NCBI GenBank assembly: GCA_044892505.1
Contig: CM097882.1
Coordinates: 385,268,001-385,332,000 of the forward strand
Direction: 5' to 3'
DNA from: Schmidtea nova
Taxonomy: Eukaryota
DNA: 64,000 nucleotides
How positions within the stretch are numbered: position 1 is the stretch's first letter; every line of letters starts with the position of its first letter. The translations under genes were made by a program, and so were the position numbers. Shown here one piece after another: positions 1 through 64,000 of the stretch. Below the pieces are notes generated by a model. The model worked only from the letters and a program-made list of their open reading frames with translations. It was not told the origin of the DNA and did not search any database.

Positions 1-180
1 AAATTATCTTTCTGCAAATGTTTTCACATAATTTATAATGTTTCCCAATAATCCTTTTTTAAATTCATTATTTCTAATAAAGATTTGGTTTATTTATGTC
101 ATGAATAAGTATTTTTATGTTTAAAAAATTACAAAAACATATGAATAACAGTATAATTTTCTTAATAATATAGTACAGAT

Positions 181-497
181 CAGTGGTTCTTAACCTTTCT
201 ATAGTGACGACCCATCTAAATACCATAATATTTTGCCTCCATTTGTCCTTCATTATTATTATTATCACTTTAATTATTAAAACAAATTCATATATTTATT
301 AAATATATGAATATGTCATAAATATATAATCTTTCATATTCATAAAGATGTAAGAAAATTTCGATGGGTTTTTTTGAAATCTTAAAATAACTTTTAAGTG
401 CAGTTAGGCTTGTCATCTTTTTCTGAAATTAAGAATTTTTTTGAACTTGTTATATATGATTTTATTTACATAATGAACTGAACTCAGAGAATCACTG
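181..497. mobile_element. Possible old hAT/Charlie-type MITE
   Basis: cagtggttct at 181 and inverted agaatcactg at 488-497. The 8-bp flanks gtacagat/gtgtaggc differ at 4 positions, all transitions. Confidence 0.3.
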
Positions 498-3391
498 GTG
501 TAGGCAGCATCAATATATCACCTTTTTAGCGATTATTTCCCACCATTTACTGTATCATTTCGTACTGTTGTATAGCTGAGCCAGCGCTTCGCTCATGGGC
601 TTGAGTGAGCTTCTCAAGACCATAAAAAATCATTAAATTGTTTGTTACATTTGCCAAATTTTATTGAGCGAAATTATCTAAATTATTAACTAGAAACGAT
701 GAATTATAAAAAAGAGTGTAATAAGTCGACAAAATAATTAAATTTAATACAGTATTTTCTATAATTCCTGTCTCGACAGGTACAAATTAGAGATCATTTT
801 CAACTTTTAAAGAAGATATCTTAAATCAATTGCGAAAATATAATCGAAAAAGGAATATAAATATTTTAGCTCAATTTTATTATTTGTATACTCTATCGCA
901 TATTAAAATTAATTGAAAAAATCAAAAAAAAACCCCTCCTATCCGAAATGAAAATAAAAGTACTCAACATTTTATTTTAATCATGTATTATTTATTAAAA
1001 ATATTTAAAATGAACTCGACCCTTAAATTTTTTTTCTTCTGAAGTTGAGCCACCCCCATCAAGCGAAAATCTAGGATGCGCGCTTTATGTAGCATATATG
1101 ATATTAAATTCAAACTATACTAAAGCAGATTTTTTAAGTCATTTTGGTAACTGAACATGTTGGGCATATACAACAGTGTGCAAATAATGATAATTATATA
1201 TTTGCCTGTTTTTGGTCATTTATACATAATTATAGGTTATAGTGTTGATATTTTTAAAATAAAAATTTTAAAAAATCCGTCATTTAAAAGTCAAAAGCTG
1301 ACTATTAACAAATTAAAACAAGAGTAAATATTTTCAAGTTTACAGTTGAAATTGTTAAATTTTCCAATTAAATATAACCTTTAGGTAATGAAATCATTAC
1401 AATAGTATTTTTCAAAAATCAAATTTTATTTTACTACACAAATTTATCATATAAAATAGTATTTGATGTCAAATTAAATCAAAATACTTTTTTTAAATTT
1501 TATTACAACGGTTGTTTTTAATGAAAAATATAATTCACAAGATGTTGATTTCTCATAGATATTTTTTGATTATTTTTCAACAATTTTTCTTCGGAAAAAT
1601 TCAAAAACCAATCATGCCTACATTTTGGATAAAATGAACAGTAAATAATTTTGAGAAATCTTATTAAAAAAAAATAAAAAAAAATTAATAAAAAAATTCA
1701 TATCTAAATCAGACAAATTAGAGTTTTTTTTATAAAAATTATTTTGTTATTGTAAGTTTATTTTGTTGCCGCTGTTTAAACAAAACATCAGCTTAAATCT
1801 GAAACTCAGGAAGAAAATAATGGGTTTTTGCAATGGGAAAATTTGTTTTTGCTTTTTAAGATTTCCTGAACTCTTGAAATAATTGATAAATACCAATTTA
1901 TCTTAAACGGTTTTTATTGACATTGGTTTATATTCAATTCAATACTTAATATTTTAATAGTTTAAATAAATTTGTTTAAATAATATAATTTGTTCAAATT
2001 ATTCCATTTGAAAAAATAGATTATTTCTTTTAAAAAAGGTTTTCCAAATGAAAAAAATAACTGGATGCACTAATATTTAGCATATCCAATTGTGTATAAA
2101 CTAGTACCCAATTTATTCTTCAGCATCAGTAGTTTGTAAGTATCCCTTATAAACTCCAAACTATTGAAAAATATTATTAGAAATAGGTAATTATGATACT
2201 TCCGGTTTTAACTTTATAAAACACATATTAATTAAACACTTAAAGTATAATAAATTGAAGTAAAGATTTTTATTTTATTTGGTAGTTTTTTCAAAAGTTT
2301 TAAAAAAAGTTTGTTCAAATTTCAAATTTATTACTGACACCCATATTCTTGTTTTAATTTATGAATACTTTTGATGTTGCAATAGCATCACAGTCGGCAC
2401 AATCTAAACTCATAATTAAATTTCTATTCTAATAATATTAATTTATTTTCTTTAAATTACATTATTAAAATTAAATTTTTGATACAAAAATTCCAATATA
2501 TTCAAACAGCTGTCATACAATTTCATATAGACAGAATTCAAAAAAAAAAATTTTTAAAAATTGTTTTTGATATTTAAAATTGTTTAATCATTAAAATAAA
2601 TTTTGCTTCATTTTTTCCATTACATTTTTAAAATTAATTTTTCAATAATCAATATCTTTTCAGAATTCTTCTATGTGCAAATTAAAAGTATAGACTTTTT
2701 AATTTTTTAAATCCTCACAAAGACTATTAATTTTTTGATATTGTCTCTTGAATGATAACAAATTTTTTCTTGTATTTTCCACATGCACGAATTGTTTATT
2801 CGGCGAATTCAAATATGAATATACACAATTTATTCTTTTTTTTCAATTGGCCAAATAATTGTATCCAGATCTCCTCAGAAAATCCATTCGACACATTCAT
2901 ACAAAATGCCCATTGTATGAGTACTCATTTATATTAATGATGCAAATATTTATTTGTTAAAAAATCGTAATATTACGCTTAACAATTATAAATAATTGGT
3001 AATTGATGTATATGATTTCATTACATTACCTTTTACAGGAAAAAATCATGATACTTGTCCCATGAATAAATAATTGAACATACAATCTGTACTGAGACAT
3101 TCACATATAATAAAACTGCCTGTCCGCCCGGCCACCCGCCCTATCTATCCATAATGTAATCTTTACTATTATTATACTATTATTAAAAACAAGTAGTATA
3201 ATAATAATTTTAATTTATAGTTTATTAATATTATTACGAACTGGTACCAGTGATAAATCATATCATGTACTGACAATTTTAACTTAATATCATAAATTAG
3301 GAAAATCCAATCGAAATGTGTTATAATTTATCTTAAAAATAATATCTACGCACGGACACGCGTACCACGTGTATATATATATATATATAAA

Positions 3392-3627
3392 TATGCCTTT
3401 CAATCTGCCTGTCTGTCCCATGTTTCCAATATCTACTATTCAGAATTATCAGTAAAAAATTTGGATAATTCTGTATAGTAGATTATGGAAACCTGGGAAA
3501 GACAGACAGATATAGAGATAGATAGATATAGATATGGATAATTGTTATTTATAATTTATCCAATTTTTTACTGATAATTCTGAATAGTATATATTAGAAA
3601 CCTGGGCAGACTGACACGTGGGAAGGC

Positions 3628-3632
<5 letters not shown>
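3392..3632. repeat. Foldback/MITE-like inverted repeat between (TA)n tracts
   Basis: Arm aatgccttt...tattcagaattatcagtaaaaaatttggataa is mirrored by ttatccaatttttactgataattctgaatag...gaaggcattt. A second partial inverted copy lies at ~3475-3510. Confidence 0.55.
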
Positions 3633-3679
<47 letters not shown>

Positions 3680-3683
3680 CAAA

Positions 3684-3843
3684 TCTTTAAAAACTATTCT
3701 CTTTTAAAGAGAAATTATTTTGGCTTTTGTTGTGTGTATGTGTGTTTAATGCTACTGTCTGTCGGTCCATTGTCAGTCATATCTAATTTCATATAAATCC
3801 AAAATAATGCGAACGTTATTCGACGGGCTTTGTATACAGCTAG
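3684..3843 (+). mobile_element. Possible short non-autonomous Helitron
   Basis: Starts TC after A and ends ...cgacgggctttgtatacagCTAG before T. Internal gt/gtct microsatellite-like tract. Confidence 0.3.
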
Positions 3844-4005
3844 TTTATTATTAATTTATAATATCTAAAATCATTTATTTTCCTAATTTTTCTTATTCGT
3901 GGTTTTCTTTCAAAATGGATATAAAGAGAATTATGTATTTTTATCTTAGAAAAATATCAATAAAAATAAAACATTTTATAAGTTTTAATTGTTTATTAAA
4001 TTTAG

Positions 4006-4109
4006 TTCTGTGTTCTGCAATAAAAATGGCCGGAAATATCAGTACCTTAAATCTAACCGCTTGCAGCTTGAGTCCGATCGGACTTCGAGGTTTAGGAGAT
4101 TTGATCAAG
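4006..4109 (+). CDS. CEP78: CEP78 homologue, internal exon (LRR region)
   Basis: tttag acceptor at 4001-4005 and gtaaat donor at 4110. Encodes xLCSAIKMAGNISTLNLTACSLSPIGLRGLGDLIK, aligning with recalled vertebrate CEP78 [34 protein letters not shown]. Ends in phase 0, matching the exon at 37916. Confidence 0.8.
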
Positions 4110-5008
4110 GTAAATTTAATACATTTTACAATTGGATAATTCAACCATAAAACGCCTAAAACATTGCTAATTAATTTTATCCTTAAGTATTCTTGAAATC
4201 ACTTTTATTTAGTGAAGTTGACTGTTAAAAATTACACTTGAATTATTTTTGAAAGAGTTTGATTTATTAATTTTTAAAATTCCCAAAATTTCTACAAGTT
4301 TCACTGAATGCAAATTTAACTATTTTTATTTAAATTTTATAAAAGAATGTATCGCTCAAATCTATTTTTTTGAATAAAATCGCGCCACTTTAAATACTTA
4401 TTATATTAAATTTTATTTTATTAGTTAAATAATGTGTTTAAAATGCAACAAAAGAGAATACTATCAGCAAAATCTTTTATATACGTCTCCATTGATCGAC
4501 TATTTTCTATTTCGCTTCTTTTCATATTCATATGAACACTTGAAATACCCTACCGAAACTTTGGGTATATTGGTAATTGAATTTATTTATTTGCTAATAA
4601 AATTATTTTCAGTAAAATGTTACTGTTTTTTATTTTTACATTTTTGTTCATTTTTTGTTGACAATTTTATCGATAAATGTTGATAATTATTTTGTAAAAT
4701 TAGTTCACAAATCACTGCATAGCCGTTCAACTTTAACAGGAATACAATGATTGATAGCGAAATTTGTAGCTAAAAACTTAAATCTTTCGCTAAACAAATG
4801 TGTTCAATTTGAGAAAAATAGCAATTAAAGCTATATTATGTAATTTCCTATCAGTTTTTATTTTTACTAGATTATTTATTTTTATTGAAATAATTTACTG
4901 AGTTAGTCTTTGAACTCATAAAACGACGAATCCTTTTTACATTTATCATGTTATTTTCACTGTTTTTTAGTTTTTGAAATCTATTTTTTAGTTTTTTTCT
5001 AATTTTTC

Positions 5009-5039
<31 letters not shown>

Positions 5040-6708
5040 TATTGTTTACAATGTTTATTCAAAAATTTATTTCAGAATTCAAAATTTATTTCATTGTATT
5101 TGAATAAATAGAAATAATTAAATATATAGTAACACTTTTTTATTTCAATAATGCTTTCAAATGCACAAATATTTATTTACATTTTGTTTGAAAAAAAAAT
5201 TGATTGGGAAATTTACCAATTATACATTTTTCTTTAATAACAAAATAAATATAAAATTGAATTTATTTGCCAAGTTCTTTTTTTCAACACTTGATCTTAT
5301 TTAGAAATTCATTCGCTGAAGTCATTCATATGTAATATCAGCATTTTTGTCACCAAAACTGTGTATAATTAAATAAATATTGATATATAAAAATGTTTAA
5401 ACACCACATTNNNNNNNNNNNNNNNNNNNNNNNNNNNNNNNNNNNNNNNNNNNNNNNNNNNNNNNNNNNNNNNNNNNNNNNNNNNNNNNNNNNNNNNNNN
5501 NNNNNNNNNNNNNNNNNNNNNNNNNNNNNNNNNNNNNNNNNNNNNNNNNNNNNNNNNNNNNNNNNNNNNNNNNNNNNNNNNNNNNNNNNNNNNNNNNNNN
5601 NNNNNNNNNNNNNNNNNNNNNNNNNNNNNNNNNNNNNNNNNNNNNNNNNNNNNNNNNNNNNNNNNNNNNNNNNNNNNNNNNNNNNNNNNNNNNNNNNNNN
5701 NNNNNNNNNNNNNNNNNNNNNNNNNNNNNNNNNNNNNNNNNNNNNNNNNNNNNNNNNNNNNNNNNNNNNNNNNNNNNNNNNNNNNNNNNNNNNNNNNNNN
5801 NNNNNNNNNNNNNNNNNNNNNNNNNNNNNNNNNNNNNNNNNNNNCGGGCATAAAAAGTCAAGACAGTTACATGTGACTCAAGATGCACAATTATTGAAAT
5901 TTTTAATCCTCATCGCCTTTGATTTTTTTTTCGATTTTTTTTATTTTTTAAACGTTTCTCCTATTTAACAAATATGTCAGTACTATCTTTTTTCATGTTT
6001 TTTTAAGGAAATAACATTTAAAAACACTCCCGAAAATTTGTAAACCTTTTGATTAATTGTCTGAAAAATGGTACTGGATAAAACGGATGAAGTATCTCAG
6101 ACATGTAAATTTATTATATTTTTGTATTTAATTGGATATAAATTAATACTATAACACATTTGATGTGAGCAATAATCAATTAATTTGCATAAAATCAAAA
6201 AATATTATTATCTTGAAATTCTTTTAATATAAATAACAACTTGTAAACTACCTAATTAACAATGCAAAAATAATTAATTTTAAAATAATAAATACAGTGA
6301 TAAAATTACAGTGTTTTCCCTACTTCACACTAATTTGTTCAATGAAATATCATGATGGATTAGGTTTTTAGACAAATTCCAGTGCATATTTCTACTCAGT
6401 TGATGCATTATACTCATTAATTGTTTTTGTAATAACGATTTTTTTTCCAGAAAATAATTCAGTTTATTTTATGTATAAATTCATCCTAGTAAAATTGCTT
6501 TTTTTTAAATCGATATTTTGCAAATGAGAAAATTTTCAATGTTAAATTTTATTAACGTTAAATATTTGGTAAATTATTTTTTCTGTGAAAATTTAGAAAG
6601 ATTTCATTTATTAAATATTAACGATTCGATATTGTAAAAATTTCAATTGTAAATTTTATATTATGAATGATTTAAAATTTAGATGGTTCATTAATTTTTA
6701 ATTTTTGA

Positions 6709-6822
6709 TTTCTTTTGTAGGTTGTTTTTTCTTCATCCTCGGAGAAAGAATGTTTCTTCAACAATATTCTTCCTTCGAGGATGAAGAAAGAATAACATCT
6801 GTAAAACAACCTACAAAAGAAA
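6709..6822. repeat. Long imperfect hairpin (foldback)
   Basis: tttcttttgtaggttgtttt pairs with aaaacaacctacaaaagaaa, ttcttcatcctcg pairs with cgaggatgaagaa, plus an inner stem and short loop. Confidence 0.75.
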
Positions 6823-8092
6823 GAAAATATGAAAAATAAATGGGATTTTGAACAATATTTTTCTAATAAAGAAGAAGCCTTGAATTATATTAATTTACAA
6901 AAATGTTGGAGTTATCAATAATACAATGAAACAGGAGATGGAATATAAATATATGTTATTTATATATTATAAAGTTGCAAACTAAATTTGATCTTTAAAT
7001 AAAATATTAGAAATTGACAAGAAAGAGAATGTTAAGTAATTTAATATTATTAATAATACATGTATATCTTCCCGCAATGTATATATCCCACAATAAACAT
7101 ATCCCGCAACATAATGAAGTATAAATTATTAATATTTTCTCACTTGAAAATATTTTAGGTGAAATTTTTCAATAATATAATTATTTTAAGAATAAGACAT
7201 TCTTTTTTTTTAAAATGATAAAGTTTTTACATCATAAAAATTGGTTATTTATTTATAACAAATATTTAAAACAATTTATAAAGACTATTTACATTTAAAA
7301 AAATGACTGTCGAAAATTCGTATTCTATAAAAACAATTTTGATCTAAAATTCAAATTTCTGAAATAGGAAAAAAGAAATCAAAGGCGAAAAAAATAAATG
7401 ATGTTAATGATATTTTAAAAATAAAATATTTTCAAATGTAATATCTTGATATTATTATATTTATAATATTAATATTAAGTGGAAGCATTTATTAGAAATT
7501 CAAATTAATTTTTTAATTAAATGGTAATTAATACAATTTATGCAAATGATTAATTCTGAAATATTCATTTACAAAAATAAATTGTAGTTTCAAAAAACCT
7601 ACTTGGATAAATATAATAAATTATACATTGTTCGATAAACATTGTTTTTACGATTAAATGAAAAAGCCACATTGTCGATTAAAAATAAAAGTTGTGGTAA
7701 AATTAAAATTTATCTTACTGATTACAAGTCGAAATATCGACAATCAAACAAAGCCTAACGAAATTTGCTAGCAATAAAAGGTTAAAATAATGAATCAGTT
7801 AAATTCTGTTGCACTCTTTTCTCATTAGTCTTTGAAATTTTCAATAAAATTAGCTAAAAGATGATTTCAAATTTAAAGATTGCTGAATTCAACTGTCGAA
7901 AGATTTTCATCACAGATTGAATGAACTATATTGCATGTTTAAATACATTGAAGAAATGCAATTACTAACCAGAACCCTGTGACATAATATCATACCCAGT
8001 CATATCTGATACACAGTCATATTCTTACAAATACCTATATTTACAAGCACAGTACTTTCATAAACATTGAACAATATATTTATTAAAATAAA

Positions 8093-9154
8093 TCAAGTAA
8101 AATACGTGGTGCGCCCAATAAGTCGTGAGACTAAAATAGAAAGACTTAAGATATCAACAAAAAACTTTTTATTTAGAACAAACATGGTAAATAATTTCTC
8201 AAAATAATTTCCTTCTGCACTGACACAATTTTCCCAGCGAATAACGAGGTTTTTTGAATAACGACGGCGCAGATGCTTCTTAAGATGGTTAAACAGGAAA
8301 AAATTGGAGGGAGCCAAATCGGGGCTGTATGGTGGATGGGGAAGCAAATTGATCCTGCAACGCTCAATTTTGTCCAGGGAAACGCTGCTGGTGTGGATGG
8401 GAGCATTATCGTGTAAAAAATAGAGATCACACACTCTGCTCTTGTGTCGTGCCTTCCTTGCTTGCTGCACGATGCTGGAGTAATAAGAACTATTGATCTT
8501 CACGCTGGATTCAGCAAAGTCAGTCAGAATAATGCCATTGGTGTCCCAAAACACCGTCAGCATGAGAGCCTTTCGGTGGCAAGTTGAGGACCGCATTTTC
8601 AGTGAGCTGCTTTCTCCTGGCAGTTTTCATTCTTGAGACTCTCTTTTAGATTCGGGGACATAAAGAGACAACGGTGTCTCGTCCACAGTGATGATATTAT
8701 CAATGAAACGGTCTCCAACATTGGTCCTGATCTGCAGATTCTCCAAGTAGCATTCCAAGCGTCGTTGTCGTATTTCCACCGTTAAGAAGCGTGGCACAAA
8801 ACGGGAACATAGTTTTCGAATACCCCTTTCAGCGAGGAGAGTATGCACAGTGTCTTTGCTCACATTTAGACGGGTTGTGAGCTTTCTCGTCGTTATTTTT
8901 CTCTCGTTTTGCACGATTGTCTGCAGCTTTTGCGTTATTTTTTCATCAATTTCTGAGGGTCTTCCAGATCTTTCTTCGTCCACCACGGAGGTTCTACCAC
9001 TCTGAAAGTAATTGAACCAACGATAAACGGTTGCTGTGGATGGGCACTCTTGTTGGTAAACAACTTTCAGTTCAGAAAGAACCTCTTCTCTATTTTTTCC
9101 TTTCAGAAAGAGAAAGCGAATAACGCTATGTTATTGAATAGTTTCCAAAGGCAT
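8093..9154 (-). pseudogene. Mariner transposase pseudogene
   Basis: MPLETIQ*...VYRWF...DEERSGRP...CSRFVPR...TVDET...LHDNAP...HPPYSPDLAPSNFFLF. In-frame stops, third catalytic D changed to N, and an apparent C-terminal deletion. Confidence 0.92.
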
Positions 9155-9312
9155 TTTTCGAATGTTCGCAAAAATATACTTAAACAATAATGGATTATTA
9201 AAACAAAATACATTTTCTTTACCTATATATATTGAAGTTTAAATATGTCTGTATCAATTTTTTTACTATTATTATTTCTATATTACTCTCACGACTTATT
9301 GGGCGCACCACG
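8105..9312 (-). mobile_element. Full-length defective mariner (DD34D) transposon
   Basis: 26-bp perfect TIRs cgtggtgcgcccaataagtcgtgaga (8105-8130 and 9287-9312) flanked by TA on both sides; encloses a transposase. Confidence 0.95.
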
Positions 9313-9365
9313 TAAATTAAATAATAATTAAACCTCGCGTTATTAAATGTTTAAAGAGTTTTAAT

Positions 9366-9556
9366 AAAATTTATTCTTAATTTAATATTTTTATTTAATG
9401 CATTTATAATAATAAAAATAAAAATAATAGTAATATTATATATTATTATTTTGATAAAATAAAATTTATTCTTAATTTAATATTTTTATTTAATGCATTT
9501 ATAATAATAAAAATAAAAATAATAGTAATATTATATATTATTATTTTGATAAAATG
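9366..9556. repeat. Direct tandem duplication, ~95-bp unit x2
   Basis: ttattcttaatttaatatt...ttgataaaat occurs at 9371 and again at 9466. Confidence 0.85.
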
Positions 9557-12500
9557 AATAGTAGGATGTGTCCCCTTCAGATACAATACTTCAGCTATTA
9601 CATAATACTTGATATTTGACGTCTATTATATAATAAGTTACTTAATACCGTACAATAATTGACGGGGTTACATAACATTTGACAACAACTTAAAAAAGAA
9701 AACAAAGTTAGAAAATTAAAATTTATGAAATTGGATAAATATCAAAGGTGACGAAAATTAACGATGTTAATGACAATATCGTTACAATCTGGAATTAGGG
9801 ATTTTAAGAGTACATGCCAAAATAACCTAACATTCCAATTGAATAAAATTAATAATAATTAAAAAATTGATAAATAATTCAAGATAAAAATGAAATTATA
9901 GATTATATTTATCTAAAAATTGTTAATTTTTTCAAATTTTCATTTTACAACTCACCTGTTTAATAAATTGATAAAATAATTTAGATACAATCTCAATTCT
10001 ACAGGAACATAATTCAAAATTAAAATATTATTTCTTAAAGAAAAGTTATTATTTCAATTTATATTATTTAATAAATTATATATATCTATATTCAATGGAC
10101 CATTGTTAATCGATAGAGCCTTTTCATTTCATTGAATAATATAAGTTTGTTTGGGAAATTTAATACATTTTAATAAAAGATTTATACTAAAAATTAATTG
10201 TAAAAACTTTTTTTCCATTTTGTTTAATGTAAATGTACGTATAATGAGTGGAAAAATATCAATTAATAATCAAGGTTTTGTCTGGATGAGTCTCATTACT
10301 AGTAACGAACGAGGGATATTATTTATTTGTTTAAACAGATTCCAATTAATTTTGTATTTACACATCTCTGTTAATTGAATTTCCCATATTAGTTTTTTAG
10401 TAATAAAATTGTCCATAATAATTTACTATAATATTTACTATATCATTTTTAATTAAAAGAACCAAATAAAAAAAATGGAACTTTATTCAAATTTACATAT
10501 TTTTAGAATTTTTGTTTTTTTTCAAGTACAATGTTAATGTTAATTATATTTATTTTTATATTTTTATAGCTGTGATTTAAAAATATATCTAAAATATATT
10601 CGTTTTTTGTTATTATAGCTCAATATGTTTATGAAAGTTAACAAACTAAATCATAAATATGAAATCAAAGGTGAAAAAGATAAAAAATTTGAATGATTAA
10701 AATGTTCTAACAGACTGGTTTTGAGTTAAGAGAGTTCTAACTTTTTAACGTAGAATATAGTTAATTAATTTTCTTTTTTCATTAATGAATTGTCCTTGAA
10801 GTTGATTTGTATTATTTTATAGATAGTTCTTTGAGGGATCCGAATCCCGGTAGCACACTCCTTGGCGGCGCCACTGGTATCCATGATTGTATCGTGATGT
10901 AAAAAAATATTAATAATCTTTATTTTCAATTTCGGCTTAGCAATTACATTTTTAAAATCAAAATAAGGGCAATTTATACTAGTGTAGGTATCATATATAT
11001 TTAACATCTTTTAAAAATTAAAAAACTGAAATTATGATTATGACTTTATTTTAAATTAGAATTGATACATTTATAATTATTAATAAAACCTAATACAATA
11101 CTAAATCAACTTTTAATTAATATAAATAATTGTTTGTATCAGTGATTCTCAAACTGTAAGAGGCCAAATGTTACACTAGGTCAGGAGTCAAACATTACAT
11201 CATCATATATTACGCATTTCTATGTTGATAGCGTAATTTTATAAAAAATTACGCAATACCCATAACTAGTTTTAAAACTACATATTTTATGTAATGCTAT
11301 AAAAAATTAATTTTCCTGCTAATTAAATAATTTTCCGTTAACCATAATTAGTTCATTAACCTAATTTTATTTTCATTTTCAAAATTATTTTATATTTTGA
11401 AAAATTTATTTTGCATTTTATAATTTTTATTTATTGAAAATATTAAAATATATTTGTTTTCTATAGCTAAACTACATTTTTATTTCTGTATAAAAATATA
11501 TTCATGTAAATTTTCGAAAAAGGTAAAACAAATATTCATTTACTTATATTTTAAATGAAAAGTCTCTTAACTAGTTTCTTAACTAGTGCGATTTCTTGAC
11601 TATAATAAAAATGGTTGATTAATGACTAACTTTGTTATAATAAATTGTGTTTTGTTATATTCCAATTTCGTATGGTAGACTAGTTTCATACTTCTTTGAT
11701 ACTCATTAGTATCATTTAAAGAACTCTATCTATCAACCAGTTGACATTAGGAAATTGTACTTCATCACTATCAGACGTATCAGAATGCTTTAGTTGTTTA
11801 TAATAAATTAGTGACAGTATAATATACCTAGTTTACAAGTTTTCAAATGTGATAAAATGGGTAAAACTTTGATATTTGACATTGTTTTGTGATGGAGTAA
11901 TAATGGTCATGAATCTGATTGCAAGTTCGTTGGGGTCGATTCAAAATTGGATCGAGTGTCTTACATTGTAATGATGAAAAACCAAATCATATAAAATTAA
12001 ATTTCCAAAACTTTGATTAAAAACATATTTCTATAAAAATGTTTAAAAATGTTTAAAAACTTTAATAGTTCACCGATTATGATTTAAGAATTAATTTTAA
12101 GTTTTTAAGATAAATGTTGATTATCATTTACAAAAATTAATTAAAATTACTTATTTTAAAATATTTAAAACACATTTTAATATAAATCATAAATCAATTT
12201 CTTTAAAAAATGTTCATTCAATTTATTTGTTGATCGTCAAAAAAATTATTTTTGTTTTCTTTTTATTATTATATGTGGCTTGACTATTGTCAACGGTAGA
12301 AGTAAAGAGAAATATAAATCAAGCATCTATTATGAAATATCAAAATTCTCTTACTTTATGATTATAATTTCCAAATAAATTTCCGAAAAATTAAAAAAAC
12401 AAAATTTAAAATTTATTTTATTTAAAATTTAAAGACAATAAATATTTTGCCATAAATTTTAATATCGAAAAAAGAGCCACAATTAATTTCTAGTAAATTT

Positions 12501-13047
12501 GCTTATCCATTATGAAATTTTTAAATTTGATTATCAAGAAAAAAATTGCTTCATAATTATAATAGCGTGACTTTGTATAACTCTGGAAAGTATCTATCAA
12601 CTCATTTCCTGGATGCAACTTCTATGAAGATGCCCTAAATTGGATTTTAACAATTAATTTGAGATAGGAATAATTTTTTTACATCTATGAATTATTTCTC
12701 ATCTATGACAGTTGATATAATTTGTTTACTTTTGCAATATTTTTAAGTTGTATTTTTTATTGCTCAATTTTTTATAGTTATATTTATGTGTAATATATTT
12801 TCCCATATTAAAAAATAATCCAAAAGAATACAAGTAAAAAAAGACTTTCAAAGCGCAATAACGTTTTTACAAAACGTCAACGTTTAACATTTGTTTCAAT
12901 ATCAGAAAATATGTGGTTAATTAAATGTCATTAAAAACTATTTTTCTTCGTCACTGTAGTAACTTTGAAATAAATTACTATCGATAATAAACATTTATTA
13001 TAGTAAAAATGTCTGTGTGTTGCGATTTAAATTGCTTCCTTCATATA

Positions 13048-13185
13048 TTGGATAAAACTGCTAATTTTGAACTTGCTATATGCTTGCTGCCTAATGTTGA
13101 ATAAAACTGCTATTTTGAATCTGAATTTGCTTGCTGCTTAATATTGAATAAAACTGCTATTTTTATCTGCTGCTTTGCTTTTGAG
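13048..13185. repeat. Degenerate minisatellite, ~48-bp unit x3
   Basis: ataaaactgcta(a)tttt...tgcttgctgc recurs at ~13052, ~13101 and ~13148. Confidence 0.65.
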
Positions 13186-14349
13186 TTTTTTAAATGTCCG
13201 TTTATTTTTTTAATTCTCCTTCTTTTTGTAAATTTAAACAACTCTGATTAATCTCTTTTATACATAACTATATTTAATTTAATTATATATACATATATGT
13301 AATTTCTTACAGGACTTTTGGACAAAAAGGTTTTTCTTCTATTCAACACAAATCTTTGAAACAACCTATTTGTTTACAAAACAGTGACCACTTTAAAAAG
13401 GCAGTGACGAAAAATTGTGTTAAAAAGTAAAAAATAGTAATTTTTTATTTTTTGTCTGAAAAAAATCATTCGCATTTTCAAGATTGTAAAATGCCAAAAA
13501 TAATATTTAAAATTTATCCAATTGCAAAATAATGCAAAGTGAGATTATAAGATTTCAAAACTTTTACAAGTGCTCAAAGCTTTACTTCAGTATTGCTGAA
13601 TTACCAAAGGAGATTTTCAACATTATCTTTACTTTTGATTTTTTTCTTTTTTTTCAAATAATAAATCAATAAATCTTTTTTCCCATCCAACACAATTTTT
13701 TTGTAAAAATGAAAACAAAATAAACTATTTTTTTCAATTTGTTTAAATCAATAACAAAATTTGGCGTCGTCAAATCACATTGTTTTATTAATAATTAATC
13801 GATAATAACCAAAATTTATGGATTATATTTTTTCCTGTAAAAATTCAATAATAAAATGCACTGAAAAAAACATTAAAAAGTTTAAAAATTCGTTTTTTAT
13901 CGGTTTCGATAAATTTGTTCTCCTAAAAATCCTTTTTTGTTTATTTTGATAAAAATTTGAAAATTTATTTTTTGACGTTAATTTGTTTTGTTAATTTTGC
14001 GGCATTCTAATTGTTTTGATGTTATTAATTAAAAGAAGCCGATAAATATAAACAATTATATATATTTTTTGATTTCATTAATTAATTGTTGAATGCCGCT
14101 GTTTGAAATTTATAATAAATTATGATATTTATCATTTTTTAGAAAAATATGTTCCTTTTCATTTGAATTTTCAGAAATTTTCTTCGAACAGAATTTTTAA
14201 AGAATTAAGAGAATTCAACTCTTAAAATCAACAATTGTTTCCTGTTAAGCATATTTCACATAAGGTGTGCTGAAATAATAAGATCTTTCGTTTGTGAGTT
14301 TTACTGAGGGTATAACTCTTATTTCTAAGACTACTCTATTGTATTTGAG

Positions 14350-14570
14350 AAATGGAAGGTGTGGACACATTTAGTTCCTCACTTGTTGACGGAAAACTAA
14401 CAAGAGTCAAAGTGGAATACTTTAATGACATGCACTGGACAGTTATTATGGACTGAGAATTCATGTCAATCATCATGACAGATTTTAAGATAAGGCATTT
14501 CGAGTGAAAAACAGTGTTCACTGTTTTCTTCAACTCCAAAGATATTGTTCATCACGAATATCTTAAAGTA
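14350..14570 (+). pseudogene. Mariner transposase remnant
   Basis: Fragments LVPHLLT and TVFFNSKDIVHHEY resemble mariner WVPHxLT and VFFDxxGIVHHEF, in disrupted frames. Confidence 0.55.
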
Positions 14571-17216
14571 ACTTTTGCAAGCAGAACTTAATTTTCAACG
14601 AAATGATTCAAAATGAGTTTCCGGTTCTTTTTTTAGCATTAAAAATATTTTTACAATAATTTTTCTCTTAGCAAGTTTTGTTTTTCAATTTCTTTTTTCC
14701 ATGCTTTATATAAGGTTGCTTTCTATATATATGTGTGTGCCACAAAATTACAAATCAATTTTTTAGTGCTTTTTTCTCAACCGATTCACTTCAAATTTTG
14801 CACACTTGCTCACTTCCGGTGACAATACATGGAAATTGAAAAAAAATTTGAAAACAAATTTTTTTTAAAAATCTTTTTTGAGGACACACGAAAAATGTAA
14901 TATAATTTTCCCTTCTACAAAATATAACAAAAAAAAATTTCTCAGCCAAGTGGAGTTCTGCTCGCATAAAGCATGGATTTGAAAAAAGAATTTTTTTTTG
15001 ATTTACTAGTTAACAATAAAAAAAGTTTAAAAAAAGTTTTTTTTTATATTTAGTTGGTTATTTACAAACAATATTTATGATTTTCATAAAGTACAAAAAT
15101 ATTTGAGATTTATGATGAAAGTGATAAAAATATGAAAAAATTATGAAGTTACTTTAATTTAATTTATGTATAATAAAATGTTAAAAGTGAAATAAACTGT
15201 AACTTGTCAATAAAATTTCGATTTTCTTTCAAGAATAGAATATTAATTAATCCCTGTTCACAAGTAATCTTTGTACTGTAAGTGCTACCGTGTTTTGGTC
15301 GTTAATGCAAGATAGAGCACCGGCTCACAAAACCAAGAATATTGCCAAACCTCAAGTTGATTATAAAAAGATTACCTTTTATTTGATTTCAAAAATCCAA
15401 AAAAATAATTAAGACATCATTTCTAAATGTGATTCTGCCAGAGGAATTTATGGAATGTTTTTAAAAGGTTTTACAACCGTTTCTATCAGTGTATTGACTC
15501 ATGAATATTTATATGAATAATAAATAATAGAAAAAAATAATTAACCATTTTCTTTTTTATTTGACCCTAGTCACCTTTTTAATGGGTCAGATTGTGTTTG
15601 ATACAAATTGTTAATTAATAATATTTTTGTTTACAAAATTTCTGAAAACTCCATGGTCAACCGCTACATCAGATCTAATATACATTTAGCAGAGACCAAT
15701 TCTGAAAATATTATTTTTCATTTTTATTCTAAATTTTATTTTCAATTATTTATACTATCAATTTCACGAATTTCACGAATTTATCATGTTAATTAGTAAC
15801 AATTTTTTGTTCGTTCATTGCTTAATGTTTCTTTGTAACATTGAGGAATTTCGATATTTAATATGTATATTGTTACAGTCTTTTTTTATTATCTCTATTT
15901 CATTCAAGGTCAGAAAGAAATATTCTTTGAAACTTGTCATATCCTCAACTCAAATTTCTATCTTGGAAGTTATTCTTTAACTGTCTGATCCATGTCTTTT
16001 GAATCACAGCATTAAAATATTGTTTTATCTCAATATCAATATGGACACCAATTGGTGTTTTACACCTGGTGTTACACATGAAATGGAGTAACACCAATTG
16101 GTGTTTTGGCCACTTAGTGTTTCATTCTACTTTTCTTTACACTTCGTTGATTTTAGAAAGAAAGAAAGGTTTCTAGTTTTTCAGGATATCCTAGAGGCAT
16201 AATATCCGCCTTAAAATTAAGTCATAAGTTTTATGTGTTTCATTACGGTTTTCTAAGATTTCCATAAATTCGAAAAAGCGTCTCTTTTTATAACACTGTT
16301 TAGATCTTGTATCAATTCAATGTATTATTTTTTGCTCGCACGTCAATTTTATCAAATTTTCGAAAACAATATATGAGAAAGTTAAAATGTTACAAAAGCC
16401 GCGGGAAAAAATTAACAAAATTCTAGACGAAGAGAATATGTTAACTGTCTTCTCAGCGTTTTTATAATAATCGGATTTTATGTCCAACTATATTGCATGG
16501 TCTGTATTTGTTATTGTATTTGTATTTTTATTGTTAAAAAGTATTTATTTTTATTCAAATCATGTGCTATTAATGTTTTTTTCTAACTAAAGAAATTTTA
16601 GAATTAATTTTTTAAAAGTTATTTAATTTAATATTTTTTATAAATGATTGATCATCATAAAATTGAAGAGACAAATGTTAACACTTCATTAAAGTAATCG
16701 AGCTAACAAGAGTCTGTCAAGTAATAAAGTTTAATTTTGTTGAGAGAAGTGTTTCTTATCAAGTTATGAAATTTATTTCTTAATCAATCCCATTCTTAAG
16801 CAATTAATATTTGTTTTATTAGTTTTTATTATTTTCCCAGTGACAGAAATTGCTATTAAATGACAATAAAAACCATCCTTCTTCTGAATTCTTTGCTATT
16901 ATGAATTTAACAATTCAATGTCTTTAATGTATCCATTTATTAAATTGAAAAATTATTTTTAAATTGATNNNNNNNNNNNNNNNNNNNNNNNNNNNNNNNN
17001 NNNNNNNNNNNNNNNNNNNNNNNNNNNNNNNNNNNNNNNNNNNNNNNNNNNNNNNNNNNNNNNNNNNNNNNNNNNNNNNNNNNNNNNNNNNNNNNNNNNN
17101 NNNNNNNNNNNNNNNNNNNNNNNNNNNNNNNNNNNNNNNNNNNNNNNNNNNNNNNNNNNNNNNNNNNNNNNNNNNNNNNNNNNNNNNNNNNNNNNNNNNN
17201 NNNNNNNNNNNNNNNN

Positions 17217-18991
17217 GCACTTTTTTTTTGAAAATAAAAAAAATAGCACTTTTTTTGAATTAATAAAAAATATAGCACTTTTTTTGAATTAATAAAAAAT
17301 ATAGCACTTTTTTTGAAATAATAAAAAATATAGCACTTTTTTTGAAATAATAAAAAATATAGCACTTTTTTTGAATTAATAAAAAATATAGCACTTTTTT
17401 TGAAATAATAAAAAATATAGCACTTTTTTTGAAATAATAAAAAATATAGCACTTTTTTTGAAATAATAAAGCACACTTTAATAAAGCACACTTTATAAAT
17501 AGCACACTTTATAAAACAATAAAATAAATAGCACACTTTATAAAACAATAAAATAAATAGCGCATTTTAAAAAAGATACAGAAAGGATATATTTAACGAA
17601 GAAACAATTCTTAAAAAAGCCGAAAAATAAAGGTTTATTTCTATTTTTCTGCATATTCCCGGATTCTTTTAATTTTGGGTCTTCCTCGACCTTTTTTCAT
17701 TATAGGAGCTTTAAGATCCGATTTTTCAATGTTAAACGAACTCAAAGGTAAAATACTTTGGGAGTATTGTTTATAATAAGTTTCACTAAGATGAACATTT
17801 GCGACAAAACTAACGGGATCAACATAATTACTTTCTAAAACGGACCACATATGCGCACAAGGAATCCCCACATCTTCGGTTATTTTACATTCACATGTTT
17901 TGCTCTCTAAATCTACCTTGTATTTATTATCAACTAAAAAAACATCCTTGTTAGATCGTAAAATATTCATTAATCGACCTCTGGATATATTCTTGTTTAA
18001 AATGCTATAAGAATTTTTTGTTATTGGACTATCAAATTTCTTGCTTTTTCTCTCTGCATATTTTTCCATCGTATAATTATTTAGATGGATTATAAAGGTA
18101 GATATGTCTAAACTGATGAACTTCTTTATCGCAGAGTTTATAGACTCGGCTGGGTTATTGGTATTTTTCCCATATCTGGCAATGGGAAAAGCCGAGTTTG
18201 CCCAGGTCTCAACATTGCTTGCAATTAATCTATCATAGAAATTCAAGTTTTTTTCTTTGATACTGGCCATACAATCATCAAACTCTTTTTTGCAATACGT
18301 ATTGGCTGCTTTATAAAATAAACTTTGGCAAAGTTTATCTTTAAAATCTTTTTTTAAGTTTTTTCCAAAATGTCTTATGCATATGCTTTTAAACGCTTCC
18401 GGGGCTACTGTTCTTATTGCATTTGAAATTCCCTTATCTTTGTCGGAAATTATAATTGTTTTTTTGTTGTTTAGACCTAGAACAAGATTTAGTTCTTGTA
18501 AAAACCAGGTCCAACTAGCCGAACTCTCCCCAAAAAAATAAAACAACGAAAAAGTTAATACACCAAATATAAATTAATAAATGAATTCCTTATTTTTAAT
18601 TTTTAGGCTTTTTTATAATTATTTCTTCGTTCTATATATCCTTTTTAAATGTTCTATTTTTTTATTGTTTTATAAAGTGTGCTATATTTTTTATTATTTC
18701 AAAAAAAGTGCTATAATTTTTATTATTTCAAAAAAAGTGCTATATTTTTTATTATTTCAAAAAAAGTGCTATAATTTTTATTATTTCAAAAAAAGTGCTA
18801 TATTTTTTATTATTTCAAAAAAAGTGCTATATTTTTTATTATTTCAAAAAAAGTGCTATATTTTTTATTATTTCAAAAAAAGTGCTATATTTTTTATTAT
18901 TTCAAAAAAAGTGCTATATTTTTTATTATTTCAAAAAAAGTGCTATTTTTTTTATTTTTAAGAAAAAAAGTGCTATTTTTTTTAATGCCCC
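17217..18991 (-). mobile_element. Mutator-like element (MULE) with foldback-type tandem-repeat TIRs
   Basis: Left arm is an array of gcactttttttgaaataataaaaaatata and right arm is the inverted 29-bp array aaaaaaagtgctatattttttattatttc, ending ...taatgcccc (GGGG terminus). Left end lost in the N-gap; central MULE ORF. Confidence 0.85.
17641..18546 (-). CDS. MULE transposase, C-terminal part (DDE remainder, SWIM zinc finger, AT-hook)
   Basis: ESSASWTWFL...IISDKDKGISNA...CIRH...NTNNPAESINSAIK, SWIM CECKITEDVGIPCAH, AT-hook KGRGRPK. Uninterrupted for 301 codons, but the N-terminus and an ATG are missing. Confidence 0.85.
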   Translation of the reverse strand: MFYFFGESSASWTWFLQELNLVLGLNNKKTIIISDKDKGISNAIRTVAPEAFKSICIRHFGKNLKKDFKDKLCQSLFYKAANTYCKKEFDDCMASIKEKNLNFYDRLIASNVETWANSAFPIARYGKNTNNPAESINSAIKKFISLDISTFIIHLNNYTMEKYAERKSKKFDSPITKNSYSILNKNISRGRLMNILRSNKDVFLVDNKYKVDLESKTCECKITEDVGIPCAHMWSVLESNYVDPVSFVANVHLSETYYKQYSQSILPLSSFNIEKSDLKAPIMKKGRGRPKIKRIREYAEK

Positions 18992-19580
18992 ATATATATA
19001 ATATAATATAATGAAACTAAAATTATCTTCATGTTAATTAAAATTTTAGTTTCAAATTGCGTAATAAATATTTTTTTAATCCCTTTGAAATAAGAAATTT
19101 CGACTTTACATTATTATTATTATTAAAAATTATATTTCCAAAATTAAAAAAATTTCGAATTGTTTTTGAAATAAAATTTCCTACGTTCTTATATATTCTT
19201 TTAGAATAATTTATTCATATTTTAATGCATAAGGATATCAGGAATAGAAATACATAATACAACATATAGAAAATTTCAATCAACAAAATTTATTAAAATA
19301 CTTTGAATTATGCTTTTAATTAAAGTTTATTTTTTTAGCAAAATTAAGAATCCGAAAGAAACCCACCTGAGAGGTAAATAAGACGGTTGATTTTTATTTA
19401 AATTTTTAAAATTAAAATTTTAATAATAATAAAAAGCAAAAAAAAATTAATGAAATAATTTATTTTAACTAAAATGATCTGAAACCAGTTCACATAATTT
19501 TAAAAAATGTCACTAGAATTGATTCCACCGTTTTGATTATCAAGGAATCTTTGACAAAGATAAATTTATTAATATAAAAG

Positions 19581-20486
19581 TAGGGTGGCCAGAGGATTTT
19601 TCAAAAAAAACGGACATTTTCAAGAAAAAAACGGACATTTACATAAACTGATAAAATGCAACAGTTATATAATGAAATAGTATATTTTAAACTTCAAAAG
19701 TTAACAACGGTATATTAAGTCTTTATTTTTTAAGTATTTTTCACTTGAAATTACATTATTTAAAAAGTCATGATCATTTTTTATACGCTCGTAGAACTCC
19801 TACGGAAAATCAATTGCTACCTAACAATTGATTTTTCAATGTCATCCCATGTTGGAGAATTATACATTATCATCCACATAAAAGTCTGTGTTCCGTCCAG
19901 TGCATTTTCCCATATACTCAAGTAATAACCTCATAAAACTCAGCGACCTTAACTTTTGATTCATTTTCGGTACGTTCATCAAGATTTTGAAATTCCAAAA
20001 GCGATTCTCTGGGTAAAAAACAAAAATTTTGACGATTAGCCAATTTGTCCTTAAGAATCTTCAACTGATTAGCAATCTCAAATACTTTTATATTTGAACT
20101 TTCAATGATTTTAATTGAGTCGTTGAAATTGTATACACTCACTTGACAATTAAATAACTTAAATTACAGAAAATAATTAATTTTCACTGTTGAATCAAAT
20201 ATGGTAAACAATCAGAGTAATTCATATGTAGAAACTATGCACTTTTTTCCACCAACAGAAAATTTAAATTTCATTAGATCGTTAGAAATTTAATTGCATC
20301 AGAATATTATATTTCACATCTAAAGTATTTTTAAATTAATTAAACTAAGTACAAAAATAATTTGTAAAACAAAAAATTTTAAACTCTTCATGAAAAAAAC
20401 GGACAAAATCTTTGCAAAAACGTACAACGGACAAGTGATGAAAAAAACGGACTGTCCGTTGAAAATAGTCACATCTGGTCACTCTA
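19581..20486 (-). mobile_element. Internally deleted hAT element (TAGGGTG-type TIR)
   Basis: TIRs tagggtggccaga / tctggtcactcta, 8-bp TSD tataaaag/tatataag, subterminal aaaacggac repeats at both ends. Internal fragment (19918-20142) is similar to the hAT ORF at 39730. Confidence 0.85.
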
Positions 20487-20494
20487 TATATAAG

Positions 20495-20715
20495 TCTATG
20501 TTATCAACATTGGTCAAATTTGGAATATAAGTTTTAAGGATCTCCAGCATCTTTCAATTGTATTTGTATGACAAATATTTCAAAAACCTACAAAGATTGG
20601 CCCCTCTTTGTCTTGCACCAACTGCCCAAACGGATTGTTTAACAATTACTCTCCTAACATGATATTTTCTCATAAATACACGAGATTCGTCAACTTCGAT
20701 AATCCCATTATTTCT
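20495..20715 (-). pseudogene. Merlin/ISXO2 (IS1016-like) transposase remnant
   Basis: Minus strand reads GIIEVDESRVFMRKYHVRR...WAVG and, after a deletion/frameshift, CHTNTIERCWRSLKTYIP. These are the VEIDES..KRKY and HTNTIExxW motifs. Confidence 0.7.
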
Positions 20716-22917
20716 TTCTAAAATTGGGATTGTTTGGTTAAATTTAAATTTTAAAAATTTAAATAAAAATTACACCACCCNNNNNNNNNNNNNNNNNNNN
20801 NNNNNNNNNNNNNNNNNNNNNNNNNNNNNNNNNNNNNNNNNNNNNNNNNNNNNNNNNNNNNNNNNNNNNNNNNNNNNNNNNNNNNNNNNNNNNNNNNNNN
20901 NNNNNNNNNNNNNNNNNNNNNNNNNNNNNNNNNNNNNNNNNNNNNNNNNNNNNNNNNNNNNNNNNNNNNNNNNNNNNNNNNNNNNNNNNNNNNNNNNNNN
21001 NNNNNNNNNNNNNNNNNNNNNNNNNNNNNNNNNNNNNNNNNNNNNNNNNNNNNNNNNNNNNNNNNNNNNNNNNNNNNNNNNNNNNNNNNNNNNNNNNNNN
21101 NNNNNNNNNNNNNNNNNNNNNNAATTAATATTATTACTAGTCTTTGGTATTCCATTATGTTATTATTGAATTCCCTCATTAATACATTCTTATATAATAG
21201 ATAAAATTATTTTTAAAATTTATTAACGACTTCACTGGATAAAACATTTTGCTCCACCTTTGGTCCCAAAGTGTCTATTAAATTCAAAACAAGAAAATCA
21301 TAATATGTAAATACATCATAACAATAAAAGCCTTCCATTTGAAATAATTTCGAAAAGAAATAATAAATAATTTATAAACTTATAATGTTGATGATTGACT
21401 TACTTAATTACGCTATTTAATTTTTATAAAACATAAACGAAAAGAAAAAAAATATTTTCTTGAATATAACCGGAGGATTTAATTAATTATGAAATGTTTT
21501 CATAATGAATTGCAATATATATGCTCCCATTTGTCATTAAGAGGGAAACAATAAATGCAAATTAATTAGTTAGGCTAATAATATTAATTTACGATTTCAA
21601 AAAAAGAAATTTAAAATTGACCAAAATTAAAATTATAACTGAAATTGATTATTGAAAAATTAAAATTTGACGAATTTATTTACGAATTATTAGGAAAGCA
21701 GACATTTTACATGTGAAAAGCAACAGCTGTTTTTAGTGTACAGTAGAAATAAGAACATTTTATAAAAATGAATTCTACAAAACCAAGCTTCACTAAAAAA
21801 GTACATAAATATTTGAAAATGATATTATTTTATTTTCCAAAATATATCAGATAAGGTTAATTGAATTCATATTAGAAATGATAAGTGAAGACAACCGAGA
21901 GTACAATAATCTAATACATATTATTGCATTTTCTAAAGTAAATTATGAAGGGTCTTATGTTAATATTTAACATTTTTGTAAAACATTTTTAAATAGTAAA
22001 AAGAAAAAATCGATTATAATTTTCATTATTTTCATATCAATTTATTATAATAACATCATTTAGTAAATTTTACAATATGTATTCTTTAACATTATTCTTC
22101 AATGAAAGTTATCAAAATCTCTTGAAATATTTGTCAACTTCAAAACTAAATACACAATAAATCAAAATATATTTTATATTAAAAATATAAACTGATTTAA
22201 ACTAATGCAATTTTCTCTCCAACCGGTAATTGATGATCATAAAAGTAATTGATACATTACAAGCGTTATCCGACAACAAATCGACAACAACATTGTATTG
22301 AAAAAAGTCATCGAAGCAATCGTAAAACTCAATAGAACGTGAATCGGATAATGTTTTCTTTAATATCGCTGCTTCCACTTGTTTTAGTATGCTCTACAAC
22401 TCGTATTCAGAGAAGACCAGATAAGAATAATACGAAATAAGTATTTAATAAAAATTTAATGCTTAATAATTATCTATAAACTCAAGCCTTAAATTTATTT
22501 TTAAATCATCAACATGAAATTTAATATCGGTTTTTTAAGGCCTTAAATTTCTATTTAATGTTTTAGATTTTGTTGTTTAAATCACTGGTGAATTTCTCAT
22601 GTTACAGATAAAATTATATATTTAATATCGAATTAAAATCTGTTAAATGAAAATGAAAGACTTTCTCTCCAAAATGTATATTTATGGCATTATTTTCCCT
22701 ATCAAATTATTTATTTAGGGTCCAGTCTTTCAAGTTTTACGAATTTTAGAAATATTTAAAAATTTCTTAAAGTCACGTCTTAGTTTAAATTAAGTGTAAA
22801 ATATGATATTAAAATAAATAATATTTGAAAAATATTTTTAAAAATACAATAAAATGCTTCAATAAAAGATCCTTCATTCTTTGACCATTTTTATACTGTC
22901 ACGTGTTTTTATTATTA

Positions 22918-23013
22918 TTATTATTAATATCAATAATTCCCATATTGGATGGCTATAGATCAAAATTTCTTTAAATAAGTACACAATATTTCGGCACAGC
23001 CTTTATCAAGTGT
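22918..23013 (-). repeat. Family B ~130-bp repeat copy (candidate variant hammerhead core at 22981-23013)
   Basis: Exact reverse complement of acacttgataaaggctgtgccgaaatattgtgt plus the shared gatctatag tail. Confidence 0.8.
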
Positions 23014-23014
23014 A

Positions 23015-23047
<33 letters not shown>

Positions 23048-23095
23048 ACAAAAAAAGCTTGTGATTTTCTTTGTGATACCCAGTGCAAATCCCCA

Positions 23096-23137
23096 ATAGC
23101 AGACTAGTTTCGAGCTTTTGGCTCTCATCAGTGCTAT
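23096..23137 (-). ncRNA. Minimal type I hammerhead ribozyme (identical inverted copy)
   Basis: Exact reverse complement of 23570-23611. Confidence 0.9.
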
Positions 23138-23569
23138 GCAGGAGACGCGAAAATTTCTCTCCGCGCCAGGTAAGTATAAAACAAAGTCGAAAGATTTTGT
23201 TATATACTATACCTGGTACACTGGATAAAACATCACTTGAATATGCAAGGTCCTACAGATAATCTGTAACTTGCAAACATGGCGTATGAATTTCATTTTC
23301 ACCTCTGCGCACTAAAAGTGTTCAACAGAAACTGTTTGCAAGCGCACCCGACTGCCTTAGCTTCATTATTTCAATTTTTTGAAATATCTTTTGAAAAAAA
23401 CATTTGTCGGATGACTTATTTGTTTTAAACAAAAAAAGCTTGTGATTTTCTTTGTGATACCCATATTCAAGTGATGTTTTATCCAGTGTACCAGGTATAG
23501 TATATAACAAAATCTTTCGACTTTGTTTTATACTTACCTGGCGCGGAGAGAAATTTTCGCGTCTCCTGC

Positions 23570-23611
23570 ATAGCACTGATGAGAGCCAAAAGCTCGAAAC
23601 TAGTCTGCTAT
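23570..23611 (+). ncRNA. Minimal type I hammerhead ribozyme
   Basis: ATAGCA-CTGATGA-GAGC caaaa GCTC-GAAA-CTAG-TC-TGCTAT: 6-bp stem I, full core, 4-bp stem II, palindromic A-CUAG-U stem III, GUC cleavage after 23605. Confidence 0.9.
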
Positions 23612-23918
23612 TGGGGATTTGCACTGGGTATCACAAAGAAAATCACAAGCTTTTTTTGTTTAAAACAAATAAGTTATNNNNNNNNNNNNNNNNNNNNNNN
23701 NNNNNNNNNNNNNNNNNNNNNNNNNNNNNNNNNNNNNNNNNNNNNNNNNNNNNNNNNNNNNNNNNNNNNNNNNNNNNNNNNNNNNNNNNNNNNNNNNNNN
23801 NNNNNNNNNNNNNNNNNNNNNNNNNNNNNNNNNNNNNNNNNNNNNNNNNNNNNNNNNNNNNNNNNNNNNNNNNNNNNNNNNNNNNNNNNNNNNNNNNNNN
23901 NNNNTGATCTTTTTTTAA

Positions 23919-23949
<31 letters not shown>

Positions 23950-25189
23950 GAATTAAAAAATTAATTTTTATTTTAAAAATACTGTTTTTATTTATTGTTA
24001 GCTTCAGAACATATTGTATTATTGTTCACAGATTAAATTTTTAATATAATTAAAGATAAAAATTTGTAAATGAAAATCTTTCCAATGTAGTATACNNNNN
24101 NNNNNNNNNNNNNNNNNNNNNNNNNNNNNNNNNNNNNNNNNNNNNNNNNNNNNNNNNNNNNNNNNNNNNNNNNNNNNNNNNNNNNNNNNNNNNNNNNNNN
24201 NNNNNNNNNNNNNNNNNNNNNNNNATATAATTTTTACAACTTTAGGCTATTGTGGAAAATTCGAGGTTACAAAAATAATTGACTCCTAAATATAAAAATG
24301 AAATAATTTATTAATTATAAATAACTATATATAATTAGCCAGTTGCATTTGTATTATTTTTATTAACAACATTCTAAAAATTGTCAGAATATACAGTCTA
24401 AAAGTTTTGTTCCATCCTTATATTAGAAATTTCCTAAATATCTATCAAATATGGGAAAACAAATATTTTTCTTATCTAATATTTATTTTACAAATAACTT
24501 TCAAATATGAATTAAAGTTTTACTAACACAATATTATTTCTTCGAAATTTATTTATATAATTATCCTTTACTTAATTTTCATAAAATTATCCTGAGATCT
24601 CAGTATTTAAGATGAAATACAAATATTAAAGTGTCAACAGTAAATAACACCAGAAATGAAACATGTGATCAAGAAAGATGACAATTTGTAACAATAAGAA
24701 GAGATTAATCCTAAATGTTGTTACATTATATTTCTGACTAACATTAAATTCATTAAACTTTATTTTTCTGATAATTGTTTGCTTTGGTGAATATTTTACA
24801 TTTTTAAATTTATGCATAATTTAATATCCATTATTATTGGTTGCTTATTATTCTTTAATCACTGTTCTGGTGTGTTTAAAAAATATTTAAATTTTCCCAA
24901 GGAAATACATTATTTAAACAAATATATTTAACGAAACAATTTCCAACTAATTTCTATGGAAACCAGTAAAAAAATATTTCTTTTTACACCACAGTTAAAA
25001 ACATTTCTGCATTAGCTTAATCGTCCAACCTACTGAAATATAATCTAAGATCAAAAATAATTCCGAACAAATCAATAATAATTTTTAATAATTTTAAACA
25101 AACAAAGCTTTGAATCATTTCTCCAAACTTTACGAGAGTTTGAAATCACAATTTTTGGTTGCTTTCTTCGACGAAGAAATAATTTCAAA

Positions 25190-26368
25190 TTACAATGTTC
25201 TTTTCGTTCTAATACTGGAGTCATAATTACTTTGACTTTTTGGTAGTCTTCTAGACGAACTGACTATTCTACAATCATCTGTCGATGAAATATTTAAATT
25301 CTGCAACGGATTCAATTCGGTGTATGTTTGACTTTTTCCCAAGGGCGTTAGAATGATTTTGGTTGAAGACTCTTTTTCATTTGATTGATTCACATTCTCT
25401 ATGTATTCCTGCAATAGAGGCCCCTCATCGACTGAGGACTTGTCATTGAATTGATTTGTGTTTGCTGTTACTTCTCGACTGTCGGAAACGAGATCTATTT
25501 TTATTTTAATATCCGTTGTATTATTTACAAAACGGTTAGCTGGTAATGAACTCTTAATGAAGAGGGGTTTATATACTGATCCTTCGTGTAATTTATTCCA
25601 AGGTAATTGCTCATTGTCTGGTTCAATAGATTTCATGTTAGCCGCAGTTGGCATACAATTTCGTGATTTCTGATTGGCTAAAGAACATTGACATCGCTTA
25701 TTAGATGGTTTACGGACATGAGTAAATTGAATTGGATAAGGTCTATCATAGTGCATAGGATAGAATAATTCCACGGGACATCTATTGAAATATTCACAGA
25801 AATTCTTTTGATTTTTATGATTTCTACGAACATTTGGAACAGAATGGCAATTGGAAAGACGCGGGTCATCACAGTGAAGCGAAGACTGATAGCTAATAGA
25901 ATCCAAACAATCTTCATATGTACAATCGTGAATATCTTCTTGTTCACTTTTTTGAAAAACAAAAACCGTGTTCTTTTTGAGACAAAAAATGATAATTGTT
26001 ATTGTTATTGATAGGGTTATGAATAAAAATATACATCCAATAATAATGGCACCGATAATTGTGCGATCCATTTTATTTGTATTGGAATCGATTTTCAAAC
26101 CATTTCTCGATTTTCCAACAAGCATTTGTCTCGGATAGCCTTGATTGAATGTTGGTTTATCGTACATATTATTATTATTTGTCAACGAGTTCTGATTGGT
26201 TGAATTTTCAATATTGATGAAACTGATTCTGGAATTTGAAAAATTGTGTTCATTGATCGATTTGAATCTTATTGTTCCATTCGTTGCTATTTGCAGGGAA
26301 AATTGAAGTTTGATTATTACTATTAAGCAGCAGAATTTTTGAATATTTTTTATCGTGTTTGATGGCAT
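25190..26368 (-). CDS. Intronless 392-aa predicted single-pass membrane protein of unknown family, nested antisense in the CEP78 intron
   Basis: 1179-nt ATG-to-stop ORF, visibly less AT-rich than its flanks. Short N-terminal hydrophobic stretch, N-glycosylation sequons (NGT, NFS, NST), strong TM segment TIIGAIIIGCIFLFITLSITITIIIFCL followed by KK, and a long polar tail. No family recognised. Confidence 0.75.
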   Translation of the reverse strand: MPSNTIKNIQKFCCLIVIIKLQFSLQIATNGTIRFKSINEHNFSNSRISFINIENSTNQNSLTNNNNMYDKPTFNQGYPRQMLVGKSRNGLKIDSNTNKMDRTIIGAIIIGCIFLFITLSITITIIIFCLKKNTVFVFQKSEQEDIHDCTYEDCLDSISYQSSLHCDDPRLSNCHSVPNVRRNHKNQKNFCEYFNRCPVELFYPMHYDRPYPIQFTHVRKPSNKRCQCSLANQKSRNCMPTAANMKSIEPDNEQLPWNKLHEGSVYKPLFIKSSLPANRFVNNTTDIKIKIDLVSDSREVTANTNQFNDKSSVDEGPLLQEYIENVNQSNEKESSTKIILTPLGKSQTYTELNPLQNLNISSTDDCRIVSSSRRLPKSQSNYDSSIRTKRTL

Positions 26369-26890
26369 AATTTTCTAAAACAAATGATGAAAGGCAGAAA
26401 TATTAATCACGAATTACATATAATTATTTTGCAATAATAAATATAATGCCAGAATTATTATGTCAACTAGTACTCGTCGCATAACAATTATGAGATGGAT
26501 TAAAATTAAATCACAGACATTGTCGTTGAATTTTCTGAAAGTTGGCAATTTATGTGTATTTTGAAAATATTAACAATAAAAACAAATAGTTTTGTAATTT
26601 ATTTTAAATAAACTTATTAAAATATCTATGGAAAATCTAGTTTTTAAATACTAAATTCTTTTATTTTCAAATCATTGTTAAAGGATGAATATGTGATTTT
26701 AATGGACTTTGGGCTAAAGCTTTCTTTCCCACTGTATGAAAGTTTTGCAAATAAATCAACATTTGTATTTTTGTATAAAACGTAAGATAATTCCGAACAT
26801 AACTATTTATCGAATTTAATATACAAATCCGGCATTTTAAATATAAACGAAACAAAATATTTGACAATGACATTATTGACCCTCTAAAAA

Positions 26891-27148
26891 TAGCGGTCGG
26901 GGAACCGGGATAAATTACCCCAAATGGGGTAAAAATGAAAATAGTAAGTATGTAATATAGACTCTATATTACATACTTACTATTTTCATGTAACATTTTT
27001 TATAAATATGTAAATGTAAATTAATTTAATAAATAATGTTTATTTAAAATTTACATTGATTGTTTTCTTTTCAGAATGGGGGGGGGTATAATATCGACTA
27101 AATTAAAAATATTTTGGGGTAATGGTTAAAAAAGTTCCCCGATCGCTG
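26891..27148. mobile_element. hAT-type MITE with internal perfect palindrome
   Basis: TIRs tagcggtcggggaac / gttccccgatcgctg, with ctctaaaa at 26882-26889 and 27149-27156 as the 8-bp TSD (one extra A on the left). Confidence 0.7.
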
Positions 27149-30100
27149 CTCTAAAATAATACCATATAATTTTCTCATTATTTCAAAAGGAAAATCATAA
27201 ATAATTAAGACGAGCGAATTTTATTTAATCATACAATGTACAGCTTATCAAATTTAAGACATCGCATTATTTTACTATTAAACGCTAGTATAGATCAAAC
27301 GAACGGATTGATACGCGTTGTTTAAATTTTGGACATTCTTGTACGTACTGTTGATAAATATTAATATTAATTTTCATACTCACTATATTTTTATAGTTTC
27401 TTGTGCATTTAAATTTTTATTATTAAATTCTATTACAATTTTTTAACAATAAATTTAAAATAATAATCATTATCACAATAAATATACAATACAAATGGCG
27501 CAAGAATTAAAAAATTTTTTATTTATTGTAGAAAAAATATTTCTTCTTGTACAAGTCGTTTTATTTAGTTTTATTCTTGGTTATTAAATGAGTGACACAA
27601 AAAGAAAGATTTCCTAGTATTTTATTGATTGTCGAGGTTGATCAAATGGCGGGAAGTGCGAATTTACTTATTTTCTCAATCAAAATCTTACATGTAAATT
27701 GTTTGTGAATTCCCGTGGTTACATATTCGGAGATTCGTGTCATTTTATTCATGAGATAACTCTATTTATATCTGTTGAAATTTATGAAAATGGAATAACC
27801 ACTAACAATAACGAATAACGTTTCGAACATTGTCCATTTGTGAGGAAATGGAGAACGAATTGCAATCAAAACAATGTAGTTATTATTGAAACAAATTATG
27901 CACCCACTTCTATTGTAGCGACCTGAAACATTTTATTAATAAATTTTATTTGTCAATAAAACAGCTATTAAAATAATATTTGATAAACAATACGGCAAAG
28001 ATTTTGTATAATTTTAATAGTCTTATAAAAATTAACAGAAAATAAGTTTCATTTGAAAAAAATATTTTTTAACACAATATCGAACCAGCAGCATAAAATA
28101 ATGTTTTTATCAACAGTTGCTCATATTCCGATATAGTATAATTAAACATTAAAACAAATAAATCAGATTAAAATATAGTATAAAAGTTCTCAATCGGCCT
28201 TTTCGCAATAAAAGATGAAAGAGTAATTTTACACTAATTTCGTTGCTGATACGAGAAAGAAAAATTTATTCCTGTTAAAATATTGATGGGAAACTATCTC
28301 AATTGCGATTTATTTTTCGTTAATAATACTGATTACTAATAACACATTTTGTTATCCTTCAACAATATGAAGTATATCCCCATGTAGCACAAACAAGATC
28401 CTGAAAAAAATAAGTCTGTTTTTGTGCGTTCATCCTACTCCTGAGATAGAACATTTATATTTGCACTCAGACAAAACTTCGAATTTATTTGAAGATTTTT
28501 AATTGCATATTATGTTTATATTTTTGATTTAACTATTTTTTATACATACTAGACAGATAAAAAATCATAGTTTGAAATTGGACTTCTTTCATGAAAATAG
28601 CAATACATGACATTGAAAAAATATAAAATTGTAAATGAACATTACCAATTCTTTTGTTGCAAGTTTTTTAGAGGAAAACGTTTTTTTAAATAACTCAGAT
28701 TATTCTAAATCAAAATATAGTTAACGATTTTAGAATGTGCTTATAATTGTTTATTTTCATGTTTTTGATCGGATCATGTATCATTGTATATGATTTATAT
28801 ATTTGAGGTGATTCATTCCCGAAAAAAATTGTCGGTTATAAATTTTTACGGTTCGGTTACGATTTGAATCTCTGATCGTAATATTAAATACGTAATAATT
28901 TGATTTCATGATGTTTTATTCTTAAAAATTAAGTCATAAAATGAAATTTTAATTTAATATAAATTTTGAGAATCGTTATCGACTTTTTAATTGTATTTAT
29001 AAATAAATGTTTTTTTTTAAGTTGTTAACTTTTAACTTAGAATTTTATTCAACTTATTATGATTGGCCTAAAGAATTTCATTGTACACAATGCTTAGTGT
29101 GAATATACGAACGTCACCTAACAAATGTCCATCTTTAATCTTGATTTTGACATTTTTTGCGTTTCTTGATCTTGATCTTGATCCTGTATATCCAAGATCA
29201 ATATGGTCATAAACTCTCTTCAAAAAATTCCCAAAAAGAAAAAATGTGGAAAACATTGAATAAAAAAAAGTAATCGTAGTAAACTTTGANNNNNNNNNNN
29301 NNNNNNNNNNNNNNNNNNNNNNNNNNNNNNNNNNNNNNNNNNNNNNNNNNNNNNNNNNNNNNNNNNNNNNNNNNNNNNNNNNNNNNNNNNNNNNNNNNNN
29401 NNNNNNNNNNNNNNNNNNNNNNNNNNNNNNNNNNNNNNNNNNNNNNNNNNNNNNNNNNNNNNNNNNNNNNNNNNNNNNNNNNNNNNNNNNNNNNNNNNNN
29501 NNNNNNNNNNNNNNNNNNNNNNNNNNNNNNNNNNNNNNNNNNNNNNNNNNNNNNNNNNNNNNNNNNNNNNNNNCAAAAACTTTTTAAACTATATTAAAAT
29601 AAATTTAATATAAATAAATAATTTAAATAAATAATTTTATTTAAATAAAAGATTATTAATTTTATTATTTTTATTTTGCACTTGCAAAAGGTTACATCCA
29701 TGTCAAATAAATAAAGATAATTATCTGAAATGAAGATACTAAAATTGATAAAAAATGAAAAGGATAAAAAAGGTTTATTGATGCATTTAAAATTTCATAA
29801 AATAAACTAATTTTTATTTATTAAATTTCAGTTAAATTATTAATTGTTTAATTCACTTTTATTCTGTTTATGTTATTTTTTTATTTTGTTTATCTTCATT
29901 TACTTTTTGACTATAGATCAATGCTTTTCCTTTTTAATAATAACACTTGAAAAATTGTATTATTTAAAATTTGTGTTAAATATTGCAAATATTTATCTAG
30001 TCAAAATTAAGCTTATTATTTCANNNNNNNNNNNNNNNNNNNNNNNNNNNNNNNNNNNNNNNNNNNNNNNNNNNNNNNNNNNNNNNNNNNNNNNNNNNNN

Positions 30101-33100
30101 NNNNNNNNNNNNNNNNNNNNNNNNNNNNNNNNNNNNNNNNNNNNNNNNNNNNNNNNNNNNNNNNNNNNNNNACCAATTTGATTTGGCATGTCTTATTGTT
30201 TCCTAGTAAAGATTTATTGACATTTATGACATTTATTATTATATCATAAATTTTCTAAACCCTTTAAATGCTTTATCTATATTGGTAAGAATATTATGAA
30301 TACATGATAGTTTATTATTTCTTCTCTTGTTCATCTAATTGTATTTATTCTTCAATAGTAACGTCCTAACATTTTAATAATCATATCAAAATTTCGAACT
30401 TTTATTAATTTTTCATATATTAGACATAATTTTAATATAATAAATCAATTAATTCATAAAAGTTTATAAAACGAATCTTCGTAAAATTGGATTCTTTTAT
30501 ACCAATATCCCAGTAATTACGATATATATCAAATAACATTTCTTTAATCAATATTATGTTTGTTTATTTATCTCCCAGTTTTGTTTGCACATTGTCAAAA
30601 ATATTGTCATAAAGTTAGATATTTTCAAGAAATGAAATAAGTCAAAATTTTTTAAATAAGTTTTTATGTGAATTTTAAATGTATCAAACTAATAAAAAAT
30701 TTTAAATATTTCCGAAATATATTTTGATATTTTCCATTTAATATTTTTTTATTTTATTCTGTCAATAATTTAAAAATTTGTTTTTCTCCTATTTAAAACA
30801 AATTTAGCAATCCCCTTTTAAGTGTTTTTTTAATAAAATTATTTTAATTTATTGTTCGAAAAATAAGAAAAAAAGTCAATAGTGAAGAAAATTGACTTTC
30901 ATTAAAATTTTTAAAATTATTTTAATATATTTAGAATATTTTTTTATCTTTTTAAAATATTTTCATTAACTTGAAATATAAATTTTCAGAACTAAAGTTA
31001 AATATTATATTTTTTATTAATTAATCGAAATATTTATCAAATGCGTTTCTTTATCGATAATTCTAATTGGGAAAATATTAGCAATGCTATTCGAATAGCT
31101 ATTGAAGCGGAAAATACGAGCCGATTGTAAATTGATCCCTTCGTACGAGTGTTCGTGTTTAATTTACGTTGCTTGTACTTACAACATATTTTTTTTTATG
31201 AAAAACAAATATTCCGACATGTAATTTGCTAACTAAAATTTTAAATTATTCAATATGGAAATTAGTAAAATCTGATGTTAGCCAGAGATTAGAATGTGTA
31301 AGAAAGCACATTTGTAATTTTTTTCTCCAGTTGCACAGCATTTGACTTGTCTCTTAAAATTGACAATAATTCTGTCATTTGGCCCAATTAAATAAATTAT
31401 TATTGCCTATTATCATTCTAGTAAATGTAATGATAACTAATTTTACTTGACATTTTCCTAGATTCTTTCTAATGCTTTCACGAATGTGCTGTTATGTAAG
31501 ATTTAGAAAAATTAAATCCGGATTTTTATCTCATTAATTTTTTAAAGTTTTTTTTGATCTTTAAACATATCCGATTATTATTTATTTATTTATTAAAAAT
31601 ATTGGAAAATAAATAGATAGTTTATCGCACACAAAAAATAAAATTTTTCTAATATTAAAATATATTATCAGTAAAATCTTAATATTATTCACCATTGATT
31701 GAAAATTTTCAATGTCTTTTCTCATAATTTAATGACAATAGATCAATATTTTATCCAATATTTCATTGATCGATTTTCATTTTCGATTTCTTTTATTTTT
31801 TATGTGCTTTTCTATTTTTAACACCAATTTTTGACATAGCCCTTTTCAAGTGTTAAGTGGCAGACTGGAAAAAACATTTTATTTGTCAATTCTAATTAAT
31901 TCTAATTAGCCAAATAATTATTATTAGTTATAAATTAAACAATAAAAATTTATATGACTTTTTCTTACTTAAAATTATTTTTTTTGTAAAATATTACCCA
32001 AAAAATTAGTTTATCTTAAAAATATATTTTCAAGTATTTTACTATTTTAAACCAAAAAGATTCCATTTAAATAAATAATTAATAGAATTTAAAATTTAAT
32101 TTAATATTATCATGATTGTTGTAAGAAATATATAAATAATATCATAAATTAGAACTTACATGTAGCATAGCTTCTACAAAATATGTAATAATTAATGGAC
32201 TGAAGAAAAAACTTAGATGAATTTTAGTTTGTAAATAACTAAATTTTTAATTGGTTGAAAATATATCCAATCAAATAACTTCTGATTGATTTCTGCATTT
32301 ATTATGATTTAAAATAAAATTATTATTTATTCAATTTTTAATAAATTTTTTATATAAATGTATAAATTTCTTTTGATATATTTCATTTTTCAGTTAAATT
32401 TGTTAATCAATATTTTGCTAGATTATTGAGTTTTTAATTCTAAAATATGACTGAAGTGCAACAGCTACTCAATGATAAATGCATTTAAACAAAAAAACCA
32501 ATATTATAGATATACATAGTACAAAAAACATGGCACTAAAATAATTAAAAACAAACTCCAATTCAAATATATATTCTGCACAATATATTTCGAGAACTTC
32601 ATTCACAACATCAGGTGCTATTCATTCTACCATTCCAATATAAATCAAAAAAATTGATTTTCAAAAAATTAATCATAAATTTTCAAAAAATGTATATTAT
32701 AGTTTTATAAAATAGCCAAAAAATATAAAACCATAAAATTATTTTTTTTAATTTAAATAAACTAATCTTAAAAAATAATATTCTCTTTTTAAAACAAATG
32801 TTTTTTTAAGAATATTTAATAAATATTCCCATATTTATAAACAACAATATAATTGAAAGTGAATCATAAATTAAAAATGCTCTAAAACAGATATAGTATT
32901 GAAAGTTTACTCAATATGACAAATTGAGTTGTTATAAAAAAATTTTTTAAAATATTTAAAGTAAAAATAATTTTTAAAAAAATTAAAAAAAATACTTTTC
33001 AATAAAATCTAAAATTATCAAAATTTCTAAACAAATGTTTCAATGGACCTGAATCCAATACGGAAGGTACATTTCGCTATACTAGACAAACGATTTCAGA

Positions 33101-36100
33101 CCTATTGAAGCAAATTTAAACATGTCTCTGAATTTCAACACTGGTTGTATATTGCTAATGAAATGGGTCGTACGTACTACATTTCGAAACGAAAATTCGT
33201 AAGGTAAGTGAAAATGTTAAATATATCTTACACGTTTAAAGACTGCGTTCCGTATTAAAAATTACTCGCGCTTCCTTATAAAATAATATAGACATGTATT
33301 AATTATTAAATAATTAAATAAGTGTAAAATAACAGAACATAAAAATTCATAGAAACTAAAAATTAAAGTTAAATTTAAATTTAAACTTTCGCTGTCCTCC
33401 AGGGAAGCACGCTTCATAGTTTTTTTTTTGATCACTCTCAATTCATTTATTGTTATATTAACCAAAAAAGTTAATATTTATTATTTTAAAATTACTATTA
33501 TTGGGTAATTATTTAAAAAAGATAATAAATCACAATAATTGAATGGGATGGAAAATATAGAATGCTGTTTGATGAGTTGTGATTTTAGACGAAAGAGGTT
33601 TTCGAAATTAAATTTTGTTAGAAATTTTAAAACTTATTTTGTAAAATTTGGCATTTTGTTTCGTAAATGAATGTTATCACTCTATGTAGTTTTCACAATG
33701 TTTATGGTAATTATTCGTTTTTCTTTTGGTGTTTTTTGATTTGAATTGCTATCTTTTTCCCTTAAGTTAATCGAGTCAATAACAAATTTAATTTATAAAA
33801 AAGGAAAGCTTTCTGGAAAGAAATTGACGAAGACATTCGTAGTAATAGACAGCTAATGTTAGAGATTACCTAAGTTACGTTTTAAAGATGCTGAAGTGAT
33901 AAAAGTTGTATTACAGAAGGATTTCCATTTTATTGGATGTAATATTAAGATTGGTACGCTTAAAAAAAATCTTTTTATCTGTGCGTGTTACGTTTATACC
34001 CATTTTACAGGATATTTATTCTAGAAAAAGTTTATTTAAAGGTTTTCTTTTTCTTTTACTTTTTTAGTTACATATTACATATTTCAGATTCAGAACCATT
34101 TTTTCACCATCATTTTATGATGTTCGTCCGCCTTTTCCTAAATCTACTACTAATAATTATCAGTAGAATAAATCTGATAAATTTTAAATAAAAGATTATT
34201 ACAAATATCTTGAAATTATGGTATTCTTTTGTTGTAAGTAAGGAAAAGTAAGATGCTTTATATTGAAAAAAACACTTTTATTTAATAATAATTAGTAAAT
34301 ACAAAAACTGGCACCGTCATTTGGCGGATTTTCTTTATTACTAGTATTTATATTAATTATAAATATATTGGTTTAAAAATAATATATTCTAAATATAAAA
34401 CAATGTTTCTATTTCTTTATTTCGAAGCCTATTTTTCGAAATGTGATTGGAATATTGAAGTAAATTTAAAAACTTATTAATCAGTTTTCAAAGAAATAAG
34501 TATTTTATTTATGTAAATAATTCTATTTTTATTTTATAATTTATTCATTAATTTACAAAAGAAATTCATTATATATTAATTTGTCTCAAATTCAACGAAA
34601 ATTATTTAATTTAATAGAATAAATTTTGAATTTTAATTAGTTTGAGCATGATGGAGTCTTTTTGAAATTTGAGTTTTCGTTGTTTGCTTTTTCTAATTCT
34701 TATTGTTGAAATTTGATTCTCTCTCCGTGTTGGGAATAGAACGCAGCACATAATTGTCAATTCCCTCCCCACAGCTTAATACTTTGCAATCAATATTCTC
34801 TAGTAATTATACAAACAACTTTAATCTTTTGTGTCAGTTGAGTAAGAGTCTCTCTGAAGAGCTAATTCGTTCTCCAATTTTCTAGAAGTCAATCTAAAGA
34901 GATATAGATTGTATGATAAATAATGATTGTATGGCAAATTGGCCTAATTACAATTACATTATTATCTTAGTGCCTCACAAACTTAAACTATTCGTCGATG
35001 CTGTTATTTCTTTTTCAATAAAGAAAATATGAAATTATTCATCTACAGAAAATCTGAGTTGACTAAATACTATAATTTTATACTATAATTTTATTATTAT
35101 TATTATTAACAATTGTGAAAATTAGAAAATTAGTGTATATACTCGCGTATAAGACGTATAAGACTTTTACAATAAGTTTTATTGTGATATTCAATGTAAT
35201 TTTTATGGCAAATGTGTTTTGAGCTTAGTTGTCTCTCGTAAGTATTTTTTAAGAAACTCGATCTTATCCGAAATCATACACATTGACTTGATGACCAGAC
35301 CAAAAATCTGACCACTGCCATCAAGCGAAATGGAATATCACAATTTTTGTACCTCTCTGATCAAATGCATACATAATACATTTGTAAAAAAATCAACAAA
35401 ATGATAAACCGGCATTTAGAAGTAAATTTTGAAAACAGTAATCGGAAATGTGGGTCAAAAGGTCAGAAATAATTTCTGATCTATAAAAATCTTTTGAGCA
35501 TGACATTTTTCGTGAAAATTATTTCATTGATTGGAATAGAAAGGAGGACCCAGAAACCTCAGAAAAGCATAAGATTATTGAAAAAGAGTATTTAGAAAAA
35601 CGGATTAATTTTTTCTATGAAAAGAACAAAATATATTTCGTTTTTTGAAGATGTATCTTATTTTACTTTAATTCGATCACAAAATTCTAGCTACTAGGTT
35701 CACATAGATAAAGTAGAACAAGTTATATTTGAGGCTTTACTTAAATTCTAAAAAAGATCGATACTTTTACAGTGCCTTCAGATGCCTACTTGAAAGATTT
35801 TGGACACACTTGAAGGTGAAGGTTGATTGATCAAATATATCAAAGAAATTTAAAAAAGCTAAAATATTCGATGAATTATACTTTTACAACTTTTTTAAAC
35901 AAATTAAGGACAAAATTTTCATAATCACTCAAACATGGCACATGAACAAATAAAACAAACGCCGATCCAATTATTTTATAGACAATTAATTTCAAGAAAA
36001 TAATTCTGATCTTCAGATGCTTTCAGTTCAACATTACAATAACTAATGACCAAATTAATAGATTAATTTAAACCCATTCAACAATAATTTTTAAATATGC

Positions 36101-37915
36101 AAACATTGTAAGAAAAAGTGGTAAAGTGAAGTTGTCATTTATAGACTTGTCGACACTGAAAATACGAATGACATTTTTGATAGTTCATTGTCACACATCT
36201 TTCGATATTTCGCTTTGGAAGGTTTTGTTTCATGATTACTCGTGTCGAATTAATTTTGCGAATTTATATCATCTCCAACTTTAGCGTTTCTTTATTTTCT
36301 CATTCTAAATCAATCGTTAAGCAAAATTTAGCTTTTATGTTTGATTAACTTTTATCAAATAATATTTTATTTATATTACGATTAACACCATCCATGTCTT
36401 AGAAATATTCAAACAAAAATATAAAAATTATTTTACAAATTTTATTTGCACATAAAATAGTATTTAAAATTGTCATCACTGCTCAATTTGCATTCGGTTT
36501 TATTAAAACGATTATTAATATAATTTTATTTAAAATTTCGACAAGAAATTATTAAAAATCGGTCACATAAATTTTTAACCACTTAATGTCTTTCTATACA
36601 GTTTTTTTGAATATATAATAATTTTTATCGATGGAATTTTTTTGTTTCAATTATTTTTCTTAAAAATAATTAAAAATATATTTAAAAAAATATTTCACAA
36701 ATATATCCATACTTTATGTTTAAGAAACCAAACATCTTAATTGTTTCTCTGTTAATAGTTTTTTTCATTTACTTCCAAAAAGAAGTTCAAATATAAAAAA
36801 AAACAAATATTAAAACCGTTCTCACTTTTTTGTATTGTTCACAGTGATTAAAATGATTTTTTTCAATATTCAGAATGTTTTTTGGCACTGTACAACTAGA
36901 ATTATCAGTTTGAATCTGTAAGAATTTCTATTATTTTATTAGTCTTTATAAATCAACGCCCGGTAAAATAGTCGCAGTGGATTTCCTGTGGAAATTTGAA
37001 ATAGTTTTTTATTAATAAAAGATAATTATTATTCAAAATTTCTCACTTAGCACACGTAAATCAATTAAATTATTATAAATTAATTTTCTTTGTTTTTACA
37101 TTTTTGATGAAAGTTTTGTTTAATTATAATTTGTCTTTTTATTATTTGAATTTTTAGTTTTATTGTAATGAAACTTCAGACATTTTATTAACCGTTTTTT
37201 CAATCTTTTTTTGCCCAATGTCATTTTTATCAAATAATTCCGATATTTTACTTAAATAGATAATTGTTATTTATTTCATCCAAAAGAAAATAGTTTTAAA
37301 AATTCATTTTAGTGAAAGTATTTTCTCGTTTCTTTTAAATTAAAAAAACGGGTAATTTAATTTTGAAAAATTATATATAATTATAAGTTACATAAGAGAC
37401 TATATACTATATACTATAATGAATAATTTGTCAATAGAGCACGCGCTAGTTAGAGAAATTATTAATTAGTATATTTTATGTATTTTAAGAATATTAGAAA
37501 ATGTTTTTACGAAGTTATTAAATTATTATTTAAATCGTCAAATTATTTTTAGAAATATGATAAATTTATTTATTAAAATTTTTTTATAAATTTATTTTGA
37601 AAATTATATTTTATAAATTATAATACCATAGAAATATTTTATGAACATCTTTATTCCCTCAAATGTATAAAATCCCTAAAAAACATTATTTATCTAAATC
37701 AATATATTTTTTTAAGTAACACGAATTTTCGGCACATTAGTTTTTCAAGAAAATCTCTGAAATGGAAATGAAAAAATCAAAATTTGGAAAGTTTTCTCAA
37801 TTAACTAAAATTTGCTAAATTCATTATTATCTATTCATGAAATTAAAAAAATTAAAATAAAATTACTTAATTCTCAAATTATGAATTATTTATCTAAACA
37901 TTGTTTCCATTCTAG

Positions 37916-38204
37916 TTCCAAGCGATGAGTAGGCATAATGAAGCATGGAAAGAATCATTGAGATATCGTTGGGCTAATTTCGATACAATGTGTGGAATAA
38001 GACGAATGACTTTAAATCGTAATCTTGGAATCGGTGATGAAGGTGCTCTAATATTGGCAGAGTCTTTGAAAGATGACTTGTGGGTTAAAGCAATCGATTT
38101 ACAGGAGTGTAGTTTAACAAGCAATGCTGTGCGTGGTTTTCTTAAAGTTTTAAAATATAACTCAACACTTGTAGTATTGGATCTGAGAAGAAATCCCATG
38201 ATCG
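37916..38204 (+). CDS. CEP78: CEP78 homologue, LRR exon
   Basis: ctag acceptor. Encodes FQAMSRHNEAWKESLRYR...MCGIRRMTLNRNLGIGDEGALILAESLKDDLWVKAIDLQECSLT...NSTLVVLDLRRNPMI, matching the CEP78 signature (RRHEETWAESLRYR...LRRITLN...EDLWLRALDLQQC...LVVLDIRKNPLI). GT donor at 38205, phase 1. Confidence 0.92.
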
Positions 38205-38574
38205 GTTCGATANNNNNNNNNNNNNNNNNNNNNNNNNNNNNNNNNNNNNNNNNNNNNNNNNNNNNNNNNNNNNNNNNNNNNNNNNNNNNNNNNNNNNNNN
38301 NNNNNNNNNNNNNNNNNNNNNNNNNNNNNNNNNNNNNNNNNNNNNNNNNNNNNNNNNNNNNNNNNNNNNNNNNNNNNNNNNNNNNNNNNNNNNNNNNNNN
38401 TTTCAAAATATATTTATGGGAAATATATTTCGATGGTATAACCATCATCTTCAGTCCTAAAATTATCGATTATTTAAACAAATTATGCGGTCAAATATAA
38501 GTAACTACTATACGCATTGTGCATATTTAAAGAATGAAAAATAAAATATTTTTCTTCTTTCCCTCTCTTCTAAC

Positions 38575-38916
38575 TTGTTCAAGAATAAATCTGTTACACC
38601 TTCAGCCCTATGTTCGAATGTAGTTTATCAATTAAATTGTAATGGGTGTAATGCCACATACATTGGAGAGACTGCCCGTCATCTCTGTACTCGCATTCGT
38701 GAACATTCTAGACCTAATGGTGTCAGTAATATTTGTGAGCATGTTAAAAAAATCTGTAAAAATACAATTATCGATGTTAAAGATTTTAAAATTGTGAATA
38801 GAAATTTTTCCAGTTACTGGGAAAGAGTGGTTTGTGAAGCTTTGTATATCAAATCTTTGGATCCTAAGATTAATTTACAAAGTGAGACAACAAATCTATT
38901 GAGTGTATTTAATTAG
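38575..38916 (+). CDS. Penelope-type GIY-YIG endonuclease fragment
   Basis: NVVYQLNCNGCNATYIGETARHLCTRIREH...EHV...EALYIKSLDPKINLQ shows the VVY/YIG motifs, the CxxC..H..H zinc motif and the conserved R, E and N. The RT part is absent. Confidence 0.88.
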   Translation: MFKNKSVTPSALCSNVVYQLNCNGCNATYIGETARHLCTRIREHSRPNGVSNICEHVKKICKNTIIDVKDFKIVNRNFSSYWERVVCEALYIKSLDPKINLQSETTNLLSVFN

Positions 38917-39026
38917 AAGAGAGGGAAAGAAGAAAAATATTTTATTTTTCATTCTTTAAATATGCACAATGCGTATAGTAGTTACTTATATTTGACCACA
39001 TAATTTGTTTAAATAATCGATAATTT

Positions 39027-39069
39027 TAGGACTGAAGATGATGGTTATACCATCGAAATATATTTCCCA
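39027..39069 (+). ncRNA. Minimal hammerhead variant in pLTR (inverted copy at 38417-38459 on -)
   Basis: tagga-CTGAAGA-t-GATGG ttata CCATC-GAAA-TATA-TT-tccca: extra U after A9, palindromic A-UAUA-U stem III, short imperfect stem I. Confidence 0.65.
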
Positions 39070-39684
39070 TAAATATATTTTGAAATGGCAAATTGGTCTT
39101 TTTAATAATAAATTGCCATAATTTTTCAGATATAATTATAAAAATTAAATAATATAATTTGCTATGTAACAATGTTTGTCTGTCCGGATGTTACGCTTTT
39201 TAGGGGCGCTGATTGGCTGATTTTTCAATCAGAAAACTTGCAAATTCTTACACCTGTGTGTGTGACTATGATTGTTTTGATAAGTCAGTAGGATTCATCC
39301 AAAACAATATTAAGAATTTTTGAATTTAATTTTTGGTTTATATTAATTTTGAAAACATTAGTCATTTTTGACGGGATATTGCTAGTAATAATAATAGTAA
39401 AAATAATAATAATACACAATTAATATATTATATTATTAATAATGATTTTTTATTTATATTTTCGAATTACCAAGTTTTGGTTGATCTTAAGTTACAAATT
39501 TTATTGAATGAATTATTTATTGTCATTTATATCATTTAATTTTTTCATATTTGATCTCACTTTTTTCACTTTCAGAAATACTTAGAAATTTATATAGTGA
39601 ATAAATTTTCGACAGTGCTTTTTTCAAGTATGTACTTCAAAAAACTAAGTTGTAAATTCGTGTGCTATAAATAAGACTATATAC

Positions 39685-40960
39685 CAAAATATTGTTATTA
39701 AAATATATTGTTATTTCTATATATACACTGTGCGCGTTGAAATGCTTAAAGAATTTTGTGAAACTGCGGAAGTCGAATATCAGAAAATACTTGGATACAG
39801 TAAAATGCGCTGGTTAGCTCTTTCGCCAGCTGTCGAAAGAATTTTGAAAATATACGATCCTTTGAAATCCTACTTTCTATCACAGGATAAATGTCCTAGA
39901 ATTTTAGAAGAGTTTTTTGAAAAAGAATCTTCAAAAATTTGGCTAGAGTTTGTACATAATCAAGGAGCTCATTTTCAAAATGCTATAAAATTTATTGAAG
40001 GTGACAAAATTTCGGCAATCGAAGTAGCAAACGAAGTTAATAATTTAAAATTTCAGTGTCAAGAGCTGTTAGAAAATAATTTTCTTCCGTTAACTATCCG
40101 TAATAGTATAAACCAGCTAGAAGAACAAGGTGCAATAAATCGTACAGATATCATGAAGCACGTCAAAATGTTCTATAGTAACTGCATAGATTATTTAGAA
40201 GAGTGGACGGTACATTACAATGACATTGAACATTTTCATTGGATTACATTAAAACAAGAACTTAATTGGAATGATGTGCAAAAATCATTCGATCATATTA
40301 CTCAAAATTTCCCAGATAGTAATATTTCCGAAAATGATCTTTTTAATGAGGTATCATTATTAAAAAAAATATATTGATAAGGAAAAGATTCAATCTTGGG
40401 CAACAGAAAAAATCACAATAGAGAACAAATGGTTAGAAATATTTCATCATTTTGAAACAAACTATATTTCATACAATAATGCACTAAAGATTGTGGAATA
40501 CGCGCTGTCCTTACCAGGATCTAATGCTGCGACTGAACGCGTTATTTCTATGGTAAATAAAGTGGGGACATTAGAAAAATCACAATTAAGTGTTGAGACT
40601 TTGAAAGCCATTTTATGTGTGAAAAATAATTTAACAAATTCTTGTGAAAAATTTCATGACCTTTTAAACAACGACAACAATCTACTAAAAAAATTCACTC
40701 AAATGAGAAATATGCCAAAGAATAAAATATTGCTATATATAATTTTTTTTATAATTTTCATTTATTATAAGTATTTGTAAATTGTGCTTATGTTGAATTT
40801 AAATAAAATATATTACAATACTATTTTGCGTTCTATGAAATTTTTTATTGCTCCATATAGACCAAATTGTTAATTAATTACCACCTCCCCCCAACCCTCC
40901 CCTTCCTCGTCACCGGTTAATGGTTTCCCGCTTTACCAATGTTAAAATCTGGTCACCTTA
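39685..40960 (+). mobile_element. 5'-truncated hAT transposon with frameshifted transposase
   Basis: KMRWLAL...VERIL and the dimerisation domain LSLPGSNAATERVISMVN...LKAILCVK; frameshift in an A-run near 40370. Right TIR tctggtcacctta at 40948-40960; no left TIR found. Confidence 0.85.
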
Positions 40961-40967
40961 TCTTAAA

Positions 40968-40997
40968 TACATGGTGCGCCCAACAAGTATTTAGACT
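40968..40997 (+). mobile_element. Solo mariner TIR-like remnant
   Basis: tacatggtgcgcccaacaagtatttagact matches the 8103-8132 terminus at 25/30 positions. Confidence 0.5.
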
Positions 40998-41150
40998 TGG
41001 CAAAAAGAATTACTTTATAAAATATATATTATACAAAATATATTTTTTCTTGTCATTTTAAAATAAAATTTTTTACGTTTTCAAATGTTGTCATTTGATT
41101 TTTTATATGATTATTAACAATATTTTAGTTATATTTTATTTAACATTCAG

Positions 41151-41215
41151 ATAGAGATTTATTGAAATCTGTGACAGAACAAGTTCTCGTTAATGGAGAT
41201 GGAAAAGAAACTGAG
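41151..41215 (+). CDS. CEP78: CEP78 homologue exon
   Basis: cattcag acceptor, gttgta donor. 65 nt, phase 1 to 0. Encodes DRDLLKSVTEQVLVNGDGKETE, similar to CEP78 [22 protein letters not shown]. Confidence 0.85.
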
Positions 41216-41320
41216 GTTGTATTTCAATTATATTTTAATAAATTATTTGTTACAAAATACTGCTAATGTTTAATGTTTAATTATATTTTTAAAAAAATAG
41301 TTCATTGGATATATCAAGTG

Positions 41321-41680
41321 ATTGAAATAATGAAGCTAAGGCAGTCAGGTGCGCTTGCAAACAGTTTCTGTTGAACACTTTTAGTGCGCAGAGGCGAAAA
41401 TAAAATTCATACGTATGTTTGCAAGTTATAGATTATCTGTAGGACCTTGCATATTCAAGTGATGTTTTATCCAGTGTACCAGGTATAGTATATAACAAAA
41501 ATCTTTCGACTTTCTTTTATACTTACCTGGCGCAGAGAGAAATCTTTGCGTCTCCTGCATATCACTGAAAGCTCGAAACTAGTTTGCTATTTGGGATTTG
41601 CACTGGGTATCAAAAAGCATTTCAAGCTTTACTTGTTTAAAACAAATAAGTCATTCGACAAATGTTTTTTCAAAAGATAT
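41321..41680 (+). mobile_element. Family A retrozyme-like copy with degenerate hammerhead
   Basis: Colinear with the 23-kb unit. The ribozyme reads atcactgaaagctcgaaactagtttgctat, with a deletion in the core/stem II and C17 changed to T. Confidence 0.85.
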
Positions 41681-43748
41681 ATATAAAAAAAGATATGTAT
41701 AAAGTAAACCTTGAAATCTATAACAGATGAAAAATAATAAAAATTCATTTACAATCAATATTAAGTAACAAATATTTTTAAAATTGATCAACTCCATTGT
41801 AAAATACTCATTAAAATTGAATTTGTTAGTTTGTTGTTCCAAGTTTGGTATCAATAAATTCCATATATTGTTAGGAGTTATTCAATATTAAGTAAAATCA
41901 GATTATCAATCAGTAAATGTAATTGTCTACTAAATTTAATAAAAATCAATATTTTTTAAAATATTTTGAACAAACTAAAATATTTTTCTTTATTTATGAA
42001 TAATGTAAATCATGGAATTGTATATTTTGTTTAAATTAATTAAAACAATCTTACAGAAAATACATAAAGAAATCCATAATAAAAGGTTTTTGATTATTAA
42101 ATATTAAGAAATACAATTACGACGAACAATATTGTAAACTTTAAGATGAACGATAATTATAGGTGACAAAATAAATATAAGCAATTTACATTTCAAATAG
42201 ATACTTAAATAAACATGTAAAAGATTTTATTAATAAAATGCGCCACTTATATAACCGTTTGCTAAAAGATTTGTCGCACAAATTTAAAATTAAGTTTTGT
42301 AAAGAATATATTAAAAACAAATTTCTATTCAACACAAATTTCCAGCACTTTCTTTTAAACACTTGAAAAAGACAGAATCGTATGTAAATGAAATTGAAAA
42401 TAGATCTAAGGGGAAGAAAATTAGAGGTTTTAATGATAGTGTCATTTCTTTTCTATATTAGATCGTTGAAAGTACACTTTTACATATAATTATAATTTTT
42501 TTGATTTAATAAAGTCAACTCTGATACAAAGACACAGTAAATTATGTGTTGGTTACATTTTGTAATGCTAATTTTATAGTTTTAATATTTTTTGACTTTT
42601 TCAATACTGATGTTTTCTTTTTTTGTAGCTTCTGGTTTTAAAAATTCAAAAACAATCGAAATTATTTGATGTGTTATACAACTGCTAAATTGTATAACCT
42701 TAGTTGTAGGTTAAACAAATTAAAATAAATATGAAAACTCACAATAAGTAAATATTATTTAATATAATATTTAATACTAGTTCGCTACATGCTGTCTTAT
42801 GGCGGCTATATACTTTTTTATGTTATATACTAGATTGCAAAAAGGAAAAAATAAATACAAAATTTTAATTGTAATTATCAAAATATTAAATCACTAAAAG
42901 GATTGCTACACTTATCAAAATTATTAATTTAAAAACCTGAAGAAAAATAACAAAAATATCATACTCTAAATATTTTCTTTAAAACTACATTTTTTGTGTA
43001 CTTATATCCATAAGAATAAAAAATATAAATAAAAATATTATAATATATTTTTGTTTTAATTTACTGCGTTATGTGTGGGTAGACAGACAAATTTATATTG
43101 TTATAATATAGTAAAATTATTAAAAATCTATTAAACTTCCTAATATTAAACATTATTAAAAAAAGTACTAACTTTTCGAAATATAGTCTTGGATAAATAA
43201 TAATTATACAATATACTAAAATTTAAAAAATATTTGTTTTATTTATTAATTTTAAAGAAATAATAAATAATAATGATTTATTAGAATTATTTTCACATTC
43301 AATAAGAATTGCGATCTACTTCAACAAATCTCCAGAGAATTGATGGCTACCTGAATAAATATACCATTTATTTATATTATGTGATACTATAGTATTAATA
43401 ATAAATAAAAAATTTAACATTTTTCTAAAGTTTTTCAAATCCATTTTAGTATTTTAGGCTCTTTTAAATTTATGGATACAGTTTTTTTCTATAATATAAT
43501 CTTTTGGGTTTTTTTTTCAATCATTTTGTTAAACTATTGAACAAAACATTTTTTATTAGGTACACGACATTTTGACTCGGTATGTATTGATAAGGACTGT
43601 ATCGAAATATCATGTACCTAACTACAAAAAAAATAAATCTTGATCTATATTCTTACAAAAATTAATAAAAAAATAACTAAATTTTTCCATAATTAAAAAA
43701 TAATCAATTATTTTAGAACGACCGAAAATATTAATCAAATGTTATTTA

Positions 43749-43985
43749 TCATAATTATCTTTTTTCACCTTTGATCTTTTTTTATTATTATTATCAATAA
43801 TTCTCATAATGACTATAGATCAAATTTTTTTTTTATAAACAATAACACAATATTTCGGCACAGCCTTTATCAAGTATGTATTTGATAAAGGCTTGTGCCG
43901 ATAAAGGCTGTGCCGAAATATTGTGTTATTGTTTATAAAAAAAAAATTTGATCTATAGTCATTATGAGAATTATTGATAATAATA
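43749..43985. repeat. Family B inverted pair
   Basis: Two opposed copies meet at tcaagtatgtatttgataaag, with a small internal duplication of ataaaggctgtgccg. Confidence 0.85.
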
Positions 43986-45472
43986 AATGTTATTTGTTAA
44001 TTAGAAATGAAATATTTTTGATTAATAAAAACAAAAACTTTATTAACATATCCTTTGTTTGGATTTTATCTAGCTAAAAAATTCGAAATATGATGATTCT
44101 CCTAAGATTTCATAGTTTCCTTTAGGGTAATGGTCCTGAATTGGACCAGTTAGAGTAAAACTACTGTTCTGTCGTAATCTGGTTGAAACAAATTCGGAAA
44201 AAAAGTAATGAACTTACAGTCAACTGATTATCAAATAGACTATAATTGTAATAAAAGTTCTATTTAAGAGACATTTATCTTAATTTTGACCATTATTCTC
44301 TTTTATTAGACAGATTTACTTTTCGTTTTTTAAATAAGATTGTTATTAAACAATTGTTTCTTAAAATAATTAAGCTAGCAAACACTAATTTAGGAAATAT
44401 CTATTTATACCTATAGATAGAAGCATAGATGAATGTTCATTCAGTTCATCAGTCTACACAACAACAGAGCCCGTGAATGGTCGAGGTTGTGTGCAAATAA
44501 TACACATTCATTCTTCTGTCCGATGCTAATTAACATATTTTGATAAAAATGCCAACTGATAAAGTATGCAAATTATAAATAAAATTTAATTAATTCCATG
44601 GTCAGTTTTAAAACAACACATAATTAGGGGATTTTTCTATACTAAAAGTAGAGAAGATTCTGTTAATTATGAAATATTTTATTCAAATGCAATTTCAAGA
44701 TGTTTGAAACATTGATATCTATTAATCATATATTAAAAATAGAAAAATTAAAAAAATATTTGTTGCTATTCGATAAAAATTTAAAAAGTTTTATATTTTT
44801 GTATTGAATCTAGAATTATATATTTCTATTGGTATTCGGACCATTTCTCTCTAGACTAATTCTCCCGGATAAAATGAAGTTACTAAATTATATTTATTTT
44901 TTCATAACAATAGACAATAAATTAATCGAAATGTAACTAGAGTTTTCTTGAATTTTTCTGTAAATATTTCGACTAAGATAATAGAAACATTTTTATGCAA
45001 ACATGTTATAAAATAAACATTTATATTTATTGGATCTTAATTTTTATTCATATTCTGAAGTAACACTACATACTTTTTATTAGAAAAAAGGATGATGATA
45101 TAATGCGTGTAAATTTTTCATTAACTGAGAGAATTTTGTCATAAGGGATATTGTTCTGAAGGAGAAAATAATTTAATGATAGTTATCATGGACTAATCTC
45201 TAGAATCAGCGTATATAACCAAATAATTCAAAGAAAACAAATTGAGGTTTTCAGAAGAGTAAAGTCTATAATACATTAACGCAATTTAAATAAGTAATAA
45301 TCTCTGTATACCTAATATAAACTAATAGACACTAGTTTAAATAAATAATAAAGCTATCTATGGGAATATATGAAGGTTTCTTAATTTATTTTAATTCTCA
45401 TATATTTTAATTTTATAAATATTTCCGATATTTGTTTCAAAATAATATTTTAACATTATTTTCATTTAATAG

Positions 45473-45595
45473 TACAAATGGTTACGAGTTAAAGACCTAA
45501 TGAGAAGTGCTGACGAAAATTATGACAGACATCCACGATCCTATTATAATGGTCCGACAAAACCTCTCAATCATGTTTCTAGACCAGCATTTAAG
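45473..45595 (+). CDS. CEP78: CEP78 homologue exon
   Basis: taatag acceptor, gtagtt donor. 123 nt, phase 0/0. Starts YKW (CEP78 YQW): YKWLRVKDLMRSADENYDRHPRSYYNGPTKPLNHVSRPAFK. Confidence 0.75.
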
Positions 45596-47280
45596 GTAGT
45601 TTTGATTTTTCAATTCTTTTAAATCATTTTTCAAATTATAAGATCTGTTTATAGTAAATAATAAAATTAATAAATTAATTTATTATAATTAAAATTTTAA
45701 AAAAAGTTTTTATTATATTATATTTAAAAATATAATTGAATAAAAATCTTATTAGATTTTTTGTAATTTTGTAAGATTGAGATATTTCTATATTTATTTT
45801 TAAAAAAATTATTCTTAAAATTATTATTTACCAATTTTTAAAGTGATAAATAATTGTTTATAATTAATATATTACGCTGAATAATTTTCCTTAAATATTT
45901 TGAAAGAATACTACATAAAATATCAAATGATTTTTTATATCATAATTTTACAATTAATATCATGCAAAAATGTTTACAAAAAAAATTTGTCAAAAAAAAT
46001 AAGCCGAAACTCAATTGTAAACAAATTGTGCCTTGAACAGAAATTAGTAGGTAATAATTTACTCTAATTAGTTTCTGTTTGTATTAAAAACAATTTTATC
46101 ATATATTTTGTCTTATCTTTGCATAGCTTTCTAAAACTCGATTTTTAAATGTATTCTTTAATGCCTTTACCTTAAGTGCGATTTACTTAACAACTATCTT
46201 TTAAAACTATAATATAATTATTAAAATTTATATATATCGTATTTCTAACATCTCAAAAATAAATTCCACATCTCCCGTGCTTAATGTATTAATATTTAAG
46301 GCTATAATTTAATTTTTCATTAATCAAAAATAAGGATTTCTTGGTAATATCTCAACAAGTTTTTAAAAATAACCACAAAAAAAAAGAAATTTTACACTTG
46401 ATAAAATCTTTTCTGAAAATCTTTGGTAATTCCTTAATCTTTATCGATCTATTTACATCCAATAAATTAAAATAATAAATCCAATAACTTCAAAATATTT
46501 TATTGATGAATTAAAATATAATTTTTAATTATTTTAATTTTTTATTATTTTTTTATTTAAAAATTGAACTTGAATTGTTTTCCTATTTAAGATAATATAT
46601 CAAAAAAAATTAAAATTTTTACTTTTTCTTGTAATATTTATCTGATGAATTTCAAGTATACTTTGTGGCTCGTGATTGAATCTGCTAATAAGAAAATCTA
46701 ATAAAACTTTCAGTTGACTTGATCATTACTTAGTTTCACAGAAATCGCCCGCTGAATGGGAAGAATGGAAATTTATCATCACTAGTTGGTTGATTGTGCT
46801 GGATAAATTTAACAAGAAAATCGCCAGAGGCAACAAGTTTCACTTAATATTCAAATATTAACTAGACTTTCTCATTATCTTTTTCAAACAGTTTAATAAT
46901 ATTTTCCAGTTTATTTTTATTATTATTTCCCTACGAAAGAAATGATCGTAGATCAATGAGTTCTGATTCTCCTGTGAATAGATTTTTCACGCATCATCGA
47001 AGTTTTTGGACGAAAATATTTTATTGAAATTGAAAATCAATCAACCGAAATTTATTTAAAGTGATTTAATTATTTTTCATATTTCCTTAACGATTTTTTA
47101 GCATATGATTTCTCATTTAGTTCAGACATATTCTTCGTAATAATTGTGAAGAAATAATTAATAAATAAAATTAAAAGTAAATAAATAAATAAAATAAAAA
47201 TAAATAAATAAATAAAAAGTTTGCTAAAATTAAAATAATAGTTATTGATATAGTATTTTCATTTTTTTACATAAAAGCAT

Positions 47281-47500
47281 AATTATCTTTTTGTTTCACC
47301 TTTGATCTCTTTTATTTTATATAAATAATTTCCATAATGGTATGACTATAGATCAATTTTTTTAAAAGTACACAATATTTCGGTACAGCCTTTATCAAGT
47401 GTGAAATATACACTTGATAAAGACTGTTCCAAAATATTGTGTACTTGTTTAAAAAGAATTTTAATCTATAGTCATACCATTATGGAAATTATTGATATAA
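47281..47500. repeat. Family B inverted pair (more diverged)
   Basis: ...tcaagtgt gaaatat acacttgataaagac... with substitutions in the right-hand copy. Confidence 0.8.
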
Positions 47501-48639
47501 AGAAAAACACTTATTTTAATTGTAGACTTAACCTGTCATGGTAATCCTTTTTATTAATTAAATAGTCTTTTATTCTTTAGGCCGTTTGTGTTATCTGTTA
47601 TACAGTATATCAGTGTTTCTTAATCATTTTGCTCCTGGCCAATGTCGGCAAAGATTCTTTCTATGGTACATGAACGTATTGTAAAAGTAACTTCTAAATT
47701 AAGGAAAATAAAAGGTAATTTATATAAAACTTTTAATTTTGAGTTAAAAACCATGACGAATTGCACTATTAAACAGAAAGGCGAATCGTCAATTAGTTAA
47801 TAAATAAATAATCCATTTTCTTCATCAGCTCCCCTATGCCAATAGATTTTATTAAATTTCGATTTAAACATGTTAGATTGTAAAAATTTACATACAAAAA
47901 AGGTTTGTCCATTCCATGTAGGTCCTACTATTTGATAAACGGCATAATTTCTTAATTCCATTTTTAATTAATTAATTATTAATATAGTTTATATTTGTTA
48001 ATTGATCAAAAATGTTAAGCAACATCAAATATAAAGGTAAATGTTTACTTCTCGGTATGATATTCCGAATGGAAAACCGAATTATGTTCTAGACAGAAAC
48101 GGCAAGCACCCCATCATATTGATATTAAAAATAATAAAAATTTGTTTTTATTAATTGTTGTTCATTGATTGTGAAAATTTGAAAATGTCTAAAAGTAAGA
48201 GTATTTTTATTTTTATATTAATTTATTCTTTAGTTTATTTGTTTGAAGTAGTTCTCACAAAGATTCAAGAACTATACCCAAAAATCAAAAGAAAAATTTT
48301 GAATATTGTGCTCTCGAGTTGTTAGTACACAAAATATACAATTACACGGTGATCAATATCGAAGAGTTGCTCGAAAAGTAATATGATATGATGATTGGGG
48401 CTGGCATCAAGTGCGTCGAAAATTGCGTTGTTTGTAAAGACTCAATGAGAGTTTCATGTACCGATGGATGCTCTTGTTGTCATGAATTTAAACGTCAACT
48501 ATCAGTGCAAATTTAGGTTGCTGAAATACGAAAGGCATATTATAATGCCTTTAGAATACAAAATAATTGCCGATGATTTTTATTGAATAAAGATTTTATT
48601 TATAAAATTATATGTATGGATGAATTCTACTGTGAGATT

Positions 48640-49115
48640 AATATAGTTGCAGGTGATACAGACTCTTTCTTCTTAGAGGTTAAGAATTGTAATTTGGATC
48701 TTCTTTTGTTGGCTATGGTTATATATATAGGCTTTTAGATACATCGAATTATGACCCAAATCATCACTTGTACTCGAAAAACCTTGATTCTGTATTTAGA
48801 AAATTCAAAGACGAGAATAAAGGACTCAAGTTCAAGGAATGTGTTTTTCTTAGGTCCAAGTGCTATAGTCTTTTAGGTAAAAAAGAGAGCATTAAGGCTA
48901 AGGATATAATATTGAAGGGTACTGACCTGAAACATCAGTCGTACCTGGATTGTTATAATAATAATTCAATAATTTCTGTTGATCAGTCAAGAATAGTTAG
49001 TAACTATCACTAATTCTTTACTAATAAATTTTGTAAAATTTATTTGACTAACCTTGATGACAAAACACTTTGGATTTCTAAAAATGAGAGTCTTACTTAT
49101 GGACATTATAGGAGA
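48640..49115 (+). pseudogene. Protein-primed family B DNA polymerase C-terminal remnant (Polinton/Maverick or adintovirus-like)
   Basis: AGDTDSFF (motif C), KFKDENKG...FLRSKCYS...KAK...LKHQSYLDC...QSRI, DDK...LTYGHY; frames disrupted. Confidence 0.75.
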
Positions 49116-50999
49116 ATTGATGTTGTTATGGGGGTACGCGATGATGAAGCCTATGTTGAATTTGCTGATGAAGCCGATGATCAATTTTATAGACTAAAGA
49201 TTTTATTTTTTTATACTTTTTATTTTTGACTGTTCAAGTATTTTATGTAAAGATTATTGATTTGTGACTATTTTTGGAAATCCCCGGAGTTTTTTACATG
49301 TAATCGGATGAGACAAAATTTTAAAATTTTAACTTTTTTTGTTCGCCATTCAACACTCAGTAGATTTGTATAAAATTATTGAATTCCTCGCAAAACTTTA
49401 TTTTTTGTCGGCGGAGAAATCTTTTCATATTTTTTTAATTAATTATTGAATTTTGACCATTTTTTGAAAGTTTTAGAAAAAATGTTGATAAAATTAATTA
49501 ATTGTAATTTTTTGCTAAAACGTTGAAAAATTAAATAAAAATTTAAAAATTCAGTATTAATATATAAAGCATTACGCGATGTGTAAACTGTCAAGTGATG
49601 TTTACGTAACAGGTAAATTATTGCGTAATGATCACATAATGATTAAATATTTCATAATATATAAAGTATTAGGTACCGATCATGTAACTATTGCGTCATA
49701 CATATGACAATATGTTAATTTGTATATTTTGTCAGTTAAAACTTTATATTTATTACGTAACGCATACAGTTTAGGGATGAATGGCTTGTGCCAGACCGCT
49801 CACTTCTTCCTACTTCTAACAAAACAAAACTGCTTTTTCCACTAATCTTTGCACAATTACTAGAATATCTATGAAAATTAACCAACTAGATTCATTGATT
49901 TTTCTAAAATATTACTTTTTAAATGAATAAACATCACAGTCAAAGATGTTTTCAAATATCTTTTATGTGCTAAAATGTTTTTGTATTAAGTAAAATCGGT
50001 TTTATTTTTCAAGAAAACAGACAAACCGAGTTTTTAAAATTTCTAATTTTTTTATATATATTAGCCAATGACCACGAGTTGAAAACTCATACGATACTAA
50101 TGACCTTGGAAACTTTAACCGTATTTAAACAATGATTATTAATTTTCATTAGTTTTATAATTAATATTTAATAAGTGTTTTTTTAAATTATTAATATTTG
50201 TGAATTAATTTGAAATCTTTTATCTGAAATATATTCAATTTTGATCTGAAATTTATTTGGCAATAAAATTATTATTACAGTTGATTTATGCTAATTGTCT
50301 GATCCAATTGTTTCAAAAACATCAACTTTCCGTCTTTGATAAGATATTGGGAAACTTTATGATAAATATTGTAAAACTTAATTAGAAAGCAAATAATTTC
50401 AGAAATTCACAATAAATCATTGCAATTGTTTTTTAAAAGCTTGATAAAATGTCTTTATTTCATAAATAATTCAAAAATGGAATTTGTTATGAATTTAGTT
50501 ATGGTGTTTTGTTGTTTTTAAATGGCCTAATTGGATTGAAAATTAATATTAATTAAGTATTTAATTATTTGAATTTTTTACTAAATTTTCAGTATTTACT
50601 TTTTTATCAATTACTTTCTATTAAAAGCCGTTACAATAGAATTAGAAAAAATGCACTGTGGTCAACAATATTGGAATAATTGAATGTTACATGTAGGCAA
50701 ATAATTTCTCTTTCAATTCATTCAAATAGAATTATAGTTTTTCAATTAATTTGTTTCCTGTTTCGCAATTTTTTTTCTTTTTAGTTTATATATCAAGTAA
50801 AATTTAAAATGAAAGCAACAGTAATTAATTTTAACATCGTTTTATTTTTAATTATTCTACAATTAAAAATGAAAATGAATCATTACTGTAAAAATCTAAT
50901 GTCAGTGGCATATGCAATAAGTACCGGGTGAACTTCCAGTCGTTTGACGCTTTGATTAAAACATACAGGGACAAATGGTTTTCATCCACAATAATGATA

Positions 51000-51330
51000 T
51001 TTCTGAGGAATTGGTCGCCATGTTCATCTAAAATGAGAAGATTTGTCTGACATCATTGTCTCCGGTTTCACGCATCTCAGAGGAAAAAAAACGTGGACAA
51101 ACTTGGATGCCAACTTTTTACTCTGCATTCATTTAGAATGGCATGCGAATCTACAGAATTCACATGCAATTGCTGCAAGCTATCCTCGATAGTGATTTGG
51201 CGTCTATAACATTCACAAGGCGACCAACTTTTCATTATCAATCACTAACTGGTGACCATATATGAATTGGCTAATCTAATCGTAGATCGTAATACGAGAG
51301 GGAAATATATTGCCATAAGTTGTCTGATGA
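51000..51330 (-). pseudogene. Degraded mariner transposase fragment (HTH/linker)
   Basis: RRQITIEDSL..LHVNSVDSHAILNECRVKVG..PRFF resembles mariner RRITIxE..L.IS..S.H.IL...KV.ARFVPR. Confidence 0.4.
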
Positions 51331-51721
51331 TGATCTGATTGCTATCATCACGCAAATCAAAAAATTTAATCACACTTCAATACTTGACAGAATGTAGCAT
51401 AATTTGACAAAAAATTGAAAATGAGTTCACCCAAGCTGCTATACAGGTTCATATTAAAAAGATATATTTTTGTAACGATAGATAATATATTATGACTTAA
51501 TTAAAATATTGTTAAAGTACTAATAATTTTTATGAGGTAGTCCGGGTACTTACTGAACGAAATACGTATTTATATTTTATGTAATATTAAATAGTAAGTA
51601 AACTTTTCAAATAAATGGAAGAACATGTTTTTAAAAATACGTTTTTGCAATATATATTTTGAATTTTTTTCAACCATCATTAGTTGAAATTTAACAGTTT
51701 TTTAACTAATAAATCTCTAAC

Positions 51722-52022
51722 TCCATTTGGTTTGTGTTCTGAACTCGTGTATCAATTTGCATGTAATGGGTTTAATGCCACATACACTGAAGAGACTACC
51801 CGTATTTACCCGAGTTCTGGAGAATTGTCGACTGAATGGGTTGACTTGTAGTTATAATTTTAGGAAATGCGACAGTAAAAAATAGATATCTCTGATTTTA
51901 AGATTATTGCATAAAGTTTCAGTAATTATTTGGAACTAGTAACTTGTGATTCATTGTTGATAAGATCTTTTAATCCAAAAATCAATGATCACTCTACGGA
52001 TATTTCAAATGTATTTAAGTAA
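51722..52022 (+). pseudogene. Second Penelope-like GIY-YIG remnant
   Basis: PFGLCSELVYQFACNGFNATYTEETTR...DISDFKII...SFNPKINDHST...VFK* is colinear with the 38575 ORF. Confidence 0.75.
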
Positions 52023-52349
52023 CTGGATATCGCATGTTTTGAAGTGTGTTTTGGTATAACTATGTTATTTTTATGTTATTAATTTTTTTCCATTTATTGA
52101 ATTTTTTGTTGTTATGTTTTCTTTTCACTTTTTAAAAATATTTATTTTAGGTAATTAATTTGAAAAAATATTATTCTTAAATAATTTATTATAAAGAAAA
52201 TATGTTGATAATATTATGATAATCATTATTCATTAATTTCTAGTTATTATTTGTTATCTTAATTACTAGTCTGATATTCAATCGAAATATATAGCGTTTT
52301 TTTAAATATACTTGGCTTTTTAGTTATATATATATATATATATATATAT

Positions 52350-52972
52350 TATCAATAATTCCCATAATGATGACTATAGATCAAAATTTTTTTTATAAAC
52401 AATAACACAATATTTCGGCACAGCCTTTATCAAGTGTGTATTTAAGAATTTAAAAAGAAATTGCTAGGACAAATAAAATATTAACGATCGAATTTCGGAA
52501 ATATTAAACAATTAAAAAATTTGAAGCCTAAGGAAATAGAAAAAGAGAATCCTTATAATCAAAGAGTTATTCAAATAGTTAAACGAAGAGTTAATCAAAG
52601 AGTTAATCAAAGAGTTAATCAAAGAGTTAATAGAAGGGTTAATCCAAGAGTTAACCAAACTCCAGTTCTGCTGAAAAACTAAACATTCTTGATCGCCCGA
52701 GAATTATTTTTCGTACGTGAGTAGTATTCTTGTCTTTTTAAATACAGTTTTATTGTTAGAAATTTGTTATTTTATTTTGTTTATTTCACACGCATTATAA
52801 GCAACAAATACCATACACCCCAACTGTCCCCACAATAAGTTTTGGGAGACTTGATAAAAAAGTGTCGAAATATTGTGTTATTGTTTATAAAAATAATTTT
52901 GATCTATAATCATCATTATGGGAATTATTGATAATAATAAAAAAGATCAAAGGTGAAAAAAAGATAATTATG

Positions 52973-53038
<66 letters not shown>

Positions 53039-53302
53039 CATAATTATCTTTTTTCACCTTTGATCTTTTTTTATTATTATTATCAATAATTCTTATAATG
53101 ACTATAGATCAAATTTTTTTTATTATTATTATCAATAATTCTTATAATGACTATAGATCAAATTTTTTTTTATAAACAATAACACAATATTTCGGCACAG
53201 CCTTTATCAAGTGTGTATACACACTTGATAAAGGCTGTGCCGAAATATTGTGTTATTGTTTATAAAAAAAAATTTGATCTATAGTCATTATGAGAATTAT
53301 TG

Positions 53303-53310
<8 letters not shown>
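52350..53310. repeat. Cluster of at least 4 family B copies alternating in orientation around (TA)n
   Basis: Cores at 52405-52437(-), ~52856(+, mutated), 53182-53214(-) and 53221-53253(+); (TA)n at ~52975-53035 and ~53305-53380. Confidence 0.88.
52559..52657 (+). repeat. 12-bp tandem repeat (aagagttaatca), ~7 imperfect units
   Basis: Directly visible; translates as (RVNQ)n in one stop-free frame, 52485-52682. Confidence 0.85.
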
Positions 53311-53385
<75 letters not shown>

Positions 53386-53969
53386 TAACACTTCTTGAAA
53401 AAAGAATGATGTTTATCCTTGAATTTTTTCTTAAAGTGTTGTCTTAACAGTGAAATGAAATGAAAATATTATTTTAATTAATTATTTACACATTTTTATT
53501 TAAAACATTTACAATTTAAAAAATAAATTGAGATAATTTAATATAATCATTAATAATACCTAGGTCAAATTTAATAACCTTTTTGATTAATTTATCTTTA
53601 TATAATATAGTATTTGCCGATAAATATATGACAGAATTATAAATATAATTTTACAATAATATTATTTAAAATATAATTTATTAGATTGTATAATTAGAAA
53701 TTAAAATATTTACAATATATTTTTTCTAACCTTGTTTTAATTTACTTTCAGACAGAATGACAAACAGGCAAAATTGTAGCTTTCTTATATTAATTAAAAA
53801 CTATTTAAAATTGATCAGATATTTGAAGTCGTTAATGGTAAAAAGATGAATAATAAATTTGAAGATTATTCAAAATATAAAGCAAAGATATAAATAATAA
53901 AGAACATCATTTAAAAATATCGTAACAACTTGAAATAATTTCTACCATTTTAATCTTTGATCATTTAAG

Positions 53970-54154
53970 CCTGCTGGTAAATTAAGAAGTAAAAGTGCCG
54001 GCTCGGTTGATCGACGACCAAGTGAAATTTATCACGAAGACAATCATAATAAGACATCTATGGATACTTCTCGAACGAGCAGTGCACGAAACCTTAATAA
54101 CAACTCCGCCAAAGGACAGCCATGGAGAACAGCAGCGAGGGCTATAAGATATAA
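53970..54154 (+). CDS. CEP78: CEP78 homologue exon
   Basis: tttaag acceptor. Ends in QPWRTAARAIRYK, matching the CEP78 motif LPWRTAERAKRHR. gtcagt donor, phase 2. Confidence 0.8.
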
Positions 54155-54198
54155 GTCAGTTAATACAATTGTAGAATGTCAATAAAATCCTTTCACAG

Positions 54199-54460
54199 AG
54201 GATATCCGCCTGATCACATTCCTGGGAAAAATAATATTGAAGAACATTTTGAAGAAAATGATGAAATTGAGAAAATTGAAAATTCTCATAAAAAGTCTGA
54301 AAGAGTACCTCAGAAAGTGCAAATCGAACAGAGATCATTGTCAAAAAACAGACAAAATTCAATAACAACCGATGACGAGCAAACAAGTTCTGTTGTATCT
54401 CCATTAATTAACGGCACAGAACAATATCCACCAATTCCAAAATCTGTCAAAGATTTAAAA
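54199..54460 (+). CDS. CEP78: CEP78 homologue exon
   Basis: Follows a 44-nt intron ending tttcacag. Splicing restores ...AIRYK-GYP (CEP78 AKRHR-GFP). Open to a gtaaat donor at 54461. Confidence 0.8.
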
Positions 54461-54776
54461 GTAAATTTTTGGTATTTCTTTTTATTAAAATTGTTGTAAT
54501 TCTTCTAAAAATAGACAAATTCATTAAATATTAATTTTTCTAATGACATTTTCATCAGTGGTTTGGATAGACTTTTCAAATTCAGATGATGAAAATTTAT
54601 GTTTCTCTTTCATATTATTTATTTAATAAATCTTTGGCAGAAATAAGTTTTTGTTATTTAGCTGATCATATATCAATTAAATTTAAAGAATAATATAATT
54701 TTGTATGTTCTCAACGTGACATGTAAAATTCAAAACATATTTTAATATTTAAAAAATGAATTAAAATAATATATAT

Positions 54777-54863
54777 ACACTTGATAAAGGCTGTGCCGAA
54801 ATATTGTGTTATTGTTTATAAAAAAAATTTTGATCTATAGTCATTATGAGAATTATTGATAAT

Positions 54864-54949
<86 letters not shown>

Positions 54950-55045
54950 ATCAATAATTCTCATAATGACTATAGTCATTATGAGAATTATTGATAATAA
55001 TAATAAAAAAAGATCAAAGGTGAAAAAAGATAATTATGATAATAT
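54777..55045 (+). repeat. Family B copy interrupted by (TA)n with local duplication
   Basis: Exact core at 54777-54809; the tail resumes after the microsatellite. Confidence 0.85.
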
Positions 55046-57254
55046 ATATATATATATAATATTTTGTTATTAATAAATTTTGGATTTGAATTATTTACGG
55101 ACTTTTGAATAGTAGTTCTCTAAAGATCAGTAGCACTAATAGTCATCTTAAAATAATAATTTTACCGTAAAAACATAGTTTTTAAAATTATTTTTTTTTC
55201 ACTCTTCATTTTTATTCAAACTGAAATTGCAATATGCGTTCATAATGCTATGAAATATTTATTCAAACTTCTATAACATATTTTAGATATAATTACGTTT
55301 TCTCTTTAATCCGAAATTAATGAATAGATAAGAATTTATATTGAAATAAAAAAATAACACTAGATTTGACATATCAATATTTTTTTAATTAGCCCACTTT
55401 CCGTGATCGGATCGATCTGAAATTTTGATAGCAAAATTTGCGTGGCACAATCAATTAATCAATCAAACGCGAAATTAATACAGAGAAAGTAAAACATTTA
55501 TTTTCTATCCCATGTTCTTAATTCTTTCTCTAAATTATTTCCGTTGAGTGTTAGACTTTAACGTGAGCAAAATCATGTTAGAAATTCAACATATTCTATA
55601 AAAATGCTACATAGAATAATAGAAATATGATTAATGAGTAGATGCGTCATGTTACTGCGATGCAAGTTTCTTTCAAAGTAATAGGTATTGGATAATGATA
55701 ATTTCTGCGGCCAAATATGGAAAATAAAATCGTTAAAATTAAGTCCCGTTACTTTTTTTCCTTTCATCCGAAATATTATTTACTCTCCCATTGCGATTTC
55801 GATAAAATGGTCAGCGTTTTAAAATATAAAAAATAATTTTATCTCTTGTAAGTTTATTTATTTAGATTTTTTATGTACTGGAAATGATTTTCCAATTAGA
55901 TTCTTTTCAAAAATTATCTCTGTTTACGGATATTACAACGTAAGGAGAGGAGAAATATTAATTTATGAAAAACAGTAAAGCACAGTGAATTATTCCTCGG
56001 AAATTATTATTAAGAGTCTAATTCGTGATTAACTCACAAAGGTGTTAATAATAATTAATTTAAATCAGATTTATATTTTAAAAACATCCGTTTTATATTT
56101 TTAATTATATATCATTTATACATTATTATATGGAAAATCACCAGTGATCAAATATTATTTCATTAATTTTCATTTTTTCAGACAATAGATCAATTTTTCC
56201 GTTTTTAAATTCAATAAGAATTTCAAGTTCTATTCAAAAAATTCTGAAAAAATGAGAAAAAAACGAAATCATAAAAATGTGCATAAATAGAATTCTGTCA
56301 TCTTATAAAAATGAAGGGAAAATAAATTGTAGATTGCCTTCAGCAAATTATTAATAATTTCATTTTTTCTCTAATTCGTATGTTTTCATTTTGATTAACT
56401 TTATTTTAGTTTAGATTTTTATTAAAAATATTTAAAAATTCTCAAATATATTTGAATACTGTCAAACTTATTATCAATTATAATTAATTGGTTGTAATTG
56501 CGCTTGGATATTTTTATTGGTATTCGCCTAAACGGGATAAAATACCATATTTTTAGGGTGACATTAATTATGAAAAATATTTACCTTTTATGTCTCATGT
56601 AATAATTTTTTATTTATTAAATATAATATAGCTCGATATAATATAGGTCATCTTCATTTGTTTCAGACTATATATCAATCTTTTTATTTATATGACACAT
56701 TTTTTTTGTAAATCTTTTTCTAACGGCTTTTTCTTGAAAAATGCTTTTGCTGAAAATTCTTGTCAAATAAAAAAAATTATTTTATATATATATATATATA
56801 AATTATTTTTTCTTTCAAGAAATAATTTGAAAAATTTTAGATGCATCGGTTGCTCGAACATTGTTGACCACAAACAATTTGTGAAATTTCTAAAATATTA
56901 TTGCGAGATTTTATTGAGTGCAATTTTTGCTGCTAATATTGTCGATTATAAAATAGTTTTAGAAATTCAATAATATCTATATAATAATTGTAAGACTACA
57001 GATCAAAGATTTTTTTGGTTGTTAGATTCACGATATTTTAGCACAGCCTTAATCAAGTGTGTATTAACTCAAAAATGATATGATAATTTGATTTGTAATC
57101 TTAAAAAAATTAATATGAAAATTATTGAATTAAAAAATAAAGATCAAAAGTAAAAGATAATTATGATAGTTTTAGAAATATAAAAATGTGAACTAAGTTA
57201 TCTGTACTAACGAATGACAGTTTGAATGACAGAATCGGGAAGTTTTATATATAT

Positions 57255-57335
<81 letters not shown>
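57255..57335. repeat. (TA)n microsatellite (others at ~3630-3676, ~52975-53035, ~53305-53380, ~54868-54945)
   Basis: Directly visible dinucleotide runs. Confidence 0.95.
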
Positions 57336-57339
<4 letters not shown>

Positions 57340-57641
57340 TATTTATATGAGTATTTATAATAACAATTTTTACTAATATTGCTTGATTCAAATCTGAGAA
57401 AGTTTAGAAATTTCATTCATTACAAATCATCCAAAAACCAGTTTTGATAATTCTGCGATTTTATGTGATTTGATCGATGGATTGAATTTCTTGTTTACAA
57501 CTCATCGATTTCTATATGAAATAATTGATTGGAGATCTATTGAATAATTTAATCAATAAATTTTTACTTAACATAAAAAAAGACATCTTTCGTCTTAACC
57601 AAAAAATCTGGAAAATTTTTTTCAATTTTTTTTCTTTTTAG

Positions 57642-57719
57642 ACAGAAATTTTTCATTTGCGAGAGCAGCTAGACAAATATCATAAAGATAAATCAGATAT
57701 TGAACTGAAATTGGACGAG
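57642..57719 (+). CDS. CEP78: CEP78 homologue exon (start of coiled coil)
   Basis: Long poly-T tract plus tag acceptor, gtaatt donor. 78 nt, phase 0/0. Encodes TEIFHLREQLDKYHKDKSDIELKLDE, a coiled-coil-like segment resembling CEP78 [24 protein letters not shown]. Confidence 0.7.
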
Positions 57720-57967
57720 GTAATTTTATTTTTAATAATCAACCTTAGTTTTTTAATAAAATGAATCATTCAATTTGTTAGTCTTTTCTTTCTTCACTCT
57801 ATTTTACAAATTTATGTATTATTATTTGTTTTTACAATTTTTCATGTCAAAATGAAGTATCATGAATTAATTTAATAAATTCAAAAAAATTGCAAATACG
57901 GAATGTGTATGAAGTTATTACTTTTGTTCGCGTGCAGGAACAATCTAATAGCATTTTGTATATATTT

Positions 57968-58420
57968 TCCAGTTACAGTTGATCTTTTGCTGTAAGTTAC
58001 TAACTTGCTATCTTAAGTTGAGATTCTTTCAAAATCATGATTGACAAAGCTGTTCATGATTTATAGAGCTTTCTCAGAAATGCCTATATCGAGATTGACT
58101 TGTCGCAGTACCTTGTAAATAAAGATGTTGTAGCTTTATTTATGTTTGTGAATTATTTCTTTCTCCGTTTTGATGGCTTTAGGAACAATTACAGATTTAA
58201 TCTCATTATCAAATGGTATATGATTTTTAAAGTCTGATAAAGATTAACTTTCCATTAACTTTCCAGTATTCATTTCGAAAGGATAAGTTTTGATTTGCAT
58301 TACTCAATTATGAACTGCATTTAAGGAGTCTTCACTTGTAACATCATACATGAAAATTAAACCTATAGTGCTTCGATAAGAAGCAGTAGTTATCGTCGGA
58401 TATCGTTGCTGATCATTCAT
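57968..58420 (-). pseudogene. Rab3-like small GTPase pseudogene fragment
   Basis: [42 protein letters not shown] aligns with Rab3 [43 protein letters not shown] (W replaced by a stop). Downstream INCNW resembles the C-terminal xNCNC prenylation motif. Confidence 0.75.
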
Positions 58421-59269
58421 TAAATCAAAAAAATTCCAATTCGAGTTCCTCAAAAATATTAACAGTTTTAAAAATCCAATTTACATTTATTTACTCCAAA
58501 AAACCACAGAATTTAAAATCAAAATTTTTATAACTAAAGATGACTAAACTGATCCAAAATTGATCTAATTAAATTTAAATCAATAATAAATTCAGAAAAT
58601 CCAAAAATTAATTCCAACAAACTTGCACACACTCGCGAGAACCTCACAAAAGCGCACACATACGAAAAAATAAATTAAAATCCACACACACACTTACATA
58701 CTAAGGCAGAAATTCTCTATCTGGCTGCAGCCGAAACAACTGTATACATATATCTCTCGCTTTACACAGAATAAAGGATTCTCAATAAACCATGTAAATC
58801 GAAAATGAATTTTTTTATGGAAAACCGTGGAAATCGAAAACAACGATAAATGTTCTTTTTCAGTCATTTTTGGAACATAAAATACGAGTTTAATCATATC
58901 AGTTTAATCATATAAAACTTAAAAATAACAATTTAATTAATTTGTAAAATGAAAAATATAACAAAAAATATATTTCATAGAGATAAACAAATAAACTTTT
59001 TACAAATAAAAATAATTAACAGAAAAATAATTATAAGTAAAACTTAGCCTTCTGACAGATTGCTATCATTAATACTTTCAACGGTAGATATTTTTTTACT
59101 GATATGTATAATATCACTTTCATTACAGGAAAATATTATTTCATAAGACTCTGTTTTGACAGTTGATGTATTAGGTTGAAATCAGTTCGGTGATCCTTGA
59201 AAATAAAATTTGTAATTAGCAATTGTGATTTATTTCTAGTCATATCTTTGGAGACCTCATCATATTGAA

Positions 59270-60020
59270 TTAAACATTTGTTAATATTTTGTTGAAATCG
59301 GAGAGCTCATTCAAATTTTTTTTCTTTCTCAAGTCCCTCGCGAACAACTTTTGCTGTGAATGCATTCGGTTCATATTTATCAATATAATAATTAACATCA
59401 TTTTCATTTTAATTTTTTTAACAATGTCAATTAAGTCATTTTCATTTAATTCTTTGTCTGCCATTATTCCAATAAAATCTACCTCGGCTAAATGTTCGAT
59501 ACCTTCTCTACCCAATATATAAGCCGGCTCACTTTTCTGAGAATATTTTTGCTCTATAGTTATTCTAGGATTTTCATCTTTAACTACATCAGGTCACACT
59601 GCTTCCCAACATGCATGGATCGTTGATTTTTTAATCTCACCTTATTACACTCCTATATGATTAACATATTCTAAGAGGATATTCATCATTTAACCAATTG
59701 ATTTGACTTTTTACTGCTTTATGGATATGCTTATGTTTAACTATTGGTTATGTTTAGTTAAAATAGTATATTACTCTATCAGGCATTTTCCCCCAAAATA
59801 AATCAGACTTGTCAGCATTCAAAACCTGATCAGGAGTGAAGGATTTACCGGCACTAATTTCATCAAAGTTTTGTTTATATTGTTGTGCAACATCTGAATC
59901 AGCAGATGCTGACTCACCTCTTAATTTTAGATTATGCAAAGAATATTTTTGGTTAAATCTTTCGAACCAACCATGACTTGTGCAAAAAAGAACCTTATTC
60001 GAGGAAGTAGATGACAATTG
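59270..60020 (-). pseudogene. Tigger/pogo (CENP-B/DDE_1) transposase remnant
   Basis: FCTSHGWFERF...LRGESASAD...DQVLNADKSDLFWGKMPDR plus a C-terminal fragment; element ends not resolved. Confidence 0.75.
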
Positions 60021-60371
60021 ATTCGTAATTTTTCATAAATTTTTAAAGCCTTATTTGTATTTGTATCGGTATCAGTTGGATTCCGTTTTTGATTTAGGTC
60101 TTCCAGCAAACTCATTAATGCTTTTTTGCATAGTTTCCATTTCTTACATGTGAAGCTGTACTCATACTCGTACACTTTAATAATATTTAATTCTTGATAA
60201 TAATTAAAAAATCCAATATATAATAAAAGTATATAAAAATCATAAGAACAAATGGCAAAATTATATTCAATTATAATTATAAATTATTTGAACTTCTCAC
60301 TAATACTTAAATATTAACCATAAAATTCAACTGTTTTCAATAATTATTTAGTAATAATATAATATTAATAT

Positions 60372-60780
60372 CAATAATTCCCATAATGGTAAGACTATAG
60401 ATCAAAATTTCTTTAAATAAGTACTTATTTTAAATGTATACTTATAGAAAGAAATTTTGATCTATAGTCTTACCATTATGGGATTTATTGATATTAATAT
60501 TAAAAAAAGATCAAAGGTGAAACAAAAAGATAATTATAATAATAATATAATGGCTATTAAATTTTAAAAAAAAACAAGTAAAAAAAATTTTTTTTTGATT
60601 TCATTTTTTTCAGACAACAGATCAAAATAATTTTTCTCTGTTATTCAACACAAATTTTCGGCACTGGCTTTTTAAGTGTTAAATAAATAACACTTGGAAA
60701 GGTTAGTGCCAAAATTTTGTGTAGAATAATAGAAAATAATAATTATTATTATTGTTTGATCTATTGTCTGAGAAAAAATA
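60372..60780. repeat. Family B palindrome lacking the core (60372-60545) plus a diverged subfamily inverted pair (~60600-60780)
   Basis: gactatagatc...gatctatagtc palindrome, then cacaaattttcggcactggctttttaagtgtt opposed to aacacttggaaaggttagtgccaaaattttgtgt. Confidence 0.7.
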
Positions 60781-61165
60781 AAAATAAATATTTTTTAAAC
60801 TGGCTTATTAGTTATTATTTAACAACGATTTTTGTATTTTCTATCCTTCCAACATCATATGTCTTTTATTCATCCAAGCAATGACAATTTAAACAAGACA
60901 TTTTGTAATAATAAATATAAAATGTTTTATTTTAACCTCTACAAAATGCTTCATAGAGCTCTGGATTAAAAGATTTGAAGATTTACACTAATGATGTTTG
61001 AATTATGGATGGAAAATTAATTCAGTTAAGTAATGATTTTGAGCTGAATTCGTTGTTGAAGAAATATTAGGAAAATATTTGGTTAGATAAAATAAATTAT
61101 TTTTTTCTTATATTTAATGTATTGACAAAGTTTGTTTTATTGAACTTTCGATATCATTATTTGTA

Positions 61166-63923
61166 TTAGGTTGAACCAAAAATAATTGTCGTTTTATTCG
61201 TTTAAACTTTGATGCTCATTTTCTTATTAATGTTAATTTATTAATTTATTAATCCTCTTATTATTTATGTTAATTTTTTTGTTTTCGTTGTTTTTGTTAA
61301 ATATTTTCTGTTTATATTAAAGATGGAAAAAGTGCAAATTTGATCGATTTTATTGTATGAGTTCCAATAAGGCCATAATGAATAGGAAGCTGGTCGCGAT
61401 ATCATCCAAGCATTTGGCCAGAAGTCGATCAATGAACGTACAGCTCGGTATTGGTTCCAAATACAGTCGGATCCGCTTTATTTGGACACATCGGGACTTG
61501 GGCATTTTTGTCCCAATTAAGCGGCTGTCCCAATTAAACGAATTTCACATTTTTTTAAATTCATATACATATTTGGTTTGGGCAACTAAGGCCATTAACC
61601 AGTAATACACACATAAAATTAAACAATGCATATTTCTTTCATTAATTTTATTTTAAAAACTCTTGGAAATTATAAATTATGTACATATAATATAAATTAT
61701 CATATAAATTACAAATAATATAAATTTAAAAAAAAAATAATAATAAATTCCTAATTAAAATAATAAATGTATACATACAAATTAATTCAATGTAAAAATG
61801 AGTCAAGTGTAGTCTGTCTTTTGTTTTTGTAACATTTCGCTTCTACAAATTCAGCATTATCATCGTAACATGGTAAATTGTTATCTATTGTTGAAAATTT
61901 TTCAGTTATTAATAGTAAGTTGCAACATATTCTCTTTTTCTTCATTGCTTAAAATTTCGGGAATCTCTAAGGGTTTAAAGCCGCAATTAATAAAACAGTT
62001 ATGTATTGAGGTGGTTTTTATAGCTCGCCAACTGTCAGCGACAAACTGTATTGCTTGTAAAAGGGAAATTTCTGAACTAATCTCTCTGATTGTTGTAGAA
62101 CTTATTAATAAATTTTCATCAATGGATTATAATATGTAATTAACCAATTTTCCACGATCCAGAGTCTTAAAATGTTTTATTACCCCCATGTCCATTGGTT
62201 GCACTAATGATGTGGTATTAGGAGGAAGAAATTTCAGCTGTATATTTTTTAGATTGTCTAAATGAGGGTGTTCCGCACAATTGTCAACTAGCAGCAAAGT
62301 CTTTCTTTGTTTAAGTTCTAACTTTTTGATCCAACTCGTAAGCCAATTTCGAAAAGTTTCAGAAGTCATCCACGCATTTTTGTTTGCGTGGTACTCCACT
62401 GGTAGACACTTCATTCTTAACCCCTTAAAACATCGAGGTCTAGCATTTTTTCCTGTGATCAGTAGCTTTCGTTAGTCAGTACCTGACATATTTGTACAGC
62501 CTAACACAGTAATGCGGTCCATCGTGTCGTAAGACACGCGATATGGTAGATTTTGGTACACCAGTTATCTCATCGAGCTGACGATAACTTGTTTTAAGAG
62601 GCTGGCTTTTTATTTTATCTAGCAAAGCAATTTTAAGTGTCAAATCATTGGCATTTTGGCAAGGGTCAAATATCTGAGAAATAAAATTGACAAAAAATAA
62701 GTTTAACTGAATAAATACGTAACAATTGAGACAGTAGGCTCAACTCTCACAGCTTTAATGATTGGTGCGGCTTGGCGCCGATCATTAAAGCTGACTACGT
62801 AAAAATTAAGTGACACCTTATTAAAAACAGCACATATGAATGAAAAACAACGCATCATGTCAAATTCTTTGTACATATTTTTTCTTGAGAATATGTGTAA
62901 AGTAATATGTACTGTGATCTTAAATTTATTGTCCCAATTAAGTGGAATGTTGTCCCAATTAAACATATAAATTTACTGTTGGTTCCTTGGTTTGGTTTCT
63001 GTTCTTTGAGATTTGGCCCAAATAAGCGGCTGTCCCAATTAAGCGGAATCGACTGTATTTCGTAGTGGAAATGAAAGCCGTGAAGGTGCTGAAAGTCGCG
63101 GACGTCTTTCTGTAATTGTCGACGATCGATTGAGGGCAATTATTGAAACAGACCCAAGCAAAACAACTCGAAAACTTGCAGAGGAACTGAACATTGGTCA
63201 TTGAACATTTGTTTGACATTTGCACCAAAAATCAAAAAAGCTCGACAAATTGAAAATCAAAAGTTCCGCCCTTACAAAGTCTACTCCTGTCTTATTTTGC
63301 TCACAAAACCGAGTTTATTTGTCGATCGCATAGTGACATGTGATTAAAATAGATGAAGGTCCAAAAAATTTCTTAAAACAAAATCTCCATCAGTGTTTGG
63401 TGGTCAGCAAATGAAATCATCTACTACAACTTCTTGAATCCTGACGAAACTATAACATCAGACAAGTTTTGTAATATAATCAACAAAATGCACCAAGAAA
63501 TTCAGCGTTTACGTCCATCATTGCTCAATCGTAAAGGACCAATTCCTCTCCATAGCAACGTTTGACCACATGTTGCAAAAGTGAATCTGCAGAAATTGAA
63601 CAAACGGCGCTACGAGACTCTATCTCATCCAGCTTTATCACCAGACGCCTCGTCATTCAACTACTACTTTTACAAGCATCTCGACAACTTCCTTCAAAAG
63701 AAAGTTTTAAACAATCAAACAGAAGTTAAAATAGCCTTCGAAGACTTCATTGATTTCAGAACTCAAGAATTCTATGTTAAAGGAATAATTAAACATGTTT
63801 TTGTTGGCAAACGTTTGTAGATTCGAGTGGTTTTATTTTGATTAATAGACTTTATTCTAACCTAAGATATAAAGATTTAAAATTTATGGTTGAAAATGGC
63901 AATTATTTTTTGTGCAAGCCTAA
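61166..63923 (+). mobile_element. Defective Hsmar1/cecropia-like mariner interrupted by a Tigger element
   Basis: TIRs ttaggttgaaccaaaaataattg / caattattttttgtgcaagcctaa with TA flanks. MEKVQI*SILLYEFQ...NERTARYWFQ continues after the insert as FRSGNES...LRAIIETDP...; later YETLSHPALSPDASSFNYYFYKHLDNFL. Confidence 0.88.
61464..63055 (-). mobile_element. Tigger/pogo element nested in the mariner
   Basis: TIRs cagtcggatccgctt / aagcggaatcgactg with TA TSDs (61462-63 and 63056-57). DDE_1 fragment YHANKNAWMT...LLLVDNCAEHP...FLPPNTTSLVQPMDMGVIK. Confidence 0.9.
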
Positions 63924-64000
63924 TATTTTGTCAAACATGTTAATGACAATTATATTTATAAAAGTTAAATCTTTTATCCTCTTCACTTTTGATCGCTACT

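What the first reader, a model, noticed from the sequence alone, without database searches (positions are those of the whole stretch)
23044..23677. Retrozyme-like 381-nt non-coding unit with an intact minimal hammerhead ribozyme
Seen: a non-coding unit repeats with a 381-nt period and terminal redundancy, is joined to an inverted partial copy, has a diverged third copy at 41321-41680, and contains a textbook type I hammerhead with a palindromic CUAG stem III. Known: minimal dimer-cleaving hammerheads mark Penelope-like elements and non-LTR retrozymes, whose monomers of a few hundred nt form circular RNAs. Inference: this is a self-cleaving, probably circularising, non-autonomous retro-RNA family mobilised by Penelope enzymes, possibly undescribed in this lineage.
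Basis: partly seen in the sequence, partly recalled or inferred. Interest (0 to 1): 0.9.

Follow-up and report, generated by a model that had tools for sequence, protein, structure and literature searches.

The report
Hammerhead-ribozyme retroelement unit, Penelope-style insertion
A 381-base non-coding repeat carrying an intact hammerhead self-cleaving RNA motif sits in this AT-rich genome in the insertion pattern typical of Penelope-like retroelements; it is a good new example of the already described animal "retrozymes", not a new kind of element.

Summary
A 381-nt non-coding unit (23044-23424) is present as 1.10 units. It is joined head-to-head to a 5'-truncated inverted copy (23462-23677) that runs into an N gap. 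A third, circularly permuted copy of about 90% identity lies at 41308-41689. Both inverted arms carry a complete type I hammerhead, far beyond chance (0.003 expected per window). It has the canonical metazoan design, not the "minimal" Penelope type: helix I 6 bp, helix II 4 bp, and a self-complementary ACUAGU helix III that implies action as a dimer. The ribozyme-sense RNA is predicted to be highly self-paired (z -6.8). The insertion shows the published hallmarks of Penelope-like elements (PLE): a partial tandem or "tail", an adjacent inverted 5'-truncated copy, a (TTA)n target and assembly breaks. Two PLE endonuclease remnants lie in the same window, with unrelated flanks. All copies read through both the cleavage site and the unit junction, so their templates were multimeric or circular.

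Not shown: self-cleavage, RNA circles, arrays of two or more units, genome copy number, or the host species. The third copy's ribozyme is not intact.

Verdict: new member of a known kind (non-LTR retrozyme / non-autonomous PLE derivative). Interest is moderate to low.

The parts
23015..23046 (.). (TAT/TTA)n microsatellite, left flank of the insertion
   Evidence: TRF: period 3, 10.7 copies, 100% matches
23044..23463 (-). Left copy, 1.10 units, ribozyme-sense on the minus strand. It is one full 381-nt unit (23044-23424) preceded at its 5' end by a 39-nt partial unit or 'tail' (23425-23463). Its 3' end abuts the microsatellite.
   Evidence: Direct repeat with spacing 381; BLAST of the unit against the window; alignment A1
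23080..23149 (-). Hammerhead ribozyme of the left copy. Core starts at 23131; predicted cleavage between 23102 and 23101 on the minus strand.
   Evidence: Rfam HH9 24.1 bits, E 0.0017, below the gathering score of 52; descriptor scan
23462..23677 (+). Inverted, 5'-truncated copy, ribozyme-sense on the plus strand. It is joined head-to-head to the left copy, passes the unit junction at 23663/23664 and runs into the N gap.
   Evidence: Inverted repeats I1 and I2; BLAST 202/202 identity
23558..23627 (+). Hammerhead ribozyme of the right copy: outer helix I, 2x2 internal loop, 6-bp helix I, CUGAUGA, 4-bp helix II with a 5-nt loop, GAAA, ACUAGU helix III. Predicted cleavage after C23605.
23678..23904 (.). 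N run (gap or masked) that hides the rest of the right copy. Not filled.
23915..23948 (.). (TTA)n microsatellite, right flank of the insertion
   Evidence: TRF: period 3, 11.3 copies
41308..41689 (+). Third copy, about 1.0 unit, circularly permuted (unit 345->1 then 381->332). It has 23 substitutions and 14 unit positions absent. Its hammerhead is not intact: one deletion and three substitutions within the 58-nt ribozyme span.
38566..38916 (+). Penelope-like element remnant: C-terminal GIY-YIG endonuclease domain only. The frame is open for 113 codons. It is broken by one 5' truncation (no RT part), with no internal stop or frameshift.
   Evidence: Pfam GIY-YIG E 7e-4. Of 3311 relatives, the best is 66% identical, and the match lies at the C-terminus of proteins that carry RVT_1.
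38401..38572 (-). Inverted repeat arm left of the PLE remnant; it runs into the N gap 38213-38400. I read it as an inverted 5'-truncated copy of the PLE 3' non-coding end. It carries a hammerhead-core-like motif at 38428-38454.
   Evidence: 99.4% identical to 39085-38914; pattern hit
38914..39085 (+). Non-coding stretch just downstream of the PLE endonuclease frame (putative 3' UTR / pLTR part). It carries a hammerhead-core-like motif at 39032-39058. No similarity to the 381-nt unit.
51687..52016 (+). Second, decayed PLE endonuclease remnant: 5'-truncated, 5 in-frame stops, no frameshift detected, 42% identical to the first.

Best explanation
The 381-nt unit is a non-coding, non-autonomous retroelement of the animal 'non-LTR retrozyme' kind, that is, a hammerhead-bearing derivative or parasite of Penelope-like elements.

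Proposed cycle:

1. Source loci with at least two head-to-tail units are transcribed.
2. Two hammerheads pair through their self-complementary ACUAGU helix III. Each cuts after its GUC, releasing a 381-nt monomer.
3. A host tRNA ligase can close the monomer into a highly self-paired circle.
4. A PLE reverse transcriptase/endonuclease nicks AT-rich DNA (here a TTA microsatellite) and starts copying at an internal site of a circular or uncleaved multimeric RNA. It runs past one full turn, which gives the 39-50-nt terminal redundancy. It sometimes leaves an inverted 5'-truncated copy at the 5' end.

The window holds the products of two such insertions. One is young: its arms are identical and both hammerheads are intact. 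One is old: about 6% substitutions plus indels, and its hammerhead is no longer intact.

Shown here: the unit, its permutations, the intact ribozyme motif, the predicted fold, the insertion architecture, and PLE remnants nearby.

Inferred: transcription, cleavage, circles, and which enzyme copies the RNA.
For: 1. Unit and junction. The period is 381 nt, and the junction of unit end to unit start is seen three independent times: 23424/23425, 23663/23664 and 41640/41641. The repeating unit is therefore 381 nt with no room for an ORF.

2. Ends of the copies. In ribozyme-sense numbering the 5' ends are at positions 343, 180 and 37, and the 3' ends at 381 and 50. None lies at the cleavage site (323/324), and all copies read through it. 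The templates were therefore circles or uncleaved multimers, not cleaved linear monomers.

3. Hammerhead. The core is complete, helix I is 6 bp plus an outer 4 bp, helix II is 4 bp, and the helix III hexamer can form a 6-bp intermolecular duplex. Chance expectation is 0.003 per window. This is the 'canonical metazoan type I' design of PMC4209133, and its dimer requirement matches the axolotl retrozymes (PMC7229834).

4. Fold. The ribozyme-sense RNA has a minimum free energy of -120.7 kcal/mol, z -6.8; folded as a circle, -115.2 kcal/mol with 71% of bases paired. Unit GC is 37% against about 23% around it.

5. Insertion architecture. It matches the PLE hallmarks listed in PMC8557442: partial tandem or 30-40-bp tail, an inverted 5'-truncated copy at the 5' end, microsatellite bias and assembly trouble. 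It also matches the ATT / AT-rich cleavage preference and internal initiation of reverse transcription reported in PMC11167929.

6. PLEs in this genome. Two endonuclease remnants lie in the window, and the first shows the same head-to-head inverted architecture.

7. Literature. Size, GC below 50%, non-coding nature and co-occurrence with PLEs match the definition of non-LTR retrozymes (PMC7229834). A 2026 preprint derives them from PLE pLTRs (10.64898/2026.07.22.740005).
Against: - No array of two or more units is present in the window, and each copy holds a single hammerhead. None of these loci could release a monomer as assembled.
- Only three copies are visible, and the two intact ribozymes are the two arms of one event.
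- The third copy has lost its ribozyme. Its substitutions give no covariation support for the fold: of 15 predicted pairs touched, 7 are kept and 8 are lost.
- The best Rfam hit (HH9, 24.1 bits) is well below the gathering score of 52, and there is nothing at gathering level.
- No relative of the unit was found in the metagenome contigs or among predicted proteins.
- No PLE reverse transcriptase sequence occurs anywhere in the window.
- The PLE non-coding end seen here is unrelated to the unit.
- There are no expression data.
- The inverted structure borders an N gap, so part of it could be mis-assembled.
Confidence: 0.65

Rival explanations
1. The unit is an internally deleted or solo non-coding end (pLTR) of an autonomous PLE family of this genome. 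It is copied passively as linear RNA and has no circular-RNA life of its own. The hammerhead is simply inherited from the parent pLTR.
For: Hammerheads lie in the pLTRs of PLEs (PMC4209133). Retrozyme families are sister to pLTRs in Xenopus (10.64898/2026.07.22.740005). The insertion architecture is that of PLEs. PMC4209133 also notes paired hammerheads 100-700 bp apart on opposite strands near truncated PLEs, as here. A third copy with a dead ribozyme shows no selection on the motif after insertion.
Against: The unit closes on itself after 381 nt at three junctions, with no coding sequence. The only PLE non-coding end visible in the window is unrelated and carries a different, PLE-type core motif. 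The ribozyme here is the canonical type with helix III, which the literature ties to retrozyme repeats rather than to metazoan PLE pLTRs (PMC4209133, PMC7229834). The 3' ends differ between copies.
Confidence: 0.15
2. It is a hammerhead-bearing satellite DNA. Its dispersed, permuted copies arose at the DNA level, by excision of circles from tandem arrays and re-integration or by recombination, without reverse transcription.
For: Permuted copies slightly longer than one unit are what re-integrated circles from a tandem array would give. Classic hammerhead satellites of about 330 bp exist in newts and salamanders (PMC7229834).
Against: No long array is seen in the window. An inverted 5'-truncated partner and a microsatellite/ATT target are hallmarks of PLE-type target-primed reverse transcription, not of DNA-circle integration (PMC8557442, PMC11167929).
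Confidence: 0.1
3. The head-to-head arrangement and the 1.10-unit length are partly assembly artefacts: a longer tandem array collapsed, or a false inverted join next to the gap.
For: The arms are identical (202/202). The structure ends in an N run, and another gap follows 190 nt later. PLE insertions are known to break short-read assemblies (PMC8557442). The exact redundancy of 39 nt is in the range of assembler word sizes (my inference).
Against: It is not a simple fold-back: 216 nt of unique unit sequence separate the arms. After unit position 1 the right arm continues into the unit junction, not into the microsatellite that follows the left arm (I2). The independent third copy confirms the unit and its junction. 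The PLE remnant at 38.4-39.1 kb has the same architecture.
Confidence: 0.1

Closest known systems
Non-LTR retrozymes of animals (Cervera & de la Pena 2020, PMC7229834)
   Same: Non-coding unit within the 170-400-nt range. One type I hammerhead per unit. GC below 50%. Predicted highly self-paired RNA. Found in a genome that also holds PLEs.
   Different: Published retrozymes are defined by tandem arrays (dimers up to tens of units) and by detected circular RNAs. Here at most 1.10 units are assembled in a row, and no RNA evidence exists. The sequence is unrelated to anything I could retrieve.
Axolotl/newt retrozymes (satellite 2 type, HHR_Amex1; PMC7229834)
   Same: Unit of about 330-350 nt. The hammerhead has a one-base-pair helix III and a palindromic loop, is weak as a monomer and active as a dimer.
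   Different: Those are vertebrate elements present in around 10^5 copies in arrays. This one is in a very AT-rich, unidentified, probably invertebrate genome, and is seen as dispersed copies.
Hammerheads in the pLTRs of Penelope-like elements (min-HHR; Cervera & de la Pena 2014, PMC4209133)
   Same: Type I topology, dimer logic and association with PLE-style insertions. Paired motifs on opposite strands a few hundred bases apart are also reported there.
   Different: Metazoan PLE min-HHRs have a long helix II (7-8 bp) with a bulged base, a short helix I, and little or no helix III. This motif has 6-bp helix I, 4-bp helix II and a palindromic helix III. The PLE remnant in this window carries a separate motif of the PLE kind.
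Rfam Hammerhead_HH9 (RF02275)
   Same: The best-matching covariance model. Core, helix I with internal loop, helix II and its A-rich loop all align.
   Different: The score of 24.1 bits is far below the gathering score of 52. Helix III is shorter by 5 model positions. HH9 is an intronic amniote family, not a repeat unit.
Plant LTR retrozymes (PMC4918200)
   Same: Non-autonomous retroelements whose hammerheads release RNAs that are circularised.
   Different: The plant elements have type III hammerheads inside long terminal repeats, a primer binding site, a polypurine tract and 4-bp target duplications, and they depend on Gypsy-type enzymes. None of that applies here.

Membership tests
Hammerhead ribozyme, type I (canonical metazoan design, PMC4209133) | Conserved core: CUGANGA, GAAA, and a U-H cleavage dinucleotide (here GUC) | tested here: met
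   Exact core at 23576-23605 (+) and its mirror on the minus strand
Hammerhead ribozyme, type I (canonical metazoan design, PMC4209133) | Helix I about 6 bp, open-ended; helix II about 4 bp, closed by a loop | tested here: met
   Helix I is 6 bp plus a 2x2 internal loop plus 4 bp. Helix II is 4 bp with a 5-nt loop. These are the only descriptor hits in the window, with 0.003 expected.
Hammerhead ribozyme, type I (canonical metazoan design, PMC4209133) | Helix III of 1-2 bp capped by a 2-4-nt palindromic loop, allowing a two-ribozyme active form | tested here: met
   ACUAGU is self-complementary; duplex with itself is 6 bp, -6.2 kcal/mol
Hammerhead ribozyme, type I (canonical metazoan design, PMC4209133) | Self-cleavage activity | not testable with these tools
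   No RNA data or assay available
Rfam Hammerhead_HH9 (RF02275) | Score at or above the family's gathering threshold (52 bits) | tested here: not met
   24.1 bits, E 0.0017 in a 781-nt search; no hit at gathering level in the window. I do not file it under HH9.
Non-LTR retrozyme (PMC7229834) | Non-coding unit of about 170-400 nt with one type I hammerhead, GC below 50% | tested here: met
   381 nt, 37% GC, stops in all frames
Non-LTR retrozyme (PMC7229834) | Head-to-tail tandem repeats (two or more units) in the genome | tested here: inconclusive
   Only 1.10 and about 1.0 units are contiguous. The unit junction is seen three times. The right copy runs into an N gap, and arrays may be collapsed in the assembly. 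The rest of the genome was not available.
Non-LTR retrozyme (PMC7229834) | RNA predicted to be stable and highly self-paired | tested here: met
   -120.7 kcal/mol, z -6.8, none of 100 shuffles as stable; circular fold -115.2 kcal/mol, 71% paired. There is no covariation support.
Non-LTR retrozyme (PMC7229834) | Expressed as linear and circular monomer RNAs | not testable with these tools
Non-LTR retrozyme (PMC7229834) | Co-occurrence with PLEs in the same genome | tested here: met
   Two GIY-YIG endonuclease remnants whose relatives carry RVT_1 upstream. No intact or RT-bearing PLE lies in the window.
pLTR of a coding Penelope-like element | The repeat flanks, or is contiguous with, an RT / GIY-YIG reading frame | tested here: not met
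   The unit closes on itself after 381 nt. The nearest PLE coding remnants lie about 15 kb from the main locus and about 2.4 kb from the third copy, with hAT sequence in between.
pLTR of a coding Penelope-like element | Sequence similarity to the non-coding end of a PLE of the same genome | tested here: inconclusive
   No similarity to the one PLE non-coding end in the window. Other PLE families of the genome could not be examined.
PLE-type insertion (PMC8557442, PMC11167929) | Partial tandem or 30-40-bp tail, adjacent inverted 5'-truncated copy, AT-rich or microsatellite target | tested here: met
   39-nt partial unit at the 5' end; head-to-head inverted copy truncated at unit position 202; (TTA)n on both sides
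tRNA-derived SINE | tRNA-like head | tested here: not met
   ARAGORN finds no tRNA-like sequence in the window

The most novel reading that the evidence does not exclude
This locus may be a preserved integration footprint showing that a retrozyme with a canonical (not PLE-type) hammerhead is copied by PLE machinery from a circular or multimeric RNA. The signs are:

- more than one turn copied;
- a tail;
- a head-to-head 5'-truncated partner;
- an ATT-microsatellite target;
- all copies reading through the cleavage site.

It would come from a very AT-rich lineage whose proteins have almost no relatives in public data. That would be direct, locus-level evidence for a link so far argued mainly from co-occurrence and pLTR phylogeny.
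Probability: 0.35. Interest if true: 0.5.

Novelty: new member of a known kind. Interest (0 to 1): 0.3.

Why it matters
Retrozymes are an abundant natural source of small circular RNAs in animals, and how they spread is still argued mostly from indirect evidence. A young, well-preserved insertion with PLE hallmarks, sitting next to PLE remnants that carry a different hammerhead type, is a useful case for the view that retrozymes are non-autonomous partners of Penelope-like elements. It also supports the view that their templates are circles or multimers. For annotation, it flags a repeat family and a ribozyme that Rfam thresholds miss. It does not open a new category.

Tried and rejected
- **Rfam at gathering level** over the whole window: no hit. 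At E-value level over the whole window the hammerhead drops out, and only sub-threshold microRNA-like hairpins appear.
- **Chance motif:** rejected.
- **Coding unit:** rejected. A search with the longest open stretch of the unit (23464-23676) found no relative among 5.8 billion clusters.
- **tRNA-derived SINE:** no tRNA-like sequence.
- **Relatives elsewhere:**
  - A unit-specific 24-mer gave 0 hits in the metagenome contigs.
  - A pattern for the ribozyme geometry gave 6 metagenome loci with unrelated flanks and 0 viral contigs. None is a relative of the unit. Rfam finds nothing in L002-L004, the three of them I scanned.
- **Covariation between the unit and the third copy:** no signal and low power.
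- **Co-folding two ribozyme copies by minimum free energy** was uninformative. I used the explicit helices instead.
- **Organism identification:**
  - The closest PLE relatives are unnamed metagenome proteins.
  - The 392-aa host ORF has one unnamed relative.
- **Simple hairpin artefact:** rejected, because the arms are separated by 216 nt and the right arm continues into the unit junction.
Full report
**Setting**

The window is very AT-rich, about 23% GC in 2-kb bins. It contains eight N runs of 129-434 nt and is crowded with transposon remnants:
- a mariner/Mos1-like transposase at 8096-9130 (-);
- a MULE at 17644-18573 (-);
- hAT at 39649-40777 (+);
- a pogo-type DDE_1 at 62130-62471 (-).

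It is not human-like. I could not identify the organism:
- the closest relatives of its PLE fragment are unnamed metagenome proteins;
- a 392-aa host ORF has a single unnamed relative at 60% identity;

PLEs with a C-terminal endonuclease are reported only from animals, apart from one transfer to conifers (PMC8557442). An invertebrate animal is therefore the likely host. This is an inference.

**Observation check**

The unit is 23044-23424, 381 nt, 37% GC.
- Its first 39 nt recur exactly at 23425-23463, with spacing 381 (D2).
- From 23462 the sequence turns round. 23462-23663 is the reverse complement of unit 1-202 at 202/202 identity.
- It then continues for 14 nt into what follows the unit's start in a head-to-tail arrangement, not into the microsatellite (I2). 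It stops at the N run 23678-23904.
- A third copy at 41308-41689 matches unit 345->1 and then 381->332, with about 90% identity (alignment A1).
- No frame of the unit is open.
- No other copy exists in the window.

**Orientation and anatomy**

I number the unit on the ribozyme-sense strand: h1 = 23424 and h381 = 23044.

| Copy | Strand | Extent in h numbering |
|---|---|---|
| Left | minus | h343-381, then h1-381; ends at (TAA)n |
| Right | plus | h180-381, then h1-14, then the gap |
| Third | plus | h37-381, then h1-50 |

The junction h381|h1 therefore occurs three times in three differently bounded copies. The predicted cleavage site, h323|324, is read through in all three. Copies made from ribozyme-cleaved linear monomers would begin and end at h324 and h323, and none does. 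The templates were either uncleaved multimers or religated circles. This is the strongest thing the window says about the life cycle.

**The ribozyme**

On the plus strand at 23562-23622, and mirrored on the minus strand in the left copy, the parts are:
- an outer helix of 4 bp, a 2x2 internal loop, and helix I of 6 bp;
- CUGAUGA;
- helix II of 4 bp with a 5-nt A-rich loop;
- GAAA;
- the hexamer ACUAGU;
- C17, with cleavage predicted after 23605.

The hexamer is self-complementary. Within one molecule it could close only a 2-nt loop. Between two molecules it forms a 6-bp helix (-6.2 kcal/mol).

This is the arrangement PMC4209133 calls the canonical metazoan type I hammerhead: helix I 6 bp, helix II 4 bp, helix III 1-2 bp with a 2-4-nt palindromic loop, active as a dimer. 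It is not the 'min-HHR' of metazoan PLE pLTRs, which has a long helix II with a bulged base, a short helix I and no helix III.

Statistics:
- The best Rfam model is HH9 at 24.1 bits, against a threshold of 52. I do not file the motif under HH9.
- The core pattern gives 2 matches against 0.13 expected.
- The full descriptor gives only these two hits against 0.003 expected per simulated window.

**Predicted RNA fold**

- The ribozyme-sense 381-mer folds at -120.7 kcal/mol, z -6.8, with none of 100 shuffles as stable.
- The complementary strand gives z -4.8.
- Folded as a circle, the unit gives -115.2 kcal/mol with 71% of bases paired.
- Helices I and II of the hammerhead persist as a local branch in the global fold.

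The third copy gives no covariation support. It has 23 substitutions that touch 15 predicted pairs; 7 still pair, 8 do not, and one is a double change. Two sequences give little power, and the third copy looks like a decaying insertion. Its ribozyme span has one deletion and three substitutions and is not intact.

**Insertion architecture**

The main locus lies between two runs of the same trinucleotide repeat, 23015-23046 and 23915-23948. I read this as one (TTA)n microsatellite split by the insertion.

Read on the minus strand, the locus is: an inverted 5'-truncated copy, then a 39-nt partial unit, then a full unit, then the microsatellite.

PMC8557442 lists as PLE hallmarks partial tandems that form pLTRs, a 30-40-bp tail at one end, an inverted 5'-truncated copy immediately at the 5' end, a bias for microsatellites, and trouble in shotgun assemblies. 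PMC11167929 shows for one PLE a cleavage preference for AT-rich DNA with an ATT motif, and initiation of reverse transcription at an internal site of the RNA. The locus matches each point.

The third copy's extra 50 nt at its 3' end fits the 'tail on either side'. The unit's 3' boundary (…UUUAA next to TAA repeats) suggests priming by microhomology. This is an inference.

**PLEs in the window**

- The frame 38575-38913 (+) is a GIY-YIG endonuclease domain (Pfam E 7e-4, just under the cut-off).
- Against 1.84 billion representative proteins it has 3311 relatives, the best at 66% identity. The match always lies at the C-terminus of proteins that carry RVT_1 upstream. That is the canonical PLE architecture.
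- It is a 5'-truncated remnant with an otherwise open frame.
- It is bracketed by 172-nt inverted repeats at 38401-38572 and 38914-39085, 99.4% identical, and the left one runs into an N gap. I read this as a forward truncated copy plus an inverted, more truncated copy of its 3' non-coding end. That is the same head-to-head pattern as at the finding.
- These repeats carry a second hammerhead-core-like motif: CUGAAGA, a bulged base, a 5-bp helix II, then GAAA. Taken together with the two in the unit's arms, the window has 4 such core matches against 0.17 expected. Its helix I is weak, and the minimum-free-energy fold does not adopt the hammerhead. I call it a candidate only.
- A second endonuclease remnant lies at 51687-52016 (+). 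It has 5 in-frame stops, is read in one frame, and is 5'-truncated.
- No reverse transcriptase remnant occurs anywhere in the window.
- The PLE non-coding end has no similarity to the 381-nt unit.

**Searches elsewhere**

- A unit-specific 24-mer has no exact match in the metagenome contigs.
- A pattern for the ribozyme's geometry found six metagenome loci with different helix I and II sequences and unrelated flanks. One of them, L002, is a 727-nt direct repeat.
- The same pattern found none in the viral contigs.
- The unit's longest open stretch has no relative among predicted proteins.

The family could not be followed beyond the window. Copy number and arrays remain unknown.

**How it most likely works**

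Steps shown by the sequence:
- a 381-nt non-coding unit that closes on itself;
- an intact dimer-type hammerhead;
- a strongly self-paired predicted RNA;
- copies longer than one unit with different ends, all reading through the cleavage site;
- PLE-type insertion footprints in an ATT repeat;
- PLE remnants nearby.

Steps inferred from the literature on this class (PMC7229834, PMC4209133, PMC8557442, PMC11167929):
- transcription of head-to-tail source copies;
- pairing of two hammerheads through helix III, and cleavage after GUC;
- closure of the monomer by a tRNA ligase;
- target-primed reverse transcription by a PLE enzyme that starts internally on a circle or multimer.

As assembled, none of the three copies could itself release a monomer, because each has one ribozyme. 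They are products, not sources. A transcript across the main locus would instead fold its two arms into a 202-bp hairpin.

**Rivals**

- *(a) A deleted or solo pLTR of a coding PLE with no circular RNA stage.* The window cannot exclude this for PLE families it does not contain. However, the unit closes on itself, the ribozyme is of the retrozyme type, and the one visible PLE end is unrelated.
- *(b) Satellite DNA dispersed through DNA circles.* This explains the permutation but not the inverted truncated partner or the target.
- *(c) Assembly artefact.* A collapsed array is quite possible, and would strengthen the retrozyme reading. A false inverted join is unlikely, because the arms are 216 nt apart, the right arm follows the unit junction, and the third copy independently confirms the unit.

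**Comparison and novelty**

The element works like, and on most testable criteria is, a non-LTR retrozyme. The two criteria that define the class experimentally, tandem arrays and circular RNAs, could not be met or tested here.

The class is reported from cnidarians, molluscs and amphibians, and bioinformatically from rotifers, flatworms, annelids, crustaceans and insects (PMC7229834). [quoted passage not shown]

This is therefore a new member of a known kind. Its modest added value is the clean PLE-type footprint on a canonical-hammerhead unit.

- I did not fill or look up any N run.
- The permuted third copy was compared piece by piece through position look-ups only.
- I propose no mobilisation test.
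- Possible slip: my first notebook entry names which parts of the third copy's hammerhead are altered.

Noticed in passing
window 22911-23030; also 43779-43986, 47316-47507, 52347-52442, 52849-53308, 54759-55009, 56987-57066, 60347-60506: A dispersed repeat of about 100 nt lies directly left of the finding and occurs at least 15 times in the window. Most copies form back-to-back inverted pairs that make palindromes of about 200 nt. Two of these give sub-threshold mir-31 matches on both strands (45 bits against a threshold of 51). This looks like a MITE-like hairpin family, often next to (TA)n or (TAT)n runs. At the finding only one half is present, so the hammerhead element may sit at or near the centre of such a palindrome.
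   Followed up: partly
window 38401-39085: A PLE endonuclease-only remnant (open frame of 113 codons) is bracketed by 172-nt inverted repeats that are 99.4% identical. Each repeat carries a hammerhead-core-like motif of the PLE kind (38428-38454 minus strand, 39032-39058 plus strand). The left repeat runs into an N gap. Helix I is weak and the minimum-free-energy fold does not adopt a hammerhead.
   Followed up: partly
window 38566-38913 and 51687-52016: The two PLE remnants begin within about five residues of the same point of the PLE protein, at the start of the endonuclease domain. No reverse transcriptase remnant exists anywhere in the window. Possible readings are a shared truncation point, an endonuclease-only derivative family, or an exon boundary. 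Unexplained.
   Followed up: partly
window 17309-17465 and 18695-18938: Short repeats spaced 29 nt apart lie on both sides of the MULE transposase frame (17644-18573) in opposite orientation. They were seen only as 12-nt BLAST matches. They are possibly subterminal repeats of the MULE.
   Followed up: no
window 25190-26368 (-): An open frame of 392 codons has one predicted membrane-spanning stretch, no Pfam family, and a single relative (60% identity, Logan assembly) among 5.8 billion protein clusters. It is a lineage-restricted gene and shows how poorly this lineage is sampled.
   Followed up: partly
L002 (OBQE01000158.1) 1-1284: This metagenome contig consists of a 727-nt direct repeat (positions 1-300 are identical to 728-1027). 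Each repeat carries a hammerhead of the same geometry as the finding, but with different helix I and II sequences. It has no Rfam hit and no long ORF. It is possibly another retrozyme-like or circular element.
   Followed up: partly
window 23678-23904, 24096-24224, 38213-38400: N runs lie directly against both head-to-head inverted structures: the hammerhead unit and the PLE remnant. This fits the published remark that PLE-type insertions break assemblies.
   Followed up: no
window 48693-49010 (+): An open stretch of 106 codons looked by eye like part of a DNA polymerase, but it has no Pfam match at E 0.001. Left unassigned.
   Followed up: partly

What the first reader, a model, noticed from the sequence alone, without database searches (positions are those of the whole stretch)
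53182..53253. Abundant ~130-bp repeat (family B) carries a candidate variant hammerhead with a compensatory U3-A8 core
Seen: an identical 33-mer ACAC-TTGATAA-A-GGC tgt GCC-GAAA-TA-TT-GTGT occurs five times (22981-, 52405-, 53182-, 53221+, 54777+), with diverged versions near 31820, 37720, 43845, 43882, 47370, 47411, 52856, 57030, 60650 and 60690. It maps onto a type I hammerhead: stem I ACAC/GTGT, G5/A6/A9, stem II starting G-C, GAAA, and U16.1 retained in the diverged copies I aligned (spacers tatt, tatc, attc, attt). C3-G8 is replaced by U3-A8. Known: C3-G8 is a tertiary Watson-Crick pair and U-A swaps can be tolerated. Copies sit in back-to-back inverted pairs joined at stem I and favour (TA)n, like Penelope 5' inversions. 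Inference: this is an ultra-minimal ribozyme (4-nt AUAU stem III palindrome) that standard CUGANGA searches would miss.
Basis: partly seen in the sequence, partly recalled or inferred. Interest (0 to 1): 0.8.

Follow-up and report, generated by a model that had tools for sequence, protein, structure and literature searches.

The report
Penelope hammerhead with fossil cut marks
The repeat is the end piece of a Penelope-type jumping gene with over 33,000 copies, and it carries a tiny hammerhead ribozyme motif whose unusual U-A core pair is already in print; the new part is that many copies break off exactly at the predicted cut site, likely a genomic record that the ribozyme cuts its RNA in the living animal.

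Summary
Observation confirmed. The 33-mer has 33,134 exact copies genome-wide and lies in the terminal repeat (pLTR) of a 2.77-kb Penelope-like retrotransposon with an 869-codon RT + GIY-YIG frame. It is a minimal type I hammerhead: in 15 related elements positions 3 and 8 always pair (C-G 8, U-A 5, A-U 1, G-C 1) and the stem III palindrome covaries. The U3-A8 core is not new: it is published (Perreault 2011; Cervera and de la Pena 2014), and this scan noted it in two other genomes.

What looks new is the map of copy ends. Inverted copies stop at two walls. About 60% that reach the core stop within 14 nt upstream of it, likely at a transcription start. A smaller class stops at the predicted cut: of 69 events, 28 end exactly on the first base after U17, 7 one base further, 12 over the next six positions, and those 28 joints lack microhomology. 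This likely records cleavage in vivo, which published RNA-seq for another Penelope element failed to show. Cleavage itself was not tested. The back-to-back pair at the finding would fold as a plain hairpin, not a ribozyme.

The parts
53031..53217 (-). Left (long) arm of the inverted insertion: pLTR copy from 8 nt upstream of U3 to the element's 3' end, with the ~37-nt tail and a 49-bp tandem duplication (53066-53170)
53182..53214 (-). Minimal hammerhead motif, left arm (U3 at 53210; predicted cut between 53186 and 53185)
53218..53305 (+). Right (short) arm: pLTR copy without the tail; holds the element's start codon at 53290
53221..53253 (+). Minimal hammerhead motif, right arm: stem I 53221-53224/53250-53253, U3 53225, A8 53230, extra A 53232, stem II 53233-53241, AUAU palindrome 53245-53248, predicted cut between 53249 and 53250
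53216..53219 (.). Inversion joint with 2-nt overlap; both arms end at -8, the commonest position of the upstream wall
52975..53035 (.). (TA)n array at the outer end of the left arm (inferred target)
53306..53383 (.). (TA)n array at the outer end of the right arm (inferred target)
22981..23013 (-). Exact 33-mer in a copy of an older subfamily
52405..52437 (-). Exact 33-mer, solo pLTR copy (arm about 52345-52443)
54777..54809 (+). Exact 33-mer, solo pLTR copy followed by (TA)n
43746..43986 (.). Second inverted pair (long arm on -, short arm on +) with an internal duplication at the joint
47278..47497 (.). Older inverted pair of the same family
52847..52981 (+). Decayed copy with tail; stem II damaged
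56994..57065 (-). Diverged copy
60360..60545 (.). Older inverted pair that lacks the hammerhead core; arms begin just downstream of the predicted cut, at a short palindrome
60647..60722 (.). Inverted pair of an older related family (A at position 7, AAUU-type palindrome)
31821..31853 (-). Older related copy

Best explanation
The repeat is the terminal repeat (pLTR) of a young, very abundant Penelope-like retrotransposon and holds a minimal type I hammerhead motif with a U3-A8 core pair, which likely cuts a minority of the element's RNAs after U17 in vivo. Shown: element anatomy, covariation, and where copies end. Inferred mechanism: transcription starts about 8-12 nt upstream of the core, so the hammerhead lies in the 5' leader, 66 nt before the start codon. 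The element's protein nicks (TAA)n or (TA)n DNA and primes reverse transcription at two internal sites about 90 and 128 nt downstream of the core (the 'tail'). On uncut RNA the cDNA runs off at the RNA's 5' end and folds back or joins a second cDNA, giving the abundant back-to-back pairs such as the one at 53031-53305. On cut RNA it runs off exactly at the first base after U17. Long and more-than-unit copies come from templates that continue upstream (tandem read-through RNA or a circle; not resolved). Cutting likely needs a dimer or protein help, and most solo copies are likely inert passengers.
For: Element: direct repeats 2,767 bp apart, 1 mismatch in 251 bp, around an 869-codon frame; RVT_1 E 1.4e-7 above cut-off; YIDD; C-terminal GIY-YIG-like CCHH region. 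988 exact pLTR/ORF junctions, some in tandem arrays. Covariation: with positions 3 and 8 left free, 37 of 37 strict hits in metagenome PLE loci pair Watson-Crick (C-G 23, U-A 12, A-U 1, G-C 1). In 15 aligned families 100% of cells pair and the palindrome centre switches CG/UA/GC. The closest relative with DNA (L105, 42% aa) keeps U3-A8 with different stems. Upstream wall: nested exact counts 12,592, 11,438, 10,977, 9,443, 3,819 at +31, +24, +17, 0, -14. Only 1 of 26 informative full-length-class copies ends at that wall, so it is not a stall met at every pass. A TATA-like hexamer starts at -39 here and in 4 other of 22 families. Cut-site wall: 28 of 69 events end at +25, 7 at +24, 12 at +18..+23; p 5e-4 against +24; none of the 28 has 2 or more nt of microhomology, while control-window peaks are microhomology joints. 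Another PLE hammerhead cleaves in vitro with protein help (PMC11167929).
Against: No cleavage or RNA data. Stems I and II are very short (4 and 3 bp); the modelled double hammerhead (-6.4 kcal/mol) is less stable than two monomers, and in its longer context the RNA prefers another hairpin (z -0.1). Cut-site joints are few: 802 strand matches against 10,067 at the upstream wall. 21 of 69 events end at +26 rather than +25. The search pattern under-samples deeper ends, and only the first 100 of 802 matches were examined. The +31 to +24 count drop is confounded by a point variant at +30. With a looser descriptor 4 of 45 hits were not Watson-Crick and the reversed control gave 17 hits. Stem I/II pairing was required by the descriptor. 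PMC11167929 found cleavage unnecessary for insertion in vitro and no RNA-seq reads ending at the site. The TATA signal is weak (7 of 22 in a 15-nt window, related families included).
Confidence: 0.72

Rival explanations
1. The motif is a true hammerhead descendant kept as a structural or protein-binding element, but it does not cut in vivo; the +25 wall is a reverse-transcriptase pause where stem I meets the folded core.
For: Low or protein-dependent activity of PLE hammerheads in print; very short stems; most templates appear uncut; many second arms end at +28, the foot of stem I (21 arms).
Against: A pause before stem I predicts ends at +29 and a pause before dimer stem III predicts +24, not +25; chance extension favours +24 (next base A), yet +25 outnumbers it 28 to 7. 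All catalytic positions are invariant in 15 families.
Confidence: 0.17
2. The upstream wall (-8 to -12) is not a transcription start but a splice acceptor, a processing site, or a stall at a hammerhead-held RNA dimer whose two RNAs are copied from both ends of the break.
For: An AG ends at -11, and the D. virilis Penelope intron ends at the 5' end of helix I. In 11 of 39 long/short pairs the short arm reaches further upstream than the long arm, which a single fold-back does not explain simply.
Against: No common foreign exon or leader precedes -10 in the junctions; they join the opposite arm. Full-length copies pass the second hammerhead without stopping. The TATA-like hexamer at -39 fits a start near -10.
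Confidence: 0.2
3. The repeat is the terminal inverted repeat of a non-autonomous DNA transposon, or the hammerhead likeness is chance.
For: Many copies are inverted pairs; Rfam gives no hammerhead hit here; fold z-score is not significant.
Against: The repeat flanks an RT + GIY-YIG frame as direct repeats; depth rises toward the 3' end as for a retroelement; the motif lies 130-500 nt after the stop codon in related elements and covaries.
Confidence: 0.02

Closest known systems
Minimal hammerheads of Penelope-like elements, U3-A8 variant of Schistosoma mansoni Cercyon (Cervera and de la Pena 2014, PMC4209133)
   Same: Type I, U3-A8, extra base between 9 and 10.1, G10.1-C11.1, palindromic 15.2-16.2, short helix I, in pLTRs about 3 kb apart, many solo copies and opposite-strand pairs; one listed S. 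mansoni motif has the same first core strand.
   Different: Helix II is 3 bp with a 3-nt loop (7-8 bp typical there); more than 33,000 identical copies against about 1,300 heterogeneous hits; copy ends map to the cut site, which the parts I read do not report.
Poseidon element of Anolis carolinensis, PAc (Frangieh et al. 2024, PMC11167929)
   Same: Hammerhead near the start codon, internal priming at two sites that define a 30-40-nt tail, AT-rich targets, uncut RNA as the main template.
   Different: PAc has C3-G8 and its cut lies inside the ORF; here the cut is 41 nt before the start codon. They found no reads ending at the cut; here genomic copies end there.
Hydra clade of C-terminal EN+ PLEs (Craig et al. 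2021, PMC8557442)
   Same: Under 3 kb, DKT motif, CxCx5C linker, microsatellite targets.
   Different: This element keeps the CCHH motif and YIDD and lacks RWK; all Hydra-clade hammerheads in their table have C3-G8.
Natural U3-A8 hammerheads (Perreault et al. 2011, PMC3088659)
   Same: Same compensatory core pair, reported as natural and known to be active in vitro.
   Different: The passage read does not describe them as minimal motifs in retroelement repeats.
Non-LTR retrozymes (bioRxiv 10.64898/2026.07.22.740005)
   Same: Type I hammerheads derived from PLE pLTRs.
   Different: Retrozymes are short head-to-tail tandem units; these copies are dispersed solo or inverted pLTRs of an autonomous element.

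Membership tests
Minimal type I hammerhead of PLEs | Core N3-U-G-A-N-N8-A and GAAA-U-H with a Watson-Crick 3-8 pair | tested here: met
   U3-A8 here; 15 of 15 families pair, four pair types
Minimal type I hammerhead of PLEs | Extra base between 9 and 10.1; G10.1-C11.1 | tested here: met
   feature list
Minimal type I hammerhead of PLEs | Palindromic 15.1-16.1 segment allowing a dimer stem III | tested here: met
   AUAU here; centre CG 9, UA 5, GC 1 in 15 families; AAUU in older local copies
Minimal type I hammerhead of PLEs | Helix II longer than usual (7-8 bp in S. mansoni; typical, not required) | tested here: not met
   3 bp with a 3-nt loop; relatives have 3-7 bp
Minimal type I hammerhead of PLEs | Located in both pLTRs of a PLE | tested here: met
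   L032, L031, L033, L034
Minimal type I hammerhead of PLEs | Self-cleavage after H17 | not testable with these tools
   Indirect only: copy ends peak at the first base after U17
EN+ Penelope-like elements | Single ORF with RT and C-terminal GIY-YIG endonuclease | tested here: met
   RVT_1 above cut-off; Pfam GIY-YIG did not hit P0001 itself, but the motif is visible, close homologues carry PF01541, and the region matches a window GIY-YIG ORF at E 1e-13
EN+ Penelope-like elements | CCHH motif with two cysteines between GIY and YIG | tested here: met
   C773, C776, H806, H817
EN+ Penelope-like elements | pLTRs, partial tandems, 5' inversions, 30-40-bp tail at one end | tested here: met
   39 of 46 pairs have one tailed and one tail-less arm; tandems
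EN+ Penelope-like elements | Target-site duplication | tested here: inconclusive
   Most ends lie in microsatellites
Hydra clade | DKT motif, CxCx5C linker, length under 3 kb | tested here: met
Hydra clade | CCHH absent; RWK motif present | tested here: not met
   CCHH present, no RWK; not filed as Hydra
Neptune / Nematis clades | CX2-5CxxC linker | tested here: not met
   Linker is CxCx5C-type in this element and its closest homologues
Cercyon family | RT phylogeny with reference elements | not tested
   No named reference proteins were in the tree
DNA transposon / MITE | Inverted repeats as the ends of a transposase or non-coding element, with TSD | tested here: not met
   Direct repeats around an RT frame

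The most novel reading that the evidence does not exclude
The genome holds a nucleotide-resolution fossil record of the element's RNA ends: a transcription start just upstream of the hammerhead and the hammerhead cut itself. This would be the first in-vivo evidence that a minimal Penelope hammerhead, one with a U3-A8 core and only 4+3 base pairs, cleaves; the cut would strip the capped leader 41 nt before the start codon and switch the RNA from message to unit-length, circularisable template, the source of the more-than-unit and multimer copies. The same junction test could be run on any Penelope family, and position 3-8 takes all four Watson-Crick pairs in nature.
Probability: 0.4. Interest if true: 0.78.

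Novelty: new member of a known kind. Interest (0 to 1): 0.55.

Why it matters
The ribozyme variant itself is known. But whether the minimal hammerheads of Penelope-like elements cut in vivo, and why they are kept, is described as open (PMC7761336), and a 2024 study found no RNA reads at the cut site. A family with tens of thousands of young copies turns insertion junctions into a read-out of RNA ends, and here it points at the predicted cut with single-base precision. That gives exact, cheap predictions for RNA end mapping and a method that transfers to other genomes. The family also makes up about 1.3% of a 1.06-Mb sample, and its protein group does not fit the motif definitions of the named clades.

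Tried and rejected
Rfam: no hammerhead hit at the finding; microRNA hits reflect the perfect inverted repeat and are below gathering scores. First metagenome scan with the single protein found nothing. First descriptor script gave no output because of a lazy match and was rewritten. Sequencing runs: no RNA holder listed; the four holders are contigs of one study and may include the source sample, so they only show that inverted joints exist outside this assembly. Full-length copies starting at the upstream wall, as a simple start-to-end linear RNA predicts: 1 of 26, rejected. Spliced or trans-spliced leader before -10: not seen. Conservation of core against flanks among copies of this genome is uninformative because copies decay neutrally after insertion; cross-family comparison was used instead. 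Nested count across the cut site alone is confounded by a point variant. The careful tree did not finish; only the quick tree is cited. Lunse et al. 2017 is not held. Searches for print on copy ends at the cut site and on natural A3-U8 or G3-C8 cores found no such report, within an incomplete library. No covariance model was built.

Full report
Positions below are given relative to U3 of the hammerhead core (U3 = 0; U17 = +24; the first base after the predicted cut = +25).

1. The observation. The 33-mer is present exactly at the five places named and with 1-3 mismatches at three more; shuffles give none. The other diverged copies were found at or near the stated places, the one near 37720 only in part. 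The genome G000 (1.25 Gb) holds 33,134 exact copies, reversed control 0. A host exon in the window matches CEP78 of ribbon worms, molluscs, flatworms and lancelets at about 57-64%, so the host is an invertebrate animal; the window is about 23% GC.

2. What the repeat belongs to. [quoted passage not shown] The two repeats differ at 1 of 251 bases; the start codon lies at +66, inside the repeat. The pLTR/ORF junction occurs 988 times, partly in tandem arrays of period 2,764-2,770. This is an endonuclease-positive Penelope-like element. It shares DKT, a CxCx5C linker and small size with the Hydra clade but keeps CCHH and lacks RWK, so it fails that clade's definition and also the Neptune/Nematis linker; I leave it unplaced. 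The family covers about 1.3% of a 1.06-Mb sample, and 26 of 37 young copies end in (TAA/TTA)n, 5 in (TA)n.

3. Is it a hammerhead? I scanned 76 metagenome loci of related elements (the best 80 of 374 matches) with a descriptor that required stems I and II and G10.1-C11.1 but left positions 3 and 8 and the stem III spacer free. All 37 plus-strand hits pair at 3-8: C-G 23, U-A 12, A-U 1, G-C 1 (many are near-copies). Most lie 130-500 nt after an ORF stop. A looser descriptor gave 45 hits, 4 of them not paired, and 17 hits in the reversed control. In 15 of the 22 families listed (those with the extra A and a 2-nt spacer) every catalytic position is invariant, pair 3-8 is C-G 8, U-A 5, A-U 1, G-C 1, and the palindrome centre is CG 9, UA 5, GC 1; stem I/II pairing there is by construction. 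The closest relative with DNA (L105) keeps U3-A8 with different stems. A quick tree puts U-A in two separate lineages, A-U and G-C in one family each (careful search unfinished, several short rows). In the own-genome sample of 662 kb the strict scan gave U-A 29, C-G 11, other 3, control 2.

4. What is already known. Cervera and de la Pena 2014 (parts 1-2 of 4 read, supplement passages) report the U3-A8 covariation in Schistosoma Cercyon elements, about 1,300 hits, with the extra base, opposite-strand pairs and low dimer activity. Perreault 2011 (passages) reports natural U3-A8. Two earlier notes of this scan reached the same reading in other genomes. Frangieh 2024 (parts 1-2 of 4; supplement text searched without hits, figures not seen) shows internal priming at two sites that define the tail, protein-assisted cleavage, rescue by a 3-8 double change, uncut RNA as main template, and no RNA-seq reads at the cut. 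Craig 2021 (sections 3, 11, 12, passages, supplement parts 1-2 of 59 and one search), Arkhipova 2013 (PMC3846280, passages: TATA and initiator in pLTRs, palindromes at inverted junctions), PMC7761336, PMC6155905, PMC5680766 and PMC7151607 (passages) and one preprint (part 1 of 5) were also consulted. Lunse 2017 was seen only as a title in a reference list. Hammerhead numbering and the cut after H17 rest on established knowledge.

5. The locus itself. The finding is the centre of one insertion: a tailed arm on the minus strand and a tail-less arm on the plus strand, both starting at -8, between two (TA)n arrays. A transcript across it folds into one perfect hairpin of -134 kcal/mol, so this pair cannot be the active dimer. 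Of 46 inverted pairs in the loci held (one duplicate; loci partly chosen for holding the 33-mer), 39 have one tailed and one tail-less arm.

6. Where copies end: the upstream wall. Nested exact counts for one run-length variant fall from 12,592 (+31) to 11,438 (+24), 10,977 (+17), 9,443 (0) and 3,819 (-14): 60% of copies that reach the core are lost in the next 14 bases. In the unbiased sample 20 of 37 copies end between -12 and +3. Among the 46 pairs the furthest end lies at -12 to 0 in 30, at -88 or beyond in 11, at +26 to +34 in 5, and never at -87 to -13 or +1 to +25. Twenty events from a targeted search end at -12 to -4. Of 30 loci with the pLTR/ORF junction, 26 were informative and only 1 starts at this wall; 23 run 22 or more bases further upstream. 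The wall therefore behaves as an end of some templates, not as a stall at each pass. A TATA-like hexamer starts at -39 here and in 4 other families, 7 of 22 within -46 to -32, against 0-4 in other 15-nt windows. I infer a transcription start near -10.

7. Where copies end: the cut site. A search for inverted joints between about +18 and +31 gave 802 strand matches, control 5. The first 100 listed reduce to 73 events, 69 with family sequence on both sides; the furthest end is +27 in 1, +26 in 21, +25 in 28, +24 in 7 and +18 to +23 in 12. +25 against +24 gives p 5e-4; against a flat spread over +18 to +25, p 3e-14, though the pattern under-samples deeper ends. All 28 are blunt or carry inserted bases; none has 2 or more bases of microhomology; two join both arms exactly at +25. 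In a control window 16 bases upstream (404 matches; 30 events examined, 28 verified) the peaks at +8 and -3 are 3-base microhomology joints in 16 of 17 cases. Outer flanks of 17 events checked differ or are microsatellite. Contigs of public runs show inverted joints at -11 to -4 and one at +25. The position +25 was fixed by the hammerhead numbering before these counts. Such joints are about 8% as frequent as those at the upstream wall (802 against 10,067).

8. Mechanism and rivals. Best reading: a capped RNA starts just before the hammerhead; internal priming on uncut RNA gives the mass of short inverted copies; a minority of RNAs are cut after U17 and leave copies that end at +25; long and multimer copies come from read-through or circular templates. 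Against: no RNA data; weak stems, with the double hammerhead modelled at -6.4 kcal/mol against -5.9 per monomer and a competing hairpin in context; many ends at +26. The main rival is an RT pause at a folded but inactive motif. In 11 of 39 pairs the tail-less arm reaches further than the tailed arm, so simple fold-back of one cDNA may not be the whole story.

9. Verdict. The junction record is, as far as reach, not reported, and it makes an open question directly testable. Interest 0.55.

Noticed in passing
window 23080-23149 (-) and 23558-23627 (+); L084 7658-9944: A second family with a canonical C3-G8 type I hammerhead (weak Rfam HH9 match, below cut-off), as an inverted pair in the window and as a 381-bp tandem array elsewhere, which resembles a non-LTR retrozyme.
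   Followed up: partly
window 38545-38916 (+) and 39032: 3' end of a different Penelope-like family (GIY-YIG-like ORF) followed by a C3-G8 minimal hammerhead.
   Followed up: partly
L169 2594 and L174 1197: Natural A3-U8 and G3-C8 hammerhead cores, each 200-320 nt after a PLE ORF with intact stems and palindrome; single examples each; no report found.
   Followed up: partly
L109, L110, L115, L130, L132, L169: Arrays of different PLE families side by side, with U-A, C-G and A-U cores in one contig set; L169 has a 6-nt tandem repeat after the hammerhead that looks telomere-like.
   Followed up: no
P0001-P0014: A group of PLE proteins with DKT and a CxCx4-5C linker but intact CCHH; fits none of the clade motif sets in Craig 2021.
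   Followed up: partly
window 52442-52848: About 400 bp between two outward-facing pLTR copies, with a 12-bp tandem repeat; no match to the element's body.
   Followed up: no
window 33557-33730 (-): Old fragment related to the element's endonuclease end (66% identity).
   Followed up: no
L035 and many loci: Copies end in (TAA)n tracts up to about 2.9 kb, suggesting reiterative synthesis or expansion at the target.
   Followed up: no
window 8093-9130 (-), 17641-18573 (-), 39649-40780 (+), 62127-62471 (-): Frames that look like remnants of DNA transposases (mariner-like, Mutator-like, hAT-like, pogo-like; labels from recall, not searched).
   Followed up: no
window 37916-38209 (+): Exon of a CEP78-like host gene.
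   Followed up: partly
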